DNA of 64,000 nucleotides from Nautiliaceae bacterium. Its GTDB lineage: Bacteria > Campylobacterota > Campylobacteria > Campylobacterales > Nautiliaceae. The stretch lies in contig JAMOSZ010000101.1 of assembly GCA_027062625.1 (NCBI GenBank), forward strand, positions 2,272 to 66,271. Reading direction: 5' to 3'. This document shows positions 1 through 64,000 of this stretch, in pieces; positions within the stretch are counted from its first letter, which is position 1, and every line of letters starts with the position of its first letter. The position numbers and the translations under genes are program-made. The notes beneath the pieces are model-generated. The model was not told where the DNA came from. It worked only from the letters and a program-made list of their open reading frames with translations, and made no database searches.

Positions 1-2
1 TT

Positions 3-527
3 AAATTTGCCCTGCCGCTTGCCATATCACTTGCTGCTTTCGCACCTGTGGGGGCCATGTATTCAAAACATGTACCCGTTCATGAAGTAAAATGGCTTTT
101 TGCCCTGTTTTTATTTTTTAGTGCAAGTATGATTCTTTTTGGCAAAAAAGAGCAAAAATTTCATTTCACAAAACCATGGATTATGGTATTAATAGGAGCA
201 GTTGTAGGTTTTATAAGCGGACTTCTTGGAATTGGAGGAGGTGCTTTACTTATGCCGGTATTGATTCTTTTGGGATTTGATGCTAAAAAACTGGCTGTTA
301 CTCTTAGTTTTGTAATTCCTTTTTCAACGTTTGCGGCGTTTTTAACGTATATGAGCTTTGTAAAAATAGACTGGATAGTATTAGGAGTTGCGACACTCGG
401 GGCAATAGCCGGAGGATATATCGGGAACTATTTTATGCATTTTAAACTCGAACAGCACCACATCAAAAAAATAATCGGAATACTTTTATATATAATCGCA
501 ATAAAAATGGTAATAGGACTGATTTGA
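3..527 (+). CDS. TSUP (TauE/SafE) family anion-exporter membrane protein, 3' part. The frame is open to the left window edge.
   Basis: Frame 3 has no stop from nt 3. The sequence is hydrophobic and multi-TM, with the glycine-rich GLLGIGGGALLMPVL motif typical of TauE/SafE-type permeases. Confidence 0.7.
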   Translation, partial: KFALPLAISLAAFAPVGAMYSKHVPVHEVKWLFALFLFFSASMILFGKKEQKFHFTKPWIMVLIGAVVGFISGLLGIGGGALLMPVLILLGFDAKKLAVTLSFVIPFSTFAAFLTYMSFVKIDWIVLGVATLGAIAGGYIGNYFMHFKLEQHHIKKIIGILLYIIAIKMVIGLI

Positions 528-695
528 AAGATATAGTAGCCCTCATAATTTCATTTTTAATCACAATGGTAGTTTTAAACCTTATAAAATTTCCCCCATC
601 GCAGGATTTATTGTAGGCTCAATCCTTTGGAGTGTTTTGCATTTTAATTTAAAAAAATTACTATAATATCAAAAAGGCTTATTCAAGGATAAACT

Positions 696-779
696 ATGAA
701 CTTAACCCACACAAACGAAAAACACAATCCCAAAATGGTAGATGTAGGAGATAAGGAAATTATACCAATTCTCATATAG
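696..779 (+). pseudogene. moaC: moaC (cyclic pyranopterin monophosphate synthase) 5' remnant: about 22 native codons, then divergence and a stop
   Basis: ATG at 696 is preceded by AAGGA. The translation MNLTHTNEKHNPKMVDVGDKEIIPILI* matches the conserved MoaC N-terminus (LTH...MVDVgdKe.T) but terminates after 27 codons. Full-length MoaC is several-fold longer. Confidence 0.5.
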
Positions 780-1091
780 GAAAAAAGTTATTTTATGTAC
801 GGATTAGAGTTTTAAAGCTCATTGTTTTTCAATTTTATCTATAATGCAAAAAAAAATAAAAATCGTATTTGATTTTTTTGTATCTGTCATGACTTCAAAT
901 CCCCGTAAATCCATTAATTTAGAAAGGATATTTTAAAAAATGACGACTAGTAAGCAAAAACCCTAAAAAAAGATAAAAATTCAATCTACACAGCCCAAAA
1001 TTTCTTAACAATTAACTATGGCAAAATTTACAATATACTCCTCACATCCTTAAAACACTACAAAAACCTCTCCCCCGATGAAATTAAATCT

Positions 1092-1283
1092 ATGTTAAGA
1101 CAGAATAAAATTATAAAATTTCAAAACCAAGCGTTAATTTATCAATTCTGGGACTACTTTGAAGAGTTTATCAAAAAGTTTAAAGGGGTAAGGGATAAGA
1201 AGTTTTTTTATTATTTAAAAGAAACCGAATTTAGATTTAACAACTTCAAACTCCCTCTTAAAAGATTAATCAACATCTCCTAA
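1092..1283 (+). mobile_element. IS1595-family (ISXO2-like) transposase C-terminal fragment
   Basis: 63-aa ORF. QFWDYFEEFIKKFKGVRDKKFFYYLKETEFRFNN resembles the conserved C-terminus of IS1595-type transposases (IEnFWsyaKrrl.kfnGv.k..F.lhLKEcEFRfNn). No DDE core or zinc ribbon is readable upstream. Confidence 0.5.
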
Positions 1284-2033
1284 ATCGCTTGCAAGATTCT
1301 CAATTGAAGCGGTAATTTCATTAAACTCTTTATCAAGAGTAGAAAGAGAAGTATCTACAAGCATTTTATCAAGGGAAGAGTTAGCATACTTTTCAAGGAA
1401 ATTTACAATATCTTTTGTCTCTTTTGTAAATTCATACTTCTCCCTTGCAATTTTAAGCCTTTTTTCAAACTCCTCTTTCTTCTTTGCCGAATTTCTTTCA
1501 ATAACCTCAATAGCCTCTTTTGCTTTTGTTAGTTTATTTAAGAGATTTTCATACTCTTTTTTTAAATAATCATCTTTTGTATTTCTTAGCTTATCTTCAT
1601 ACTTTGTAATCAAAGCATCCACTTTATTCCTAAGCTTTTTTACATAGTTATTATACTCTTCTAACGCTAAAACATAATTTGAAATTGTTTCAATTGTCCT
1701 TTTTTGTGCCTCTTCAATCAACATCTTCATCTGCTGATTTTTGAGTTTTCTCTCAATCACTGGGTCTAAATTTTTAAGCATCTTTATACCGTAAATCGTT
1801 AAAACAACCGCTACAAACCCAACAATTAATGCAATTGAGCCTGTAATTATCTGATTTGCCACCAAAGAAGCCAAAAACAAAAGTCCAATAACAAGCCCTA
1901 TAAAAACAATATACCTCTTAGTTGTTGATGGCTTTTTAAGCTCTTCAATCTTTTCCTGATACTCTTTTTCAATTTTACTAAGAGAATTCTCTTTTACATT
2001 TTTTATAATTTCTGGCACTACCACATCTTGCAT
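1266..2033 (-). CDS. Hypothetical membrane protein with two central TM helices and a long coiled-coil C-terminal region
   Basis: 255-aa ORF. The hydrophobic pair is IVFIGLVIGLLFLASLV / IALIVGFVAVVLTIYGI, followed by a heptad-like K/E-rich sequence. I recognise no catalytic motif. Confidence 0.55.
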   Translation of the reverse strand: MQDVVVPEIIKNVKENSLSKIEKEYQEKIEELKKPSTTKRYIVFIGLVIGLLFLASLVANQIITGSIALIVGFVAVVLTIYGIKMLKNLDPVIERKLKNQQMKMLIEEAQKRTIETISNYVLALEEYNNYVKKLRNKVDALITKYEDKLRNTKDDYLKKEYENLLNKLTKAKEAIEVIERNSAKKKEEFEKRLKIAREKYEFTKETKDIVNFLEKYANSSLDKMLVDTSLSTLDKEFNEITASIENLASDLGDVD

Positions 2034-2043
2034 AATATCTCCT

Positions 2044-2184
2044 TTAAAACGGTGCCGAGGCTGAGTTTACCTCAGCTGGCACTGAATTTGAACTTGACTC
2101 AATCAAAGAAAGGGCAATTACCCCTATTGTAATAAACCCTACAACCACTAAAATCGCTATCATTATTTTTGTAGACTTACTCAT
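2044..2184 (-). CDS. Small single-TM protein (46 aa), below the ORF-track cut-off
   Basis: My own translation is MSKSTKIMIAILVVVGFITIGVIALSLIESSSNSVPAEVNSASAPF*. The ATG at 2184 overlaps the stop of the upstream gene by 8 nt, and the ORF ends 10 nt before the next gene start. Confidence 0.4.
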   Translation of the reverse strand: MSKSTKIMIAILVVVGFITIGVIALSLIESSSNSVPAEVNSASAPF

Positions 2185-3070
2185 CTTCATCTCCCCAGCC
2201 GTTTACTTTTTGAATAATAGTCCACTTATCACTCACCCCATCATCAATTAAATCATCAATATTTGACCTAATACACTCTTTTAAAGCTTTTAAAGCCTCT
2301 TTTCTCTTTTTGCTTCTATATTTTCTTGAATAAGCCACGCTCATAATGCTTACAGTATTTGCACTAACTGCTTTTCCATTTACAATATAAGTAACTTTTG
2401 CTGGTTTATAAAACATTGCCTTATTTGCAAGTTCAGCCCCATTAAATGATAAAAGCATCCATTTGCCACTATTTAACATCGCCTGAATTCTGCTATCCCC
2501 GCTTCCTGTTACAAAAATAAAAGGTCCGTTTACTTTTGCTTTGCTTGCATCCACAACTTTTAAATTAAGCCCAAGAAAATAAGAAAGTGCCTGAGCTGAG
2601 ATAATCGCTCCCCCTTTTGCATATACTACTTGATTTTTAAGAGAGTAGATTGAGATTGTTTTGTTTTTATTAAAAATATTTTCAAACAAAGATAAAAATC
2701 CGTTTGATTTTGGCTTCCAGCCAATCGGAATTAAGATATGAAGATACTCTGGATAGAGGTAAAAAAGTTTTTGGGTTTTATTTTCAATCTCATTTAGCTG
2801 GTCCCTTTTTTTAAAAAAGGCATAAACATCCTGCTGCACAAACCCGATTGAGTATTTTTTCCTAAGCAGTCCATTTAAATTCTCAACCGACCCGCTCGTT
2901 GGCACATTTATAAGATTATATCCAAATTTATTTTTAATCTCTCTTCCACAAAAATTAACAATATCCTCAGCTACCTGATAATAATTCCCCCCTTTGCCCC
3001 CACTTGCTATTGTTAAATCTTTTTTAGCAAATGAAAAAACTACTAAAAAAATAATTACTAAAAACCTCAT
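2177..3070 (-). CDS. Periplasmic solute-binding protein, TAXI-family-like (orphan, with no adjacent permease)
   Basis: Signal peptide MRFLVIIFLVVFSFA. The ASGGKGGNYYQVAEDI and SGSVENLNGL segments parallel the GTGSVTGVYYPTGGAI / TGGSVYNINAI segments of the bona fide TAXI receptor at 20824-21783. Confidence 0.6.
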   Translation of the reverse strand: MRFLVIIFLVVFSFAKKDLTIASGGKGGNYYQVAEDIVNFCGREIKNKFGYNLINVPTSGSVENLNGLLRKKYSIGFVQQDVYAFFKKRDQLNEIENKTQKLFYLYPEYLHILIPIGWKPKSNGFLSLFENIFNKNKTISIYSLKNQVVYAKGGAIISAQALSYFLGLNLKVVDASKAKVNGPFIFVTGSGDSRIQAMLNSGKWMLLSFNGAELANKAMFYKPAKVTYIVNGKAVSANTVSIMSVAYSRKYRSKKRKEALKALKECIRSNIDDLIDDGVSDKWTIIQKVNGWGDEDE

Positions 3071-3095
3071 TTACACCCCTTTTTTAAAAATTATA

Positions 3096-5234
3096 TCATA
3101 AATTCCACACTCCATAAGCAACCTGTCCAACACTAATTCCCCCATCATTTAAAGGAATTTTTTGATTAAAGTATGGATTTAGGGATTTAATAACTTTACT
3201 CAAAAGAGTTCTGTTTTGAAAAACACCCCCGCCAACAATTACCGGTAAATTATACATTTTTGAAATTTTTATCATCATATCTTCTATTGTATTTATAAAA
3301 ACTGAACTGACTAACTCAAATTCGCCTTTATATCTTGTAGCAAAATTAAAAACCTCACTAAAATCAATCTCTTTATCTACTTTTAAATCTATAAACTCTT
3401 TTATTTTTTCATTATAAAATTTCTCAATCCTAAGCCCGCTGTAACCCTCATACTCGTTTCTTTCAATCATTCCCCCTAAAAAAGCAACCACATCAAAAAC
3501 CCTCCCCATTGACGAAGTCAGAGGAAAAGGAGCGTTTTTTAAACTCTTTACAAGTTTATAATTTGGATAATTTTTTGCCAAACTCTCATCAATCAAACTA
3601 ACAGCTAAATTTGCTGGATTTTTAATTCCTTTCTCTCCACCTATAAGTTTAAAAGGTTTTATGTAATGAAGCCTTTTATAAGAACTTCTATTTACCCAAA
3701 AAACCTCCCCTCCCCAAATACTTCCATCATCCCCATACCCTGTCCCATCAAAAATAAAAGCCAAAAACTCCCCTTTTAAATTATGTTCAAACATCACACT
3801 AAGGGCATGGGCAAAGTGGTGCTGGATTTTTATAACCTCTTTATTTTGAGATAAAGCCCACTTTGTAGATTCATAAAAAGGGTGCTTATCACAGATAATT
3901 ACATCCTCTTCAAATTCATACAACCTTTTAAAGGTTTTGATTGTATTTTTAAAATACTCCACACTATCAATTGTCTCTAAATCTCCAATATGAGGTGATA
4001 AAATCACTCCTCCCTCAAATCCAATAGAAATTGTGCTTTTTTGATTTGCTCCAACTCCTAAAATATTTTTTTTTGAAGAAGTTTTGATACTAAATGGAGC
4101 ATATCCCCTTGCACTTCTTATCGTAACTAACTTATCCAAAGCTACTTCAACTACACTATCATCGCAACTATTAACAATATCTCTATCATTATCTAAAACA
4201 AAATCAAATACTCCATTTAACTTTTCAAAAAGCTCTTTTACATCTTTAATAATAGGCTCACCAGAAACATTTGCACTTGTAGCTACTAATGGAAAATCAA
4301 TAAATTCAAACAAAAGCAAATGCAAAGGAGTATAAGGTAAAAAAACTCCATATCTATCAATCCCATCGGCTATAAATTTTAAAGTTTTTTTTTGCTTTAC
4401 TAAAACAATTGGTTTTTCATAAGAAGTTATAAGCTCCTCTTCTTTTTTAGTTAAAAAACAATATTTTTTTATACTCTCTAAATTTTTAAACATCAAAGCA
4501 AAAGGCTTTGCTCTTTTTTTTCTTATTCTAAGTTCTTTTACGACTTCTTCATTTGTCCCATCACACATCAAATGAAATCCCCCAAGCCCCTTTAATGCAA
4601 CAATTTTACCCTCTTTTAACTTATTTGCAATAAATTTTATCTTTTCAATTTCACTATTAAATTCTATAAGCCCATTCCCAAAAACCCTAAGCTTTGGACC
4701 ACACTCAAAACAACTAATAGGCTCAGCGTGATACCTTCTATCAAGAGGATTTGTATACTCTTGATAACACCTATTACACATTTTAAACTTTTTCATTGAA
4801 GTATTTTTTCTATCATAAGGGATATTTTCAATAATTGTATATCTTGGACCACAATTTGTGCAATTTATAAAAGGATATAAATAACGCCGATTACTTTTAT
4901 CAAACATCTCCTCTATACATTCTTTGCAAATTGATTTATCAGGAGAGATAAAAGTAGTTTTTTTAGTCTCTTTTGAAGAAAGAATTTTAAACTCTTTATA
5001 ACCTACTATGGGTAAAGTCTCCTTTTTGATAGAATCAATTTTTGCTAGGGGAGGTAAATTTTTATAAAGTAAGTCTAAAAAATCATCTTTCCTCTTACCT
5101 TCTATCTCAACAACTACTCCATCTGAACTATTTAAAACAAATCCTCGTAAATTAAGAGAAATAGCAATTTTATAAATAGTAGGTCTAAATCCAACCCCTT
5201 GAACAATACCATTAAAAATGAATCTATATCTCAT
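3096..5234 (-). CDS. hypF: [NiFe]-hydrogenase maturation carbamoyltransferase HypF
   Basis: 712 aa. It has an N-terminal acylphosphatase-like domain (GIVQGVGFRP) and paired CxxC zinc fingers (CKEC..CTNCGPRYT, CNRC..CFECGPK), followed by YrdC-like and Kae1-like regions. This is the HypF architecture. Confidence 0.95.
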   Translation of the reverse strand: MRYRFIFNGIVQGVGFRPTIYKIAISLNLRGFVLNSSDGVVVEIEGKRKDDFLDLLYKNLPPLAKIDSIKKETLPIVGYKEFKILSSKETKKTTFISPDKSICKECIEEMFDKSNRRYLYPFINCTNCGPRYTIIENIPYDRKNTSMKKFKMCNRCYQEYTNPLDRRYHAEPISCFECGPKLRVFGNGLIEFNSEIEKIKFIANKLKEGKIVALKGLGGFHLMCDGTNEEVVKELRIRKKRAKPFALMFKNLESIKKYCFLTKKEEELITSYEKPIVLVKQKKTLKFIADGIDRYGVFLPYTPLHLLLFEFIDFPLVATSANVSGEPIIKDVKELFEKLNGVFDFVLDNDRDIVNSCDDSVVEVALDKLVTIRSARGYAPFSIKTSSKKNILGVGANQKSTISIGFEGGVILSPHIGDLETIDSVEYFKNTIKTFKRLYEFEEDVIICDKHPFYESTKWALSQNKEVIKIQHHFAHALSVMFEHNLKGEFLAFIFDGTGYGDDGSIWGGEVFWVNRSSYKRLHYIKPFKLIGGEKGIKNPANLAVSLIDESLAKNYPNYKLVKSLKNAPFPLTSSMGRVFDVVAFLGGMIERNEYEGYSGLRIEKFYNEKIKEFIDLKVDKEIDFSEVFNFATRYKGEFELVSSVFINTIEDMMIKISKMYNLPVIVGGGVFQNRTLLSKVIKSLNPYFNQKIPLNDGGISVGQVAYGVWNL

Positions 5235-5317
5235 AAGAAGCCTTTAAAAAGGAAAAAAGGAGAAAAAATGAAAAAGCTTTTGCATCAAAATTATAACTCC
5301 CCTACATTAAAATAACA

Positions 5318-6067
5318 TTATTTGCACTTACCTTCATAAACATACGCCCCAGGAGTAATAAAAACTCCTATGCATTTATTACACGCACTATCTTGACACA
5401 ATTTTATCTCTAATGTCTTTTTTAAGAGAGGGCGTTTTTGATAATCAAGAGGATTAATATCTCCACTATCCCCTTTCTCTCCTTCATCTAAAAAAACATT
5501 CCCATAATTATCAAACAAAATTCTAAGAGACGAACTTGAAGAAATAGTCTTTTCCATATCTCCAATTTTATAAGTAATAAGCGCAATGTTATATTTAGAT
5601 AAGTTTAAATCTTCATCCGTACTGGCTCCATTATTTCCAGTCATATATCTATTATTTAATGGACTTTTTGCAAATTCACTACTAGGTCCACCCCTTTTAT
5701 CAAAATTACTAGAAGTACTAGCAGTTGGAGAATCACTAAAAATCTCATACCAGTAATCTCCACTCCTTGTTTTAGCAATCCTAAATTGCCACCACTGCTT
5801 AAACCAATATTTACTTCTATTACACTCCTTTTTTCCTTCATCGCTACTATCACAAATATGATTTGGAAAAGGCTGGTATTTATCATCTTTAAAAGCAAGT
5901 GATTCTGTATATCTTAAATCATTTGCTATCTTATCAGCTGCAAGTTGTAAATTACTGTTAAAAAATTGAAAGTTTAAAGAAGCAGCAAGTATTCCAATGA
6001 TAATAATAACAATTATAAGCTCAATCATTGTAAAAGAAGGCTTAAAAAGCCTTCTGTTTATTTTCAT
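5318..6067 (-). CDS. Prepilin-type N-terminal cleavage/methylation domain protein (type IV pilin / T2SS pseudopilin-like)
   Basis: The internal ATG at 6067 gives MKINRRLFKPSFTMIELIIVIIIIGILAA, a class III signal: basic leader, FTMIE, then a hydrophobic helix. The 28 codons further upstream in the ORF track overlap aclA and are unlikely to be translated. Confidence 0.75.
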   Translation of the reverse strand: MKINRRLFKPSFTMIELIIVIIIIGILAASLNFQFFNSNLQLAADKIANDLRYTESLAFKDDKYQPFPNHICDSSDEGKKECNRSKYWFKQWWQFRIAKTRSGDYWYEIFSDSPTASTSSNFDKRGGPSSEFAKSPLNNRYMTGNNGASTDEDLNLSKYNIALITYKIGDMEKTISSSSSLRILFDNYGNVFLDEGEKGDSGDINPLDYQKRPLLKKTLEIKLCQDSACNKCIGVFITPGAYVYEGKCK

Positions 6068-6068
6068 T

Positions 6069-7916
6069 TTATAACTCCTCAGCCTTTTCAACTTGATATA
6101 AAATATCATCCCACGGATGTCTATACATTGGCATTCCAAGTCTTTTTTCATCTAAGATATGACCTATAAATCCAATACTTCTTCCAAGGATAAAGAATGC
6201 ATTTAATGCCCCGCTTTCAATAAATTCATTTATTTCTTTCTCAGTATACCCTAAAACTCTCCACATGTCAACCATCAAAATACCGATTGTCCCGTCAACG
6301 TTTAGAATTAAGTTTTCTTTTTTTGAAGTTGTAACTTTTTCTACTTCAAGCGCATAATCAAGAAGTGGAGTTGCTGGGAAAAATTCTTTTGCATATTTTT
6401 TAAGTCCTTCAACCCTCTTATCAGGGTTTCTGACCGATTTAATTCTATGCCCAATTCCAGGAATTGGAATACCTTGTTTTTTCATATAGTTAACAAACTC
6501 TACTGGACTCATTCCTTTATCATAAGCATACTTAAAGTATTTAGCCGCACCATCAATTGCCCCACCAAATCTTGGTCCGATTGTAAGAAGTCCAGTTACC
6601 AAACTCTCAACCACACTTTTTCCAGCTCTTGCTGTAACTTTTGCATTATGAGCTCCACTAACTGCTGGTCCGTGGTCTGCAACCGTTTTAATAACAGTTT
6701 CAATAAAATCAGTTGCCCATTTTGGATATCTTTTCTTAAACCAAAGAAGTGTAATAACATCACCAATACTATATCCAGTATCAGGAGTTGCAACAGCACT
6801 AATTGGAATTCCAGCATATACTGCTTCTTCTCCTCTATCATCTGAAATTGTACATACAAAGTTTCTTGGTTTTCTAATTTTCCCAGCTGCAAGTGCTTTT
6901 GAATAATCTTCTGGAATTGGCGGAACTTCTGGTTCTTCAATATCTTTAATAACACCCTCACCTTTTAATTGCTCATAAACTCCTCTAATTACATGAGGCA
7001 AGTCATTAAAGTTATCTGGTACATGAATTCCAGCTTCTTTCATAGCTCTATTTTTAGCCTCAGCTGTCTCTTCATCAGCATTTGCACTTGCTCCCGCATG
7101 TCCAAATTGCACGCCACTATCAAAATGTTTAGCAATTGTACCAATACACCATCCAATTACTGGTTTTGTAATTTTTCCTTCTTTAATTGCTTCAATTACT
7201 TTATACTCTTCTCTACCACCAACTTCTCCAAGAAGTATCATATATTTAACTTGTGGATTTTTCTCCATTCTAAGCATATGGTCAATAAAAGTTGAGCCTA
7301 CAAATCTATCACCACCAATCGCAACTCCCTCAGCAATTCCATCAGCATTTAGTGCAATAATATTGCTAAGCTCATTGAAAAGTCCTCCACTTCTTGTTAC
7401 AAGTCCAGCACTTCCAGGTCTATGGAGTTTTGATTTTACAATATTTTCAATTGTCCCACCAATATTTGCAACTTTAAACGCACCAGGAGTAATAGCACCA
7501 ACAGTTGCAGGACCAATAATTGTAACTCCTTTTTTTCTAGCTTTTTTATTCATAAGTCTTGCAAGTCTCTCAGGTATCCCCTCAGCAGTAATCATAATTA
7601 CTCTAAATTGGTCCATATCCAAAGCTTCATTTGTTACATCATAAGCCGTTCTAAATGAAGCAAAGTTAAGTAAAACATCAGCATTTGGATGATTTTTTAC
7701 TGCCTCAGCCGTGCTTTTATAAATTGGAATCATAACTTCATCAGTACCAAAGAAAAACTTCTCAAATTTAGCTGAGCTTGTTGGAGCAACAATAGCCGCT
7801 ACTGATGGTTTTTCTCTTTTAATTACATAATCATAATCAAGCATTCTCTGAATTGCTGATTTATTGTTATTCCAAAAAATTGCTTGTGTGTCTCTTGTAA
7901 ATAGTGCATTACTCAT
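6069..7916 (-). CDS. aclA: ATP-citrate lyase alpha subunit
   Basis: 615 aa. A succinyl-CoA-synthetase-alpha-like CoA-ligase domain is followed by a citrate-synthase-like C-terminal domain (GIGHRIKSVRNPD). The start overlaps the aclB stop. Confidence 0.95.
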   Translation of the reverse strand: MSNALFTRDTQAIFWNNNKSAIQRMLDYDYVIKREKPSVAAIVAPTSSAKFEKFFFGTDEVMIPIYKSTAEAVKNHPNADVLLNFASFRTAYDVTNEALDMDQFRVIMITAEGIPERLARLMNKKARKKGVTIIGPATVGAITPGAFKVANIGGTIENIVKSKLHRPGSAGLVTRSGGLFNELSNIIALNADGIAEGVAIGGDRFVGSTFIDHMLRMEKNPQVKYMILLGEVGGREEYKVIEAIKEGKITKPVIGWCIGTIAKHFDSGVQFGHAGASANADEETAEAKNRAMKEAGIHVPDNFNDLPHVIRGVYEQLKGEGVIKDIEEPEVPPIPEDYSKALAAGKIRKPRNFVCTISDDRGEEAVYAGIPISAVATPDTGYSIGDVITLLWFKKRYPKWATDFIETVIKTVADHGPAVSGAHNAKVTARAGKSVVESLVTGLLTIGPRFGGAIDGAAKYFKYAYDKGMSPVEFVNYMKKQGIPIPGIGHRIKSVRNPDKRVEGLKKYAKEFFPATPLLDYALEVEKVTTSKKENLILNVDGTIGILMVDMWRVLGYTEKEINEFIESGALNAFFILGRSIGFIGHILDEKRLGMPMYRHPWDDILYQVEKAEEL

Positions 7917-9280
7917 TATTTCGCTCCTTTTTTGTCATCTTCAAGTGCAATTCTAACAATATCAGTAATATGAGTTTCTGGTCCGTATACTTTAATTGGA
8001 AGCCCAAGTCTTTCTGCTGCTTCTTTTATATCCTTCAAACCTTTTTCATAGTTTGGACCACCGCGTCTAACATAGATTCTAACTCCAACATCTTTCATTC
8101 TATCAGCATATTTTTCAAACGCTTGAATAATTCCTTTAAATGTTTTAGCAACATCTGTAAAGTTTGCAATAGCACCACCAATAATTAAAATTTTATCTCT
8201 ACCTTGTGGGTCTTTTTCTCTTGTCATTAAATCAAGCACTGTTTCAGTATAAAATCTTGTCTCATCAGTTGTAGGACCACCTGAATACTCTCCATAGTTT
8301 GCCAAATCTTCCACTCCACCTGCTAAATCAGCAATAGTATCAGCATATACAACACTAGCACCACCACCTGCTACAAGTGTCCAGATTCTACCTTTTGGAT
8401 TAAGAACTGTAAGTTTTAATGAAGCACCGCTTTTTGCATCAGCTTCTGCAATTGCTTTTTCCTCTTTTGATTTTTCTGGCATACCAAATGGTGTTGGAAA
8501 TTCAATATCTCCCCATTTTTCTTTCATCAAAAATCCAGCCGTATCATCAAGTCTTGCAACTAAATCAAGAAGATATACTTTATCATCCTTAATTACAACT
8601 GGATTAATTTCAAGGTATGCAAAGTTTAAGTCTCTAAAAAATTTATAAAAATTGATTGCAAAATTTGCATATACATCTTTTTTATCTTCTGGAATATCTG
8701 CTGGAATATTTTCTTTAATTAATTTTTCAATCTCTTCATCACTTGCATCAATTGGAATTTTAACCTCAGTTACTTTATCCCAATTCTCTTCAACTTCCAT
8801 TCCTCCATGAGCTGACATATACAAAACATCATAATTTTCATCCAAACTTGCAGCCGCAATATAATACTCTTCATCCTCACTATGCGGAGTAAAAGGTTCT
8901 ACGATAAAGTAAGTTAAATAATCCTCTTTTGGTTCACCAACTGGTTTATCACCTTCGAATTTTGAGTAAACTTTTACTTTATTTTTTCTTTTTTCATCAA
9001 TCCATTTAGCCGCATCTTCAAGAGTTACATCACCTGGCTTATTAATTTTAAATAAAACTAAGTTATTTTTACCCCTTTTACCAAAAAGCATATCCGGTTT
9101 TGCAACAAGAGGTTTTTGTTTTAGCCACTCATATCCAGGTTCCCCAGCTTTTTTTAAAAGCTCCTCTCCACTTCTTACTAAAACACTCTCAAAAGGATAT
9201 TTTAATCCTTTAAAATAGTTATCCCAATTCTCTGCAAAAAGTCTTTTACCATCATATTCGCGTATTGGTTTTTGAGCCAT
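7916..9280 (-). CDS. aclB: ATP-citrate lyase beta subunit
   Basis: 454 aa. It begins MAQKPIREYDGKRL, typical of AclB, has an ATP-grasp / SCS-beta-like fold, and lies directly upstream of aclA. Confidence 0.95.
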   Translation of the reverse strand: MAQKPIREYDGKRLFAENWDNYFKGLKYPFESVLVRSGEELLKKAGEPGYEWLKQKPLVAKPDMLFGKRGKNNLVLFKINKPGDVTLEDAAKWIDEKRKNKVKVYSKFEGDKPVGEPKEDYLTYFIVEPFTPHSEDEEYYIAAASLDENYDVLYMSAHGGMEVEENWDKVTEVKIPIDASDEEIEKLIKENIPADIPEDKKDVYANFAINFYKFFRDLNFAYLEINPVVIKDDKVYLLDLVARLDDTAGFLMKEKWGDIEFPTPFGMPEKSKEEKAIAEADAKSGASLKLTVLNPKGRIWTLVAGGGASVVYADTIADLAGGVEDLANYGEYSGGPTTDETRFYTETVLDLMTREKDPQGRDKILIIGGAIANFTDVAKTFKGIIQAFEKYADRMKDVGVRIYVRRGGPNYEKGLKDIKEAAERLGLPIKVYGPETHITDIVRIALEDDKKGAK

Positions 9281-9364
9281 TAATACTCCTTGAATTTTGT
9301 TTTAGAAATTTTAACATTTATTCAAAAAGATAGAAAAGAAAAACTTTTAATAAAGCTCTTTTTT

Positions 9365-10489
9365 TTAAAATGTGTTTAATTTTGAAACATTAAACTCCAT
9401 TAAAACGTTATCCCCTTTTAAAATAGTAACACTTTTTTTACTTTTTGAGTAGTTAAGATACAAATCTCCTCTTTTAACTCCATAAAAATATAAACTCTTG
9501 CAAATACTCTCATTATTACACCTAACTTTTAAATTATAAGTTTTAAGCTTAGCTGCAAGAGGCTTTATAAAATAAAACTCATTACTTATTTTTCTTGCTG
9601 GGGTTAGATAATTTAAAAATAGAGTAATATCAAATAAAATTAAACTTCCAAACAAAACAACAAATAAAACTTTATACCCTCTTCTAAATCTTGGAAGCCT
9701 AACTCTATATGAATTAAAAAAAATCTTAATCATCCAAATAACATATGGCAATACAAAAGGAGCATAATCGTCAATTTTTATTCTTTGCCTAAATGAAAAC
9801 AAAAAAGAGATAATTAAAGCAGTAGATGAGATAAAAAAGATAACGTCTTTTTTATAAAAAAACGCTTTATAAATTGAATAGATAAAATAAAAAAAGACAA
9901 AAGGAGAAAAAATAAGAGTATAAACGAAAAAAACATCCAAAAAATATCCCCTTGGCTTTCCACCTATTTTGTAATTAAAATAATTTGCATTTACCATAAG
10001 CAAAATTAAAGCCAACACTAAAAGAAAATTATCTTTTTTATAAATAGCATAAAACAAAATCCCAACATAAAGAACAATAAAAGAACCATCTAAAACAGAA
10101 TAAAGAACCAACAAAAAATAAGATAAATAAGGATTAAACAAATAAACCCTTATAAAAAGCAAAACCAAAAAAAGAATGTAAATTGATTTATTGATAATCA
10201 ACGAAGAGATTATAAATCCTGGAATCAAAGCAAATATTATTGTTGCAAAGAGAAAATCTTTTTTTAAGACTTTTTTTGCGATTGAGAAAAAAAGCAAAAG
10301 AGAAAAAAAACTAACTAAAATTTGAGGAAATCTCAAAGCCAAATCATTTTTACCAAAAAAAGAGACACTAAGAGTAATAAGCTCTCTAAGCCAAGGCAAT
10401 TTCTCAATAGCCTCTACCTCAACACTACAAAAAGATAAATAAACTCCATACCACAAAAGAAATAAATAATAAAAAACAAAAAATATCAT
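9365..10489 (-). CDS. Polytopic membrane protein, possibly a GT-C (ArnT/PMT-like) glycosyltransferase
   Basis: 374 aa, very hydrophobic, with about 10 TM helices. FGKNDLALRFPQILVSFFSLLLFFSIAKK resembles the N-terminal loop motif of family-39/83 glycosyltransferases. This is a weak call. Confidence 0.4.
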   Translation of the reverse strand: MIFFVFYYLFLLWYGVYLSFCSVEVEAIEKLPWLRELITLSVSFFGKNDLALRFPQILVSFFSLLLFFSIAKKVLKKDFLFATIIFALIPGFIISSLIINKSIYILFLVLLFIRVYLFNPYLSYFLLVLYSVLDGSFIVLYVGILFYAIYKKDNFLLVLALILLMVNANYFNYKIGGKPRGYFLDVFFVYTLIFSPFVFFYFIYSIYKAFFYKKDVIFFISSTALIISFLFSFRQRIKIDDYAPFVLPYVIWMIKIFFNSYRVRLPRFRRGYKVLFVVLFGSLILFDITLFLNYLTPARKISNEFYFIKPLAAKLKTYNLKVRCNNESICKSLYFYGVKRGDLYLNYSKSKKSVTILKGDNVLMEFNVSKLNTF

Positions 10490-11052
10490 AACTTTAAAAA
10501 GTTACCTATAATCTCTTTTCCATATTCACTCATAATAGATTCAGGATGAAACTGCACTCCAAAAATTAGCTTATCTTTTACTCTAAGGCTCATTATTTCA
10601 TTATCATCTAAACTAAATGAAGTTGGGATTATACACTCTGGCAAATTCTTAGGATTTACTACCAAAGAATGATACCTCGTAACTCTAAAACTATCGGGTA
10701 TATTTTTAAAAATATCATCCTTAATTTTAACTTTTATATTACTTGTTTTACCATGCATTAAATTCTTAGCTCTTATTATCTCTCCTCCAAACGCATAAGC
10801 AATTGATTGATGTCCAAGACAAACTCCCAAAATTGGAGTATTGCTAAACGCTTTAATAACATCAACACTCACCCCAGCCTCTTTTGGAGTGGATGGTCCT
10901 GGGGAGATTATTATTTTTTTAGGATTTAACTTTTTAATCTCTTCAACACTCAACTCATCATTTCTTATTACTTTTAAATTTGCTCCAAGCTCTAAACAGT
11001 ATTGGACAATATTATAAGTAAAGCTATCATAATTATCTATCATTAAAACCAT
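10486..11052 (-). CDS. Class-I glutamine amidotransferase, component II of anthranilate / aminodeoxychorismate synthase (TrpG/PabA)
   Basis: 188 aa with MIDNYDSFTYN, the catalytic GVCLGHQ and the FHPES triad context. It is standalone and not in a trp operon, so PabA is plausible but not proven. Confidence 0.9.
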   Translation of the reverse strand: MVLMIDNYDSFTYNIVQYCLELGANLKVIRNDELSVEEIKKLNPKKIIISPGPSTPKEAGVSVDVIKAFSNTPILGVCLGHQSIAYAFGGEIIRAKNLMHGKTSNIKVKIKDDIFKNIPDSFRVTRYHSLVVNPKNLPECIIPTSFSLDDNEIMSLRVKDKLIFGVQFHPESIMSEYGKEIIGNFLKL

Positions 11053-11117
11053 TTATGCCCTTTTTTAAAAGAATTTTATCAAATTAAGTTATAATTCCAT
11101 CAAAAACGGAGTGAGGA

Positions 11118-12002
11118 ATGCAGAGTCTAAAAGAGAAACTAAAAAATAAATTAATAACACTTGAAACAACACCCCCAAAGCTTCCAACCATAAAACCAAT
11201 GATAGAAAAGCTACAAAAAAGCGAAGCTTATAAATATGTCGATGGATTCTCAACAACAGATTGTCCTCTTAGCAAATTAAAATTTAATTCCATAATAGCA
11301 GCATATAGACTCCAAGAAACTTTTAAAAAACCAGTAATTGCTACAATGACAATGAGAGATAGAAATTTAATTGCACTTCAAAGCGACTTACTTGGAGCAA
11401 ATGAACTTGATGTAACTCACATACTAGCAATTACCGGAGATAGCGTAAGAATTTCTGACCAAAAAGCAAAAGGGGTTTTGGAAGGAAATAGTCTTTTACT
11501 TTTAGAGATAATTGAAAAATTTAATAAAGGACAAGATTTTATGGGAAAAGAGTTTAAAATTCCACCAAAACCAATAACTCCATTTGCAGTAAGCAACTCT
11601 TTTGCTAAAAATTTCTCTTCAATTGAAAAAAAAATATACAAAAAAGCCTCTAAAAAAGCAGCAGCAATTATAACCCAGCCAATTTACAATATTGAAATAG
11701 CTAAAAAATTTATTGAAATAAGAGATAAGATAAAAAAAGAGTTTAGTGATTTTGAGATAGTTTTTGGGTTCTTTCCAATTACAAAACTAAAAACAGCCCT
11801 GTTTTTACAAAAAAATGTACCAGGAATTTATGTACCAAATGAATGGATTGAAAACTTACAAAAAGCTCAAAACGAAAAAGAGGAAGAATTAATCGGATTT
11901 GAAATGAGCAAAGAACTATTTAAAAAACTCTTTACTCTAAACCCTCGCATCCATATAATGACTGCAAACCACTTTGAGATAGTAAAAAAACTATTAGAAT
12001 GA
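11118..12002 (+). CDS. metF: Methylenetetrahydrofolate reductase (MetF family)
   Basis: 294 aa. The ETTPPK, TMRDRN and ILAITGD segments match the MTHFR TIM-barrel family pattern. Confidence 0.7.
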   Translation: MQSLKEKLKNKLITLETTPPKLPTIKPMIEKLQKSEAYKYVDGFSTTDCPLSKLKFNSIIAAYRLQETFKKPVIATMTMRDRNLIALQSDLLGANELDVTHILAITGDSVRISDQKAKGVLEGNSLLLLEIIEKFNKGQDFMGKEFKIPPKPITPFAVSNSFAKNFSSIEKKIYKKASKKAAAIITQPIYNIEIAKKFIEIRDKIKKEFSDFEIVFGFFPITKLKTALFLQKNVPGIYVPNEWIENLQKAQNEKEEELIGFEMSKELFKKLFTLNPRIHIMTANHFEIVKKLLE

Positions 12003-12872
12003 TTTTGAAAACTCTAACATATAAGTATCAGAAAATGTATCTTTGTCTCCTTCTTCAAAATAAGTTTTAGTATACTTAACTCCAACCCCTGTTGTTTTAT
12101 TAATTGAATAGTTAACTTTAATATATGCTTTTCCCTTATACTCATCATTTAAACTATAAACAACAAATCCTCCACTTTCTACCTTATAAGCATTTTTACC
12201 AATATTTCCACCAATTGTAGTAACCCAAGGACCCTGTGCATTAGTATATTTTGCTTCTGCATTTACATAATTCTTTTTGCCAGTTACATCTTTATCCGAA
12301 ATATTAATAAAATTAAGCTTAACCTCTACATAATGACTTCCACCAGGTGCATAATAATTTCCAAAATTCACTCCTCCAAAAAGAGTATATTGATTTACAT
12401 GAAAATTATTATACATTGAATAATAAAAATCAACTCCTGCATTATAAGCTAAATAAACATAATACATAACTCCACCAAATAATACTTTATCGTAATTATC
12501 CGGATTATCCTTTTGGTCAATAAAAACATTATGAATACCAACTTTATAATCCCAGTTATATCCTTGATAATAGTGAGCTGCAAAAGTTAAATCATATTGA
12601 TTCCAATCACTTGGATTATAAGTAGTAGTTATAGTAGAAGAAGGTGTGATAGGAACACTCTTAGTAATTGATTTATATTTAATTTTTAAATATTCACCAT
12701 CTAGTTCAAACTTAACAGGAAAATTATAATAACTTGCATAAATCCCAAATAAATCTGCATAATCCTTTGTAGATTTATCTCCATAATGAATATAAGCTCC
12801 ATAAGGCATTAGAGTACTTGTGCTCGCTGCAAAAGAAAGTGTTGCTACAACCGATAATAAAAATTTTTTCAT
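11994..12872 (-). CDS. Outer-membrane beta-barrel protein (function unknown)
   Basis: Signal peptide MKKFLLSVVATLSFA. The sequence is Y/G/N-rich with alternating hydrophobicity and a C-terminal ...EFSKSF with terminal Phe, as in OMP beta-barrels. Its start overlaps the preceding gene by 4 nt. Confidence 0.6.
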   Translation of the reverse strand: MKKFLLSVVATLSFAASTSTLMPYGAYIHYGDKSTKDYADLFGIYASYYNFPVKFELDGEYLKIKYKSITKSVPITPSSTITTTYNPSDWNQYDLTFAAHYYQGYNWDYKVGIHNVFIDQKDNPDNYDKVLFGGVMYYVYLAYNAGVDFYYSMYNNFHVNQYTLFGGVNFGNYYAPGGSHYVEVKLNFINISDKDVTGKKNYVNAEAKYTNAQGPWVTTIGGNIGKNAYKVESGGFVVYSLNDEYKGKAYIKVNYSINKTTGVGVKYTKTYFEEGDKDTFSDTYMLEFSKSF

Positions 12873-13462
12873 AATTGCTCCTTTAAATTAATTTTATATC
12901 CTAAATTTTTAATATTATCAACTTCAAATCCCTTTTTTCTAAGAGAAGAGATAATAACTTTAACCGAATTTAAAGAATCTATCCCTCTTACCCTATCAAC
13001 AATCTCTTCTTTACTTACAAACCTCTCTCTATTTTTTAATAGATAAAACAAAAGCTCCTTTTCTGCTAAGGTAAGATTTAAAAGCTCTTTATCTTTATAA
13101 ATATTGCCTGTTTGTAAATTTACCAAAAAATTACCCCATTTTACAATACCTGATTTAGCTTTAAACAACTTATTTTCAATATATTTTAGTCTATGCTTTA
13201 TTTTATACACTTCATCAAACTGATAACAAAAATCTCCAACGCTAAGCGCCTTTTTATAAATAACTTCATCCACAAAAGAAGCAATAAAAATAACATACCC
13301 TCTAATTAAATGTCTTGCTGCAAGCAAAGAAGAGAGAAAATCAAAATTGACTATTACTACGTCATAATCTTTTACTACCCTATCAAAAAACTCTTCTTCA
13401 CTGCTTACAAACTCTCCATTAAAATCAGCCCAATTTGCATAATCAAAAATTAAAACTCTCAT
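12869..13462 (-). CDS. OmpR/PhoB-type winged-helix DNA-binding protein with a degenerate receiver-like N-terminal domain
   Basis: The C-terminal LTLAEKELLFYLLKNRERFVSKEEIV...LRKKGF...GYKI is the trans_reg_C pattern. The N-terminal half lacks the DD pair and has VVIVNFDF where the phospho-acceptor (LxLLD) is expected. Confidence 0.65.
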   Translation of the reverse strand: MRVLIFDYANWADFNGEFVSSEEEFFDRVVKDYDVVIVNFDFLSSLLAARHLIRGYVIFIASFVDEVIYKKALSVGDFCYQFDEVYKIKHRLKYIENKLFKAKSGIVKWGNFLVNLQTGNIYKDKELLNLTLAEKELLFYLLKNRERFVSKEEIVDRVRGIDSLNSVKVIISSLRKKGFEVDNIKNLGYKINLKEQL

Positions 13463-14082
13463 TTGATAAGCTTTAAATAATATTTTGCACTAACATTTGT
13501 CGGATCTAAAATCAAAACATTTTCAAAAACACTTTTTGCTTTTTTAAAATCTTTTAAATTATAAAGACTCATTCCAAGATTTACAAGATATAAAACGCTT
13601 GTTGGATATAAAGAGAGCATTTTATAATCAATTTTTATCGCTTCTTTATACATTTTAAGCCCAATAAGAGCTGCTACATAATAATAATTGCCATAAAAAT
13701 TGTAATAATCAATCTGTTTAATAATAACTCCCCCAATCTCTACACTATTATTATATTTTTCCATAGCATTATAAACTCTCATAAGCCCAAGTTTTGGTTC
13801 AACTGCATAAGGATAAACCATAGAAGCAATCCTATAATGTTTTATAGCATTTTCATATCTTCGAGCTAAATAAAAAAGCCACCCAAGTCTTAAATTAATA
13901 GTATATCCATTTGGATAGAGTTTGTAAACTGGAATTAAAACTTTAATAGCATCTTTATAATCTCCCATCTTCTCATATTTATAAGATTGATAATAAGCAT
14001 CTTTTATTTCATCTTTTGTTAAATTATATTCCCCCCCAAATAAAAATACAAAACTAACTATAATAAGAAAAAGCTTTTTCAC
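13459..14082 (-). CDS. TPR-repeat protein with N-terminal signal peptide
   Basis: 207 aa with signal peptide MKKLFLIIVSFVFLFG. It carries repeated 34-residue A/Y/L patterns (YKDAIKVL, YENAIKHY, YKEAIKID, FKKAKSVFENVLILDPTN). Confidence 0.7.
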   Translation of the reverse strand: MKKLFLIIVSFVFLFGGEYNLTKDEIKDAYYQSYKYEKMGDYKDAIKVLIPVYKLYPNGYTINLRLGWLFYLARRYENAIKHYRIASMVYPYAVEPKLGLMRVYNAMEKYNNSVEIGGVIIKQIDYYNFYGNYYYVAALIGLKMYKEAIKIDYKMLSLYPTSVLYLVNLGMSLYNLKDFKKAKSVFENVLILDPTNVSAKYYLKLIK

Positions 14083-16090
14083 GATTTCTCCTTAACTCTT
14101 TATTTTTAAGTATTACCTTATCAAATCCTTTCTCATAAAAACTAAATCTAACCTCTCCAAATCTTGATTTTATAGACAATTTCTCTTTTTGATACTCCTC
14201 TTTTTGATTAAACAACTTATAATAAAAAGATAACAACACCTCTTTTATAATAAGTTCAACTCCCTTATATTTCAAATCAAGTGGTAACACATCACAAAAT
14301 TTAACATCCTTATTAATAAAAGGAACTCTTGGGACAAGTTTAAAAATTTCTTTTAAATACCCATCCCCGCCCTCATACTTATAAAAATAGAAAAACTTCT
14401 CAACTGAATAAAAATAAAGCCTATTATCTCCCTCTTTAAAATAAAACTCTCCATTTTCATTCATCCCTACTTTAAAACAAACCTTATCCACAACTTTCCC
14501 ATTCTCAATTACATCATAGCAATACTCATCATCCAAAATAAAAGTCATTCTAAGCTTCATTGATTTATCAACAGCCAAACACTCAATCTCTTCATCCTTT
14601 TTTGGAAGAGAGTAAAAATAAAGTCTATTATCTTTAATATACTCAACAAATTTAAAAGGCAAAGTTTCACTTCCAAGATATGGAGCCTTTTGGACTTGAA
14701 TATGAATATGAGGCTCAGGAGAGTATCCGCTATTTCCACATTTTCCTATAATATCGCCATACTTTACATAATCTCCAACTTTAAAAGGAATTGAATATTG
14801 CATAAGATGAGAAATTTCCACATAAAATCCACTATCACTTTTAATAATAACATAATTTCCCCAATTATTTTCTCTATCAACTTCCCCTATAAAATTATCC
14901 TTTAAATCACTTCTCATAGCAACAATATATCCACTAATAGGAGTAATAACTGGTTGCCCAAAAGCATAATAATCTTCCAAATAAAGTCCATCATTTGCAT
15001 AGGTTTTTCCATTTTTCTTAATTACAAAATCATACGCATACCTCCACTTACCCTTATGAGTCCACTCTCCATCAAAAGGTTGATATACACTCCACTTATT
15101 ATAAAAAGGAAGATAAATCTTTATATCCCGCCCACCAAACCTATAAATAGTGGATAAAAAATTAACTAAACTTCTCTCAGGGGTTGATTTAATATCAAAA
15201 TTAAAATATTCATATCCACTCCAATAAAGAAGCATTAAAAACAAAATAATAACAATATTAAAAGGCATAGTATAAACAGGCAAAGAGTATTGATTAAAAA
15301 AAACTTCCATTGCATCAATTAAGACAACACTTAAAATAACTCCAATTAAAGCTAAAAGATAATTTTTAATATTTGGAATTAAAAAAACTCCTCCAAGAGC
15401 TATTGCAATTAAAATAAAATTAAAATTATAAGGTGAGTTCACTGCTAAAAAGTAAGAAATAAAAAGAGAGTGAAAAAATACTCCAACCAAATACCCAATA
15501 ATAGCAAGCAAAAACATAATACGAGAATAAAAAAGAAAAATAAGCAAAATCAAAATCCCAACAATATTAAAAGGCAAAAACAAAATCGTCCCAAGAGATT
15601 TTAAAAAGTTTGATATTAAATCCGAATTAATAGTAATATCACTAAATAGCGTTCTATTGATAATATTGCTAAATAAAGAGTAATATTTCAAACTTGCAAG
15701 ATAAAAAATCATACTTACAAACGCAAAAGGCAAAGATAAAATAGGCAAATTCCAAGTTAAAAAAACTCTATTAAGTCCAAAAGAGAGTAAAAAAGTAAAA
15801 ATACCAAGAATAATACTTAATCCAATCGTTAATAAACTTACATCAAAATAAAACCCAATCCCCATCCCAACAAGCAAAGAATTATAAAGATAAAATCCAT
15901 ACTTTAAATAATAATCTCTAAGAGAAGTAAATTCAGCAAACACAATAGTAGAAATTAACGCAACAACTCCTAAAATCGCAACACTTTTAAAAACAAAAGA
16001 GATAAGAAAAAGAAAAATGCCTAGCTTATAACTTCTTAAAAATAAGATAGAAGCAAAAGGCTTAAAAAATATCTCTAACTTCTCTTTCAT
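14054..16090 (-). CDS. Fusion protein: urea-transporter-like polytopic membrane domain, M23 metallopeptidase domain and an uncharacterised C-terminal domain
   Basis: 678 aa. The first ~300 aa hold about 9-10 TM helices. The centre has M23 hallmarks (WRYAYDF..., GNSGYSPEPHIHIQV with HxH). The last ~200 aa contain a duplicated DNRLYFYS motif. Confidence 0.7.
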   Translation of the reverse strand: MKEKLEIFFKPFASILFLRSYKLGIFLFLISFVFKSVAILGVVALISTIVFAEFTSLRDYYLKYGFYLYNSLLVGMGIGFYFDVSLLTIGLSIILGIFTFLLSFGLNRVFLTWNLPILSLPFAFVSMIFYLASLKYYSLFSNIINRTLFSDITINSDLISNFLKSLGTILFLPFNIVGILILLIFLFYSRIMFLLAIIGYLVGVFFHSLFISYFLAVNSPYNFNFILIAIALGGVFLIPNIKNYLLALIGVILSVVLIDAMEVFFNQYSLPVYTMPFNIVIILFLMLLYWSGYEYFNFDIKSTPERSLVNFLSTIYRFGGRDIKIYLPFYNKWSVYQPFDGEWTHKGKWRYAYDFVIKKNGKTYANDGLYLEDYYAFGQPVITPISGYIVAMRSDLKDNFIGEVDRENNWGNYVIIKSDSGFYVEISHLMQYSIPFKVGDYVKYGDIIGKCGNSGYSPEPHIHIQVQKAPYLGSETLPFKFVEYIKDNRLYFYSLPKKDEEIECLAVDKSMKLRMTFILDDEYCYDVIENGKVVDKVCFKVGMNENGEFYFKEGDNRLYFYSVEKFFYFYKYEGGDGYLKEIFKLVPRVPFINKDVKFCDVLPLDLKYKGVELIIKEVLLSFYYKLFNQKEEYQKEKLSIKSRFGEVRFSFYEKGFDKVILKNKELRRNREKAFSYYS

Positions 16091-16094
16091 CTCT

Positions 16095-17429
16095 TTACTT
16101 TAAGTATTCAGGCAGTTTTTCTCTTCTTACAATATCCTCTAAGCTCTCAGCCTCTCTTATTAAGTGAGGAGTCCCCTCTTTATCAATCAATACAACAGCT
16201 GGGCGATATCTAATAAACTGCATCCACTGAGTCACATTATAAGCTCCAACTGGCCAGATTGTCATAACCGCTCCTCTTTTTAAAGGAGGTAGCATAATAT
16301 TTTCATTGATAATATCAATATTCATACAAAGAGGTCCGTTTATCTGACTTGGCTCATTTAATCCCTCATACCTTTTATCAAGGAAAATCTCAAAGTTATA
16401 CCAAAATGCAGTATACAAAAGATTAACCCCAGCATCTACAATATAACTCTCTTTTCCATCCGGGAGTCTCTTGCTTGCAAAAAGGGTTGTCAAAAGATAC
16501 CCAGCCTCATCAATCAACGCTCTTCCCGTTTCAAGATAGAGTTTTGGAAGTTTTCCTTTATTATGTTCATAAATGGCACTTGTAATTGCCTCTGCATACT
16601 CATCGGCACTTGGAACGATTACTTCTGGTGGCTGATAAACTCCTTTTAATCTATTCTTACTTGCAAATCCACCACCAACATCAATATACTCAATCCCATA
16701 TCCAAAGTCCTCTTCAACTCTATTTTTAAGCTGCACTAACTTCATTGTCTCATTTTTATACGCTTCTGTGCTTAGCATAAACGTTCCAATATGGGAGTGA
16801 AGCCCAGTTAAAATAAGTTTTTTACCCTCATAAATTCTCTTTATTGCATCATAAGCTTCCCCATTATCAATATTAAACCCAAACCTGCTCCACTGAGGAT
16901 AAACACCCGTATCCATATTACACCTAATAGCCACCGGAATCTCAACTCCAAGCTCATTAGCAATATCTTCAAGGTCGTTTATCTCATACCAATGGTCAAT
17001 ATGAATTTTTGCCCCCTCTTTTATAGCAACCATTAAAGCCTCTTTTGGTTTATAAGGTCCGTTAAAGATAATATCTTTTCCCTCAATTCCAAGGCGTCTT
17101 GCTTTTTGATACTCAAATTCACTAACTACCTCAGCCTTGCTTCCAAGTTTGTGAAACACTTTACAAATTGCATCAAGATAGTTTGTCTTATAACTCCACC
17201 AAAACTCAACATCTGGATATCTGCTTGAAAAAGCCTCTTTAAATTCACTATATTTCTCTTCAATCTGTCTTTGAGAAAAAACAAAAAGAGGACTTCCATA
17301 TTTTTCTGTAAGTTCTCTAACACTAACCCCATCAATTTCACTTTTTATCTTTTGAGCTTTTAGTGGGCTTCCATATTTACTCGCCAAATTAAAATCAACT
17401 CTATTAATTGTAGGTTTTACATATCCCAT
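16095..17429 (-). CDS. Fold-type III PLP-dependent decarboxylase (Orn/DAP/Arg decarboxylase family, LysA-like)
   Basis: 444 aa. The PLP-lysine context WSYKTN, the HSHIGT motif and the glycine loop DVGGGF are all present. Substrate is not assignable from sequence. Confidence 0.85.
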   Translation of the reverse strand: MGYVKPTINRVDFNLASKYGSPLKAQKIKSEIDGVSVRELTEKYGSPLFVFSQRQIEEKYSEFKEAFSSRYPDVEFWWSYKTNYLDAICKVFHKLGSKAEVVSEFEYQKARRLGIEGKDIIFNGPYKPKEALMVAIKEGAKIHIDHWYEINDLEDIANELGVEIPVAIRCNMDTGVYPQWSRFGFNIDNGEAYDAIKRIYEGKKLILTGLHSHIGTFMLSTEAYKNETMKLVQLKNRVEEDFGYGIEYIDVGGGFASKNRLKGVYQPPEVIVPSADEYAEAITSAIYEHNKGKLPKLYLETGRALIDEAGYLLTTLFASKRLPDGKESYIVDAGVNLLYTAFWYNFEIFLDKRYEGLNEPSQINGPLCMNIDIINENIMLPPLKRGAVMTIWPVGAYNVTQWMQFIRYRPAVVLIDKEGTPHLIREAESLEDIVRREKLPEYLK

Positions 17430-17438
17430 TTTCTCTCC

Positions 17439-18443
17439 TTAAAGTTCTTTTTGTGTTAAAAGTTTTGTAAAATCGCTAAAATCCCTCATAACCTCATCCA
17501 CATACCTTACATAAAGTTTTTCACAAGGGTATGTAAGTTTTTTTTCAACCTCTCTCCCTTGCATAATATCCACCATCATCTGTGGAAGGTTAACTCCAAG
17601 CATTGTCGCAAAATAAACCCAAGCCGGAAATCTTGGATTAATTTCAATTAAATAGATATCATCTCCACTTGCAATTGCTTCAAGTTCAAAAGCTCCCCTC
17701 CACTCACTAATTTCTACAAATTTATGGGCTAAATCAATTAACTTTTTATTATCAATACTAACAGCACTCCAAACTTTTCCAAGGTCAGTTGTCGTAAGTT
17801 TTTTAATTCCAACTCCTCCAAAAAGCTCTTTATTGGCAAGTCCTACATAGTTTATCTCAACTCCTTTTACAACTTCTTGCACTAAAAGCGGAAATCCCCA
17901 CTCATTTGAGATTTTATAAAAATATTCAATTGCTTCATCCAAAGAGTAAGCCATATAAGCTTTATAGTAATTTCCTTTTACCATTACAGGAAGCCCTATC
18001 TCTTTTACAGCCTTTACTAAATCATCAAGGCTTATAACTTCAATAGTTTTTGGATGTTTTACCCCAAGTTTTTTCACAAATTCTGGCAAGCATCTTTTCT
18101 CTCTCATCTCAAAATTTTTTAAACTCGGCAAAAAGGTGTTTATACCAAGTCTTTTTAACTCCTCTTGATTTTTAATATACAAAGGCAGCTCAGCATCCAA
18201 ATTTGGAATAACCGCTTCAATATCACTTTTTCTCTTTATTTCAAGAAGCCTTTCTTTTGTATCCTCCCAACCAACATTTGGAAAAGGCATAAGATAGACT
18301 TTCTCAAAAATCCCTTGATAAATCCCAGGCTCATTTACATCATAACTAAGCCCAATTAAATTATGTCCTTTTAGACTTTTAGCAACAGGCACGCCCGGTG
18401 CTGGATTGTCTGTATTATTAAGCCCACTAATTGCCACTCTCAT
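17439..18443 (-). CDS. ATP-grasp carboxylate-amine ligase (substrate unknown)
   Basis: 334 aa. It has the central ATP-grasp pattern (PVMVKG..., LVQEVVKG) and a C-terminal LIEINPRFPAW Mg-ATP loop. Its start overlaps the stop of the PqqD-like gene (ATGA). Confidence 0.8.
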   Translation of the reverse strand: MRVAISGLNNTDNPAPGVPVAKSLKGHNLIGLSYDVNEPGIYQGIFEKVYLMPFPNVGWEDTKERLLEIKRKSDIEAVIPNLDAELPLYIKNQEELKRLGINTFLPSLKNFEMREKRCLPEFVKKLGVKHPKTIEVISLDDLVKAVKEIGLPVMVKGNYYKAYMAYSLDEAIEYFYKISNEWGFPLLVQEVVKGVEINYVGLANKELFGGVGIKKLTTTDLGKVWSAVSIDNKKLIDLAHKFVEISEWRGAFELEAIASGDDIYLIEINPRFPAWVYFATMLGVNLPQMMVDIMQGREVEKKLTYPCEKLYVRYVDEVMRDFSDFTKLLTQKEL

Positions 18444-18673
18444 TTTATAAGCCCATATACTTTAAGTTTTATAAAAAAATCCTCAACATCAATATAAACC
18501 TCTCTCCAATCTATATTATACTTCTCAGCCAAAATCTTTACAATCTCTTCTTTACTTTTACCCTCTTTAATAAGCTCTATTATCTCTTTTGCAGTTTCGC
18601 TAAGCTGAAAACTAATTCCAAGAGATGGAATAAAAGCTACTCCATTCTCATCAATAATCATCTCATTAATCAT
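18440..18673 (-). CDS. PqqD-like small winged-helix protein (RiPP-recognition-element-type fold)
   Basis: 77 aa. LSETAKEIIELIKEGKSKEEIVKILAEKYNID...VYIDVEDFFIKLKVYGLI matches the PqqD-family pattern. A strong RBS (AAAGGAGG) lies 6 nt upstream of the ATG. Confidence 0.6.
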   Translation of the reverse strand: MINEMIIDENGVAFIPSLGISFQLSETAKEIIELIKEGKSKEEIVKILAEKYNIDWREVYIDVEDFFIKLKVYGLIK

Positions 18674-18727
18674 AAATTCCTCCTTTTTGTATTTGCCCTA
18701 TTATAAAAAAGAAAAGTAAACAAAAAG

Positions 18728-20761
18728 TTATTTTCTTTGTAAAAAGAAAATAACTATCCAAATAGCAATACCGATAAGATAAGAAAAATATTCATTTGGA
18801 AGGTGAAGATATTTTGAAGTAATGTTTGGAAGCATAAAAAAAGGCACTGCAATTAAAAATAAAATCCTCTCTAAAAAATTACATCTTTTGATAAAATAAC
18901 CTTGCGTAGCTGACGAAAAGCTAAACATACCAAGCATAGCAGTTATAAAGATAACTATAATTTTTATAGGGTCAGTTATAAAACTAAATTCATTTACATC
19001 CCACTCATTTACACTTGCAATAAGTAAAAGTTCAGTATTAAAGAAAAACATAAAAGGAAGAATAGCCGTTCTTATATCATATGCAAATCCTTGAAGTCCC
19101 GTTTTAATAGGGTCAGCCTTTGCAATTCCAGCAGCTGCATATGCCGCAATCCCAACAGGAGGAGTATCATCAGCCAAAATCCCAAAATAAAAAACAAACA
19201 GATGCGCAGCAATTGCTGGGATTAAAAACCCGGCATCCTGGGCAAGTTCAAGCATTACAGGAGCTGTAAGTGAAGCTACAACGATATAATTTGCAGTAGT
19301 TGGGAGCCCCATTCCAAGAATTAAAGAGATAAAGGCTGTAAGCAAAAGCACTATTAAGATATTTCCGTTTGCCAAAGTATCAATCACATCAAGTAAAACT
19401 TGTCCAATCCCAGTTAGAGTAATACTTCCAACAACAATCCCAGCAATTGCAGTAGCAAGGGCAATTGGAACCATATTTTTTGCTCCATTTACCATTCCGT
19501 GGAAAATATCAACAAAACCTTGAATAAAATCTTGTTTTGTAACTTTTCTTTTTTCAATAAATAAAGCTTTAAAAGGAGATTGCACTATCATAATAACCAT
19601 CAAAAGCCAAATAGCACTAAACGCCGCCATCTGGGCTGATTGACGAAGAACAATTAAGACATACATTAAATAAGCCACAGGGATTAAATAGTGAAGCCCG
19701 CTTATAAAAGTTTTTAGTTTTGGAGGAAGTTTACTTTCATCTTCTCCTTTAAGTCCTAGTTTTTTAGCTTCTAAATGAACTATATAAAACAAAGCCAAAT
19801 AACTAACAATAGCTGGAATAGCAGCTGCAATAATTACATCAGTATAACTAAGCCCTAAAAATTCCGCAATAATAAAAGCAGCCGCTCCCATTACAGGTGG
19901 CATAAGCTGACCGTTTGTTGAAGCGGCTACTTCAATGGCTGCTGCTTTTTCTGGGGGGAATCCAGCTTTTTTCATAAGTGGAATCGTAAAAACCCCAGTA
20001 GTTACAACGTTTGCAGTTGAGCTTCCGCTAATAATTCCTGTAAGTCCGCTTGCAACAACACTTGCTTTTGCAGGACCGCCGCTATATTTTCCAAGGAGGG
20101 CATAAGCAAGCTTTATAAAATACTCTCCTGCTCCTGCACGCTCTAATAAACTTCCAAAAAGAACGAATAAAAACACAAACCCCGCACTAACCCCAAGAGG
20201 AACTCCAAAAATACCCTCAGTCGTCAGATACATCTGAGTTACAATCTTTTCAATGCTTGCTGGTTTGTGAGAGATAAGCTCTGGCAAAACATCACCAAAT
20301 TTATCATACGCTAAAAAAACAAGCGCTACAATGCTAAGAGCAATGCCTATAACTCTTCTTCCAGCTTCTAAAAGCAAAATTATAAAAATTACCCCAATTA
20401 CAATATCTCGCGTATAAAAATCCCCAATTCTATTTGAAATCCCAACATAATCAATCGCAATATAAGCAGCCCCCAAGCCTCCAAGGATTGCTAAAAGCCA
20501 ATCATACCAGGGGATTGTTTTTAAAAATTTTGGTTTTTTGGCAATTGGATAAATTAAAAACGCAAGAACCATAGCAAAAGCCAAATGAATACTTCTAACA
20601 ATCGTAGAGTTTACCGGAAAATAACTAACATAAAGCTGAAATAAAGACCAAGCAAAAGCAATTAAAGATATTATCCAATAATAGATATGAGTTGAAGGAA
20701 AGTTTCTCTGTCCTTCAAGTTCACTTAAAAGCTTCTCTTCTAAATCTTTATTAACTTGCAT
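18728..20761 (-). CDS. TRAP transporter fused permease (DctQ/DctM-type, TAXI-associated 4TM/12TM fusion)
   Basis: 677 aa with many TM helices. Its size and its position directly after a TAXI receptor gene are typical of fused TAXI-TRAP permeases. Confidence 0.9.
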   Translation of the reverse strand: MQVNKDLEEKLLSELEGQRNFPSTHIYYWIISLIAFAWSLFQLYVSYFPVNSTIVRSIHLAFAMVLAFLIYPIAKKPKFLKTIPWYDWLLAILGGLGAAYIAIDYVGISNRIGDFYTRDIVIGVIFIILLLEAGRRVIGIALSIVALVFLAYDKFGDVLPELISHKPASIEKIVTQMYLTTEGIFGVPLGVSAGFVFLFVLFGSLLERAGAGEYFIKLAYALLGKYSGGPAKASVVASGLTGIISGSSTANVVTTGVFTIPLMKKAGFPPEKAAAIEVAASTNGQLMPPVMGAAAFIIAEFLGLSYTDVIIAAAIPAIVSYLALFYIVHLEAKKLGLKGEDESKLPPKLKTFISGLHYLIPVAYLMYVLIVLRQSAQMAAFSAIWLLMVIMIVQSPFKALFIEKRKVTKQDFIQGFVDIFHGMVNGAKNMVPIALATAIAGIVVGSITLTGIGQVLLDVIDTLANGNILIVLLLTAFISLILGMGLPTTANYIVVASLTAPVMLELAQDAGFLIPAIAAHLFVFYFGILADDTPPVGIAAYAAAGIAKADPIKTGLQGFAYDIRTAILPFMFFFNTELLLIASVNEWDVNEFSFITDPIKIIVIFITAMLGMFSFSSATQGYFIKRCNFLERILFLIAVPFFMLPNITSKYLHLPNEYFSYLIGIAIWIVIFFLQRK

Positions 20762-20773
20762 TTTTACTCCTTA

Positions 20774-20811
20774 ATTCAATGCTAAAAAGCCAAATAGCCT
20801 CTTAGCATTGA
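20774..20811 (-). promoter_or_regulatory. Intercistronic stem-loop between the TAXI receptor and permease genes
   Basis: TTCAATGCTAA (20774-20784) pairs perfectly with TTAGCATTGAA (20801-20811), giving an 11-bp stem and a 16-nt loop. It lies in the 62-nt gap, and the permease RBS/ATG follows. Confidence 0.4.
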
Positions 20812-20823
20812 AAAAAAAGAGGA

Positions 20824-21783
20824 TTACTTAGGAAGTAACCCTTCTTCTTGAAACGCTTTTTTAGCTCCTGGATGCATCATATTTAAATCAAATCCTTTTA
20901 ATAAATCTTTTTTAGTTAGATTTTTATAAGCTGGATGCATTCTTTTAAATTTATCAAAATTATCAAGGATTGCCTTTGTTAGATAATAAACCGTTTTATC
21001 ATCCATTTTATCGTTTGTAACTAAAATTGCTTTTACTCCATAAGTTTTTGTTGGATGATTTACTCCTTTATACATTCCAGCAGGAATTACTCCCCAAGCA
21101 TAATATGGTTTCTCTTTTACCAGTTTTTGAGCAGCTGGCACATTATCAAGAGAGATTAAATCAATATCAGTTGAGTTTGCCGCATCTTTAATGTTTGCAG
21201 TTGGATGTCCTACCATATAAAAGTATCCATCAATTTTTTTATCTTTAAGTGCATTTGGACACTCTGAGGCTTTAAGTTGTTCTATTTTTAAATCATTTAA
21301 TTTCATACTTTTACAATATTCAAAAAGTGTCTTAACCGCAGCTTCGTTACCACTTCCAGGGTTACCGATATTAATTCTATGTCCTTTTAAATCAAAAAAG
21401 TTTTTAATTCCACTATCTTTTCTTACTACAAGAGTTAGTAACTCTGGATGAATACTCATAACAACTCTAAGAGCTTTATAAGGCTTTCCTTTAAATTTAC
21501 CTTCCCCATGATAAGCCTGATAAACAACATCACTCTGAGCTATACCAAAATCAAGCTCCCCTTTTCTAATAGCATTAATATTATAAACACTCCCACCTGT
21601 ACTCTCAACTGTGCACTTAATTCCAGTTTCTCTTTTCATTTTATTCATAAGTCTACAAATTGCACCACCTGTTGGATAATAAACACCTGTTACACTTCCT
21701 GTTCCTATTGTAATGTATTTATATCCAAAAGCATTTCCTGCAAGAATAGCCGCTGTTAGAAAACCAATTGTTAATTTTTTCAT
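20824..21783 (-). CDS. TAXI-family TRAP transporter solute-binding protein
   Basis: 319 aa with a signal peptide, the TIGTGSVTGVYYPTGGAICR motif and STGGSVYNINAIRKGELDFGIAQSD, characteristic of TAXI receptors. Confidence 0.9.
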   Translation of the reverse strand: MKKLTIGFLTAAILAGNAFGYKYITIGTGSVTGVYYPTGGAICRLMNKMKRETGIKCTVESTGGSVYNINAIRKGELDFGIAQSDVVYQAYHGEGKFKGKPYKALRVVMSIHPELLTLVVRKDSGIKNFFDLKGHRINIGNPGSGNEAAVKTLFEYCKSMKLNDLKIEQLKASECPNALKDKKIDGYFYMVGHPTANIKDAANSTDIDLISLDNVPAAQKLVKEKPYYAWGVIPAGMYKGVNHPTKTYGVKAILVTNDKMDDKTVYYLTKAILDNFDKFKRMHPAYKNLTKKDLLKGFDLNMMHPGAKKAFQEEGLLPK

Positions 21784-21804
21784 TTTCTCTCCTTTTTTTC
21801 TTTA

Positions 21805-22106
21805 TTATATCATAAAATCCCCTCTTCTATAAAAGCTCTTTTTTGCCCCAGGATGAAACATTTTTAAATTAAATCCTTTGAGTAAGCCTCTTTTTGTTAT
21901 ATTTTTAAATTGAAAAAGCGATTTTTTAAATTTATCAAAATCATCTAACTTTTGTGCTTTTTCATTCAGAAGTTGTAATTAAGAGGGCTTTTAGTCCATA
22001 AATAATTGGGACGATTAACAAAAGCCAATAATTCTGAATGAAGAACCTGTGCCTATTACTATTGCAAATGCCAAAGAAGCAAAGGAAATAAGAAGAAGTT
22101 TTTTTA

Positions 22107-22107
<1 letters not shown>
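21805..22107 (-). pseudogene. Decayed tandem paralogue of the TAXI receptor gene (N-terminal ~25 codons fused to C-terminal ~75 codons, with stops and frameshifts)
   Basis: My translation of the minus strand gives IKKLLLISFASLAFAIVIGTGSSFRIIGFC*, then ...LQLLNEKAQKLDDFDKFKKSLFQFKNITKRGLLKGFNLKMFHPGAKKSFYRRGDFMI*. The latter aligns with KAILDNFDKFKRMHPAYKNLTKKDLLKGFDLNMMHPGAKKAFQEEGLLPK* of the intact copy. Confidence 0.6.
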
Positions 22108-24893
<2,786 letters not shown>

Positions 24894-24910
<17 letters not shown>

Positions 24911-25016
24911 TATCCTTTCTTGGTATTAAACTTTTTAGCCATAAATAAATTAAAAAACTCCCTCCAACCAACACGACAACACTAAGTACAATAAACCAAA
25001 AAGGGACTTTATCCAT
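24894..25016 (-). CDS. Small single-TM protein (40 aa) bridging ileS and gatA
   Basis: My translation is MDKVPFWFIVLSVVVLVGGSFLIYLWLKSLIPRKDSDDNS*. The ATG overlaps the ileS stop (8-nt overlap) and the stop overlaps the gatA start (17 nt). It is below the ORF-track cut-off. Confidence 0.35.
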
Positions 25017-27744
25017 TTACCACCTCTTTGCACCTATCACAAAGCTCCCCTTCACTCTTTGCAAGATATCTCCAACATCTTGGACATTTATAAAATGGTG
25101 ATTTTTTAACTTTTAAAACAAACCTACCCTCATCAATATGAATCTCATCCAAAACTTCCCCATCAATCTCATCACAAAGCAAACTTACTCCAAAAAATTC
25201 AGCCATCTCATCTTTTAACAATTTATCATAATTTGTCTCAATAGCAAGTTCAAGCGTATCTTTTATAACTTTCTCTTTTTTAAGCCTATCCACTATCTCA
25301 TAAAATCTTCTTCTAATTTCAAGCACCTCTTCATCAATAGGATTTTCAATTGCTACCAAAGGAGTGTATACAAAATCAAAAATATCCTTTGCATCCTCTT
25401 TTATCACTTTTGGAGCGTGCTCTATTGCCTCATCGGCTGTATAAGTTAAAACAGGTGCAATAAGAGGTAAGAGTTCTTTTAAAATTATTGCCATTGTGCT
25501 TTGAGAATTTCTCCTTTTTGGTGAATCTTTTGCCTCGCAATAGAGTCTGTCTTTGCAAACATCAAGATAAATCGCACTAAGCTCACTTACTATAAAGTTA
25601 TTTAAAATCTGCATAGCTTTGCTAAAATCGTATTTATTGAAGTTATAAACCACTTCATCAAACACCTCTTTGCTTCTTGATAAAATCCACCTATTAATAA
25701 TTCCTGGATTATCAAGCTTAATCTCTTCTAAATCATTTACATTCGCAAGCAAAAATCTTATTGTGTTTCTTATCTTTCTATACTGCTCACCAACTTGTTT
25801 TAAAATATTCTCACCAAGTTTAATATCACTGCTATAATCACTAACAGCCACCCAAAGTCTTAAAATTTCAGTGCCATATTTTTTTGCAACTTCACTTGGT
25901 GCTACAACATTCCCCTCACTCTTACTCATCTTTCTACCACTCTCATCAACGGTAAAGCCGTGAGTTAAGATTGACTTATAAGGAGCTTTCTCTTCAATAG
26001 CAGTTGATACAAGAAGTGAGCTTTGAAACCAACCTCTGTGCTGGTCGCTTCCTTCAAGATACATACTTGCTGGATACTCCCCAGCATCATATCTATTTGA
26101 TTTAAGCACCGCAAACCAAGTAGAACCGCTATCAAACCAAACATCCAAAATATCCTCTACCTTTTCAAGATTTTTAGCCATCTCTTTTTTAGATTCAGGC
26201 AAAAGCTCCTCTATACTCTTTGAATACCAAGCATCTGCCCCTTCTTTTTTGAAAATTTCGTAAATATACTCAATCATCTCATCATCAACAATAAGCTTTC
26301 CGCTTGATTTGTCTCTAAAAAACGCAATAGGCACTCCCCAGTCTCTTTGGCGGCTAATGCACCAATCAGGTCTATTGCTAACCATCGTTTTTAGTCTGTT
26401 TTTACCACTACTTGGAGTAAATTCCACTTTTTCAATCTCTTTTAGGGCTTTTTCTCTTAAAGTAGAGTTATTATACTCTTTATCCATAGCGATAAAAAAC
26501 TGCTTGGTAGCCCTAAAAATTATCGGATTTTTACATCTCCAACAATGAGGGTAAGAATGGGTAAAACTATTAGCTTTAATCAAATTCTCACCAAGAAGCT
26601 TTAAAATCTTTTCATTTGCCTCAAAAATATGCATCCCCACAAACTCATCAGGAAGCAACTTCTCTTTTTTTACAATTTCAGAATATCTTCCATCATCCCC
26701 AACAGGCTGCAAAATCTCCTCATACCCATAAGCTCTCCAAACTCTATAATCCTCTTCTCCGTGTCCTGGGGCTGTGTGAACACATCCGCTTCCCCCATCC
26801 ATTGTAACATGCTCTCCAAGTAAAATCACACTTAGGCGGTTATTTAAAGGATTAACCGCTTTTAATCCTTCAAGCTCTTTTGGTTCAAACTCTTTTACTA
26901 TCTCACCGCTAACTACCCCTTCTTCTTTTAACCTCTTATAAAGAGGCTTTGCCACAATAAAATTGTCGCTTGTTAAGACATATTTAACCTCAGGATTTAT
27001 GGCAATTCCCATATTCGCAGGAAGCGTCCAAGGAGTTGTTGTCCAGATTATGATTTTAGCGTGTTTTGTGCCAAGGGCTTTATTTGCTTCTTTGCTAAGA
27101 GGAAAAGCTACATAAATAGAGTAATCCTCTTTATCATAATATTCAACCTCAGCCTCGGCAAGTGCGGTTTTATCGTGCATACACCAAAATACAGGTTTGC
27201 TTCTCTCAACCAAAAGCCCTCTTTTTGCAATCTCCCCAAGGGCTTTGAAAATATCAGCCTCAAACTCAAAATCCATAGTCTTATAAGGATTATCCCAATC
27301 ACCTATAACTCCAAGGGATTTAAACTCCTCTTTTTGAATCTCAATAAATTTAGCCGCATGTTTGCGGCAAAGCTCTCTTATTTTTGTTTTAGGAAGTTTC
27401 TCTTTTTTTTCTCTTCCTATTTTTTTTTCTACTTGCTGCTCAATAGGAAGCCCATGACAATCCCATCCCGGCACAAATCTTATATCGTATCCTTGGAAAT
27501 AGTAAAATTTATTGACAATATCTTTTAAAATTTTATTTAACGCATGACCTATATGGATATGTCCGTTTGCATATGGCGGTCCATCGTGAAGGGTAAACTT
27601 CTCTTCTCCTTTCCTATTCTCTTTCATTCTCTCATAAACTTTTTCGCTAAACCACTTTTTATACCTCTTTGGTTCATTAGAAGGCAGATTTCCTCTCATA
27701 GGAAATGAGGTTTTTGGCAAAAGAAGAGTCTCTTTATAATCCAT
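25009..27744 (-). CDS. ileS: Isoleucyl-tRNA synthetase
   Basis: It carries the HIGH-type motif (PYANGHIHIGHALN), KMSKS, and a C-terminal zinc-finger CPRCW..CDRC. I prefer the MDYKETLLLPKT start (AAGGA RBS 7 nt upstream) over the ATG at 27765. Confidence 0.97.
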   Translation of the reverse strand: MDYKETLLLPKTSFPMRGNLPSNEPKRYKKWFSEKVYERMKENRKGEEKFTLHDGPPYANGHIHIGHALNKILKDIVNKFYYFQGYDIRFVPGWDCHGLPIEQQVEKKIGREKKEKLPKTKIRELCRKHAAKFIEIQKEEFKSLGVIGDWDNPYKTMDFEFEADIFKALGEIAKRGLLVERSKPVFWCMHDKTALAEAEVEYYDKEDYSIYVAFPLSKEANKALGTKHAKIIIWTTTPWTLPANMGIAINPEVKYVLTSDNFIVAKPLYKRLKEEGVVSGEIVKEFEPKELEGLKAVNPLNNRLSVILLGEHVTMDGGSGCVHTAPGHGEEDYRVWRAYGYEEILQPVGDDGRYSEIVKKEKLLPDEFVGMHIFEANEKILKLLGENLIKANSFTHSYPHCWRCKNPIIFRATKQFFIAMDKEYNNSTLREKALKEIEKVEFTPSSGKNRLKTMVSNRPDWCISRQRDWGVPIAFFRDKSSGKLIVDDEMIEYIYEIFKKEGADAWYSKSIEELLPESKKEMAKNLEKVEDILDVWFDSGSTWFAVLKSNRYDAGEYPASMYLEGSDQHRGWFQSSLLVSTAIEEKAPYKSILTHGFTVDESGRKMSKSEGNVVAPSEVAKKYGTEILRLWVAVSDYSSDIKLGENILKQVGEQYRKIRNTIRFLLANVNDLEEIKLDNPGIINRWILSRSKEVFDEVVYNFNKYDFSKAMQILNNFIVSELSAIYLDVCKDRLYCEAKDSPKRRNSQSTMAIILKELLPLIAPVLTYTADEAIEHAPKVIKEDAKDIFDFVYTPLVAIENPIDEEVLEIRRRFYEIVDRLKKEKVIKDTLELAIETNYDKLLKDEMAEFFGVSLLCDEIDGEVLDEIHIDEGRFVLKVKKSPFYKCPRCWRYLAKSEGELCDRCKEVVNG

Positions 27745-27780
27745 CAAGTTTTCCTTTTTTTGCAAAGTATTATATCAAAA

Positions 27781-28578
27781 TTACTCTATATTGCTAACTA
27801 CTTTAATTATAGTAGGGTCAGCAAAAAACTCCTCCTCTTTATCATCATAATCAAACTGGCTTAAAATATCTCTTATAATATTAAGCCTTGCTCTTTTCTT
27901 ATCATTTGCATCCACAACAATCCACGGAGCATAAGGGGTTGAAGTTGCAACAAACATATCCTCTTTTGCCCTTTGATAATCCTCATAACGCTCATAACTT
28001 TTCCAATCAAGAGGTGAGAGTTTCCACTTTTTAAGAGGGTCAGTTTCTCTTTTTTTAAGTCTTTTATACACCTCCTCTTTGCTTATATCAAGATAGTATT
28101 TAAAAAACTTAATCCCCTCTTCTACAATAAGTTCCTCAAACTTTGGGACTTGACGCATAAATTTAAGATACTCCTCCTTTGTACAAAATCCCATAACCCT
28201 CTCAACTCCGGCTCTGTTGTACCAGCTCCTGTTAAACAAAACTATCTCCCCACCAGCTGGAAAATATGGCACATACCTTTGAAAATACCACTGAGTTTTT
28301 TCTCTATCACTTGGCTTATCAAGTGCCACACTTTTTGCAAACCTTGGATTTAAGTGTTCAAGAATCCTTTTTATAGTTCCATCTTTACCAGCAGTATCCA
28401 TACCTTCAAAAATAGTTAACATCCTTTTATTGTTTTTTCTAATCCACGCTTGAAGTTTTACAAGCTCTATTTGAAGCCTTTTAAGCTCTTTTTCATAAAA
28501 CTTTTTTTTAAGCTTTCCTTTTTTGTCAAAAGCGTCTTTTTTAAATTCAGGTAGGTCGTTTTTGTTGAAATGGTGCAT
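27781..28578 (-). CDS. ppk2: Polyphosphate kinase 2 family protein
   Basis: 265 aa with a P-loop-like FEGMDTAGKDGTIKRI and the FNRSWYNR lid motif typical of PPK2. Confidence 0.9.
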   Translation of the reverse strand: MHHFNKNDLPEFKKDAFDKKGKLKKKFYEKELKRLQIELVKLQAWIRKNNKRMLTIFEGMDTAGKDGTIKRILEHLNPRFAKSVALDKPSDREKTQWYFQRYVPYFPAGGEIVLFNRSWYNRAGVERVMGFCTKEEYLKFMRQVPKFEELIVEEGIKFFKYYLDISKEEVYKRLKKRETDPLKKWKLSPLDWKSYERYEDYQRAKEDMFVATSTPYAPWIVVDANDKKRARLNIIRDILSQFDYDDKEEEFFADPTIIKVVSNIE

Positions 28579-28626
28579 AGTTCTCCTTTTAGCTTTTGTA
28601 TAATTTTATAATAAAAAGGAGAAAAA

Positions 28627-29499
28627 ATGAGAGTTATTTTCTTAGGAAAAGAGTGGAAATTTAAAAAAACACTTCAAGAAGAGGTATTAAAAAGAGTAGA
28701 ACCAACTTCAATAGAAATAAACCCAGCTTCTTTAACTCTTTCTAAAAACACTTTAATAGTTTGTGACGAAGAAGAGTTTGAGAGAATTAAGAAAATATTT
28801 AATTATAAGGTTTTTGATAAAGACAGTTTTCTAGTAGAGGATGTAAATATAATAAAAGTAAAAGAGAAAATTCCAAAAATTTTTTTTAAAAAACCGATAA
28901 AAAAATATATCTTCTCAACAAAAAAAGAAATTTTAGATAAACTAAGCGAATACTTTATAAATGAAGCCGGGATAGTTGAAACATTTGAAGATATAGAGGT
29001 TAACGCTCCTTTGGTAGTTGGGGATTTGTTTGAGCATATTGTAAAAAACCTCCCTCCAAAAAAGATTACATTTGCCGAAAGCTGCACAGGAGGGCTTCTT
29101 GCTTCAAACCTTACAAAAATTCCAGGAAGCAGCAAGTGTTTTGATGGAAGTGTAGTAAGCTATGCAAATGAGATTAAAGAGAATTGGCTTGGAGTAAAAA
29201 AAGAGACTTTAATAAAATATGGAGCAGTAAGTAAAGAGTGTGTGAGTGAGATGGTAGATGGAGCTTTAAAACTTAGCAGAGCCGATTTTGCAATAGCAAT
29301 AAGCGGTATAGCAGGACCAACAGGGGCAACCCCAACAAAACCAATAGGCACCGTTTATATTGGAGTTGGGGATAAGGATAAAAAAGTAATAAAACACTTT
29401 TTATTCAAAGGGGATAGAAACTACATCCAATATCAAGCTATGCTAAATGGGATAGTTATGTTTATCAGATTTGCTAAATTATATAGTAAAATTCCATAA
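28627..29499 (+). CDS. CinA-family protein (PncC-type nicotinamide-nucleotide amidase domain) with an unrecognised N-terminal ~130 aa
   Basis: The C-terminal half has AESCTGGLLAS, SVVSYANEIK and ISGIAGPTG, the CinA C-terminal domain pattern. A TGTATAAT extended -10 sits at 28597-28604. Confidence 0.8.
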   Translation: MRVIFLGKEWKFKKTLQEEVLKRVEPTSIEINPASLTLSKNTLIVCDEEEFERIKKIFNYKVFDKDSFLVEDVNIIKVKEKIPKIFFKKPIKKYIFSTKKEILDKLSEYFINEAGIVETFEDIEVNAPLVVGDLFEHIVKNLPPKKITFAESCTGGLLASNLTKIPGSSKCFDGSVVSYANEIKENWLGVKKETLIKYGAVSKECVSEMVDGALKLSRADFAIAISGIAGPTGATPTKPIGTVYIGVGDKDKKVIKHFLFKGDRNYIQYQAMLNGIVMFIRFAKLYSKIP

Positions 29500-29511
29500 A
29501 AAAGGCAACTT

Positions 29512-30525
29512 ATGTCACAAGCCATAAAAAGGGTAAAAGAAGCGATAAAAGATATTCAACAAGGCAAAATGGTTATAATGATTGATGATGAAGATAGGGA
29601 GAATGAAGGAGATTTGGTTTATGCTGGGGTATTTTCAACTCCTAAGAAAGTAAATTTTTTAACAAAAGAGGCAAGAGGGCTTATTTGTGTGAGTTTAACA
29701 AAAGAGATTGCTAAAAAACTTAACTTAAAACCTATGGTAAGCTCAAATGAGGAGAGCTTCTCAACTGCTTTTACAATAAGCGTGGATGCAAAGGAGTGTA
29801 AGACTGGAATTAGTGCTTTTGAGAGGGATTTGACAATAAAAAAATTAAGCTCACCAACAAGTAAACCAGATGACTTTGTAAAACCCGGTCATATTTTCCC
29901 TCTTATTGCAAAAGAAGGAGGAGTTTTAGTTAGGACAGGTCATACAGAAGGAAGTGTGGATATTTGCCGCTTAGCAGGAGTCTATCCAAGTGCGGTTATT
30001 TGTGAGATAATGAATGAAGATGGGACAATGGCAAGAAGAGATGATTTAAAAAAGTTTGCCAAAAAGCATAACCTAAACATTGTCTACATCTCAGACATTG
30101 TAGAGTATAGGCTTCAATTTGAAAGTTTGGTAAAAATTACAAACAAAGAGAAAATAGAGCTTGATGGAGTTAAGTTTGATAAGATTGAATTTAGCGACCA
30201 TTTAGGAGCAAAGCACTATGTCTTAGCAAACAACCCAAAAGAGACAAGCAATGTAAAGTTTTTTAAAGTTACCAAGAATGTGGACTTTTTGTTAAACGAT
30301 AAATTGATAAAAGAGTATAAAAAAGTACTTGAATTTATAAAATATAATAATGGAGTGATTATTTTTATTGACTCAAATAGCAAAGATAATAAAGAGTTTG
30401 GAATAGGAGCACAGATATTAAAACAACTTGGAATTAAAAACCTAAACCTTCTCTCTCACAAAAAAAACGAATTTAACGCACTAAAAGGGTTTGGGATTGA
30501 TATAAAAAATTTAGTGGAGGTTTAA
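29512..30525 (+). CDS. ribB: 3,4-dihydroxy-2-butanone-4-phosphate synthase with a degenerate GTP-cyclohydrolase-II-like C-terminal domain (RibBX type)
   Basis: The N-terminal half has DDEDRENEGDL and RTGHTEG (DHBPS). The C-terminal half keeps GIGAQILKQLGIKNLNLLS but contains no cysteine at all, so the GCHII zinc site is absent. Confidence 0.9.
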   Translation: MSQAIKRVKEAIKDIQQGKMVIMIDDEDRENEGDLVYAGVFSTPKKVNFLTKEARGLICVSLTKEIAKKLNLKPMVSSNEESFSTAFTISVDAKECKTGISAFERDLTIKKLSSPTSKPDDFVKPGHIFPLIAKEGGVLVRTGHTEGSVDICRLAGVYPSAVICEIMNEDGTMARRDDLKKFAKKHNLNIVYISDIVEYRLQFESLVKITNKEKIELDGVKFDKIEFSDHLGAKHYVLANNPKETSNVKFFKVTKNVDFLLNDKLIKEYKKVLEFIKYNNGVIIFIDSNSKDNKEFGIGAQILKQLGIKNLNLLSHKKNEFNALKGFGIDIKNLVEV

Positions 30526-30530
30526 CTCCA

Positions 30531-30779
30531 CTACTTGCAATACCCTTCAACTTTTGCTAAGTCAATAATTTCAGTTAAATGAATAGCCCTCTCGCCAGCT
30601 GGGTCTTTTTCTGGTGAGATGCACTTTCCACATCCCTTGCCAGCACCAGTAATTTCTATTATTTTTTCTACATCACAAATTCCATCTTTAATTAATTTCA
30701 TAATATCGCCAAAATTTACATCACTACAATAACAAACCACATATAAATCATCAATTGAAGCTAAATCAGAAAAGCTCAT
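30531..30779 (-). CDS. BFD-like [2Fe-2S]-binding protein
   Basis: 82 aa. The cysteine pattern VCYCSDV ... GAGKGCGKC is typical of bacterioferritin-associated-ferredoxin-like domains. Confidence 0.75.
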   Translation of the reverse strand: MSFSDLASIDDLYVVCYCSDVNFGDIMKLIKDGICDVEKIIEITGAGKGCGKCISPEKDPAGERAIHLTEIIDLAKVEGYCK

Positions 30780-30842
30780 TTCCTATACTTTTTTACAAAT
30801 TATACCCAAAATTTGATAAAATTTGAATAAAAAAGGTTAAGT

Positions 30843-31736
30843 TTGAGAGCAATAATTTTGCATAATATGGGAGGAGCAAGAAGCCAAGAGGAGTTAAGAG
30901 AATTTTTGTTTAATATGTTTAAAGACAAAAGAATAATCTCATCCCCAATCCGCCACATCTTGGCTCCTATTATCTCAAATCTAAGATATAAAAAAGTTTG
31001 GAGAAACTATGAAAAAATAGGGGGAAGCAGAATATATGAACTAACAGAAAAACTTGCTAAAAAAATGCAAGAGTTTACAGACGATAAAGTAATTTATGCA
31101 ATGCGTTATACAAAGCCAAAACTAAAAGATGTTATTTATGAGTTTGATGAAGTTACAATTTTGCCACTTTACCCCCACTACTCATTTACAACTTATGAAA
31201 GTGTGCTTGATGACTTAAAATCCACAAACTACAAAGGTAAAGTCAATATCGTAAAACCATTTTACAAAGACAAAAGATTTAATCAAATAATCGCAAACAA
31301 AATCTTAAAAAGCACAGATAATCCAAGTAAATACCACTTAATCTTCTCAGCTCACGGAATCCCACAAAAGTTAGTTAAAAGAGGAGATAAATATTATGAG
31401 CAGATAAAAGAGCATACAAACCTTTTAAAGTCTCTCTTGCCCCAATTTAAATCCATCTCCCTTGCCTTTCAATCAAGATTTGGAATGGGTGAGTGGCTAA
31501 AACCATACCTTGATGAAGAACTTAAAAAATATAAAAATGAAAATGTGCTAATTTATCCCCTCTCTTTTATGATTGATAATTCAGAAACCGATTTAGAGTT
31601 AAAAGTAGAGTATAAAGAAATTGCAAAAGAGATAGGAATTAAAGAGTTTAGGGTAGTTGATGTACCAAATGATGATGAAAAAATTGCAAAATTTTTAGTG
31701 GAGTTAGCAAATGAGAGCCGTAATTCAAAGAGTTAA
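30843..31736 (+). CDS. hemH: Ferrochelatase
   Basis: 297 aa with a TTG start. ILHNMGGARSQEELREFLFNMF, LPLYPHYS and FSAHGIP are typical ferrochelatase segments. Confidence 0.9.
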   Translation: MRAIILHNMGGARSQEELREFLFNMFKDKRIISSPIRHILAPIISNLRYKKVWRNYEKIGGSRIYELTEKLAKKMQEFTDDKVIYAMRYTKPKLKDVIYEFDEVTILPLYPHYSFTTYESVLDDLKSTNYKGKVNIVKPFYKDKRFNQIIANKILKSTDNPSKYHLIFSAHGIPQKLVKRGDKYYEQIKEHTNLLKSLLPQFKSISLAFQSRFGMGEWLKPYLDEELKKYKNENVLIYPLSFMIDNSETDLELKVEYKEIAKEIGIKEFRVVDVPNDDEKIAKFLVELANESRNSKS

Positions 31737-32136
31737 ACACTCAAACGTAAAAGTAGAAGGTAAAATAATTAACGAAATAAAAAACGGACTTAATGTATTA
31801 ATTGGATTTGAAAAAGATGACACAGATGAAAAAATAGAAAAAATGGCAAAAAAAATCGCTAATATGAGACTATTTGGAAATAGATTTGAAAAAAGCGTAG
31901 TTGATATAAAAGGAGAAATTTTACTTATACCCAATTTTACACTTCCAGCAATCACCAAAAAAGGAACCCGCCCAAATTTCCAAAACTCTATGGAACCTTT
32001 GAGAGCAAAAGAGTTTTATGATAAAATGTTAATTACCCTAAATAAATATATTCCAACAAAAGGGGGAATCTTCCAAGCTCATATGGAAGTTGAAATTATT
32101 AATGATGGACCAGTAACAATAATTTTGGAGGTGTAA
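31711..32136 (+). CDS. dtd: D-aminoacyl-tRNA deacylase
   Basis: 141 aa. It starts MRAVIQRV and has the GFEKDD and SNFTL-like (PNFTLPA) motifs. It overlaps the hemH end by 26 nt. Confidence 0.93.
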   Translation: MRAVIQRVKHSNVKVEGKIINEIKNGLNVLIGFEKDDTDEKIEKMAKKIANMRLFGNRFEKSVVDIKGEILLIPNFTLPAITKKGTRPNFQNSMEPLRAKEFYDKMLITLNKYIPTKGGIFQAHMEVEIINDGPVTIILEV

Positions 32137-32137
32137 G

Positions 32138-32518
32138 ATGATAAAAAAGAGTGCAATTTTAATTATTGGAATTTTGGCGTTTGGATTTAACATCAAAGAG
32201 TTTACAACTTGCAAAAATGTAAAAAACCTAACTCCAATCAATCCTACTACTGAATTTAGCATAAAAGATAAAAGGGCTTACGCATTTGCATATTTAACCG
32301 ATATTAAAGAGAATAAAAAGATAGATTTTATATGGGAGAAAAAAGTAAAAGATAAATGGAAAATCTACTCAGATGTAAAACTCCAAATAAAAAAAGGTCC
32401 AAGATGGAGGACCTATTCATCTATTAGAATAGACAAACCATACTTTAAGGGAGAATGGAGAGTGAGTCTTTATGATAAAAATCTCTCTTTAAAAACGATA
32501 AACTTCAATATAAAATAA
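32138..32518 (+). CDS. Small exported protein, DUF2914-like
   Basis: 126 aa with an N-terminal hydrophobic signal. The C-terminal RWRTYSSIRI...GEWRVSLYDKNLSLKTINFNI resembles the DUF2914 pattern (RWRtwS...G.W.V.v.d..G..L). This is a recollection, not a search result. Confidence 0.4.
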   Translation: MIKKSAILIIGILAFGFNIKEFTTCKNVKNLTPINPTTEFSIKDKRAYAFAYLTDIKENKKIDFIWEKKVKDKWKIYSDVKLQIKKGPRWRTYSSIRIDKPYFKGEWRVSLYDKNLSLKTINFNIK

Positions 32519-32824
32519 CTATTTTTTTACACATTTTCTCTCATAATTAAACTTACATTTCAAAAAAGCATCAGTTATTTCAGCTCCCTTGATGCTTTTG
32601 CAATTGCTAAACATTACAGAATGAATAACTTTTCCACCAATATTAAAAGCTTTTGCGACAAAAAAACAACCTTTATTGCTTTTCATATAATCTTTTAAAT
32701 CAACAATAGAATCAATTTGTATAGGAGGCTTTAAACATTTAAGAGAAGAACCTTCTTTTACAGCAAAAACTCGAAATTGTGCAAAACTAAATGTAGCTAC
32801 TAAAAATAACAACACCTTTTTCAT
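32519..32824 (-). CDS. Small secreted cysteine-containing protein, function unknown
   Basis: 101 aa with signal peptide MKKVLLFLVATFSFAQF and five mature-region cysteines. It is convergent with the previous gene, with zero intergenic bases. Confidence 0.45.
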   Translation of the reverse strand: MKKVLLFLVATFSFAQFRVFAVKEGSSLKCLKPPIQIDSIVDLKDYMKSNKGCFFVAKAFNIGGKVIHSVMFSNCKSIKGAEITDAFLKCKFNYERKCVKK

Positions 32825-32888
32825 TGCTTTCTCCTTAAAAAGAAGTAACAGCTATATTATATAAAAAAAGAAAGAGAGGAGAAGCGGA

Positions 32889-34769
32889 TTATTCAACTTC
32901 TGCATCAATTACGTCGTCATCTCCACCTTTGTTTTGTTGTCCGCTTTGTTGAGCTCCGCTTTGAGCTGAACCTTGTGCCATACTTTGAGCTACTTTTTGA
33001 AGTTCTGCCTCAATTTGAGATTTTACTTCTTCAATTTTAGCTTTATCTTCGCTTTGTTCTTCAATCAGTTTTTTAGCTTCTGCAATTTTATCTTCAAGAG
33101 CTTTTGTATCAGCTGTAATTTTATCTTTGTTTTCTTTTAAGAATTTCTCAGCTTGATATGCAACAGCATCAAGTTCGTTTCTTGCTTTGATAGCCTCAAT
33201 TCTTGCTTGTTCTCTTTTGTTTGCCTCTTCTGCTTCTTTAATCATTCTCTCAATCTCTTCTTCGCTTAGAGTTGAGCTTCCAGTAATTGTAATTTTTTGT
33301 TCTTTTCCAGTATCTTTATCTTTTGCTGTTACGTTTAAGATACCGTTTGCGTCAATATCAAATGTAACTTCAATTTGAGGCACTCCTCTTGGTGCTGGTC
33401 TAATTCCTTCAAGGTTAAACATACCAAGCGATTTATTATCTTTTGCAAGTTCAGCCTCACCTTGTAATACATGAATTGTAACTGCTGTTTGATTATCCTC
33501 AGCTGTACTGAAAATTTGTGATTTTCTTACTGGAATTGTTGTACCTTTTGGAATAATTTTTGTCATTACTCCACCAAGTGTTTCAATTCCAAGGCTAAGT
33601 GGTGTTACATCAAGCAATAACACATCTTTTACATCACCTTTAATCACCCCTGCTTGAATTGCTGCACCAAGTGCAACCACTTCATCTGGATTAACTGATT
33701 TATTTAGTTTTTTACCGTTAAAGTAATCACTTACCAATTTTTGAACTTTTGGAATTCTAGTACTTCCACCAACCATTACAATTTCATCAATATCATCTTT
33801 GCTAAGTCCTGCATCTTTAAGTGCAGTATCAATATGTTGTAATGTTTCTTGAAGCAAATCATCAATCATAGCTTCAAATTTAGCTCTTGTTAATTTTTTA
33901 ACCAAGTGTTTTGGTCCACTTGCATCAGCTGTAATAAATGGTAAGTTAATTTCTGTCTCTTCTTTTGTTGATAATTCTTTTTTAGCTTGCTCAGCTGCAT
34001 CTTTAAGTCTTTGCAGTGCCATTTTATCATTACTTAAATCAATTCCAGTCTCAGCTTTAAATTCATCAATTAACCATTGAACGATTCTATTATCAAAATC
34101 ATCTCCACCTAAGAATGCGTTACCATCAGTTGATAATACTTGGAATGTTCCATCACCAATTTCAAGAACAGTTACGTCAAATGTACCACCACCAAGGTCA
34201 TAAACTAAAACTTTTTCTTCACCTTTTTTATCAAGCCCATATGCAAGTGCCGCTGCTGTTGGCTCGTTGATAATTCTAAGTACATTTAGCCCTGCAATTT
34301 TTCCAGCTTCTTGTGTTGCTTTTCTTTGAGCGTCATTAAAGTAAGCCGGTACTGTAATTACAGCTTCTGTAACTTCTTCACCAAAAAATTCTTCCGCATC
34401 ATTTTTTAATTTTTGTAAAATTTTTGCACTAATTTCCTGAGGTGTATAAACTTTTCCATCAACCTCAACAGCACACGCCCCGTTTTTATCAACGATTTTA
34501 TATTGAACGTGCTTTTTAGCTTCCTGAGCTTTTGGCTCATTACACATCATCCCCATAATTCTTTTAACTGAATAAATAGTTCTCTCAGGATTTGTAATTG
34601 CTTGTCTTTTAGCAGGCTCACCTACTAAAACACCTTTATCAGTAAATGCTACTACACTAGGAGTAGTGTTTTTACCTTCTTTATTTGGAATAATTTTTGC
34701 ATCTTTTCCATCATAATACGCCATTGCTGAGTTAGTTGTACCTAAGTCAATTCCTATTACTCTTCCCAT
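32889..34769 (-). CDS. dnaK: Molecular chaperone DnaK (Hsp70)
   Basis: 626 aa with [17 protein letters not shown] and a C-terminal acidic tail. Confidence 0.98.
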
Positions 34770-34784
34770 ATTTCCCTCCTTAAA

Positions 34785-35342
34785 TTAATTTTTTTTATTT
34801 ATTGTAACCATAGATGGTCTAATTAGTTTTCCTTTTAGAGTGTATCCTTTTTGATACACATCAACAATATCACCTTCTTTATGTTCATCAGAAGTGACAT
34901 GTTGAACTGCCTGATGAAACTCAGGGTTAAACTCTTCATGTTCAACTGGCTCAATGCCGTGATTTTTAAAAGTATCAAGCATTTTTTTAAGGGTAAGTTC
35001 TACCCCTTCAAGCAATTTATCAAATGCTTCTTCTTTGTTTTTAATATTTTTAGCATGAGTTATTGCAAGTTCTAAGCTATCCACAACCGGAAGCAAATCT
35101 TTTGCAAATCTCTCATACGCATAATCAACCATTGCATCGGCTTCTTTTTTAAGAATTTTTTTATCGTTTTCACATCTCGCATAAGCTCTTAAACACTCAT
35201 CAAGCTTATTTTTAAGCTCTTCATTTTGTTTAAGAAGCTCTTCTACATTAACTTCTACTTCCTTAGATTCTTCATTAGTAGAAGTTTGAGTAGCTTTATT
35301 AGAGGTTTTTACTTCCTCTTTTTGCTTTTTCTTTTTTTTCAT
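34785..35342 (-). CDS. grpE: Nucleotide exchange factor GrpE
   Basis: 185 aa with an N-terminal coiled coil and a GrpE C-terminal beta-domain (VYQKGYTLKGKLIRPSMVTI). It lies directly upstream of dnaK. Confidence 0.95.
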   Translation of the reverse strand: MKKKKKQKEEVKTSNKATQTSTNEESKEVEVNVEELLKQNEELKNKLDECLRAYARCENDKKILKKEADAMVDYAYERFAKDLLPVVDSLELAITHAKNIKNKEEAFDKLLEGVELTLKKMLDTFKNHGIEPVEHEEFNPEFHQAVQHVTSDEHKEGDIVDVYQKGYTLKGKLIRPSMVTINKKN

Positions 35343-35361
35343 ATCCCCTCCTTAAAAGGAC

Positions 35362-35376
35362 ATCTATTAAATAGAT
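35362..35376. promoter_or_regulatory. Perfect 15-bp palindrome ATCTATT-A-AATAGAT in the grpE leader (candidate operator)
   Basis: Seen directly in the sequence. It lies between the predicted -10 box and the grpE RBS. Confidence 0.35.
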
Positions 35377-35388
35377 TAATACATTGAA

Positions 35389-35417
35389 ATTATATCCTCT
35401 TAATTCAAAAAAGTCAA
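35389..35417 (-). promoter_or_regulatory. Sigma70-type promoter of grpE-dnaK
   Basis: On the minus strand it reads TTGACT (35417-35412), a 17-nt spacer, then TATAAT (35394-35389), about 45 nt upstream of the grpE ATG. Confidence 0.55.
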
Positions 35418-35458
35418 GAAAATTTATAAGAAAATTTAAAAAAGTTTAGTTAAGATAA

Positions 35459-36463
35459 CTAAACTTTTACTTTTTCGTAAAATTTGAGAATTGAGACAAA
35501 CAAAGAAGTAACAGCAGGTCCTATAATAATTCCCCAAATACCAAAACTGCTAAGCCCAGCTACAATTGAAAAGAAAATAAGCAAAGAGTTTATCTCTACA
35601 TCGTTTTTAATCCACTGCTTTACTTTATGAATAATCCAAGGTTTTACAAAAGTATCTGCAATAATTGAAATTACTACAATTGAGTAAATTGCTACAACAA
35701 TAGCCCCTTGAATATTTCCATTTGCATAAAGATACAAACTAACAGGTCCCCACATAATAATCCCACCAATTAAAGGAATTAATGACGCAAAAGCATACAT
35801 AATACTAAAAAAGAAAAAATCAAGTCCATACAAACTTACAACAAAACCAAATAAAACCCCTTCAAGAAGTGCTGTTAAGATGGTAGAGATAAAAACTATA
35901 CTCATTACTTCGCTTGTGCCAAAAAACAAAGTCTCTAATTTCTCATCTTCAATTGGAATTACTCTTTTTAAATAAAACAAAATACTATCTCCATACATAA
36001 TTGCAACTGCAAAAAAGATAACAATTAACGCACTATCTTTTATAAAAATTGCACTCTTTGCAGTTAAAGTCCCAACAAGCGGCATAATATTTTGGTATAA
36101 GCTTTGAAGCTTTGATTCGTTAAAAAAGGAGTGAACTTCTTTGCTTATAAATGAAGGAAGATAATCTAAAAGAGTTTGGGCTTTTTCAATAATTAATTTC
36201 ACCTCATCAAAACTAACCTTAGAAACAAACTTCCCAACCTCTATTAAAAAATACATCAAAGGTCCAAAAATAAGCAAAGTAAGAGATAATGTTAAAATTG
36301 CAGTAATTAAGATTTTATTTTTAATAAACTTAGATAAAAAAAAGTGCACCTTCCCAACAGCAATAGCAAGCAAAGCCGCAATAGCAATATCCATCAAATA
36401 AGGTTTATAAGTTAAATAAACAAAATACCCAACTACAACCGTTAAAATTGTAAAAAAGTTCAT
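35459..36463 (-). CDS. AI-2E family transporter (PerM/YhhT-like permease)
   Basis: 334 aa with about 8 TM helices. The length and hydrophobicity layout, with a central soluble insert, are typical of AI-2E family proteins. Confidence 0.7.
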   Translation of the reverse strand: MNFFTILTVVVGYFVYLTYKPYLMDIAIAALLAIAVGKVHFFLSKFIKNKILITAILTLSLTLLIFGPLMYFLIEVGKFVSKVSFDEVKLIIEKAQTLLDYLPSFISKEVHSFFNESKLQSLYQNIMPLVGTLTAKSAIFIKDSALIVIFFAVAIMYGDSILFYLKRVIPIEDEKLETLFFGTSEVMSIVFISTILTALLEGVLFGFVVSLYGLDFFFFSIMYAFASLIPLIGGIIMWGPVSLYLYANGNIQGAIVVAIYSIVVISIIADTFVKPWIIHKVKQWIKNDVEINSLLIFFSIVAGLSSFGIWGIIIGPAVTSLFVSILKFYEKVKV

Positions 36464-36471
36464 AATCTCTC

Positions 36472-37443
36472 CTAACTAAAAATCTCATAACTCTTCTTAG
36501 TAGCAATTCTACCTTTTGGAGTTTTTTGAATATACCCATTTGCAATAAGATATGGTTCAATAACATCCTCAATCGTATCCTCATCCTCACTTAAAGCAGC
36601 AGCAATTGTGGAGAGTCCAAGAGGTTTTTTAGCTTCAATCAAAAGCTTTAAAAACCTTACATCAAGCTCATCAAACCCTCTCTCATCAATTCCAAGTTGA
36701 TTTAAAGCATACTTTGCAAGAGATTTATCAATTACTCCCCTACCCTCAACCTCAGCAAAATCCCTAACTCTTTTTAAGAGTCTTAGCGCAATTCTTGGAG
36801 TTGAACGAGAGCGCTTTGCAATCTCAAACGCTCCATCATCTTTTATCTTAATTCCTAACTTTTTAGCCGCAAGTTTTACAATTAAGCTAAGCTCATCAAT
36901 GCTATAAAATCCCAGCCTAAAACTCATCCCAAACCTATCTCTTAACGGATTGCTAAGCATCCCAGCCCTTGTAGTAGCTCCAATTAAAGTAAATTTTGCA
37001 ACATCTATTTTGATAGTCTGAGCCGCAGGACCACTCCCTACTACTATATCAAGCCTAAAATCCTCCATTGCTGAATATAAAACTTCTTCTATTGAGGCTT
37101 TTAATCTATGAATTTCATCAATAAACAAAATATCTCCATCTTCAAGGTTAGTTAAAATCGCAGCCAAATCTCCTTGCTTTTCAAGCATTGGAGCTGAAAT
37201 TGTTTTTATATTCGTATCCATCTCATTTGCAATAACATTTGCAAGAGTTGTCTTTCCAAGCCCAGGAGGTCCAAAAAAAAGCATATGATCCAAATTTTCA
37301 TCTCTTTTTTTTGCAGCTTTTATAAATACTCTTAAATTTTTTTTTATCTGTTCTTGCCCAATGTATTCATCAAGATTTTGAGGTCTTAGAGACTTTTCAT
37401 AATTTTCTTCAAAACTTACCTTTTCAATCTCAACTATTCTCAC
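36472..37443 (-). CDS. ruvB: Holliday junction branch-migration helicase RuvB
   Basis: 323 aa with [12 protein letters not shown], Walker [10 protein letters not shown], Walker B FIDEIHR and a C-terminal winged helix. Confidence 0.97.
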
Positions 37444-37483
37444 ATCTTTTCCTTTTAATATTTAAATATTCCGTAATTTTTAT

Positions 37484-38026
37484 CTAAATAAATTCAATCA
37501 AAACTCTATCATCTTTTAAAATGCCAAATTCATAAAAAATAGCTAATACTATTTTCTCTTTTTCTTTATTATTAAGTGCATTATAAAAAAACTTATCAAT
37601 ATTATTAATAAATACAAAATAATCTTTATCTATTCCCCACCAATCCATAAACAAAACAGTATCTGAAACGATTCTCATCTCTAAAACATCAATAAGCTTT
37701 AAAACTTTATCTTTTAAGGATAAATTTTGATATTTTTTTGTAAGGAGTAATTTATTTTTTGATTTTCTAAAAAGTCTTGAAGCAATTAAAAGATTTTTAA
37801 ATAGCTTCACCTCAAAAATAGTATCTTCTTTTAAATTTTGTGGTTTTTTAATAAATAGCCCACTACTTGCAAGTTCTTCAACTATTTTTATAGGCAAGTT
37901 TCCTTTTTTTGTAAGTTTAATTTCAGGGTAATTATAGATAATTTCTAGCTTTTTAGCTATTGGAATATTTTTTATTTCATCTTCACTTAAATTTTCCAAA
38001 AACTCTTTAATTTTATCTTTTATCAT
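37484..38026 (-). CDS. Hypothetical protein (180 aa), third gene of the restriction-type island
   Basis: Its start overlaps the stop of the 988-aa enzyme by 4 nt. I recognise no motif and see no TM segments. Confidence 0.5.
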   Translation of the reverse strand: MIKDKIKEFLENLSEDEIKNIPIAKKLEIIYNYPEIKLTKKGNLPIKIVEELASSGLFIKKPQNLKEDTIFEVKLFKNLLIASRLFRKSKNKLLLTKKYQNLSLKDKVLKLIDVLEMRIVSDTVLFMDWWGIDKDYFVFINNIDKFFYNALNNKEKEKIVLAIFYEFGILKDDRVLIEFI

Positions 38027-40989
38027 TTTATTTCCTTTATCTCTTGCATAACCTCATCCGTTTTTATTAAAATATCTACAATCTGATTAAGTTCTTTAAA
38101 AGTTTCTCTATTAAGCTCATTATTATCTTTTAAAAACTTCAATACCACCTGATAACCTCCTATATAAAAATCAAACGCAACTTTTGGAATAATAAGTTTT
38201 GAAGTTTTATTTATTTTAACTTCTACTTTATCATCAATATATTTAATAGATTTTTTATTTATCTTTTCTATTTTCGTATCATCTCCAATAAATTCCACAA
38301 CCTTATTAAAAGGCGCTTTTTTTAAGTGAAGTTTTATTAATTTTTTGCCAAGTTCGGCATATTTAAAAAATCTCTTTTTATTTGGATAAGGAATTCTTGG
38401 AAAATCTATTTTTAAAAATTCGTTATATTTTTCTCTATATTCAGGATTATGTAATACTGCATAAATATAAGCAATTATATCAATTTCGCTAAAACTATCT
38501 TGATTTTTATTATCTAAATTTATCTCATATAAAGGCTTAAATGGTAGCTTTAATTTTTTTTCAAAGTTTTTTATTATCTCTTCGTTTAAATTTAGGGATT
38601 TGGTTTCTATTAGGTTGTTTTCGTCATTGTATAGGTAGAGGGGAAAGATGTAATTGGTTTCTTTTCCTTTATTTGAAATAAAACATCTTTCTACTAATTT
38701 CTCACTTACAAAAATATGATTAAAATCATTAGAACTTAATAATCTTATACTCACTAATGCAATATTTTCAAAAAACAAATGTTTTTGAACTTTTTCAAAT
38801 CCCCTCCTTAAAAGCAAATTATCATAATAAACAAATCTTTTATCAAAAACTCTATAATCAATTTCTTTTATATTGCTTTCACTAAATTGAGTTTTTTTAA
38901 TATTTTGCAAAAGTCTAAAATTTGAATTACTTTTTATTTTATATTTTTCTAAAATTTCTTGTGGATTTTCAAATAGCTCTCTTATTTTTTCTTTTAACTT
39001 TTCTTTGTTTTTAGCAATAAATAACTCATCTTTTCCTGTCTCTATCCCACTACTATACACCTTAAATAACTCATTAATCTTAAAACCTTTTTTATACTCT
39101 TTTTCATTGCTAAAATCTTTTGGAATAAAAAAGTAATAAGGCTTTTTAGTTTCTAGCTCTTGCCAGGAAATTGAGTTTATATCGTTTTTTATTAAAAAAT
39201 TATATTTAAATTCTCTTTTTCCATACAAATCATAATAATAAACTTTTGCTTGCTTTTTAGAATCAGATGTTTTTACAAAAATATTAATGCTAACTCCCTG
39301 CCTTATATCAAAAACATTTTCATCTTTGTTACCATTTGGAGAAGTTTCATTTTTTTTACTATCACCATGAAGATTAAGAATATAAATTTTATCAAAACTC
39401 TCAAGCAACTTTTTCCTCATTTGTCTGTGAATTATTCCATCAAGAAAAGAGTTATTTGTAATAAAAGCAATAATACCTCTTTTATTTTTTTCTATATACC
39501 ACTGAGCTAATCTTATAAATTTTATATAATCATCAGATAAAGGTTGAATATTTTTTTCATTTAATCCCTCTTTATAATCTTTCATTAAATCTTCAATCCA
39601 CTCATTTTTATTGGCACTACTTACGCTATAAGGCGGATTACCAATAACTACTCTAACATCTTCTTCTTTTTTTATCCTATCTGCCTCTCTTGATTCAAGC
39701 GCAAGGTAAGTTGAAAAAATTGAGGCATAATCTTCATTTGGGGGTTCAAGTGAATTGGTAAGATAAATATTTAGTCTTTTTTTTGGATTTAATAAAATAT
39801 CCATCTTTAAATGCGCCATTGCATAACTTGCCATAAGCAATTCAAACCCAAAGAGTCTATTTATAAGCCTTTCTTTAAACTCATCCCAGTTTATTATAAA
39901 AGGGTCGTTTTTTAAAAACTTTACAATCTCAGCCAAAAATGTCCCAGTCCCCGTTGCAGGGTCAAGAATTTTAACATCACTTGCAAGTCCATCAACTCCA
40001 AATTCATCTTTTAAAATCAAATCAGTTGAATTTACCATAAATTTAACTACCTCTTTTGGAGTATAATAAACCCCTCTTTGTTTTCTTTTAACTGGATCAT
40101 ATTCAGATAAAAAATCTTCATAAAAATATATTATCTCATCTTCTTTTATTAGTTCTCTTAAATTTGTTCTTAAAAAAATTTCTGTAAGTTCATCTATTAT
40201 CCAAATAATCCTACTATCTACCTCATCATCATCGCTTATATATTTAAAAAGCCCCTTTAAAAACGGATGAGACGAAGGTATAAGCCGCCTTGCTTCTTCT
40301 CTGCTAAAATTTTCAAGCGTATAATCGTGATACCTTGCAATAAAAAGCCCAAAAGCAATAGTCTGAGCAAAAATATCTGCAAATTCATCCTCGCTTATAT
40401 CGTGAATTAACACTTTTTTAAATACTTCATACTGCATATAAAGGGTTGAATTTTTATCTTTTAGAGTCTTTGATAAAATATCTTTTAAAAGCAAAGCTCT
40501 ATTTGCCATTAAGTTTATTAAAATTTTTGGGGATTTTATGGTTTGGGTTGGTCTTTTTATAAAAGCGTTAATTAATCTTTTAAACTCATCAAACTTTTCA
40601 AAAAATCCAACAACTTCATTATTTTCGATTTTACCAATACTAATTCTTGCAACCTCTTTTTGACGTGAATAAAAAATAAAATCAAGATAATTTGTAAAAA
40701 TTACATTATCAAGCCCTTTAATATAGCGGCTAAATTGCTCTTTAAACTCTTTATTTTCTAAATTTTTAGTAATATCTTTGGCTTCAATGTAACATAGAGG
40801 AATATTATTTTTGCTAATAACAAAATCCGGCGCTCCAACTTCAACCCTTGCAGGCTCGTTTGTAATAACTACATCTTCATCAATTACCTTTTTTAAAAAC
40901 TCTTCAAACGCCCCCCTGTAACTATGCTCTCTTGCTTTTTTTGTTTTAAACTGGATATTTAGGTTCTTTATATACTCCCTCACAACCAA
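38023..40989 (-). CDS. Single-polypeptide restriction-modification enzyme (type IIG/IIL-like): N-terminal PD-ExK nuclease, gamma-class N6-adenine methyltransferase and a type-ISP-like C-terminal specificity domain
   Basis: 988 aa. Nuclease motif: GAPDFVISKNNIPLCYIEAKD. SAM motif I: ILDPATGTGTFL. Motif IV: VIGNPPYSVSS. The C-terminal FYIGGYQVVLKFLKDN resembles the IGGYQV..KWLKDR signature of type ISP C-terminal domains. There is no helicase/ATPase motif. Confidence 0.8.
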   Translation of the reverse strand: MVVREYIKNLNIQFKTKKAREHSYRGAFEEFLKKVIDEDVVITNEPARVEVGAPDFVISKNNIPLCYIEAKDITKNLENKEFKEQFSRYIKGLDNVIFTNYLDFIFYSRQKEVARISIGKIENNEVVGFFEKFDEFKRLINAFIKRPTQTIKSPKILINLMANRALLLKDILSKTLKDKNSTLYMQYEVFKKVLIHDISEDEFADIFAQTIAFGLFIARYHDYTLENFSREEARRLIPSSHPFLKGLFKYISDDDEVDSRIIWIIDELTEIFLRTNLRELIKEDEIIYFYEDFLSEYDPVKRKQRGVYYTPKEVVKFMVNSTDLILKDEFGVDGLASDVKILDPATGTGTFLAEIVKFLKNDPFIINWDEFKERLINRLFGFELLMASYAMAHLKMDILLNPKKRLNIYLTNSLEPPNEDYASIFSTYLALESREADRIKKEEDVRVVIGNPPYSVSSANKNEWIEDLMKDYKEGLNEKNIQPLSDDYIKFIRLAQWYIEKNKRGIIAFITNNSFLDGIIHRQMRKKLLESFDKIYILNLHGDSKKNETSPNGNKDENVFDIRQGVSINIFVKTSDSKKQAKVYYYDLYGKREFKYNFLIKNDINSISWQELETKKPYYFFIPKDFSNEKEYKKGFKINELFKVYSSGIETGKDELFIAKNKEKLKEKIRELFENPQEILEKYKIKSNSNFRLLQNIKKTQFSESNIKEIDYRVFDKRFVYYDNLLLRRGFEKVQKHLFFENIALVSIRLLSSNDFNHIFVSEKLVERCFISNKGKETNYIFPLYLYNDENNLIETKSLNLNEEIIKNFEKKLKLPFKPLYEINLDNKNQDSFSEIDIIAYIYAVLHNPEYREKYNEFLKIDFPRIPYPNKKRFFKYAELGKKLIKLHLKKAPFNKVVEFIGDDTKIEKINKKSIKYIDDKVEVKINKTSKLIIPKVAFDFYIGGYQVVLKFLKDNNELNRETFKELNQIVDILIKTDEVMQEIKEIK

Positions 40990-41504
40990 ACCTTGCTAAA
41001 ATCAATTTCTATTTTACAACTCAAATCATCTATTTTTAAAACTTCCTCCTTTAAATCCATAATTTTTATATACTCTCCATTTATTAACTTATAAATTTTT
41101 ACTCTTTTTTCATCAGGATAAACAATTCCATAATATTTAATGCCTTCTTGCTTGTAAAGCTCAAACTTTAAAAGTTCATCTCTCTTTACACTTCCTTTAC
41201 TCACAACCTCAAAAATAATCTCAGGAGCTATTGTAATATCATCAATCTCCCCACATTTCATAAACACATCGGGCCTAACGATTGTATCTTCGCTAAATTT
41301 TACCTCACTCTCCATTAAAGCATAGCAGTTTTTGCAATTATCCAAACTCTCATCAAGTTGTCTAACAATTTTTACTGCTACCCTTTGATGACTTGGCAGG
41401 GCAAAAGGACTCATAGCATAAGGAACTCCACCTATAAGCTCCCAATCCCCTTCCCACCTTTTATAATCATCATATGTATAATGCTCTATATATGCAAAAG
41501 CCAT
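40980..41504 (-). CDS. Uma2-family (DUF820) PD-(D/E)xK endonuclease
   Basis: 174 aa. YELIGG-type start (WELIGGVPYAMSP), then RPDVFM ... PEIIFEVVSKGSVKRD, the D...E-V-x-S...K core of the Uma2 family. Its stop overlaps the start of the 988-aa gene by 10 nt. Confidence 0.8.
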   Translation of the reverse strand: MAFAYIEHYTYDDYKRWEGDWELIGGVPYAMSPFALPSHQRVAVKIVRQLDESLDNCKNCYALMESEVKFSEDTIVRPDVFMKCGEIDDITIAPEIIFEVVSKGSVKRDELLKFELYKQEGIKYYGIVYPDEKRVKIYKLINGEYIKIMDLKEEVLKIDDLSCKIEIDFSKVWL

Positions 41505-41513
41505 TTTTTCTCC

Positions 41514-42290
41514 TTAATAAATCTCCTCTTTTCCAGGAAATCTTCCACTTTTTATATCATCTACATACTTTCTAACGGCACTTCTTACTACCTCAGCCCC
41601 GTTTAGATAGCGTCTAACAAATTTTGGCTTAAACTCTTCAAAAAATCCAAGCATATCAGACCAAACAAGCACCTGTCCCGTTGTATATCTTCCAGCTCCA
41701 ATTCCAATAGTTGGAATTTTTACACTCTCAGTAATCTCACGAGCTACTTCCTCTTTTACTCCCTCAATCACAAGCATAACAGCCCCAGCCTCTTCAACTG
41801 CTTTTGCATCTTTTAAAAGTTTTTCTCTTGAATCTTTATCTTTTCCTTTTACTTTATATCCACCCTCACTACGAGAAAATTGCGGCATAAGCCCAATATG
41901 TCCAACAACCGCAATCCCATTATTTGTTAGTAATTTTATCGTCTCCGCCTTTTCTGCTCCACCTTCAAGCTTAATAGCATCTGCTTTTGTCTCTTTATAA
42001 ATTCTTATGGCATTTTCAAGGGCTTTATTTGGAGTTGAATAGCTGCCAAATGGCATATCAGTTACAATATAAGCACTCTTTGCTCCGTTACACACAGCTT
42101 TTGTGTGATAAATCATCTGCTCAATTGTAGCACTTAGAGTATCGCTCTCTCCAAAAAAACTCATATTCAAGCTATCCCCAACCAAAATAATATCAACAAT
42201 ATCATCAAAAATTTTAGCAAACAATGCATCATAGGCTGTAATCATTGTAAGCTTTTCTTTTTTATATAAATAGCTTAATGTTTTTTTCAT
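41514..42290 (-). CDS. panB: 3-methyl-2-oxobutanoate hydroxymethyltransferase
   Basis: 258 aa with MITAYD, LVGDSL, DMPFGSY and KLEGG motifs. Confidence 0.95.
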
Positions 42291-42343
42291 TCGCTCCCTT
42301 TGTTATAATTTCACTACTATTATTATACTACAAAAGGCTGATT

Positions 42344-43060
42344 ATGAAAAAACTTATAGCATATATTACAACCGGCTATCCAAACAAAGAATTTACAATT
42401 GACTTAATTAACGAAATTAGCGAGTTTGTGGATGGAATTGAACTTGGAATACCTTTTTCTGACCCGGTCGCTGATGGAGAAGTAATTCAAGAAGTAAATA
42501 AAAGAGCTTTACAAAATGGCTATAAAATAAAAGATACTTTTGAAGTTAGCGAAAAAATAGCAAAAAAAATTCCAACTTACTGGATGGGGTATTTTAACAA
42601 TTTCTACCACAAAGGGTATGACTTTATGGTGCAAAAAGCAAAAGAGTATAACATAAAAGGATTTATCATTCCAGATTTACCTTATGAAGAAGCAATGGAA
42701 TATGAAGATAAATTTCCTCTTATCTCTTTTGTAGCTCCAACTGACTCTAAAAAGAGAATTAAAACAATCCTAAAAAATCCAAAAGAGTTTATTTATCTTG
42801 TAGCATACGCAGGAATTACTGGGGCGGATAAAAAAGAAGATTTAAGAGAGATTATAAATTACATAAAAGAAATCACTAAAATTCCACTTTATATAGGATT
42901 TGGAGTAAATGAAAAAACAGCAAAAGAGAAAGCAAAGGATGTAGATGGGGTGATTGTAGGGAGTGCTTTTGTTAAAGTTTTGCTTGAAGATATAAGCAAT
43001 AGCGAAAAAATTAAAAAAATTAAAGAAAAAGCAAAAATTATAAAAGAGGCTATTAACTAA
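42344..43060 (+). CDS. trpA: Tryptophan synthase alpha chain
   Basis: The start MKKLIAYITTGYPN is preferred. The 22 upstream codons overlap panB and contain a TGTTATAAT extended -10 at 42301-42309. It also has GIELGIPFSDPVADG and a GFGV...GVIVGSA C-terminal pattern. Confidence 0.9.
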   Translation: MKKLIAYITTGYPNKEFTIDLINEISEFVDGIELGIPFSDPVADGEVIQEVNKRALQNGYKIKDTFEVSEKIAKKIPTYWMGYFNNFYHKGYDFMVQKAKEYNIKGFIIPDLPYEEAMEYEDKFPLISFVAPTDSKKRIKTILKNPKEFIYLVAYAGITGADKKEDLREIINYIKEITKIPLYIGFGVNEKTAKEKAKDVDGVIVGSAFVKVLLEDISNSEKIKKIKEKAKIIKEAIN

Positions 43061-43162
43061 CCCTCTTTTTTAGCCTTATTTTATATCAATTTTAAATTCC
43101 GACAACTTTTGGCTTTTATTTTGTGTATACTTCCAATACAAAAACACAACCTCAAAAGAAAC

Positions 43163-43191
43163 TTGACTTTTTGAGTGTTTTTTGCTAAACT
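43163..43191 (+). promoter_or_regulatory. Candidate sigma70-type promoter of ssrA
   Basis: TTGACT (43163-43168), a 17-nt spacer, then TAAACT (43186-43191), about 40 nt upstream of the mature tmRNA 5' end. Confidence 0.45.
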
Positions 43192-43232
43192 TTCATTAGT
43201 CATTCGCAAGTAGGCTTTAATGAAGCCCTCTT

Positions 43233-43605
43233 GGGGGTGACTTGGATTTCGACAGGGGTAATTAGCCCTAAGTTGCACGCCGACCTGAGCAAGTCGTAAA
43301 ACGGCTCACTAAAAATAAACGCAGCAAATAACAAAAATTATAGCCCAGCAGTAGCAAGAGCTGCTGCTTAATTAAGGATTTGGGCGCCTCCGTCCAATGA
43401 GGTTTTCCGCCACCTCGGACGGAGAGTAAAGTGCGGATAGGAAGTCTTGTCTGGATGGGGCAAGGCTTCTGAAACTTTACCCATCCCTACCAGGATAAAG
43501 GCTTTGTCTGTTGAGCCTCCTGGTAGTATAATCAACAGACTAAGCGTGTAGACACTTAGGGAAAATTGCTTCTGGACTGGGGTTCGATTCCCCACACCTC
43601 CACCA
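43233..43605 (+). ncRNA. ssrA: tmRNA (SsrA)
   Basis: The 5' GGGGGUG pairs with the 3' CACCUCC-ACCA, including the G3:U wobble needed for alanylation. A T-arm GGGGTTCGATTCCCC is present. The internal tag frame GCA AAT AAC AAA AAT TAT AGC CCA GCA GTA GCA AGA GCT GCT GCT TAA encodes ANNKNYSPAVARAAA*. The resume codon could instead be the preceding GCA. Confidence 0.95.
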
Positions 43606-43637
43606 TAAGCCCTTTTAATAGAGGGTTTATGGTGGAG
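43598..43637 (+). terminator. Stem-loop formed by the tmRNA 3' end and downstream sequence (probable ssrA terminator / precursor 3' hairpin)
   Basis: CTCCACCATAAGCCCT (43598-43613) pairs with AGGGTTTATGGTGGAG (43622-43637), giving 16 bp with one G:U and an 8-nt loop. Only a weak U-tract follows. Confidence 0.45.
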
Positions 43638-43694
43638 ATGTAGTTTTATAAGTTTTATTCTAGTGCCAGTGAATTAACAAAAACAAGGCGGTCA

Positions 43695-44339
43695 ATGAAA
43701 ATATTAATAGTAGAAGATGATATAGATTTAAATGAGACAGTTAAAGAGTATTTAGAAAATTTTTATGAAGTTATAAGTGTATTTGACGGGGAGGAAGCTT
43801 TAAATAAAGCATATGAAGTAAAACCAGATATTATTGTTTTGGATGCAAAACTTCCTAAAATAAACGGCTTTGAAGTTGCAAAGGAGATTAGGAGATTTAG
43901 CAATGTCCCTATTTTATTTTTAACTTCCCTTGATAGTGAAAAGGATGTTGAAAAGGGCTTTTTAAGCGGAGGGGATGATTATATTAAAAAGCCTTTTTCT
44001 TTGAAAGAATTAAAGCTTAGGATTGATGCTATTTTAAAAAGGGTTTATGGAGATAGTAAAAGAGTTAAAATAAAGGATTTTGAATTTGATTTAGAGAGTC
44101 TTGAACTTTATAAAGACGGAAAAATTATTCATCTAAAACCGAAAGTTGCCAAACTTTTAAAATTTTTTATTCAAAACAAAAATAAAATCGTTAGTAAAGA
44201 AGAAATTTTTGATTATCTTTACGATTTTGAAGAACCAAACGAAGCCTCTTTGCGCACTTTTATCAATAATTTAAGGACTATTTTAGGAAAAGATACAATT
44301 ATAACAGTAAAAGGCAGAGGATATAAGTTTGTTAGCTGA
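43695..44339 (+). CDS. OmpR-family response regulator (canonical receiver)
   Basis: 214 aa with VEDD, the IIVLDAKLP phospho-acceptor context, a conserved K (YIKKPF) and a winged-helix C-terminus (...VKGRGYKF). Confidence 0.9.
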   Translation: MKILIVEDDIDLNETVKEYLENFYEVISVFDGEEALNKAYEVKPDIIVLDAKLPKINGFEVAKEIRRFSNVPILFLTSLDSEKDVEKGFLSGGDDYIKKPFSLKELKLRIDAILKRVYGDSKRVKIKDFEFDLESLELYKDGKIIHLKPKVAKLLKFFIQNKNKIVSKEEIFDYLYDFEEPNEASLRTFINNLRTILGKDTIITVKGRGYKFVS

Positions 44340-45405
44340 AAAAAAAGCATTAAAAAGATTTTTATTTATTTATATTTTTTCTACTGTTTTACTTGTAGGA
44401 ATTGGAGAGTGGTTTTATTACAAACTAGCAAAAGAGGATATTATTCAAAAAGAAAAGTTTGTTTTAAAAAATCAAATAAACGAATTTTTAAATAAAAACC
44501 CTTATTTAATGAGAGCAATAAGAGGCAATTCTTTTAATATTCCAAAAGATATGAAAGTTTTAGTCTATATTAATGATAATCTTGTTTTTTCAAATTCTTC
44601 CCTTTTGGATTTAAAAGAAGAGTATCTGGAAAGAAAAGGATGGAGAGAAATAAAAATAGTAGCCACAAAAAAATTTCCTTATGAAAAATTAAATGAAATT
44701 TTAGAAAGGCTATTGATTTTTAATCTCTTTTTTTTACTTTTTTTAGTTACTGTTTCTGTTTTCCTTGGAAAAATTTTTTTAGCTCCTTTAAAAGAAGTTA
44801 TAAATAATTTAGAAAATTTTATAAGAGACGCAACTCATGAAATGAACACTCCTTTGAGCGTTATTTTAACAAACATTGAGCTTTTAGATGAAAAGAGCAG
44901 ACCAATAAAAAGAATAAAAAACGCAGCCCTTAGGCTTAATAAAATTTTTGAGGATTTAAAATATGTAAGACTTTACCATAAAAGAAAAAAAGAGATTAAA
45001 AGAATTAAATTAAAAGAATTTTTACAACAGAGGATAGTACTTTTTGAAGGTATTGTTGAAAATAAAAATCTGTTTATAGAAATTGATGCAGATGAAGTCT
45101 GTTTGGAAATAGACAGGGAAGATTTAATTAGACTTTTTGATAATCTCTTATCAAACGCTTTTAAATACGCTCCTAAAAACTCCACTGTAAAAATAACTCT
45201 TAATAAAAACTTTTTTTGTATTGAAAATGAAGGAGAAATAAAAAACATAAATAAACTGACTCATAAGTTTTACAGGGAAAACGAAAGCGAGGGCGGTTTT
45301 GGGCTTGGGCTTTATATTGTAAAAACAATAGCTGATGAATATTCGTTTAAACTTAAAATTGAAAATAAAAATAAAAAAGTAAATATCTGTTTATATTTTG
45401 TTTAA
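44329..45405 (+). CDS. Sensor histidine kinase (two TM helices, ~100-aa periplasmic loop)
   Basis: 358 aa with H-box DATHEMNTPLSVI, N-box LLSNAFKYAP and G-box GGFGLGLYIV. It overlaps the response-regulator gene by 11 nt. Confidence 0.85.
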   Translation: MLAEKKALKRFLFIYIFSTVLLVGIGEWFYYKLAKEDIIQKEKFVLKNQINEFLNKNPYLMRAIRGNSFNIPKDMKVLVYINDNLVFSNSSLLDLKEEYLERKGWREIKIVATKKFPYEKLNEILERLLIFNLFFLLFLVTVSVFLGKIFLAPLKEVINNLENFIRDATHEMNTPLSVILTNIELLDEKSRPIKRIKNAALRLNKIFEDLKYVRLYHKRKKEIKRIKLKEFLQQRIVLFEGIVENKNLFIEIDADEVCLEIDREDLIRLFDNLLSNAFKYAPKNSTVKITLNKNFFCIENEGEIKNINKLTHKFYRENESEGGFGLGLYIVKTIADEYSFKLKIENKNKKVNICLYFV

Positions 45406-45448
45406 CTTCCTTTTTTATAATTTTAAAAATAAAAAAAAGGAGGTTGTT

Positions 45449-45823
45449 ATGAAAAAAGTTATCCTTGCTTTGCTTGCGGTTGTAGCGTTATTTGGATTTA
45501 ATTCAATTTCTGCTGAGGATTCCGGAGTTATAAGAGGGAAAGTTGTAAAAGCGTATGTTCAAAGAGGATATGGAAGAAGAGGTGCTCCTTGGCTTTTTAT
45601 GGATGTCAAAACAAAAGATAAAGTTTATCATGTAGGCATTGCCCCTACTTTTGTAATTTCTAATTTACCTATTAACGAAGGAGATGAGGTGGAAGTTAGA
45701 GGATTTACACCGCCTTATTGGCCAAATGATACTGTTAAAGCATATGATATATACGATATAACCCAAAAAAAAGATTACCCTATAACTGGATGGGGAAGAG
45801 GTCCCGCATGGAGATGGAGATAA
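45449..45823 (+). CDS. Small secreted protein, function unknown (possibly MamS/MamX-like domain)
   Basis: The start MKKVILALLAVVALFGFNSISA (signal peptide) with an AAGGAGG RBS is preferred over the ATG at 45398. It has a Trp/Arg-rich C-terminus GWGRGPAWRWR. The domain guess is from memory only. Confidence 0.55.
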   Translation: MKKVILALLAVVALFGFNSISAEDSGVIRGKVVKAYVQRGYGRRGAPWLFMDVKTKDKVYHVGIAPTFVISNLPINEGDEVEVRGFTPPYWPNDTVKAYDIYDITQKKDYPITGWGRGPAWRWR

Positions 45824-45832
45824 AGGAAGAAA

Positions 45833-45967
45833 ATGAAAAATAGAGATATTTATAAAATCATTCTTTTAATTTTTCTTCTTCTTTTATTTTTGCCAATATG
45901 TAAGTTCATTGTTTTTAAATTTATAGGAGGCATGGGATGTTGTTGCAGGTACGCTTGGAAATGGTAA
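45833..45967 (+). CDS. Micro-ORF 1 (44 aa): hydrophobic peptide ending in GCCCRYAWKW
   Basis: My translation is MKNRDIYKIILLIFLLLLFLPICKFIVFKFIGGMGCCCRYAWKW*. An AAGGAAG RBS lies 4 nt upstream of the ATG. It is not in the ORF track because it is under 60 aa. Confidence 0.35.
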   Translation: MKNRDIYKIILLIFLLLLFLPICKFIVFKFIGGMGCCCRYAWKW

Positions 45968-46032
45968 AGGCGTTGGTGCTTTTAATTCCTATATTATTTT
46001 TTAGCGGATGTTGCTGTAAGTGTTGTTATTAA
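45961..46032 (+). CDS. Micro-ORF 2 (23 aa): lipoprotein-type signal peptide followed by CCCKCCY
   Basis: My translation is MVKALVLLIPILFFSGCCCKCCY*. The ATG overlaps the micro-ORF 1 stop (ATGGTAA). An alternative GTG at 45976 has an AAGG RBS. FFSG|C fits the SPase II lipobox. Confidence 0.35.
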   Translation: MVKALVLLIPILFFSGCCCKCCY

Positions 46033-46478
46033 AGTGAATTTAAAAAATCTTTAAGTATTTTTCCATGGTCGAATACCATTTCATTCCATGGAATTTCTTC
46101 AAGTTTTACCACATAAACTTCTTTTGCGTCATCACCGGCTTTTGGCATATCAAAAGCATTGCATACAAAGACTGCACTTGCCGTATGAAGCCTTGGGTCT
46201 CTTTTTGGGTTGGAATAAATACCTAATAATTTTTCTACTTTTATATCAAGGTTTGTTTCTTCTTTCATTTCGCGAATAAGAGCCTCTTCTACTTTTTCTC
46301 CATAATCTACAAATCCTCCCGGCAGAGCAAATCCAAGAGGGGGATTTTTTCTTTTTATTAAAACAATTCCTTTAAATTCAGGTTTAAATATTTTAATAAT
46401 CCCATCAACCGTTAAAAAAGGTGTAGGTCTTACCCATTCGGGAATTTTTAGTTTTCTTGCTTCTTCGCATATTTTCAT
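46029..46478 (-). CDS. NUDIX hydrolase
   Basis: 149 aa with the Nudix box GGFVDYGEKVEEALIREMKEETNL. Confidence 0.9.
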   Translation of the reverse strand: MKICEEARKLKIPEWVRPTPFLTVDGIIKIFKPEFKGIVLIKRKNPPLGFALPGGFVDYGEKVEEALIREMKEETNLDIKVEKLLGIYSNPKRDPRLHTASAVFVCNAFDMPKAGDDAKEVYVVKLEEIPWNEMVFDHGKILKDFLNSL

Positions 46479-46479
46479 T

Positions 46480-47547
46480 TTAAAGCCCCGCTTCTTTAAG
46501 AGCTTCTGCCTGATAATGAGCTATTAGTGGGTCTATAATTTCATCAAAAAGCCCCTCACTCATAATCTGTTCGAGTCTATATAAAGTCAGTCCGATTCTA
46601 TGGTCTGTAATTCTGTTTTGTGGATAGTTATATGTTCTAATTCTCTCACTCCTATCTCCACTCCCAACCTGACTTTTCCTTGCTTCTCCTATTTTTGCAA
46701 GTCTTTCACTCTCATATTTTTCAAAAACTCTGGCTTTGAGTATCTGCATAGCTTTTTCTTTATTTCTTTGCTGACTTCTTTCATCTTGCATTGAGACTGT
46801 AATTCCTGTTGGAATATGGGTGATTCTAACGGCACTCTCAGTCTTATTTACGTGCTGACCCCCAGCTCCTCCTGCTCTCATTACTTCAATTTTTAAGTCT
46901 TTTGGGTCAAGTTCTATATCTACATCGTCAACTTCTGGCATAACTGCAACCGTTACGGCTGATGTGTGAATTCTACCTTGACTCTCAGTTGCTGGAATTC
47001 TTTGAACCCTGTGGGTTCCTCCTTCATACTTTAAGCGGCTATAAGCACCTTCTCCTTTTATAAGCAAAATCACTTCTTTAAATCCACCAATATCGTTTTT
47101 GGATTCACTTACAACCTCAACTTTCCACCCTTTGTTATCTGCATATCTAAGATATGCTCTCATTAAATCCCCAACAAATAAAGCAGCTTCATCCCCGCCA
47201 GTTCCTGCTCTTATTTCAAGAAAGATGTTTTTATCATCATTTGGGTCTTTTGGAAGTAAAAGCAGTTTTATCTCTTCTTCTAACTTAGGAAGTTTTGCTT
47301 CAATCTCTTTAATTTCCTCTTTTGCAAGTTCTGCCATCTCCTCATCTTCAAGCATCAACTTAGCTTCTTCAAGATTATTTAAAGCCTCTTCATACTCTTT
47401 TGCTTTATTTACGATTGTCTCTAAGCTTCTTGCTTCGCGAGAGAGTTTTGTCATTTTTTTTATATCTTTTGTAATTTCAGGAGAAGAGAGTTCTTTATTT
47501 ATTTCATTATACTTATCAATGAAAGGTTTTAATTTATCACGTAGCAT
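46480..47547 (-). CDS. prfA: Peptide chain release factor 1
   Basis: 355 aa with the PAT stop-codon recognition tripeptide ([10 protein letters not shown]) and GGQ ([10 protein letters not shown]). Confidence 0.97.
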
Positions 47548-47592
47548 TTGATTCCTTTTTTAAGGAATTATAACAAAGAAGAGAAAAAGGAA

Positions 47593-47868
47593 TTAAGCGT
47601 TTTGAGGTTCTATTGATTTTACAAGATGGTGAAGTCTACTGATTTTTCTTCTTGCTGTATTTTTCTTTAAAATTCCTTTATTAATATACCCTTGGAATTT
47701 TTTATTTGCCACTTTCCAATAATTTAACGCTTTTTCGTAATCACCCTCAGCCACTGCTTTTTCTACATTTTTTGTAATTGTTTTAATTCTTGTTTTGTAG
47801 TATCTGTTTCTTTCTGTTCTTTTTTTAGTTTGTCTAATTCTTTTTAAAGCTGACTTTGTATTTGCCAT
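47593..47868 (-). CDS. rpsT: 30S ribosomal protein S20
   Basis: 91 aa. It starts [13 protein letters not shown] and is highly basic. Confidence 0.95.
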
Positions 47869-47943
47869 TTACATCCTTTTTGAAGCGTATTTTATAAAAA
47901 TTTGCTAAAATTTGCAATATAATAACCCTAAAAAGGAAATAAT

Positions 47944-49269
47944 ATGAAAAAACTTTTTGGAACAGATGGAATAAGAGGAAAAGCTGGAATTGATATAACT
48001 CCAACTTTGGCTATGAAAATCGCAATGGCATTTGGTGAGAGCATTCCAAAAGAGAATGGAAAAATTTTAGTTGGAAAAGATACAAGAAGAAGCGGATATA
48101 TGATAGAAAATGCAATTGTAAGTGGCTTAACTGCAATTGGATATGATGTAATTCAAGTAGGTCCAATGCCAACTCCGGCAATTGCCTTTTTAACAGAAGA
48201 TATGAGATGTGATGGAGGAATAATGATTAGTGCAAGTCATAATCCATACTATGATAACGGAATTAAATTTTTTGATAGTGAGGGAAATAAACTCTCAGAA
48301 GAAAAAGAAGAAGAGATTGAAGAGAAATTTTATAAAGACAATTTTCATTTAAAAACTGATAAAGAGATTGGAAGAAGCAAAAGAATAGAGGATGCAGTGG
48401 GAAGATATATTGTGCATATTAAATCTTCTTTTCCAAAAAATTTAAGTCTAAATGGAATTAGAGTAGTACTTGATACCGCAAATGGTGCAGCTTATAAAGT
48501 AGCCCCTACTATTTTTAGCGAGCTTGGAGCAGAAGTCTTTACAATAAACGATAAGCCAGATGGCTTTAACATAAATCAAAACGCAGGAGCAATACATCCA
48601 GAAATCCTTGCTCAAAAAGTAAGAGAATATAGAGCCGATATTGGATTTGCTTTTGATGGGGACGCTGATAGAGTTGTAGTTGTTGATGAAAAAGGAGAAA
48701 TAGTTCACGGAGATAAATTAATAGGAGCATTGGCTTATTATCTTTATAAAAAAAGAAAATTAAAAAATAACGCAATTGCAGTTACTATTATGAGTAATTC
48801 AGCATTAGATGAATTTTTAAAAAAATACAAAATTAAAGTTTATAGAACAAAAGTTGGGGATAAATATGTACTTGAAGCTATCAAAAAATATAACCTCAAC
48901 TTTGGAGGTGAGCAATCAGGTCATATTATTTTTAGTGACTATGCTAAAACAGGAGATGGACTTGTTAGCGCTTTACAAGCTATTGCGTATATGAAAGAAG
49001 AGAATAAAAAAGCAAGCGAAGCATTTAACCTATTTAATTTATATCCACAAGTGCAAGCAAATGTAAATGTTAGCGAAAAAGTGCCAATTGAAAAAATTAA
49101 CGGAGCAAAAGAGCTATTAAGCGAAATTGAAAAAGAGGGATATAAATATTTAGTTAGATACTCTGGGACTGAGAATAAGCTAAGATTATTAATAGAAGGT
49201 GAGAGTGAAGAGAAAGCAAGAGAGTTTTCAAAAAGACTCGTAGATTTTTTTAAAGAGAAGTTAGGATGA
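47944..49269 (+). CDS. glmM: Phosphoglucosamine mutase
   Basis: 441 aa. It starts [10 protein letters not shown] and has the phosphoserine loop [21 protein letters not shown] and GGEQSGH. Confidence 0.95.
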
Positions 49270-49703
49270 GATTTTTTTTAGCTTTTTTGCTCACCTTTGG
49301 TATTGACCAAGCAATCAAATACCTTTTTTTAACCGGATTTGAATTTAACTCAAAATGCATCTCTCTAACCCTTGCAATTAACAAAGGAGTTGCCTTTTCA
49401 ATGCTAAGTTTCTTAGGAGAGTGGTTAAAGTATATTCAAATTGGCCTTATTATCATTCTTTTAATAACCTTTATAAAAGAAAAAATAATAAAAAATCATC
49501 CGATAATTTCTGGGATTTTATTTGGAGCTGCAATTTCAAACATAGTTGATAGATTTTTAAGAGGAGGAGTTGTTGATTATGTCTATTGGCATTGTGGATT
49601 TGATTTTGCAATTTTCAATTTTGCAGATGTTATGATAGATTTTGCTATTTTAATGTTTGCATATTTCTATTTTTTTGATAAAATTCGCACCAAGGTCGCG
49701 TAG
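49266..49703 (+). CDS. lspA: Lipoprotein signal peptidase (SPase II)
   Basis: 145 aa with four TM helices, NKGVAFS and VVDYV...FNFAD motifs. Its last 10 nt, including the TAG stop, lie inside the downstream tRNA gene. Confidence 0.85.
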
Positions 49704-49769
49704 CTCAGCTGGGAGAGCGTTGCCCCGACACGGCAAAGGTCACAGGTTCGAGCCCTGTCGCGACCACCA
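49694..49769 (+). tRNA. tRNA-Val (anticodon GAC), CCA encoded
   Basis: Hand-folded cloverleaf. Acceptor GGTCGCG/CGCGACC, D arm GCTC-AGCTGGGA-GAGC, anticodon arm TTGCC-CCGACAC-GGCAA, variable AGGTC, T arm ACAGG-TTCGAGC-CCTGT, discriminator A, then CCA. Position 33 reads C rather than the usual U. Confidence 0.85.
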
Positions 49770-49776
49770 TCTGCTA

Positions 49777-49798
49777 CATTTTGTAACCATTTTGTAAC
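49777..49798. repeat. Perfect tandem duplication of an 11-mer: CATTTTGTAAC x2
   Basis: Seen directly, 8 nt downstream of the tRNA 3' end and upstream of the moxR-like operon. Confidence 0.6.
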
Positions 49799-49873
49799 AA
49801 AAACCTTCTTTTATCTCCTAAAAATTTTAAGGATTTAACATTAAGATATTATAATAAACAAAAAAGGTAAAGT

Positions 49874-50785
49874 TTGAGCAAACTTTTAGAAGTTGAAAAC
49901 GAGATTAAAAAAGCAATAGTTGGACAAGATAAACTAATACGAATGATGATAATTGCCTTAATCTCAAATGGACACATCTTAATAGAAGGGGTCCCAGGGG
50001 TTGCCAAAACAACCGCTATAAAGACTCTTAGTCAAGTTTGCGATTTAGATTTTAAAAGAGTTCAATTTACTCCCGATTTACTCCCAAGCGATATTATAGG
50101 AGTAGAGACATACAATCCAAAAACAAATGAATTTCAAATCTACAAAGGTCCAATCTTTACAAATTTGCTTCTTGCCGATGAAATTAACCGTTCCCCAGCC
50201 AAAGTCCAAAGTGCTTTACTTGAAGCAATGCAAGAGAGGCAAGTTAGCATTGGCAAAAAAACTCTTCCTCTCCCAAAACCATTTATGGTACTTGCCACTC
50301 AAAATCCAATAGAACAAGAAGGCACCTATCCTCTCCCAGAAGCTCAACTTGATAGGTTTATGTTTAAAGTTATTGTAAATTACCCTTCATTAGAGGATGA
50401 AATAAAAATTATTGAGCTTATAGAAAATCCTCCAACAATAAATAAACTTTTATCAAGAAGCGATATTTTACAATTCCAAGAAGAGCTAAAAAATGTATTT
50501 ATTGACAAAGAGTTAATTGAGTATATAGCAGAAATTGTAAATGCAACAAGAAAAGAAAAACTCCTAAGACTTGGGGCAAGCCCAAGGGCTACTATCTTTT
50601 TAGTAAAAGGGGCAAAAGCAAATGCTTTTATAAAAAATAGAGATTATGTAATACCAGAAGATATTTTAGAAATACTTTATGAAGTGTTAAGACACAGAAT
50701 AATCCTCTCCTATGAAGCTATTGCAGAGGACATTAAAGAGGATGAAATTATAGAAAATATACTAAATCAGGTACCAAAAAGATGA
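49874..50785 (+). CDS. MoxR-family AAA+ ATPase
   Basis: 303 aa with a TTG start, Walker A GVPGVAKT, Walker B LLADEINR and ATQNP...LPEAQLDRF. Confidence 0.9.
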   Translation: MSKLLEVENEIKKAIVGQDKLIRMMIIALISNGHILIEGVPGVAKTTAIKTLSQVCDLDFKRVQFTPDLLPSDIIGVETYNPKTNEFQIYKGPIFTNLLLADEINRSPAKVQSALLEAMQERQVSIGKKTLPLPKPFMVLATQNPIEQEGTYPLPEAQLDRFMFKVIVNYPSLEDEIKIIELIENPPTINKLLSRSDILQFQEELKNVFIDKELIEYIAEIVNATRKEKLLRLGASPRATIFLVKGAKANAFIKNRDYVIPEDILEILYEVLRHRIILSYEAIAEDIKEDEIIENILNQVPKR

Positions 50786-51573
50786 AAGAGCTTATTATAA
50801 AAGCCAAAAAAAGAGTATTTGAAATTGGAGCTGGGAATAACTTATCGGTTTTTAAAGGAGATGGGATAGAGTTTAAGGAGTTAAGAGAGTATCAATATGG
50901 AGAGGATGCAAAAAGGATAGACTTTAAAAGAAGTATTAAGTATCAAAAACCATTAGTAAGAGAGTTTGAAGATGAAAAAGAACTTCATATAATAATTACC
51001 ATCTTACTAAGCGGCTCTTTAATTTTTGGAACTGTTAAAACAAAAATGGAGCTTATTTTAGAGATAGTAGCTCTTTTAGCATACGCTTCAATAAAGTATC
51101 AAAACAAATTTAGCATAATTTTATACGATACAAAACCAACTCCATTAACACTCAATGAAAAAAAAGAATCCTCAATTCCTTATATCTTAGAAAAAATCAA
51201 TTCAACCCCTTTGCTTAAAAAAGATTATAATCAATCAGTAATAACTTACTTAAACAAGTTTAAAAAATCCATACTTTTTTTAATAGGAGATTTTTACCAT
51301 CCAATCAATACAAAAGCCCTAAAACACGAAACCTATACCATAATAGTAAGAGATAAACTTGAAGAAAATCCAAAACCAATTAAAAATTTATGCCTAAAAA
51401 ATCCCATTAATTTAAAAGAATCTTTTGCTTCTTTTTCAAAAAAGAAGATAAAAGCTTACACCGATAAAATAAAAACACTCGACATAAAAATTTTCTCCCA
51501 GAATCCTTATCATTCTACAAAAATCTATACAACAGACAATGCATACCTTAAATTAAAGGAGTTGTTAAAATGA
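50782..51573 (+). CDS. DUF58 domain protein (MoxR partner)
   Basis: 263 aa. FKGDGIEFKELREYQYGEDAKRIDFKRSIKYQKPLVREFEDE matches the DUF58 signature (G.G.EF...R.Y..GDD.R.IDWK...). It overlaps the moxR-like gene by 4 nt. Confidence 0.75.
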   Translation: MKELIIKAKKRVFEIGAGNNLSVFKGDGIEFKELREYQYGEDAKRIDFKRSIKYQKPLVREFEDEKELHIIITILLSGSLIFGTVKTKMELILEIVALLAYASIKYQNKFSIILYDTKPTPLTLNEKKESSIPYILEKINSTPLLKKDYNQSVITYLNKFKKSILFLIGDFYHPINTKALKHETYTIIVRDKLEENPKPIKNLCLKNPINLKESFASFSKKKIKAYTDKIKTLDIKIFSQNPYHSTKIYTTDNAYLKLKELLK

Positions 51574-51914
51574 CACCTCTACCACTAAAAGATGTAAAAA
51601 GCGTAGAGATTATACCTACTTGGAGTTTAATTTTAGCAATTGTAATAGTTTTGATAACGATAATAATAATTTTAAAAGTTAGAAAAAAAGAGACTATCAA
51701 ATTTAACTTCAAAAATTCAAAAGAGAGTGCTTATAAATTCTCAATTATCGCTCCAAAATACATAAACGAAAAAAACCAACCCCTCTTTCAAACAATCCAA
51801 AAAGAGATTAAAATCTATAAATATAAACCAAATGTCCCTCCTATGAAAAAAGAGGATATAGAAATGATAAAAGAGTTTTTTAAATATTCAAAAGTCAAAA
51901 TCAAAGAAGTTTAA
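51570..51914 (+). CDS. Small single-TM protein of the Bat-like operon
   Basis: 114 aa with one TM helix (WSLILAIVIVLITIIIIL). It is overlapped or abutted by neighbours on both sides. Confidence 0.5.
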   Translation: MTPLPLKDVKSVEIIPTWSLILAIVIVLITIIIILKVRKKETIKFNFKNSKESAYKFSIIAPKYINEKNQPLFQTIQKEIKIYKYKPNVPPMKKEDIEMIKEFFKYSKVKIKEV

Positions 51915-52760
51915 TTGAATTTAGAATATCCATTAGCGCTTTTGATTATACCAACTTATCTTATACTAAAAAAACTCTTTCCTCCTCAGTGGGATTGCAT
52001 CTTATTTCCAAATGCTGAATTTTTTAAATCAAAAAAAAGCCAACTCATAGAAATTTTAACAATCACCCTCCTTAGCATCTCCCTTGCAAACCCATTCTCT
52101 AAAAAAACTATCCAACTCCCTAAAAAAGGGTATGATATTTTAATGGCACTTGATACAAGCGGCTCAATGGAGGATAAAATTAAAATTGCAAAAAAGATAA
52201 TAATAGATTTTGCAAAAAAAAGAAAAAACGATAGATTAGGACTGGTAGTATTTGGAAGTAGACCTTATATTGCTTCTCCTTTGACATATGAAAAAAAATA
52301 TTTCAAAGATATTGTTAAAAATATTTTTGTCACAATAGCTGGGGGAAAAACAGCAATTTATGATGCTTTATTTTTATCAACGTCTTTATTTAGTAAATCC
52401 TCTAAAAACAAGATTATAATACTCCTAACAGATGGAAAAGACAACAAAAGCATAACTCCACTTAACCTAACTCTTAAAAAATTAAAAAGCCTTAATATAA
52501 AAGTATATGCAATTGGAATTGGAAATAGCGATAATAAAGTTTTACAAAAAATTGCAAAAGAGACAAATGGCAAATTCTTCCACATACAAAATCCAAAAAA
52601 TCTTAAAAAAATCTATAACTACATAAATTCTCTTGAAAAAAACCAATATAAAACCCCAAAAATTACAATAATAAAATCTTACTACCATTATCCTCTTTTA
52701 ATGGCCTTAGGACTTTATTTAATTTTATTGTATAATCTAAGAAAAAGGAGCTTTGCTTGA
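51915..52760 (+). CDS. batA: von Willebrand factor A domain membrane protein (BatA-like)
   Basis: 281 aa with a TTG start, N- and C-terminal TM helices and the MIDAS motif LDTSGSM ... LLTDGKDN. Confidence 0.8.
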   Translation: MNLEYPLALLIIPTYLILKKLFPPQWDCILFPNAEFFKSKKSQLIEILTITLLSISLANPFSKKTIQLPKKGYDILMALDTSGSMEDKIKIAKKIIIDFAKKRKNDRLGLVVFGSRPYIASPLTYEKKYFKDIVKNIFVTIAGGKTAIYDALFLSTSLFSKSSKNKIIILLTDGKDNKSITPLNLTLKKLKSLNIKVYAIGIGNSDNKVLQKIAKETNGKFFHIQNPKNLKKIYNYINSLEKNQYKTPKITIIKSYYHYPLLMALGLYLILLYNLRKRSFA

Positions 52761-53488
52761 TAACCTTTCAAAATCCTCACGCATTCTTAGCTCTTACGCT
52801 TGTTATATTATTTCTTTTCTTAAAACCATATGATATAAAAGTCTCAAAAAAAGCAATTTTAGTATCTCCTTATAGCAATAAAAAAAGATTCTTTACCCTC
52901 TTAGCTTCTTTTATCTTTTTAATTATTGCTCTTGCAAAACCTGTTATAAAAGGAGAGAGACAAAAAATAAAAATCACATCATCAGTTGTAATACTTCTTG
53001 ATATGTCAGCAAAAATGAAAAAAACCGATATTTATCCAAATAGATTCAAAGCCGCAGTTAACAAAATCAAAATCCTTTTATCAAATATCCAAAATCCAGT
53101 AGAAGTAATTGGAGTTAGAGAGTTTCCATTTTTAATCACCCCCCCAACAACCGATTATAAAGCAATCTCTTATCTATTAGACCATATATCCCAAGAAGAC
53201 ATAAGAGAAGATGCAAACTTTAAAAGAGCACTTAACTACACAAAACAAATCAAAAACCCAAAAATAATCCTATCCATTACAGACAAAAAAATCCCAAATA
53301 CTCTAACTTATATCCTAACAAAAGACTACTCCAACCAAGAAATCTTAAAAATCGCAAAACAAATCAACTCAAAAACAATAATAACCAACATTCCAATCAC
53401 CCAAAATAAAGAATTATTTATATATCCATTAGCAATTGGCATAATCCTTTTTATAATAGCTCATATCTCTTTAAGGATTAAAAAATGA
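52757..53488 (+). CDS. vWA-like membrane protein (BatB-like) with degenerate MIDAS
   Basis: 243 aa with terminal TM helices. It has LLDMSAKM where DxSxS is expected, so the second Ser is replaced. Confidence 0.55.
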   Translation: MITFQNPHAFLALTLVILFLFLKPYDIKVSKKAILVSPYSNKKRFFTLLASFIFLIIALAKPVIKGERQKIKITSSVVILLDMSAKMKKTDIYPNRFKAAVNKIKILLSNIQNPVEVIGVREFPFLITPPTTDYKAISYLLDHISQEDIREDANFKRALNYTKQIKNPKIILSITDKKIPNTLTYILTKDYSNQEILKIAKQINSKTIITNIPITQNKELFIYPLAIGIILFIIAHISLRIKK

Positions 53489-54111
53489 GATTTTTAATTC
53501 TCTTCTTTGCAATTAAACTATTTGCTTTTAATATTTTCACAGCTATAAAAGCAGAGTATGATTATAAAACCAAAAACTATCAAAAAGCCGCAAAAGAGTT
53601 TTTAGATCTTAATACTCAAAAAGGATTGCTAAATGCTGGAAATTGTTTTTATAAACTAAAAGAGTACAAAAAGGCAATAATTTATTACAACCAAATTACT
53701 AATAAAGATTTACTTTTTTATAAATATTACAATTTGGCAAATTCCTATGCACAATTAAGAGACTTCAATAAAGCCATCACACTCTACCAAAAAGCCCTAA
53801 AAATCAAGTTTGATAAAGATGCAAAATACAATCTTGAATACATTAAAAAACTATTAAAAAAACAACCTCCACCTCCTCCATCCAAAAAAAAAACACCTCC
53901 TAAAAAACAACACTCAAAAAACAAACAAAAAAACTCTACCCCTAAAAACAATAACTCTACTCCCAAAAAACAAAATTCAAAAAAACAATTAACCCTAAAA
54001 TCACTTAAAAAAGATAAACTTCAAAAAAAAGATTTGCAACAAGAGTATTATGAAAAAAAATTAAGAAGTCTAAATTTTAATACTCTTTTAATTCCTTTAA
54101 GGAGCGAATAG
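53485..54111 (+). CDS. TPR protein (BatC-like) with a Lys/Pro/Asn-rich low-complexity tail
   Basis: 208 aa with TPR-type repeats (YQKAAKEF, YKKAIIYY, FNKAITLYQKAL), followed by KKQPPPPPSKKKTPPKKQHSKNKQKNSTPKNNNSTPKKQ. Confidence 0.65.
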   Translation: MRFLILFFAIKLFAFNIFTAIKAEYDYKTKNYQKAAKEFLDLNTQKGLLNAGNCFYKLKEYKKAIIYYNQITNKDLLFYKYYNLANSYAQLRDFNKAITLYQKALKIKFDKDAKYNLEYIKKLLKKQPPPPPSKKKTPPKKQHSKNKQKNSTPKNNNSTPKKQNSKKQLTLKSLKKDKLQKKDLQQEYYEKKLRSLNFNTLLIPLRSE

Positions 54112-55482
54112 ATGAGATATATAATCCTTCTCCCACTTGCACTTTTTGCAAGTGAAGTTAGTGTAAATGTTAATAAAAATATTTTGTGCAAAGGGGAGAG
54201 ATTAATAATCTCTATCACTGCTCACGGAAAAAATATAAAAATTCCTACACTAGAATATATCTCAAACTACCCAGTAAAACAAGTTTTTATAGAAAATAAC
54301 ATTATAGCAATGAATGGAAAATTAGAAGAATCTATTACTAAAACTTTTGTAATTATCCCAGATAAAAATATGACAATTCCATCTTTTAAAGTTGAAGTTG
54401 ATAACAAACTCTACATAACAAAACCAATAAAAATTATCATCCAAAAGCCAACATCATCCCATAAAGGATTTATTTTTGATTTAAACATCTCCAAAGATAG
54501 TATCTATTTAGGAGATAGTGCGCTAATTTCAATTACCATAAAAAGCAAAAAAGAAAACGTAAACTTTATAAAACTACCTCCATTTAAAATCAAAAATGCC
54601 ATCTTAACTCCTCTTCAAAACAACTCTAAAAAAAATCAAGCAACCTATAAATACATTTTTCATCCTCTAAAAAGCAAAACTTATACTATCGGTCCAATAA
54701 AAGCAATCGTTGGAATTGAGAGTATAGATAAAATGAAAAACAGATATTTCACTTTTGGAATTAAAACAATAAAGGAAAAAAACATCTACTCTCAAACAAA
54801 AACAATCAAAGTCTATCCAATACCAAAAGATACTATCTTTGGAGACTTTAACATCTCTCTTAGCATTAAAAACAAAAAAATAGAAGCAAACTCACCAAAT
54901 ACCGCTACTTTAAGAATAAAAGGATGTGGAGACTTTTACTCCTTGCCAAATTTTTCTATCAAAATTCCAAATGCAACAATTTATACAACTAAACCCTTCT
55001 TAAAAACAACCTTTAAAAACAATCATCTTTGCGGAATTTTTGAGCAAAACTTCACAATTCTCGCTCCCCACTCATACCTTATACCACCACTTACCTTAAA
55101 AACATTTTACAACAAAAAAATAAATCTAAAAACCACTTCTCCAATTCAAGTGAATGTCCTCTCTCCAACAATTTCATCAAAAGAAAAAATAGTCTATACC
55201 AAAAAGTATAACTTAGCATTTTTAATTTTAACTTTTTTTGCAGGAGCAGTGATTGGAACATTGGTTAGTTATTTAATAAGAAAAGAAGATATTTTTACAA
55301 AAATAAAAAAAGCAAAATCGGATAAAGAACTTTTAAAAATTTTACTATCTTTTAAATGCTACATTAAATTACAACCATATATAGAAAAACTTCAAAGCAA
55401 TATCTATAATCACACAAATTACAAAATAGAAAAAAAAGAGATTATAAAAACTCTAAAAGAGTGCCTCAAACACACTCTTTAA
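54112..55482 (+). CDS. BatD-like (oxygen-tolerance family) protein
   Basis: 456 aa with a signal peptide, a long beta-rich ectodomain, a single C-terminal TM helix (LAFLILTFFAGAVIGTLVSYLI) and a terminal operon position as in bat operons. Confidence 0.6.
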   Translation: MRYIILLPLALFASEVSVNVNKNILCKGERLIISITAHGKNIKIPTLEYISNYPVKQVFIENNIIAMNGKLEESITKTFVIIPDKNMTIPSFKVEVDNKLYITKPIKIIIQKPTSSHKGFIFDLNISKDSIYLGDSALISITIKSKKENVNFIKLPPFKIKNAILTPLQNNSKKNQATYKYIFHPLKSKTYTIGPIKAIVGIESIDKMKNRYFTFGIKTIKEKNIYSQTKTIKVYPIPKDTIFGDFNISLSIKNKKIEANSPNTATLRIKGCGDFYSLPNFSIKIPNATIYTTKPFLKTTFKNNHLCGIFEQNFTILAPHSYLIPPLTLKTFYNKKINLKTTSPIQVNVLSPTISSKEKIVYTKKYNLAFLILTFFAGAVIGTLVSYLIRKEDIFTKIKKAKSDKELLKILLSFKCYIKLQPYIEKLQSNIYNHTNYKIEKKEIIKTLKECLKHTL

Positions 55483-56392
55483 AATATTTCTTACACTCCT
55501 CTTTTAAGCAAAATCTTGGCACTTTACCATCTAAAAAGTCCATTAAATTATCAAGACTTATTTGCATAATTCTTCTTAAAGCCTCTTTTGTATAGTATGC
55601 CATATGAGGAGTTGCTATGATATTATCTTTTTTTGCCAAACTCCAATCAGGAAGCACATCAGCTGCAATAATTCCATTAAAGGTTAAATAAACCTCTCTC
55701 TCTATAATTTCAGCTCTTGCTGGATTTATTATTACATTTCCTTTAAAATGGCTAATATTTTCTTTATTGATTAAATTTTTAGTTTGAGGAGTTAGTGGAA
55801 GTGCAATAAACAAAAAGTCACTCCTCTCTAACACTTCTTCTAAAATAAAAGTCTCTCTTATTCCTAAATTTTTTGGATGTCTACTAAATCCAATCACATC
55901 AGCTCCAAATCCTTTTGCAATTTTTACAATTTGCCTTCCAATAGTCCCAAGCCCTAAAACTCCAATAGTCTTACCCTCAATCTCAATTCCTTTTAAATCT
56001 TTATAATAAAGATCGTTCCTTTTTACCCTATGAATTGCAATATAAAGTTTCCTAATAGCTTCAAGCAACAACCCAAAAGCAAACTCCCCAACCGCAGGAC
56101 CAGCATAATCTCTTACATTACTTACCATTATCCCTCTTTTGTAACACTCCACTAAATCAATATGGTCATATCCAGTTGAGCGAGTTTGAATATATTTAAG
56201 ATTTGGAAGTTTATCAAGAATTTCAGCAGTAATTTTTGAGTTTATAAAAATAGAAATCACATCATAATCCGCTGGCAACTTATGATTATTTATCGTCTCT
56301 TCAAAAAACAATACCTCAACATTAACACCTTCTAATTTTTTTTCAAAAAATTCTCTCTCCTCTGGTTTAACTTCAAAAAATGCTATCTTCAT
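55466..56392 (-). CDS. D-isomer-specific 2-hydroxyacid dehydrogenase (NAD-binding)
   Basis: 308 aa with Rossmann motif GVLGLGTIGRQ and catalytic R/E/H contexts (NPARAE, TPHMAY). Confidence 0.85.
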   Translation of the reverse strand: MKIAFFEVKPEEREFFEKKLEGVNVEVLFFEETINNHKLPADYDVISIFINSKITAEILDKLPNLKYIQTRSTGYDHIDLVECYKRGIMVSNVRDYAGPAVGEFAFGLLLEAIRKLYIAIHRVKRNDLYYKDLKGIEIEGKTIGVLGLGTIGRQIVKIAKGFGADVIGFSRHPKNLGIRETFILEEVLERSDFLFIALPLTPQTKNLINKENISHFKGNVIINPARAEIIEREVYLTFNGIIAADVLPDWSLAKKDNIIATPHMAYYTKEALRRIMQISLDNLMDFLDGKVPRFCLKEECKKYFKECV

Positions 56393-56422
56393 ACAAACCT
56401 TTCAAAATTTTGTAGCATTATA

Positions 56423-56905
56423 TCAAATCTTCTTTACCCTTTTTGCCCTTTTATAAGCTTTATACTCTTCTTTACTTTTTACATTCATCTCTTCAATCTC
56501 CCTCCACTTTATCTCAACCTCTTTTGGATTTTCAATCCTATTAATAAAATATCCAAGCTCTTTTCCTTTTGGCACACTTCTGCCAAGTGGAGGCATCCTT
56601 TTTTCTACTTGAACTAAGCACCCATCATCAGCCTTTGGACACTCCCTAACACAGGCTCCGCAGTAAATACAAAGATAAGGATTATAGTTATACTCTTTTT
56701 TACCACTTTCATAATCAACAACTACAAATTTTATCGCACCGGGAGGACAAATATTCTCGCACTTATCACAAAATATACAAAGCTCCTCATTATAATGGAT
56801 AACCCCCCTATACCCTTTTGGCTCAGGTGAAGGAGAAAAAGGGTATTTTATAGTTTCTGGCTCACTTACTAAATTTTTAAAACTCTCTATAAACATTTTA
56901 AGCAT
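56423..56905 (-). CDS. echF: Ech-type hydrogenase 2x[4Fe-4S] ferredoxin subunit
   Basis: 160 aa with two CxxCxxCxxxCP clusters (CIFCDKCENICP, CIYCGACVRECP) and a Lys-rich C-terminal extension. Confidence 0.8.
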   Translation of the reverse strand: MLKMFIESFKNLVSEPETIKYPFSPSPEPKGYRGVIHYNEELCIFCDKCENICPPGAIKFVVVDYESGKKEYNYNPYLCIYCGACVRECPKADDGCLVQVEKRMPPLGRSVPKGKELGYFINRIENPKEVEIKWREIEEMNVKSKEEYKAYKRAKRVKKI

Positions 56906-56914
56906 ATCTACCTC

Positions 56915-57997
56915 CTATCTTGCTGTACAACTCATACAAGGGTCAAAACTCAAAACAATCGCTTGGGCGTCTGAATATTTTGCCCCTAAAAAAAGCTCTT
57001 TTAATATAGGAATGTTTGCATAAGTTGGCACTCTAATTCTAACTCTATCCATTACCTTTTTCCCACTTCCCCTTAAATAGTAAAAACACTCCCCTCTTGG
57101 AGCTTCAACCCTTACAACCACTTCCCCTTTTGGTCTTCCTTTAACCTTTACTTTATATTCCCCTTCTGGAAGATTGTTTAAAATATTCTCACACATTTCA
57201 ATAGAGTTTAATATTTCATCAAACCTAACCATATTCCTTGCCCAAACATCACCCTCACTTCTTAGCTGCATCTTATATCCAACCTCTTCAAAAGGAAGAT
57301 AATCAAACTCAGCCCTAACATCCGTATCAAGCCCGCTTGCCCTTGCCACTGGACCAGCTGTATTGTATTTTGCCGCCATCTCCTTGCTTATAACCCCAAT
57401 CCCTTTTGTTTTAAGCCCAAAAGTGTAATCGCTATCGTGAAATTCCATTACTTTTAAAACATTATCTTTTAATTTTTTAAGTTTTTTCTTTGCAAATTCA
57501 GCAATCTCACTATCCATATCCCTTGCAACCCCTCCAATTGTCTGATAATCATACTGAACCCTATTTCCAGTAATCGCTTCTAAAACATCCATTACATCTT
57601 CTCTTGCCCTAAAAGTCTGCATAAAAAGATTTTCATACCCAACAACCTCAGCTACATGTCCGTTTGCAAGAAGATGAGAGTGAATCCTATCAAGCTCAAC
57701 CACAAGCATCCTCAAATAGTCTATCCTCTTATTAACCTCAATATCCATAAGCTTCTCTATCCCATGAACCACCGCCCCGGCGTGAGTTATTGAACAAAGC
57801 CCACACACTCTTGCTGTAAGGTATGGAAGCTGGGTATATTCAAATTTTGTAATTGCCGCTTTTTCTATTCCTCTGTGAACATATCCAATATGAGCTTCAA
57901 CTTTTGTAATTATCTCATTTTCAGTTTCAAATAAAAAACTTATAGGCTCAGGCAAAGCAATATGTTGCGAGCCAAAAGGCACAATAATCTTTCCCAT
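56915..57997 (-). CDS. echE: Group 4 [NiFe]-hydrogenase large subunit
   Basis: 360 aa with the N-terminal Ni-binding RVCGLCSITH and C-terminal DPCMSCTAR, and no cleavable C-terminal extension. Confidence 0.9.
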   Translation of the reverse strand: MGKIIVPFGSQHIALPEPISFLFETENEIITKVEAHIGYVHRGIEKAAITKFEYTQLPYLTARVCGLCSITHAGAVVHGIEKLMDIEVNKRIDYLRMLVVELDRIHSHLLANGHVAEVVGYENLFMQTFRAREDVMDVLEAITGNRVQYDYQTIGGVARDMDSEIAEFAKKKLKKLKDNVLKVMEFHDSDYTFGLKTKGIGVISKEMAAKYNTAGPVARASGLDTDVRAEFDYLPFEEVGYKMQLRSEGDVWARNMVRFDEILNSIEMCENILNNLPEGEYKVKVKGRPKGEVVVRVEAPRGECFYYLRGSGKKVMDRVRIRVPTYANIPILKELFLGAKYSDAQAIVLSFDPCMSCTAR

Positions 57998-58006
57998 TAC
58001 ATCTCC

Positions 58007-58378
58007 TTATAATTTCGTATCAACTCTAAGTGGTGCTTTTGGACCATCAGGTGCTATAAAAACCCCAGTTGTTGCATTCTCAACATCCAAACCAAACAAA
58101 TCAGCAAGCTCCCACTCAGCAAGCCACGCACTTGGAATAACAGGCACAATTGAAGGAATAAAAGCATCATATGAAACATTTGCCCTAAAAATCTTTATAA
58201 TGTTTTTAGCTCTGTATTTTGAAAAAAGCCAATCAATTTGAATCTCTCCTCCAAGGTCTGTGGCATTAATAGTGATAAAATTCCACTCCCTCTCATCATA
58301 AAACTCTTTTATCTTATCCACCACATTATCAAGCGTAACCTCTTCTATTTGCATATTTGGATTAACCATCATCTTCAA
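58007..58378 (-). CDS. echD: Ech-type hydrogenase small NuoC-like subunit
   Basis: 123 aa. The C-terminal PSAWLAEWELADLFGLDVEN resembles the NuoC/30-kDa subunit motif (P.A.W.ERE..DmFGI). Its position matches echD. Confidence 0.6.
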   Translation of the reverse strand: MKMMVNPNMQIEEVTLDNVVDKIKEFYDEREWNFITINATDLGGEIQIDWLFSKYRAKNIIKIFRANVSYDAFIPSIVPVIPSAWLAEWELADLFGLDVENATTGVFIAPDGPKAPLRVDTKL

Positions 58379-58853
58379 CTCCTAATGTTTTAATTACTTT
58401 TTCGTGGTCTCTTAAATACTCTTTTTCTTTTGATTTTTGCTGCCATATCTCAATTGCCTCAACCATCCCGTCAATCAAAGCCTCAACTCTTGGTGCACAT
58501 CCGGGTATCCACACATCAACTGGGATTATGTTGTTTACTCCGTTTTCCACATGGTAAAAATTCCTAAAAATCCCCCCACCATGAGCACAAGCACCCATAG
58601 CCACCACAACCTTTGGCTCAGCCATTTCAAGATATAGCCTTCTTAAAACATCCTTGCAGTTTTTTGTAACAGGTCCGGTAACTAACAAAATATCCGCTTG
58701 CTTTGGATTACCTCTGTTTAACATCCCAAATCTTTCAATATCATACCTTGGGGCAAGGGCTGAGAGAATTTCTATATCACAGCCGTTACATCCGCCAGTA
58801 TTGTAGTGCAAAATCCAAGGCGATTTTTTTCTAAATTTGCTAAAAAAACCCAT
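58362..58853 (-). CDS. echC: Group 4 [NiFe]-hydrogenase small subunit (NuoB-like)
   Basis: 163 aa with [4Fe-4S] ligands in GGCNGCDIE, GACAHGGG and PGCAPR. Confidence 0.9.
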   Translation of the reverse strand: MGFFSKFRKKSPWILHYNTGGCNGCDIEILSALAPRYDIERFGMLNRGNPKQADILLVTGPVTKNCKDVLRRLYLEMAEPKVVVAMGACAHGGGIFRNFYHVENGVNNIIPVDVWIPGCAPRVEALIDGMVEAIEIWQQKSKEKEYLRDHEKVIKTLGVEDDG

Positions 58854-58862
58854 AATCTCTCC

Positions 58863-59693
58863 TTACTCAAATAAAGCTAACAAAATTACATTAAATGCAG
58901 CCATTGGAATTAAAAATCCCCAAGCAAACTTAACCATTCTTCTAAAATCAAGTCTTGCAGTTGAATTATCAAGCAAATTCACAAACAAAAAGGCAAAAAT
59001 CACAAGCAAAGCCCCAAGCCAGTAATGAGACCCCCCAAACAAAAAGACAAATGTAAACACATAAATATACTCTATCCACTTCCCAGTATAAAGTGCTTCA
59101 TAAAAAGGACCACTATACTCAATCTCAGGACCACCTATAATCTCTTGATGAGCTTCTGCCACATCAAAAGGAGATTTTTGAAGCATCATAGGAATAGTTA
59201 ACAAAAAAGCGATAAATACAAAAGGAAGCTTTAAAATAGGATACCCATCATAACTTAAAATATCTTTAATATCAAAACTTCCAACAACAAGATACAAAGC
59301 AACAACCATTAAAACCATCAAAGGCTCATAGCTTATCATATGCATAAGCTCCCTTAACGCACCAAGTACCGAATATGGGCTTCTAACAGAACTTGCACCA
59401 ACCACTAACGAAAGCACAGCAATTACATGGAAAAATACCGCTATTAACAAATCATTCCCAAGCAAAAGCACTCCCAAAGCAAACCATTCAGCTATAAAAT
59501 ACATAATCCCCATTAAAGCGTGCAAAGAGTGAATCATAATAGGACGCTTATCCATAAGCTTAAAAAAGTCATAAAAAGGTTGCATAAGAGGAGGACCAAC
59601 TCTTCTTTGCATCCTTGCTTTTACTACTCTCTCAATCCCATAAACAATTCCTCCAAAAAAAGGAGCCAAAATAGTCAAAATTACATTTATCAT
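58863..59693 (-). CDS. echB: Ech-type hydrogenase membrane subunit (NuoH/HycD-like)
   Basis: 276 aa with about 8 TM helices, the RMQRRVGPP motif of NuoH-like proteins and a start overlapping echA. Confidence 0.85.
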   Translation of the reverse strand: MINVILTILAPFFGGIVYGIERVVKARMQRRVGPPLMQPFYDFFKLMDKRPIMIHSLHALMGIMYFIAEWFALGVLLLGNDLLIAVFFHVIAVLSLVVGASSVRSPYSVLGALRELMHMISYEPLMVLMVVALYLVVGSFDIKDILSYDGYPILKLPFVFIAFLLTIPMMLQKSPFDVAEAHQEIIGGPEIEYSGPFYEALYTGKWIEYIYVFTFVFLFGGSHYWLGALLVIFAFLFVNLLDNSTARLDFRRMVKFAWGFLIPMAAFNVILLALFE

Positions 59694-61555
59694 AACAAAC
59701 CTCCTCCAAGAACTACTACCATTATAAATAAAGCTATACTAAACGCCACAAAATACCCCTCATATTTAGCAAGACATTCAAAATTCCAAGTCTCCATATG
59801 TCTTGGGAAATTCTCCCCGCAGTTGTAAGGATGGACTATATCGGCTTTAAATTTGACAAAATATGGAAGGACGTGGATTAATAAAAGAAGTATTAAAGCT
59901 CCAAAAATTTGCCAGAAATAAAGAGTTGAATTATACATATGAAGGGTAAGCCCTGTTGCATAAATTTCAGGCTCTCCTGCAATGCTTTTTGCAATAGGCA
60001 CGATAAAATCAGCTATAAAAGGAGCTATAAAAATAGTAATTGCTAAAAGCCACACATAATACCAAACAGATACAAAATTAAACCTTTTTGGAAGTTTTAC
60101 AAAACTTATTTTTTCAATCCCATGAGCTTTTCTAACACTAACGCCAAGTACTTTCATATATAAAATACTCAAAAACGCACTTCCAGCACCCACATAAAGA
60201 ATAAGAAGAATATAACTTCCGTGCTGTAAGAAATTACTAACTTCTTCTATCATCATCCATTTACCAATAAATGTTCCAAAAGGGACAAATGTCATATTTA
60301 AAAATCCAAAGAAAATAAACATAAGAGTAAGCGGAGCTTTTTCTATAAGTCTTCTCATCTGCTCAATGTATTTAGTATGAAAAACCTTTTCAAGCACACC
60401 AGCTTCTACAAACAAAAATCCTTTTGCAAAAGCATGGAAAATGATTAATATCAAACTTGCACTAACAGCAATCGGAGTGCCAACAGCAGCCGCAAGCATC
60501 ATAAGCCCAAGCAGAGAAATCGTAGAGTAAGCCAAAATCTTTTTAAAATTATTTTGAGTCAAAGCAATTACAGCAGCTACAACAAACACATACCCAGTTG
60601 CAATAATCAAAAGTTTTGCAAGAAGTGTCCCTTTAATAATTGGAGAAATTCTCAAAATCAAATAAGGAGCAATTTTTACCATCGTGGCTGAGTGAAGTAT
60701 CGCACTAACAGGAGTTGGAGCCACCATTGCACCAAGCAGCCATTTATGAAACGGCATCTGAGCACCTTTTACTAATGCACTCAAAGACAAAAATCCAAGT
60801 GCTGCCATTGAGATTATAGTAGGATGTTTTAAAAGGTCGCTAAAATGGTAAACTCCATTTACTTTTATAAAAATCATTAACGCTATTAAAATAGCAATCC
60901 CACCAATCTGATTCATCCAAAGAGCAAGATTTGAATTATTAATCGCCTCTTTATCTCCTCTAAATCCAATCATTATATAACTTGCAAGTGTAGTGGTTTC
61001 AAAAAGTGCGAAAAACCACTCAATATTATTTACACTCACAGCAAGATTCATAACCCCTAAAAACCAAACAACAATAGCTACAAAAGAGTGTTTCCCCTTT
61101 TCTCCATAATCCATATATTTTGTTGCAAAAATCGCAATAGGAACCCCGACAATTGCTACAATTAAGTAAAACATTAATGTAACACTATCCACATAAATAT
61201 TTGGAGTTTGTGAATGAGGCATCATTATTAAAACAATAATTAAAAAAAGTATTTGGATAGTTGCTAAAATAGCAATCAGCCCGCTTTTTCTCACAATCCC
61301 TTGATACAAAAAATAACCAAGAAGCCCAAAATCATAAAGAGTAATAAGCAAATCCAACCACTTTGGAGTCTCAACAAGCACAGGATGTGGTTGAATATAA
61401 GCCAAATAGGCCGTGAATATCAAAATAGGAAGCATCAAAAAAGTCAAAACATTCGTAACAACATCCTTTTTTGATAAAAAGATAATTAAAGCAACAATCC
61501 AAGGCACCACAACATTTAAAGCAACTAATACTCCCATATCTCTCTCCTTTGACAA
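59690..61555 (-). CDS. echA: Ech-type hydrogenase antiporter-like membrane subunit (NuoL/HyfB-like)
   Basis: 621 aa, polytopic. The central region has Mrp/NuoL-like conserved segments (AILHSATMVKIAPYLILR). It is the first gene of the six-gene cluster. Confidence 0.85.
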   Translation of the reverse strand: MSKERDMGVLVALNVVVPWIVALIIFLSKKDVVTNVLTFLMLPILIFTAYLAYIQPHPVLVETPKWLDLLITLYDFGLLGYFLYQGIVRKSGLIAILATIQILFLIIVLIMMPHSQTPNIYVDSVTLMFYLIVAIVGVPIAIFATKYMDYGEKGKHSFVAIVVWFLGVMNLAVSVNNIEWFFALFETTTLASYIMIGFRGDKEAINNSNLALWMNQIGGIAILIALMIFIKVNGVYHFSDLLKHPTIISMAALGFLSLSALVKGAQMPFHKWLLGAMVAPTPVSAILHSATMVKIAPYLILRISPIIKGTLLAKLLIIATGYVFVVAAVIALTQNNFKKILAYSTISLLGLMMLAAAVGTPIAVSASLILIIFHAFAKGFLFVEAGVLEKVFHTKYIEQMRRLIEKAPLTLMFIFFGFLNMTFVPFGTFIGKWMMIEEVSNFLQHGSYILLILYVGAGSAFLSILYMKVLGVSVRKAHGIEKISFVKLPKRFNFVSVWYYVWLLAITIFIAPFIADFIVPIAKSIAGEPEIYATGLTLHMYNSTLYFWQIFGALILLLLIHVLPYFVKFKADIVHPYNCGENFPRHMETWNFECLAKYEGYFVAFSIALFIMVVVLGGGLL

Positions 61556-61631
61556 GATATTATAATCTTATCAAAAATGAATAATCATTTACAATTAAAA
61601 AAAAAGAGAAATATCAACATATGCTTCAAAA

Positions 61632-62468
61632 TTACACACTTTTTTTATATCTTCTTAACATACTCTCATTACCATAAAGCCCGCCTTGATGAATATACAA
61701 AACATCAAAAAGCCCATTTTCAAGCACAACTTCCCAGCCAATCGGATCATACAATAAATCAAATTCCACCCCAGCTTTTTTTAGCTCTTGCCAAAGGAGA
61801 TATAAATGTTTATAGAGTTTTCCAAAGTGATATTTTCTTTTTGGAGAAATTATCGTAGGAATTTTACCGCCCCCAAGAAGCTCAAACTGCTTTTTCAAAT
61901 ACTCCCTATCCCCAACGCAAGGCGTTGTAATCACCTCAACATCAAGATGCTTTGCAAGAAAATAAGCCGTAGTGCCAGTCCCGCTTGGCAAAAAGACTCT
62001 TAAATTATTTTTTATGCAGTATTCATTTATCTCATCAGCCAAAATTTTTATTCCCTCTTCACTCTCCCTAACCCTTCCCCCCTCCTCTATCACCAAAGTT
62101 TCTTTACTCTTTAACCTAAAAACAAACTCCCTAAGCTCATCCCCTCTTAATCCAATTTCAATAATTTTTGCTCCATTTTGCAAAGCCCTTAAATAATTAC
62201 CATGAGGATTTTGTTTGAGAAAAGAAGGGATATGATGGGTATAATAAATAAACTCCCATCCCTTAATCTTACAAAGCTCACTCATAGCATACATTGCATT
62301 TGATTGGTTTGAACCAAAGGAGACAAGCTTTTTAATATATGGAAAATCGTTTTTTAAGAAGTAGTAAAATTTTCTTGCCTTATTCCCCTCAAAAGGTCTT
62401 AATAAATCATCCCTTTTAATATGAAAAAAATATCCTCTAAATTCAAAAGGAGTAATGGGAGAGGGCAT
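61632..62468 (-). CDS. PLP-dependent enzyme of the ACC deaminase / D-cysteine desulfhydrase family
   Basis: 278 aa with RDDLLRPFEGNKARKFYYFL (the GNKxRK PLP-lysine signature) and SGTGTT. Confidence 0.75.
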   Translation of the reverse strand: MPSPITPFEFRGYFFHIKRDDLLRPFEGNKARKFYYFLKNDFPYIKKLVSFGSNQSNAMYAMSELCKIKGWEFIYYTHHIPSFLKQNPHGNYLRALQNGAKIIEIGLRGDELREFVFRLKSKETLVIEEGGRVRESEEGIKILADEINEYCIKNNLRVFLPSGTGTTAYFLAKHLDVEVITTPCVGDREYLKKQFELLGGGKIPTIISPKRKYHFGKLYKHLYLLWQELKKAGVEFDLLYDPIGWEVVLENGLFDVLYIHQGGLYGNESMLRRYKKSV

Positions 62469-63541
62469 TAAATAGCCCTTAAATCCTTATAAGCTTTAAT
62501 GACTCTCTCTTTCATAGACTTCTCACCCTCTCTTAACCATTTTCTTGGGTCATAATACTTTTTATTTGGCTTATCTTCACCCTCTGGATTTCCAATTTGA
62601 CTTTGTAAATAATCCCAATATTTTTCAATATAAGATTTTACTCCACTCCAAAACGCCCATTGGGTATCTGTATCAATATTAAACTTAACTACTCCATAAT
62701 CAATAGCTTCGTGGATTTTGCTAAGCTCACTTCCACTTCCTCCATGAAATACAAATCTAATTGGTTTTTCATCTTTAATACCAAATTTCTCTCTTACATA
62801 CTCTTGGGAATTTTTAAGAATAATTGGTTCAAGCTTAACTTTCCCCGGCTTATAAACCCCATGCACATTTCCAAAACTTGCAGCAATCATAAATAAAGGA
62901 CTAACTTCCATTAACTCTTTATAAGCATACGCTACATCTTCTGGTTGAGTATAGAGTTTTGAATTTTCAATTCCAGTATTATCAACTCCATCTTCTTCCC
63001 CACCAGTAACTCCAAGCTCAATTTCAAGCATAATATCAAGAGGCGCCAATTTTTTAAGATACTCTTTACAAGTTGCAATATTCTCTTCTAATGGCTCTTC
63101 GCTTAAATCAAGCATATGAGAAGAGTAAAGAGGTCTTCCATACTTTTCATAATGTTTTTTATTTGCCTCAATTAATCCATCAATCCAAGGAAGAAGTTTT
63201 CTTGCTGCGTGGTCTGTGTGTAAAATTACCGGAATTCCATAAGCTTTTGATAATGTATGAATATGTTTAGCTCCGCTTATTGCTCCAAGAATTGCCGCTT
63301 TTTGATTTTCGTTATCAAGCCCTTTTCCAGCAAAAAAGTGAGCACCTCCGTTACTAAATTGAATAATAATTGGAAGGTTTACTTCTTTTGCAGCTTCCAT
63401 TACCGCATTTGCTGAATTTGTTCCAACTACATTAATAGCCGGAAGTGCAAACCCTTTCTCTTTTGCATAATCAAGCACTTTTGCAGCTTCGCTTCCTGTT
63501 AATACCCCAGCATCAATTCCAAGCTCTCTCCACCAACTCAT
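62468..63541 (-). CDS. fba: Class II fructose-bisphosphate aldolase
   Basis: 357 aa with ALPAINV, HTDHA, LEIELG and FHGGSGS zinc/substrate motifs. Confidence 0.95.
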   Translation of the reverse strand: MSWWRELGIDAGVLTGSEAAKVLDYAKEKGFALPAINVVGTNSANAVMEAAKEVNLPIIIQFSNGGAHFFAGKGLDNENQKAAILGAISGAKHIHTLSKAYGIPVILHTDHAARKLLPWIDGLIEANKKHYEKYGRPLYSSHMLDLSEEPLEENIATCKEYLKKLAPLDIMLEIELGVTGGEEDGVDNTGIENSKLYTQPEDVAYAYKELMEVSPLFMIAASFGNVHGVYKPGKVKLEPIILKNSQEYVREKFGIKDEKPIRFVFHGGSGSELSKIHEAIDYGVVKFNIDTDTQWAFWSGVKSYIEKYWDYLQSQIGNPEGEDKPNKKYYDPRKWLREGEKSMKERVIKAYKDLRAI

Positions 63542-63550
63542 CTTATCTCC

Positions 63551-64000
63551 TTATTTGTTTGGAATTAAGTATTTAATTTTTGTCTCTTTTTTAATTTTAT
63601 CAAGTTCTTGTTTTAATTTTAAATTTTTAAGATACGCAATAATTTGAGGTTTAACATCTTCATATGGTAAATAGTTGTTATCTTTTTTACCTTCTACCAA
63701 AATAATATGATATCCAAATCTTGTTTTTACTGGATTGAGTGTAATTTGACCAGGTTTTAACTTTTTAACAGCTTCGGCAAATTCTGGTACCATCTGCTTT
63801 GGATTAAACCACCCAAGCTCTCCACCTTGAACTTTACTTGGTCCAATTGAGTATTTTTTAGCAAGCTCGGCAAATTTCTCCTCTAACGCTTTTCCTTTTA
63901 ACCCTTTTAATTCATTAATAATCTTCTTAGCTAATGCTTTATCTTTTACTAAGATATGTCTTGCTTTAACTTCTGGTGCTGCTTTGAAGTAAATATCCTT
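63551..64000 (-). CDS. Parvulin-type peptidyl-prolyl cis-trans isomerase (PEB4/SurA-like), 3' part. The frame is open to the right window edge.
   Basis: The minus-strand frame continues upstream of the listed Met. It reads ...ARHILVKDKALAKKIINELKG...GGELGWFNPKQMVPEFAEAV...FGYHIILVEGKK, a PpiC/rotamase domain. Confidence 0.85.
   Translation of the reverse strand, partial: KDIYFKAAPEVKARHILVKDKALAKKIINELKGLKGKALEEKFAELAKKYSIGPSKVQGGELGWFNPKQMVPEFAEAVKKLKPGQITLNPVKTRFGYHIILVEGKKDNNYLPYEDVKPQIIAYLKNLKLKQELDKIKKETKIKYLIPNK

Follow-up and report, generated by a model that had tools for sequence, protein, structure and literature searches.

A conserved PqqD/ATP-grasp/decarboxylase/UT-M23/TPR gene module of diderm bacteria and its possible role in the production and export of a small metabolite

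Apart from diaminopimelate decarboxylase (DAPDC) itself, every characterised enzyme of the decarboxylase clade derived from it acts on a side-chain-tethered amino acid, in citryl conjugates, in microcin C or in BtrI-S-Glu (PMC7857480). In lasso peptide pathways, the leader follows the pattern Y(-17)xxP(-14)xL(-12)...(-2), of which YxxPxL is needed for B1/PqqD-type recognition (PMC10368454). A locus of a Nautiliaceae bacterium is analysed here within a 64-kb window (the whole stretch of DNA under study). The genes of this locus are as follows:

18440-18673, minus strand: PqqD-like protein, 77 aa, RRE fold, proposed adaptor
17439-18443, minus strand: ATP-grasp protein, 334 aa, carboxylate-amine ligase of a CPS-like/PylC-like clade
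16095-17429, minus strand: PLP decarboxylase, 444 aa, alanine-racemase fold, FigC/FslC-like
14054-16090, minus strand: UT/M23 protein, 678 aa, three domains
13459-14082, minus strand: TPR protein, 207 aa, GTG start, exported
12869-13462, minus strand: wHTH protein, 197 aa, OmpR-type DNA-binding
11994-12872, minus strand: OMP-like protein, 292 aa, probable outer-membrane β-barrel

The layout of this seven-gene chain was re-examined and all coordinates given in the preliminary description matched. ATGA overlaps of 4 nt are present at 18440-18443, 13459-13462 and 12869-12872, the UT/M23 and TPR genes share a 29-nt overlap (14054-14082), and the remaining intergenic gaps inside the unit are of 9 nt and 4 nt. 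AAGGAG-type Shine-Dalgarno boxes precede the PqqD, decarboxylase, TPR and OMP genes. The box upstream of the TPR gene backs its GTG start and thus the 29-nt overlap. The ATP-grasp and wHTH genes are the two without such a box, and both start within an ATGA overlap.

A genome scan yielded 113 relatives, and the best 80 of the 113 loci were retained for comparison. The order PqqD–ATP-grasp–PLP decarboxylase–UT/M23 was strictly colinear in 54 of the 60 assessable loci and both ligase and decarboxylase were present in 58 of the 60, so the quartet, whose co-conservation had been proposed as a check, is indeed co-conserved. Colinear loci come from Campylobacterota, Aquificota, Cloacimonadota, cyanobacteria, Planctomycetota-like contigs and others, and the exported TPR gene is next in order in 50/54. 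The PqqD gene was detected by tblastn in 50 of the 58 assessable loci and by ORF clustering in six more (56/58). In distant phyla the decarboxylase keeps a median identity of 55%, compared with 44% in the ligase, 43% in TPR and 40% in UT/M23, and the genes flanking the module differ between phyla and are unrelated. Two loci (L023 and L065) carry UT/M23 without the adjoining enzyme triad. Since the same gene order recurs across phyla, the arrangement is beyond chance: the seven genes form a real operon, not a local accident, and with the overlaps exact their earlier reading as one coupled unit stands. PqqD, ATP-grasp, decarboxylase, UT-M23-Cdom and TPR constitute a five-gene core that is conserved as a module across many diderm phyla. 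Of the envelope proteins and dedicated regulator listed in the preliminary description, only TPR is near-universal; the barrel varies between lineages, and the regulator is confined to Campylobacterota, which weakens their standing as core features. The module is absent from curated families and full-text literature searches returned no paper describing it, in line with the initial remark that no known pathway was matched. As far as these searches and families go, it is previously undescribed.

Two elements were located upstream of the PqqD gene:

18716-18731, minus strand: direct repeat ATAAC-N6-TTTAC, operator-like, 11-bp period, 58 nt upstream of the PqqD start
18700-18705, minus strand: TATAAT -10 box, following the repeat after 10 nt, with the PqqD ATG a further 26 nt downstream

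The first half-site of the repeat overlaps the stop codon of the TRAP permease, and the repeat has one mismatch to TTWAC-N6-TTWAC. This pattern is not enriched within the window alone. Across loci, the exact pattern was found 52-70 nt upstream of PqqD in 21/53, versus 0.003 expected per locus. Loci that lack the wHTH gene never have it (17/0/10/10, Fisher p = 6e-4, a statistic that ignores shared ancestry). The TATAAT box is present, as had been noted, inside the 54-nt gap upstream of PqqD. A TAnAAT box is found at the equivalent relative position in other Campylobacterota loci; consensus promoter matches within the window show no excess over chance in AT-rich DNA.

The wHTH protein matched Trans_reg_C (37.5 bits). 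Its first 110 aa matched nothing even at E 10, so that the non-canonical receiver formerly ascribed to it has to be dropped, no receiver domain being detectable. The gene was seen only in Campylobacterota loci. Because it co-occurs with the upstream direct repeat, this receiver-less OmpR-type wHTH protein is likely to be the regulator of the operon. A link with the upstream TAXI-TRAP genes had also been suggested. Only the three closest Nautiliaceae MAGs have these genes ahead of the cluster, sister lineages have IMPDH next to PqqD instead, and the cluster has its own promoter-like region and repeat, all of which argues against the link. Judged from these neighbourhoods, the TAXI-TRAP genes are a lineage-specific neighbour outside the operon. 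The operon itself appears autonomous, with a putative promoter-like region of its own and a conserved operator-like repeat.

The ATP-grasp protein matched ATPgrasp_Ter and PRK12767 'CPS-like' (E 3e-26). In a profile search against the PDB, 2pn1, CarB and PylC were top-ranked, and RimK, LysX and graspetide ligases were not among the matches. On these matches, the protein belongs to the CPS/PylC-like group. Fifty-seven of its positions are at least 97% conserved (62 sequences), and its orthologues are all of 335-349 aa, without fusions. The decarboxylase matched Orn_Arg_deC_N and Orn_DAP_Arg_deC in Pfam. It contains near-invariant SYKTN and GGGF motifs, in agreement with its first description as a fold-type III PLP decarboxylase, and 127 of its 444 positions are at least 97% conserved (68 sequences). 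It also carries an additional N-terminal segment:

17367-17429, minus strand: decarboxylase N-terminal extension, residues 1-21, Y3-x-x-P6-x-I8 ... K18-x-G20

Neither the LysA nor the FslC model covers this tail (their positions 5-10 pair with query residues 26-28). Its aromatic-x-x-P-x-(L/I/V/M) motif is retained in 68/68 decarboxylases, position 5 being mostly Lys (Pro in L081). Residues Y3, P6, I8, K18 and G20 are near-invariant across phyla, G20 being displaced by 1-2 residues in some lineages. The tail is the sole conserved instance of Y-x-x-P-x-I in a terminal extension.

The PqqD protein scored 44.7 bits against a Pfam cutoff of 23.4, and its best NCBIfam matches were lasso B1-type PqqD models, all under cutoff. 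The RRE fold invoked for a RiPP reading is thereby confirmed, but that reading is weakened, a precursor-peptide gene having been found neither in nor near the cluster in any lineage. With a precursor encoded elsewhere, PqqD would bind the leader, the ATP-grasp ligase would add an amino acid to the precursor, the decarboxylase would trim the added residue (cf. MccE on microcin C), M23 would remove the leader, and the UT protein, TPR protein and barrel would export the peptide product. The presence of a PqqD-fold RRE with lasso B1 models as best matches argues for such a pathway, as does the set of RRE, peptidase, ATP-dependent amide ligase and membrane exporter, which mirrors lasso B1/B2/C/D logic; the substrate of MccE, an enzyme of the same clade as the decarboxylase, is a peptide conjugate (PMC7857480). 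However, no conserved small ORF was found within 3 kb of the cluster in the about 80 loci examined, and no leader-like ORF of up to 110 codons across the 64-kb window, where intergenic gaps are just 4-54 nt. Moreover, the conserved UT pore core is too narrow for a peptide and the sole conserved leader-like motif is on the decarboxylase itself. A RiPP pathway is thus considered unlikely.

The position of this motif permits another scheme, in which the tail is a built-in leader. PqqD would present Lys18, the ATP-grasp ligase would attach an amino acid there, the decarboxylase would trim it on a swinging arm, and M23 would cut the product free at the channel mouth. The near-invariance of the five tail residues, an I8-K18 spacing as in lasso leaders (PMC10368454), the acceptance of macromolecule-tethered substrates by BtrK and MccE (PMC7857480) and the failure of ORF searches to find a separate carrier or precursor gene are all consistent with it. 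Yet release of a decarboxylated single amino acid would give products that cells make more cheaply, the tail might be a mere dimer-interface or regulatory element, and the mobility of G20 also counts against the scheme, which is rated improbable.

The UT/M23 protein was correctly recognised at the outset as a fusion of these two domains, but a third domain of ~200 aa had been missed:

15215-16090, minus strand: UT channel domain, residues 1-292, Pfam UT 191 bits, urea-transporter fold
14660-15133, minus strand: M23-like zinc-hydrolase domain, about residues 320-477, Peptidase_M23 46.6 bits
14057-14659, minus strand: C-terminal β-rich domain, residues 478-678, AF2 pLDDT 90

The full-length AF2 model (pLDDT 89.5, pTM 0.85) matched dvUT 3K3F over its UT part with a target-normalised TM-score of 0.80. 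UT pores are narrow and tuned for urea-sized planar molecules. The pore-core residues Y69, S119, F223, T274 and F277 are conserved, and by this measure the domain retains a UT-type pore core. The two Gln of the urea relay (PMC11589576) are not conserved, and the protein scored 101 against the Yut equivalog cutoff of 274.6. A channel of this fold could serve uptake and assimilation: the barrel, TPR protein and UT domain would admit a urea- or amide-like nitrogen compound, to be trapped and converted in the cytoplasm by the M23 hydrolase, CPS-like ATP-grasp and decarboxylase, like a channel with a kinase or urease. With a passive channel such as a UT protein, a metabolic trap fused to the cytoplasmic mouth is plausible; the fold and pore core are kept, the nearest named relatives of the ATP-grasp protein are carbamoyl-phosphate-synthetase domains, and an outer-membrane barrel with a periplasmic partner fits import too. 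Against this, the assimilation of urea-like compounds offers no evident task for a PqqD adaptor or for a decarboxylase of side-chain conjugates, and urease, allophanate hydrolase and amidase families were unmatched among the scanned cluster proteins and sampled neighbours. The relay glutamines are lost and the score is far under the Yut cutoff. Uptake is given a small chance.

The M23 domain had Foldseek matches to lysostaphin, DipM and ShyA, and H345, D354, H428, H461 and H463 are conserved in 72/72 sequences. In its first metal-ligand motif, H-x8-D takes the place of the usual HxxxD, the canonical His being K or R at position 350. The domain may be a hydrolase, activity being not assured given H-x8-D. 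For the C-terminal β-domain, no structure in the PDB scored below E 0.001, and the top matches were weak and RseB/LolA-like (E about 0.09). It was found in 228 representative clusters among 1.84 billion proteins. In adequately long matches it is almost always at about residues 450-690, as in UT-M23 proteins, and the proteins checked with Pfam had M23 in all cases and UT wherever the N-terminus was present.

In three independent 50%-identity Pirellulales-like clusters, UT-M23-Cdom is joined through an Arg-rich stretch and one hydrophobic helix to TPR modules homologous to the TPR protein of the window. Since this stretch and one transmembrane helix separate the M23/C-terminal part from TPR, we infer from the positive-inside rule in the fusions and from homology to eukaryotic UT topology that M23 and the β-domain are cytoplasmic and TPR periplasmic. 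A second UT paralogue, in L081, has a TPR module inserted in its inter-half loop. UT domains and TPR modules are covalently joined in these proteins, with TPR on the predicted opposite membrane side from M23. The TPR gene product of the operon matched TPR families, shows about 43% identity across phyla and is proposed to be a partner of the UT periplasmic face.

This topology bears on a peptidoglycan or envelope remodelling role, for which the M23 domain itself was confirmed but its predicted placement in the cytoplasm is unfavourable. A periplasmic M23 would cut murein while the cytoplasmic enzymes supplied a stem-peptide building block in modified form, such as peptide-bound meso-DAP decarboxylated at its free D-centre. 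Murein endopeptidase is the classical activity of M23 domains, with weak NCBIfam and PDB matches here, a DAPDC-derived enzyme minus its distal-charge binders could take peptide-bound DAP, and the TPR and outer-membrane partners are envelope proteins. However, the UT-to-M23 junction has no signal peptide or extra transmembrane helix, UT folds end with a cytoplasmic C-terminus, and the fusions get across to the TPR side only by way of an extra transmembrane helix that follows the Arg-rich stretch. The first metal-ligand motif departs from canonical HxxxD, and Mur-ligase and lipid II families were unmatched among the scanned cluster proteins and sampled neighbours. Remodelling is therefore judged very unlikely.

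The OMP-like protein has a signal-peptide-like N-terminus and a C-terminal ...SKSF. Campylobacterota, Aquificota and Thermodesulfatator encode homologues of 26-50% identity at the equivalent position; elsewhere this place is taken by another exported protein or by a TPR-barrel fusion. Its earlier identification as a β-barrel is consistent with these ends and positional homologues, but no Pfam or NCBIfam model matched, even at E 10. It is probably an outer-membrane β-barrel and a lineage-variable component.

The reading tentatively favoured, with a little less than even confidence, is that the autonomous operon makes a small metabolite of the amine or amide type and exports it across the whole cell envelope. 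The ATP-grasp ligase would link the side chain of an amino acid to a second component, perhaps an acid or else a peptide or protein group, and the decarboxylase would strip the α-carboxylate from the tethered amino acid, like its characterised relatives. With no precursor gene found in or near the cluster, the PqqD-like protein is proposed to grip the Y-x-x-P-x-I tail of the decarboxylase, by analogy with a six-residue motif, and so to couple decarboxylase and ligase. The cytoplasmic M23-like hydrolase and β-domain, attached where the UT channel opens to the cytoplasm, would trim or release the product. It would leave through the narrow UT pore, the export direction being a proposal. The channel-docked periplasmic TPR protein would then pass it on, together with an outer-membrane barrel in most lineages. 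In Campylobacterota, the receiver-less OmpR-type protein would control the operon through the TTWAC-N6-TTWAC repeat. As a counterpoint, ligase-decarboxylase products such as N-acyl diamines are mostly oversized for a UT pore unless M23 frees a small fragment, and the loss of the two relay Gln puts even the permeant class in doubt.

The best PDB match of the decarboxylase is FigC (7KH2, E 1.7e-54), above DAP decarboxylases, and the protein scores under both the LysA and FslC model cutoffs. It has WSRFGF and C-M-(N/Q)-x-D in common with FigC, whereas T340 and M369 stand where the M. jannaschii DAPDC has Arg and Glu. By these sequence criteria, it is a FigC/FslC-like enzyme and not a diaminopimelate decarboxylase, and its closest relatives are FigC, SbnH, AcsE, MccE and BtrK rather than lysine-pathway enzymes. 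The BtrJ/BtrK and siderophore precedents cited in the preliminary description were thus apt, FigC/FslC being the nearest solved relative. The decarboxylase tail has the same motif form as the lasso leader, and its I8-to-K18 spacing (10) equals that from L(-12) to (-2).

The ORF map of the region placed seven genes on the minus strand, from position 18673 down to 11994, in a layout identical to that of the preliminary description:

18440-18673, minus strand: PqqD-like protein
17439-18443, minus strand: ATP-grasp ligase
16095-17429, minus strand: decarboxylase
14054-16090, minus strand: UT/M23 membrane protein
13459-14082, minus strand: TPR protein
12869-13462, minus strand: winged-helix (wHTH) protein
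11994-12872, minus strand: OMP-like protein

Neighbouring genes overlap at four junctions, three times by ATGA and once by 29 nt; the other two junctions are gaps of 9 and 4 nt. Start codons were checked for ribosome-binding sites. AAGGAG-type sites were found 5' of the PqqD, decarboxylase, TPR (GTG start) and OMP genes; the ATP-grasp and wHTH genes have none and both start within an ATGA overlap. On this basis the start codons, and hence the overlaps, were upheld. The domain calls made from the sequence were all recovered with Pfam and NCBIfam, and three additions were made. The UT/M23 protein carries a further, third domain (about 200 aa) that Pfam and NCBIfam assign to no family, and the OMP-like protein matched neither database even at E 10. 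The wHTH protein had been called an OmpR-type protein with a non-canonical receiver. Its DNA-binding domain was found (Trans_reg_C, 37.5 bits); the receiver was not, Response_reg being absent from residues 1-110 even at E 10. No histidine-kinase domain was detected by Pfam or NCBIfam among the cluster proteins. A two-component response regulator of the OmpR/PhoB type was rejected, as no receiver with a phospho-acceptor Asp was detectable.

Four further features of the window were recorded:

11118-12002, plus strand: 294-aa ORF converging on the OMP-like gene (11994-12872, minus strand) with a 9-nt 3'-end overlap; methylenetetrahydrofolate-reductase-type by eye, and arranged in the same way in related Nautiliaceae loci
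7916-9280, minus strand: 454-aa ORF, ATP-citrate-lyase/succinyl-CoA-synthetase β-type subunit by eye, consistent with the reverse-TCA autotrophy of Nautiliaceae
43233-43605, plus strand: full-length tmRNA gene (Rfam, 175 bits)
49694-49766, plus strand: tRNA gene; with the tmRNA, the only Rfam gathering-threshold matches in the window

For comparison between species, an alignment of UT/M23 proteins was used to scan one genome per species (185,579 species). The scan returned 113 relatives, and the best 80 loci were kept. The window locus is 96-99% identical at the protein level to MAG contig JBDONU010000101. Sixty loci had enough upstream sequence; both the ATP-grasp and the decarboxylase genes were found in 58 of these, and in 54 they were directly adjoining, on the same strand and in identical order. 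The PqqD gene was detected by tblastn in 50 of 58 loci and by ORF clustering in 6 more. Downstream, the TPR gene was present in 50/54 loci and a homologue of the window OMP-like protein in 33/54. The wHTH gene (tblastn with the window protein) was found in 16/54, all of them Campylobacterota. Lineages without the barrel have in its position an exported protein of another kind, a fusion of TPR and barrel, or a large lipoprotein with TPRs. Identity between TPR proteins of different phyla is about 43%.

Carriers of the cluster were found in Campylobacterota, Aquificota, Thermodesulfatator, Cloacimonadota, Delongbacteria, Victivallaceae, Microcoleaceae cyanobacteria, Magnetococcales, a Francisella and a Planctomycetota-like contig; cultured carriers include Thermovibrio ammonificans HB-1, Nautilia sp. 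PV-1 and Nitratiruptor SB155-2. Flanking genes are wholly unlike between phyla, and in distant phyla they are housekeeping genes that give no functional hint. Adjacency and order recur across phyla, and what is conserved as a module is therefore PqqD, ATP-grasp, decarboxylase, UT-M23-Cdom (the UT/M23 protein with its C-terminal β-domain) and TPR, plus a lineage-variable outer-membrane partner. The proposed co-conservation of its first four genes was thus borne out by the neighbourhoods.

Some loci depart from this arrangement. In two MAG loci (L023:10001-13196 and L065:3851-5935), the UT/M23 gene lacks the upstream PqqD/ATP-grasp/decarboxylase triad, so that the halves of the module are separable in some genomes. 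In L023, the TPR and wHTH genes are kept, and flagellar-type and other genes stand upstream in place of the triad. In a Cloacimonadota MAG (L069:1711-12055), the cluster is split by a methyltransferase-like gene between PqqD and ligase and by four unrelated genes between decarboxylase and UT/M23, two of which resemble DNA methyltransferases by eye. The insert looks like a mobile, restriction-modification-like element, as judged by eye.

Pfam and NCBIfam contain no model specific to any of the seven proteins. PADLOC returned nothing relevant on the cluster, which ruled out a known defence system. Full-text literature searches on the domain combinations and carrier genera, whose scope left aside the ATP-grasp survey of Iyer et al. 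(2009) and a possible mention there, did not find the module. On these grounds the statement that the operon matches no known pathway was maintained.

The TAXI-TRAP importer encoded directly upstream had been suggested to feed the operon. This was not supported. Only in the three closest MAGs (L001, L002 and L004) do TAXI/TRAP genes stand before the cluster. In the next Nautiliaceae lineages (L005, L007 and L008), the IMPDH gene, which lies at 22107-23555 in the window, directly abuts PqqD, and the TRAP pair of the window therefore looks like an insertion between IMPDH and the cluster. A terminator scan of 18674-18727 gave nothing, a scan that is uninformative in such AT-rich DNA. A terminator-like hairpin followed by a T-run was seen at 20820-20842 (minus strand), between the TAXI binding-protein and TRAP permease genes; this is the usual place of an attenuator favouring an excess of binding protein.

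The 54-nt gap upstream of PqqD contains a TATAAT box (18700-18705) and a strong ribosome-binding site. When the sequences upstream of the cluster were aligned for many Campylobacterota loci, a TTWAC-N6-TTWAC direct repeat of 11-bp period came to light; it precedes the PqqD start by 52-70 nt and a TAnAAT box by about 10 nt. The exact repeat was found at that position in 21 of 53 loci (0.003 expected per locus) and is often the sole copy within the 20-kb locus. It was never seen without the wHTH gene: 17 loci had both, none the repeat only, 10 the regulator only and 10 neither (Fisher p = 6e-4, shared ancestry being uncorrected). The window copy (ATAAC-N6-TTTAC, 18716-18731) has one mismatch, and its first half-site overlaps the stop codon of the TRAP permease gene. 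Taken by itself, the window shows no enrichment of the pattern; the case is one of positional conservation across loci. OmpR/PhoB-type winged-helix proteins bind direct repeats spaced by one helical turn over the -35 region. Because the conserved repeat matches such sites, we conclude that the operon has its own, predicted, regulator-controlled promoter. TAXI-TRAP was rejected as a module member on conservation and on this promoter and operator; TRAP read-through into the operon is possible yet unnecessary.

The best PDB relative of the decarboxylase is FigC/FslC, an N-citrylornithine decarboxylase (E 1.7e-54), which ranks above the diaminopimelate decarboxylases (DAPDC); BtrK was also matched (E 4.6e-25). 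Scores were 225.4 bits against the LysA model TIGR01048 (cutoff 297.9) and 217 bits against the FslC/FigC model NF041039 (cutoff 500). At residue level, WSRFGF and C-M-(N/Q)-x-D are common to the decarboxylase and FigC. T340 and M369 replace the Arg and Glu of M. jannaschii DAPDC and are at least 97% conserved in the family, as are 127 of 444 positions in all (68 sequences). We take this Arg, on the specificity helix, and this Glu, next to the catalytic Cys, to hold the distal carboxylate and ammonium of DAP. LysA was rejected on its sub-cutoff score and the replacement of both residues. FslC/FigC proper was rejected on its own score and on the lack of a partner: no IucA/IucC-type (NIS synthetase) family was matched among the scanned cluster proteins.

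FigC, SbnH, AcsE, MccE and BtrK form one DAPDC-derived clade, whose characterised members other than DAPDC all act as decarboxylases on an amino-acid moiety that is attached by its side chain to citrate, a peptide-nucleotide or a carrier protein (PMC7857480). Being nearest to FigC and having lost the residues for free DAP, the operon decarboxylase appears to fit this 'conjugate' clade, and a tethered amino acid would be the best guide to its type of substrate. The ATP-grasp protein groups with CPS-like and PylC-like enzymes. In a profile search against the PDB its best-ranking matches were 2pn1, CarB and PylC, and RimK, LysX and graspetide ligases were not among the matches. Its orthologues are uniformly 335-349 aa long, and no fusion of PqqD, ligase or decarboxylase was seen among the 120 best.

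The small protein encoded first in the operon carries a PqqD-fold recognition element (Pfam PqqD, 44.7 bits; cutoff 23.4). Its best family matches are the NCBIfam models of lasso B1 proteins, below cutoff (29.7 vs 70). A precursor peptide was sought. All ORFs of 12-70 codons within 3 kb of the cluster were clustered for about 80 loci and gave only shadow frames of neighbouring genes. A scan of the window ORFs for a Y..P.[LIV] leader gave nothing credible, and the intergenic gaps in the window measure 4-54 nt. Neither an asparagine-synthetase-like cyclase nor a transglutaminase-like leader protease was among the matches of the seven proteins. A RiPP or lasso cluster with a linked precursor was rejected, as no conserved small ORF lies near the cluster in any lineage. 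A true RiPP pathway whose precursor is encoded away from the cluster would suit the recognition element, but we regard it as unlikely.

A candidate partner of the PqqD protein was found in the decarboxylase itself. At its N-terminus this enzyme extends by about 20 residues beyond what the LysA and FslC models cover, and this extension contains Y3-x-x-P6-x-I8 ... K18-x-G20. The pattern aromatic-x-x-P-x-(L/I/V/M) is present in 68/68 sequences from all phyla, including the Planctomycetota-like locus; position 5 is usually Lys, but the Planctomycetota-like protein has Pro there. No other terminal segment of any cluster protein holds a conserved copy of the motif. In lasso leaders, the residues of Y(-17)xxP(-14)xL(-12) are required for recognition by PqqD-type B1 proteins (PMC10368454). 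The step from I8 to the invariant K18 is 10 residues, the same as from L(-12) to the conserved residue at (-2) in those leaders. Given this lasso-like motif and spacing, the matches to lasso B1 models and the missing precursor, we propose that the PqqD protein binds the decarboxylase tail, a suggestion drawn from a short motif. The tail might go further and act as a 'leader' inside the enzyme, with synthesis templated on Lys18: the ATP-grasp enzyme would load this Lys with an amino acid, the decarboxylase would trim it there, and M23, at the cytoplasmic mouth of the channel, would free the product, which would leave via the pore. The place of K18 within the lasso-like spacing agrees with such a scheme, to which we give only a small chance. 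If true, an enzyme-borne leader would amount to a RiPP-like assembly line without a precursor gene, and to a new class of exporter.

The full-length UT/M23 protein was modelled with AF2 (pLDDT 89.5, pTM 0.85). Its UT domain scored 191 bits with Pfam UT, and residues 1-292 superposed on the Desulfovibrio urea channel 3K3F (dvUT) with a target-normalised TM-score of 0.80. Both LPxxxxPF pore motifs were found (LPILSLPF and LPVYTMPF). For mapping of the pore, the human urea-recognition motif and its urea relay Q-T-T-Q (PMC11589576) were transferred via alignments. The pore core (Y69, S119, F223, T274 and F277) is conserved in 63-70 of 72 sequences, and the relay positions T/S(5a) and T(5b) are kept. 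Both relay Gln positions are variable, Q(Pa) being S/A/E/T/N and Q(Pb) T/A/E/I/V. The domain scored 101 bits against the Yut equivalog TIGR03441 (cutoff 274.6). With this score and these Gln positions, a true urea transporter was rejected; the domain is a UT-type pore, probably not tuned to urea itself. The retained core would also suit a system that imports and traps a urea-like compound. This is quite unlikely in our estimation, the relay Gln being lost and a decarboxylase of the conjugate type having no obvious part in such a system.

In the M23-like domain, D354, H428 and H461-x-H463 are kept in 72/72 sequences; at 350, K or R takes the place of the canonical HxxxD His, and an invariant H345 lies five residues upstream. 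The last 200 residues (Cdom) form a confident AF2 fold (pLDDT 90) with no match in the PDB, the best hit being RseB/LolA-like at E about 0.09. A Cdom profile recovered 228 representative clusters among 1.84 billion proteins. In almost all matches that reveal the architecture, Cdom sits at about residues 450-690, as in UT-M23 proteins; ten matches were checked by Pfam, and all had M23, with UT wherever the N-terminus was present.

Topology predicted from hydropathy only is too ambiguous for the UT fold, and fusion proteins were used instead. Three independent clusters of about 1,075 aa, one of them annotated Pirellulales, prolong UT-M23-Cdom identically, with an Arg-rich stretch, a single hydrophobic helix and two TPR modules. 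These modules are homologous to the window TPR protein and share its NLRLGWL motif. The window TPR protein itself has an N-terminal signal sequence, and neither a signal peptide nor a transmembrane helix follows the UT domain in the ORF map and AF2 model. The C-terminus of known UT proteins is cytoplasmic. Because the fusion needs an Arg-rich stretch and one helix to reach the TPR modules, the M23/Cdom side is probably cytoplasmic and the TPR side periplasmic by the positive-inside rule, and the signal sequence, the lack of a helix after UT and the C-terminus of known UTs favour the same topology. A cytoplasmic M23 domain is unusual. With this predicted topology and no export signal after UT, an extracytoplasmic murein peptidase was rejected, and peptidoglycan remodelling in the periplasm is very unlikely.

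A high-GC, 31-kb Planctomycetota-like metagenome contig (Ga0500020_0003919; L081:4847-13616) carries the cluster with two additional genes. The PqqD, ATP-grasp and decarboxylase genes come first; a fused UT-M23-Cdom-TM-TPR gene is next, then one for a PaaK/DVU_1553-like AMP-dependent ligase of 449 aa, and last comes a second, 510-aa UT paralogue. This paralogue has TPR repeats in the loop between its two UT halves. In solved UT structures this loop lies on the outer face. As a separate gene, a C-terminal fusion or a loop insertion, the TPR modules are therefore tied to the UT outer face in three different architectures, as read from the sequences. Protein P0348 (1074 aa, Logan assembly) continues after UT-M23-Cdom with what resembles a signal peptide, then a short TPR stretch and a β-barrel-like region whose last residues are ...NIFF; it is either a two-gene read-through in gene calling or a genuine fusion that has a cleavage site inside it.

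The mechanism that we favour builds on the conserved module, the enzyme families, the kept pore core, the TPR-UT coupling and the promoter-like region. The ATP-grasp enzyme would couple an amino acid, via its side chain, to a partner in the cytoplasm, both substrates being predicted. The FigC-like enzyme would then strip the α-carboxylate, while PqqD would keep it beside the ligase through the proposed contact with the tail. At the cytoplasmic mouth of UT, the M23-like hydrolase and the β-domain would trim or release the product, a role that we infer, as we do the direction of transport: the product would exit through the pore to the TPR protein and then to the outer-membrane barrel. The main difficulty is size. 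The UT pore is narrow, so either M23 frees a small fragment or the pore is adapted. As a whole, this ligate-decarboxylate-export mechanism is tentative, a serious possibility that falls short of probable.

If it is true, a first function would be given to a module of vent Campylobacterota and Aquificota, Cloacimonadota, cyanobacteria, Planctomycetota-like organisms, a Francisella and others. The urea-transporter fold would have been taken over as the exit for a biosynthetic product, the 'cell-wall' peptidase fold M23 would work in the cytoplasm, and a RiPP recognition element would serve as a protein-protein adaptor. The annotations 'urea transporter', 'diaminopimelate decarboxylase' and 'carbamoyl-phosphate synthase large subunit' are misleading and lead to wrong metabolic reconstructions.

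The same logic of ligation via a side chain followed by α-decarboxylation is found in siderophore pathways: FigA/FigC (FslA/FslC) for rhizoferrin, SbnH for staphyloferrin B and AcsE/PvsE for achromobactin and vibrioferrin. FigC and the operon decarboxylase have active-site loop motifs in common. The operon ligase is an ATP-grasp enzyme, whereas theirs is an NIS (IucA/IucC) synthetase, and the operon adds PqqD, the UT-M23 channel and the decarboxylase tail. TonB-dependent receptor and MFS exporter families gave no match among the scanned cluster proteins or sampled neighbours. Butirosin synthesis (BtrI/BtrJ/BtrK) likewise combines an ATP-grasp enzyme with a DAPDC-derived decarboxylase, whose substrate there is an amino acid carried by a small protein. 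That protein is a phosphopantetheine acyl carrier protein, whereas the operon's has the PqqD/RRE fold, and no phosphopantetheine carrier (PP-binding) was matched in the cluster proteins. Unlike the butirosin genes, the operon has no aminoglycoside genes and is coupled to a membrane channel. LysW/LysX shares the idea of an ATP-grasp enzyme that tethers an amino acid to a small protein, with modification and release by a metallopeptidase (LysK). The operon, in contrast, has no LysW-like zinc-ribbon protein with an acidic C-terminus, its ligase is outside the RimK/LysX clade, and its releasing enzyme would be an M23 peptidase where LysK is M20.

Lasso machinery (B1/B2/C/D) was compared alongside PQQ and mycofactocin, two RRE-dependent pathways that end in a small molecule. 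Like the lasso systems, the operon has a stand-alone PqqD-fold protein together with a peptidase, an enzyme that forms amides at the expense of ATP, and an exporter in the membrane. These last three are M23, ATP-grasp and a UT channel in the operon, and a transglutaminase-like peptidase, an asparagine-synthetase-like enzyme and an ABC transporter in lasso systems. YxxPx(L/I) and the same 10-position spacing are shared with the lasso leader, but the motif is carried by an enzyme and the precursor gene is absent. The operon UT has the fold, the LPxxxxPF motifs and the aromatic/hydroxyl pore-core residues in common with the urea transporters dvUT, Yut and mammalian UT-A/UT-B. It differs from them in its fusion to a cytoplasmic M23-like domain and a new β-domain, in its variable relay Gln and in always lying within a biosynthetic operon. 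The type of chemistry, a ligase followed by a conjugate decarboxylase, is thus known from siderophores, butirosin and microcin C, and there is a modest chance that the module is something more unusual than a variant of it. Its new features are a PqqD adaptor that has no precursor peptide to go with it, a UT protein fused to M23 and a β-domain, the coupling to TPR proteins and the operator repeat.
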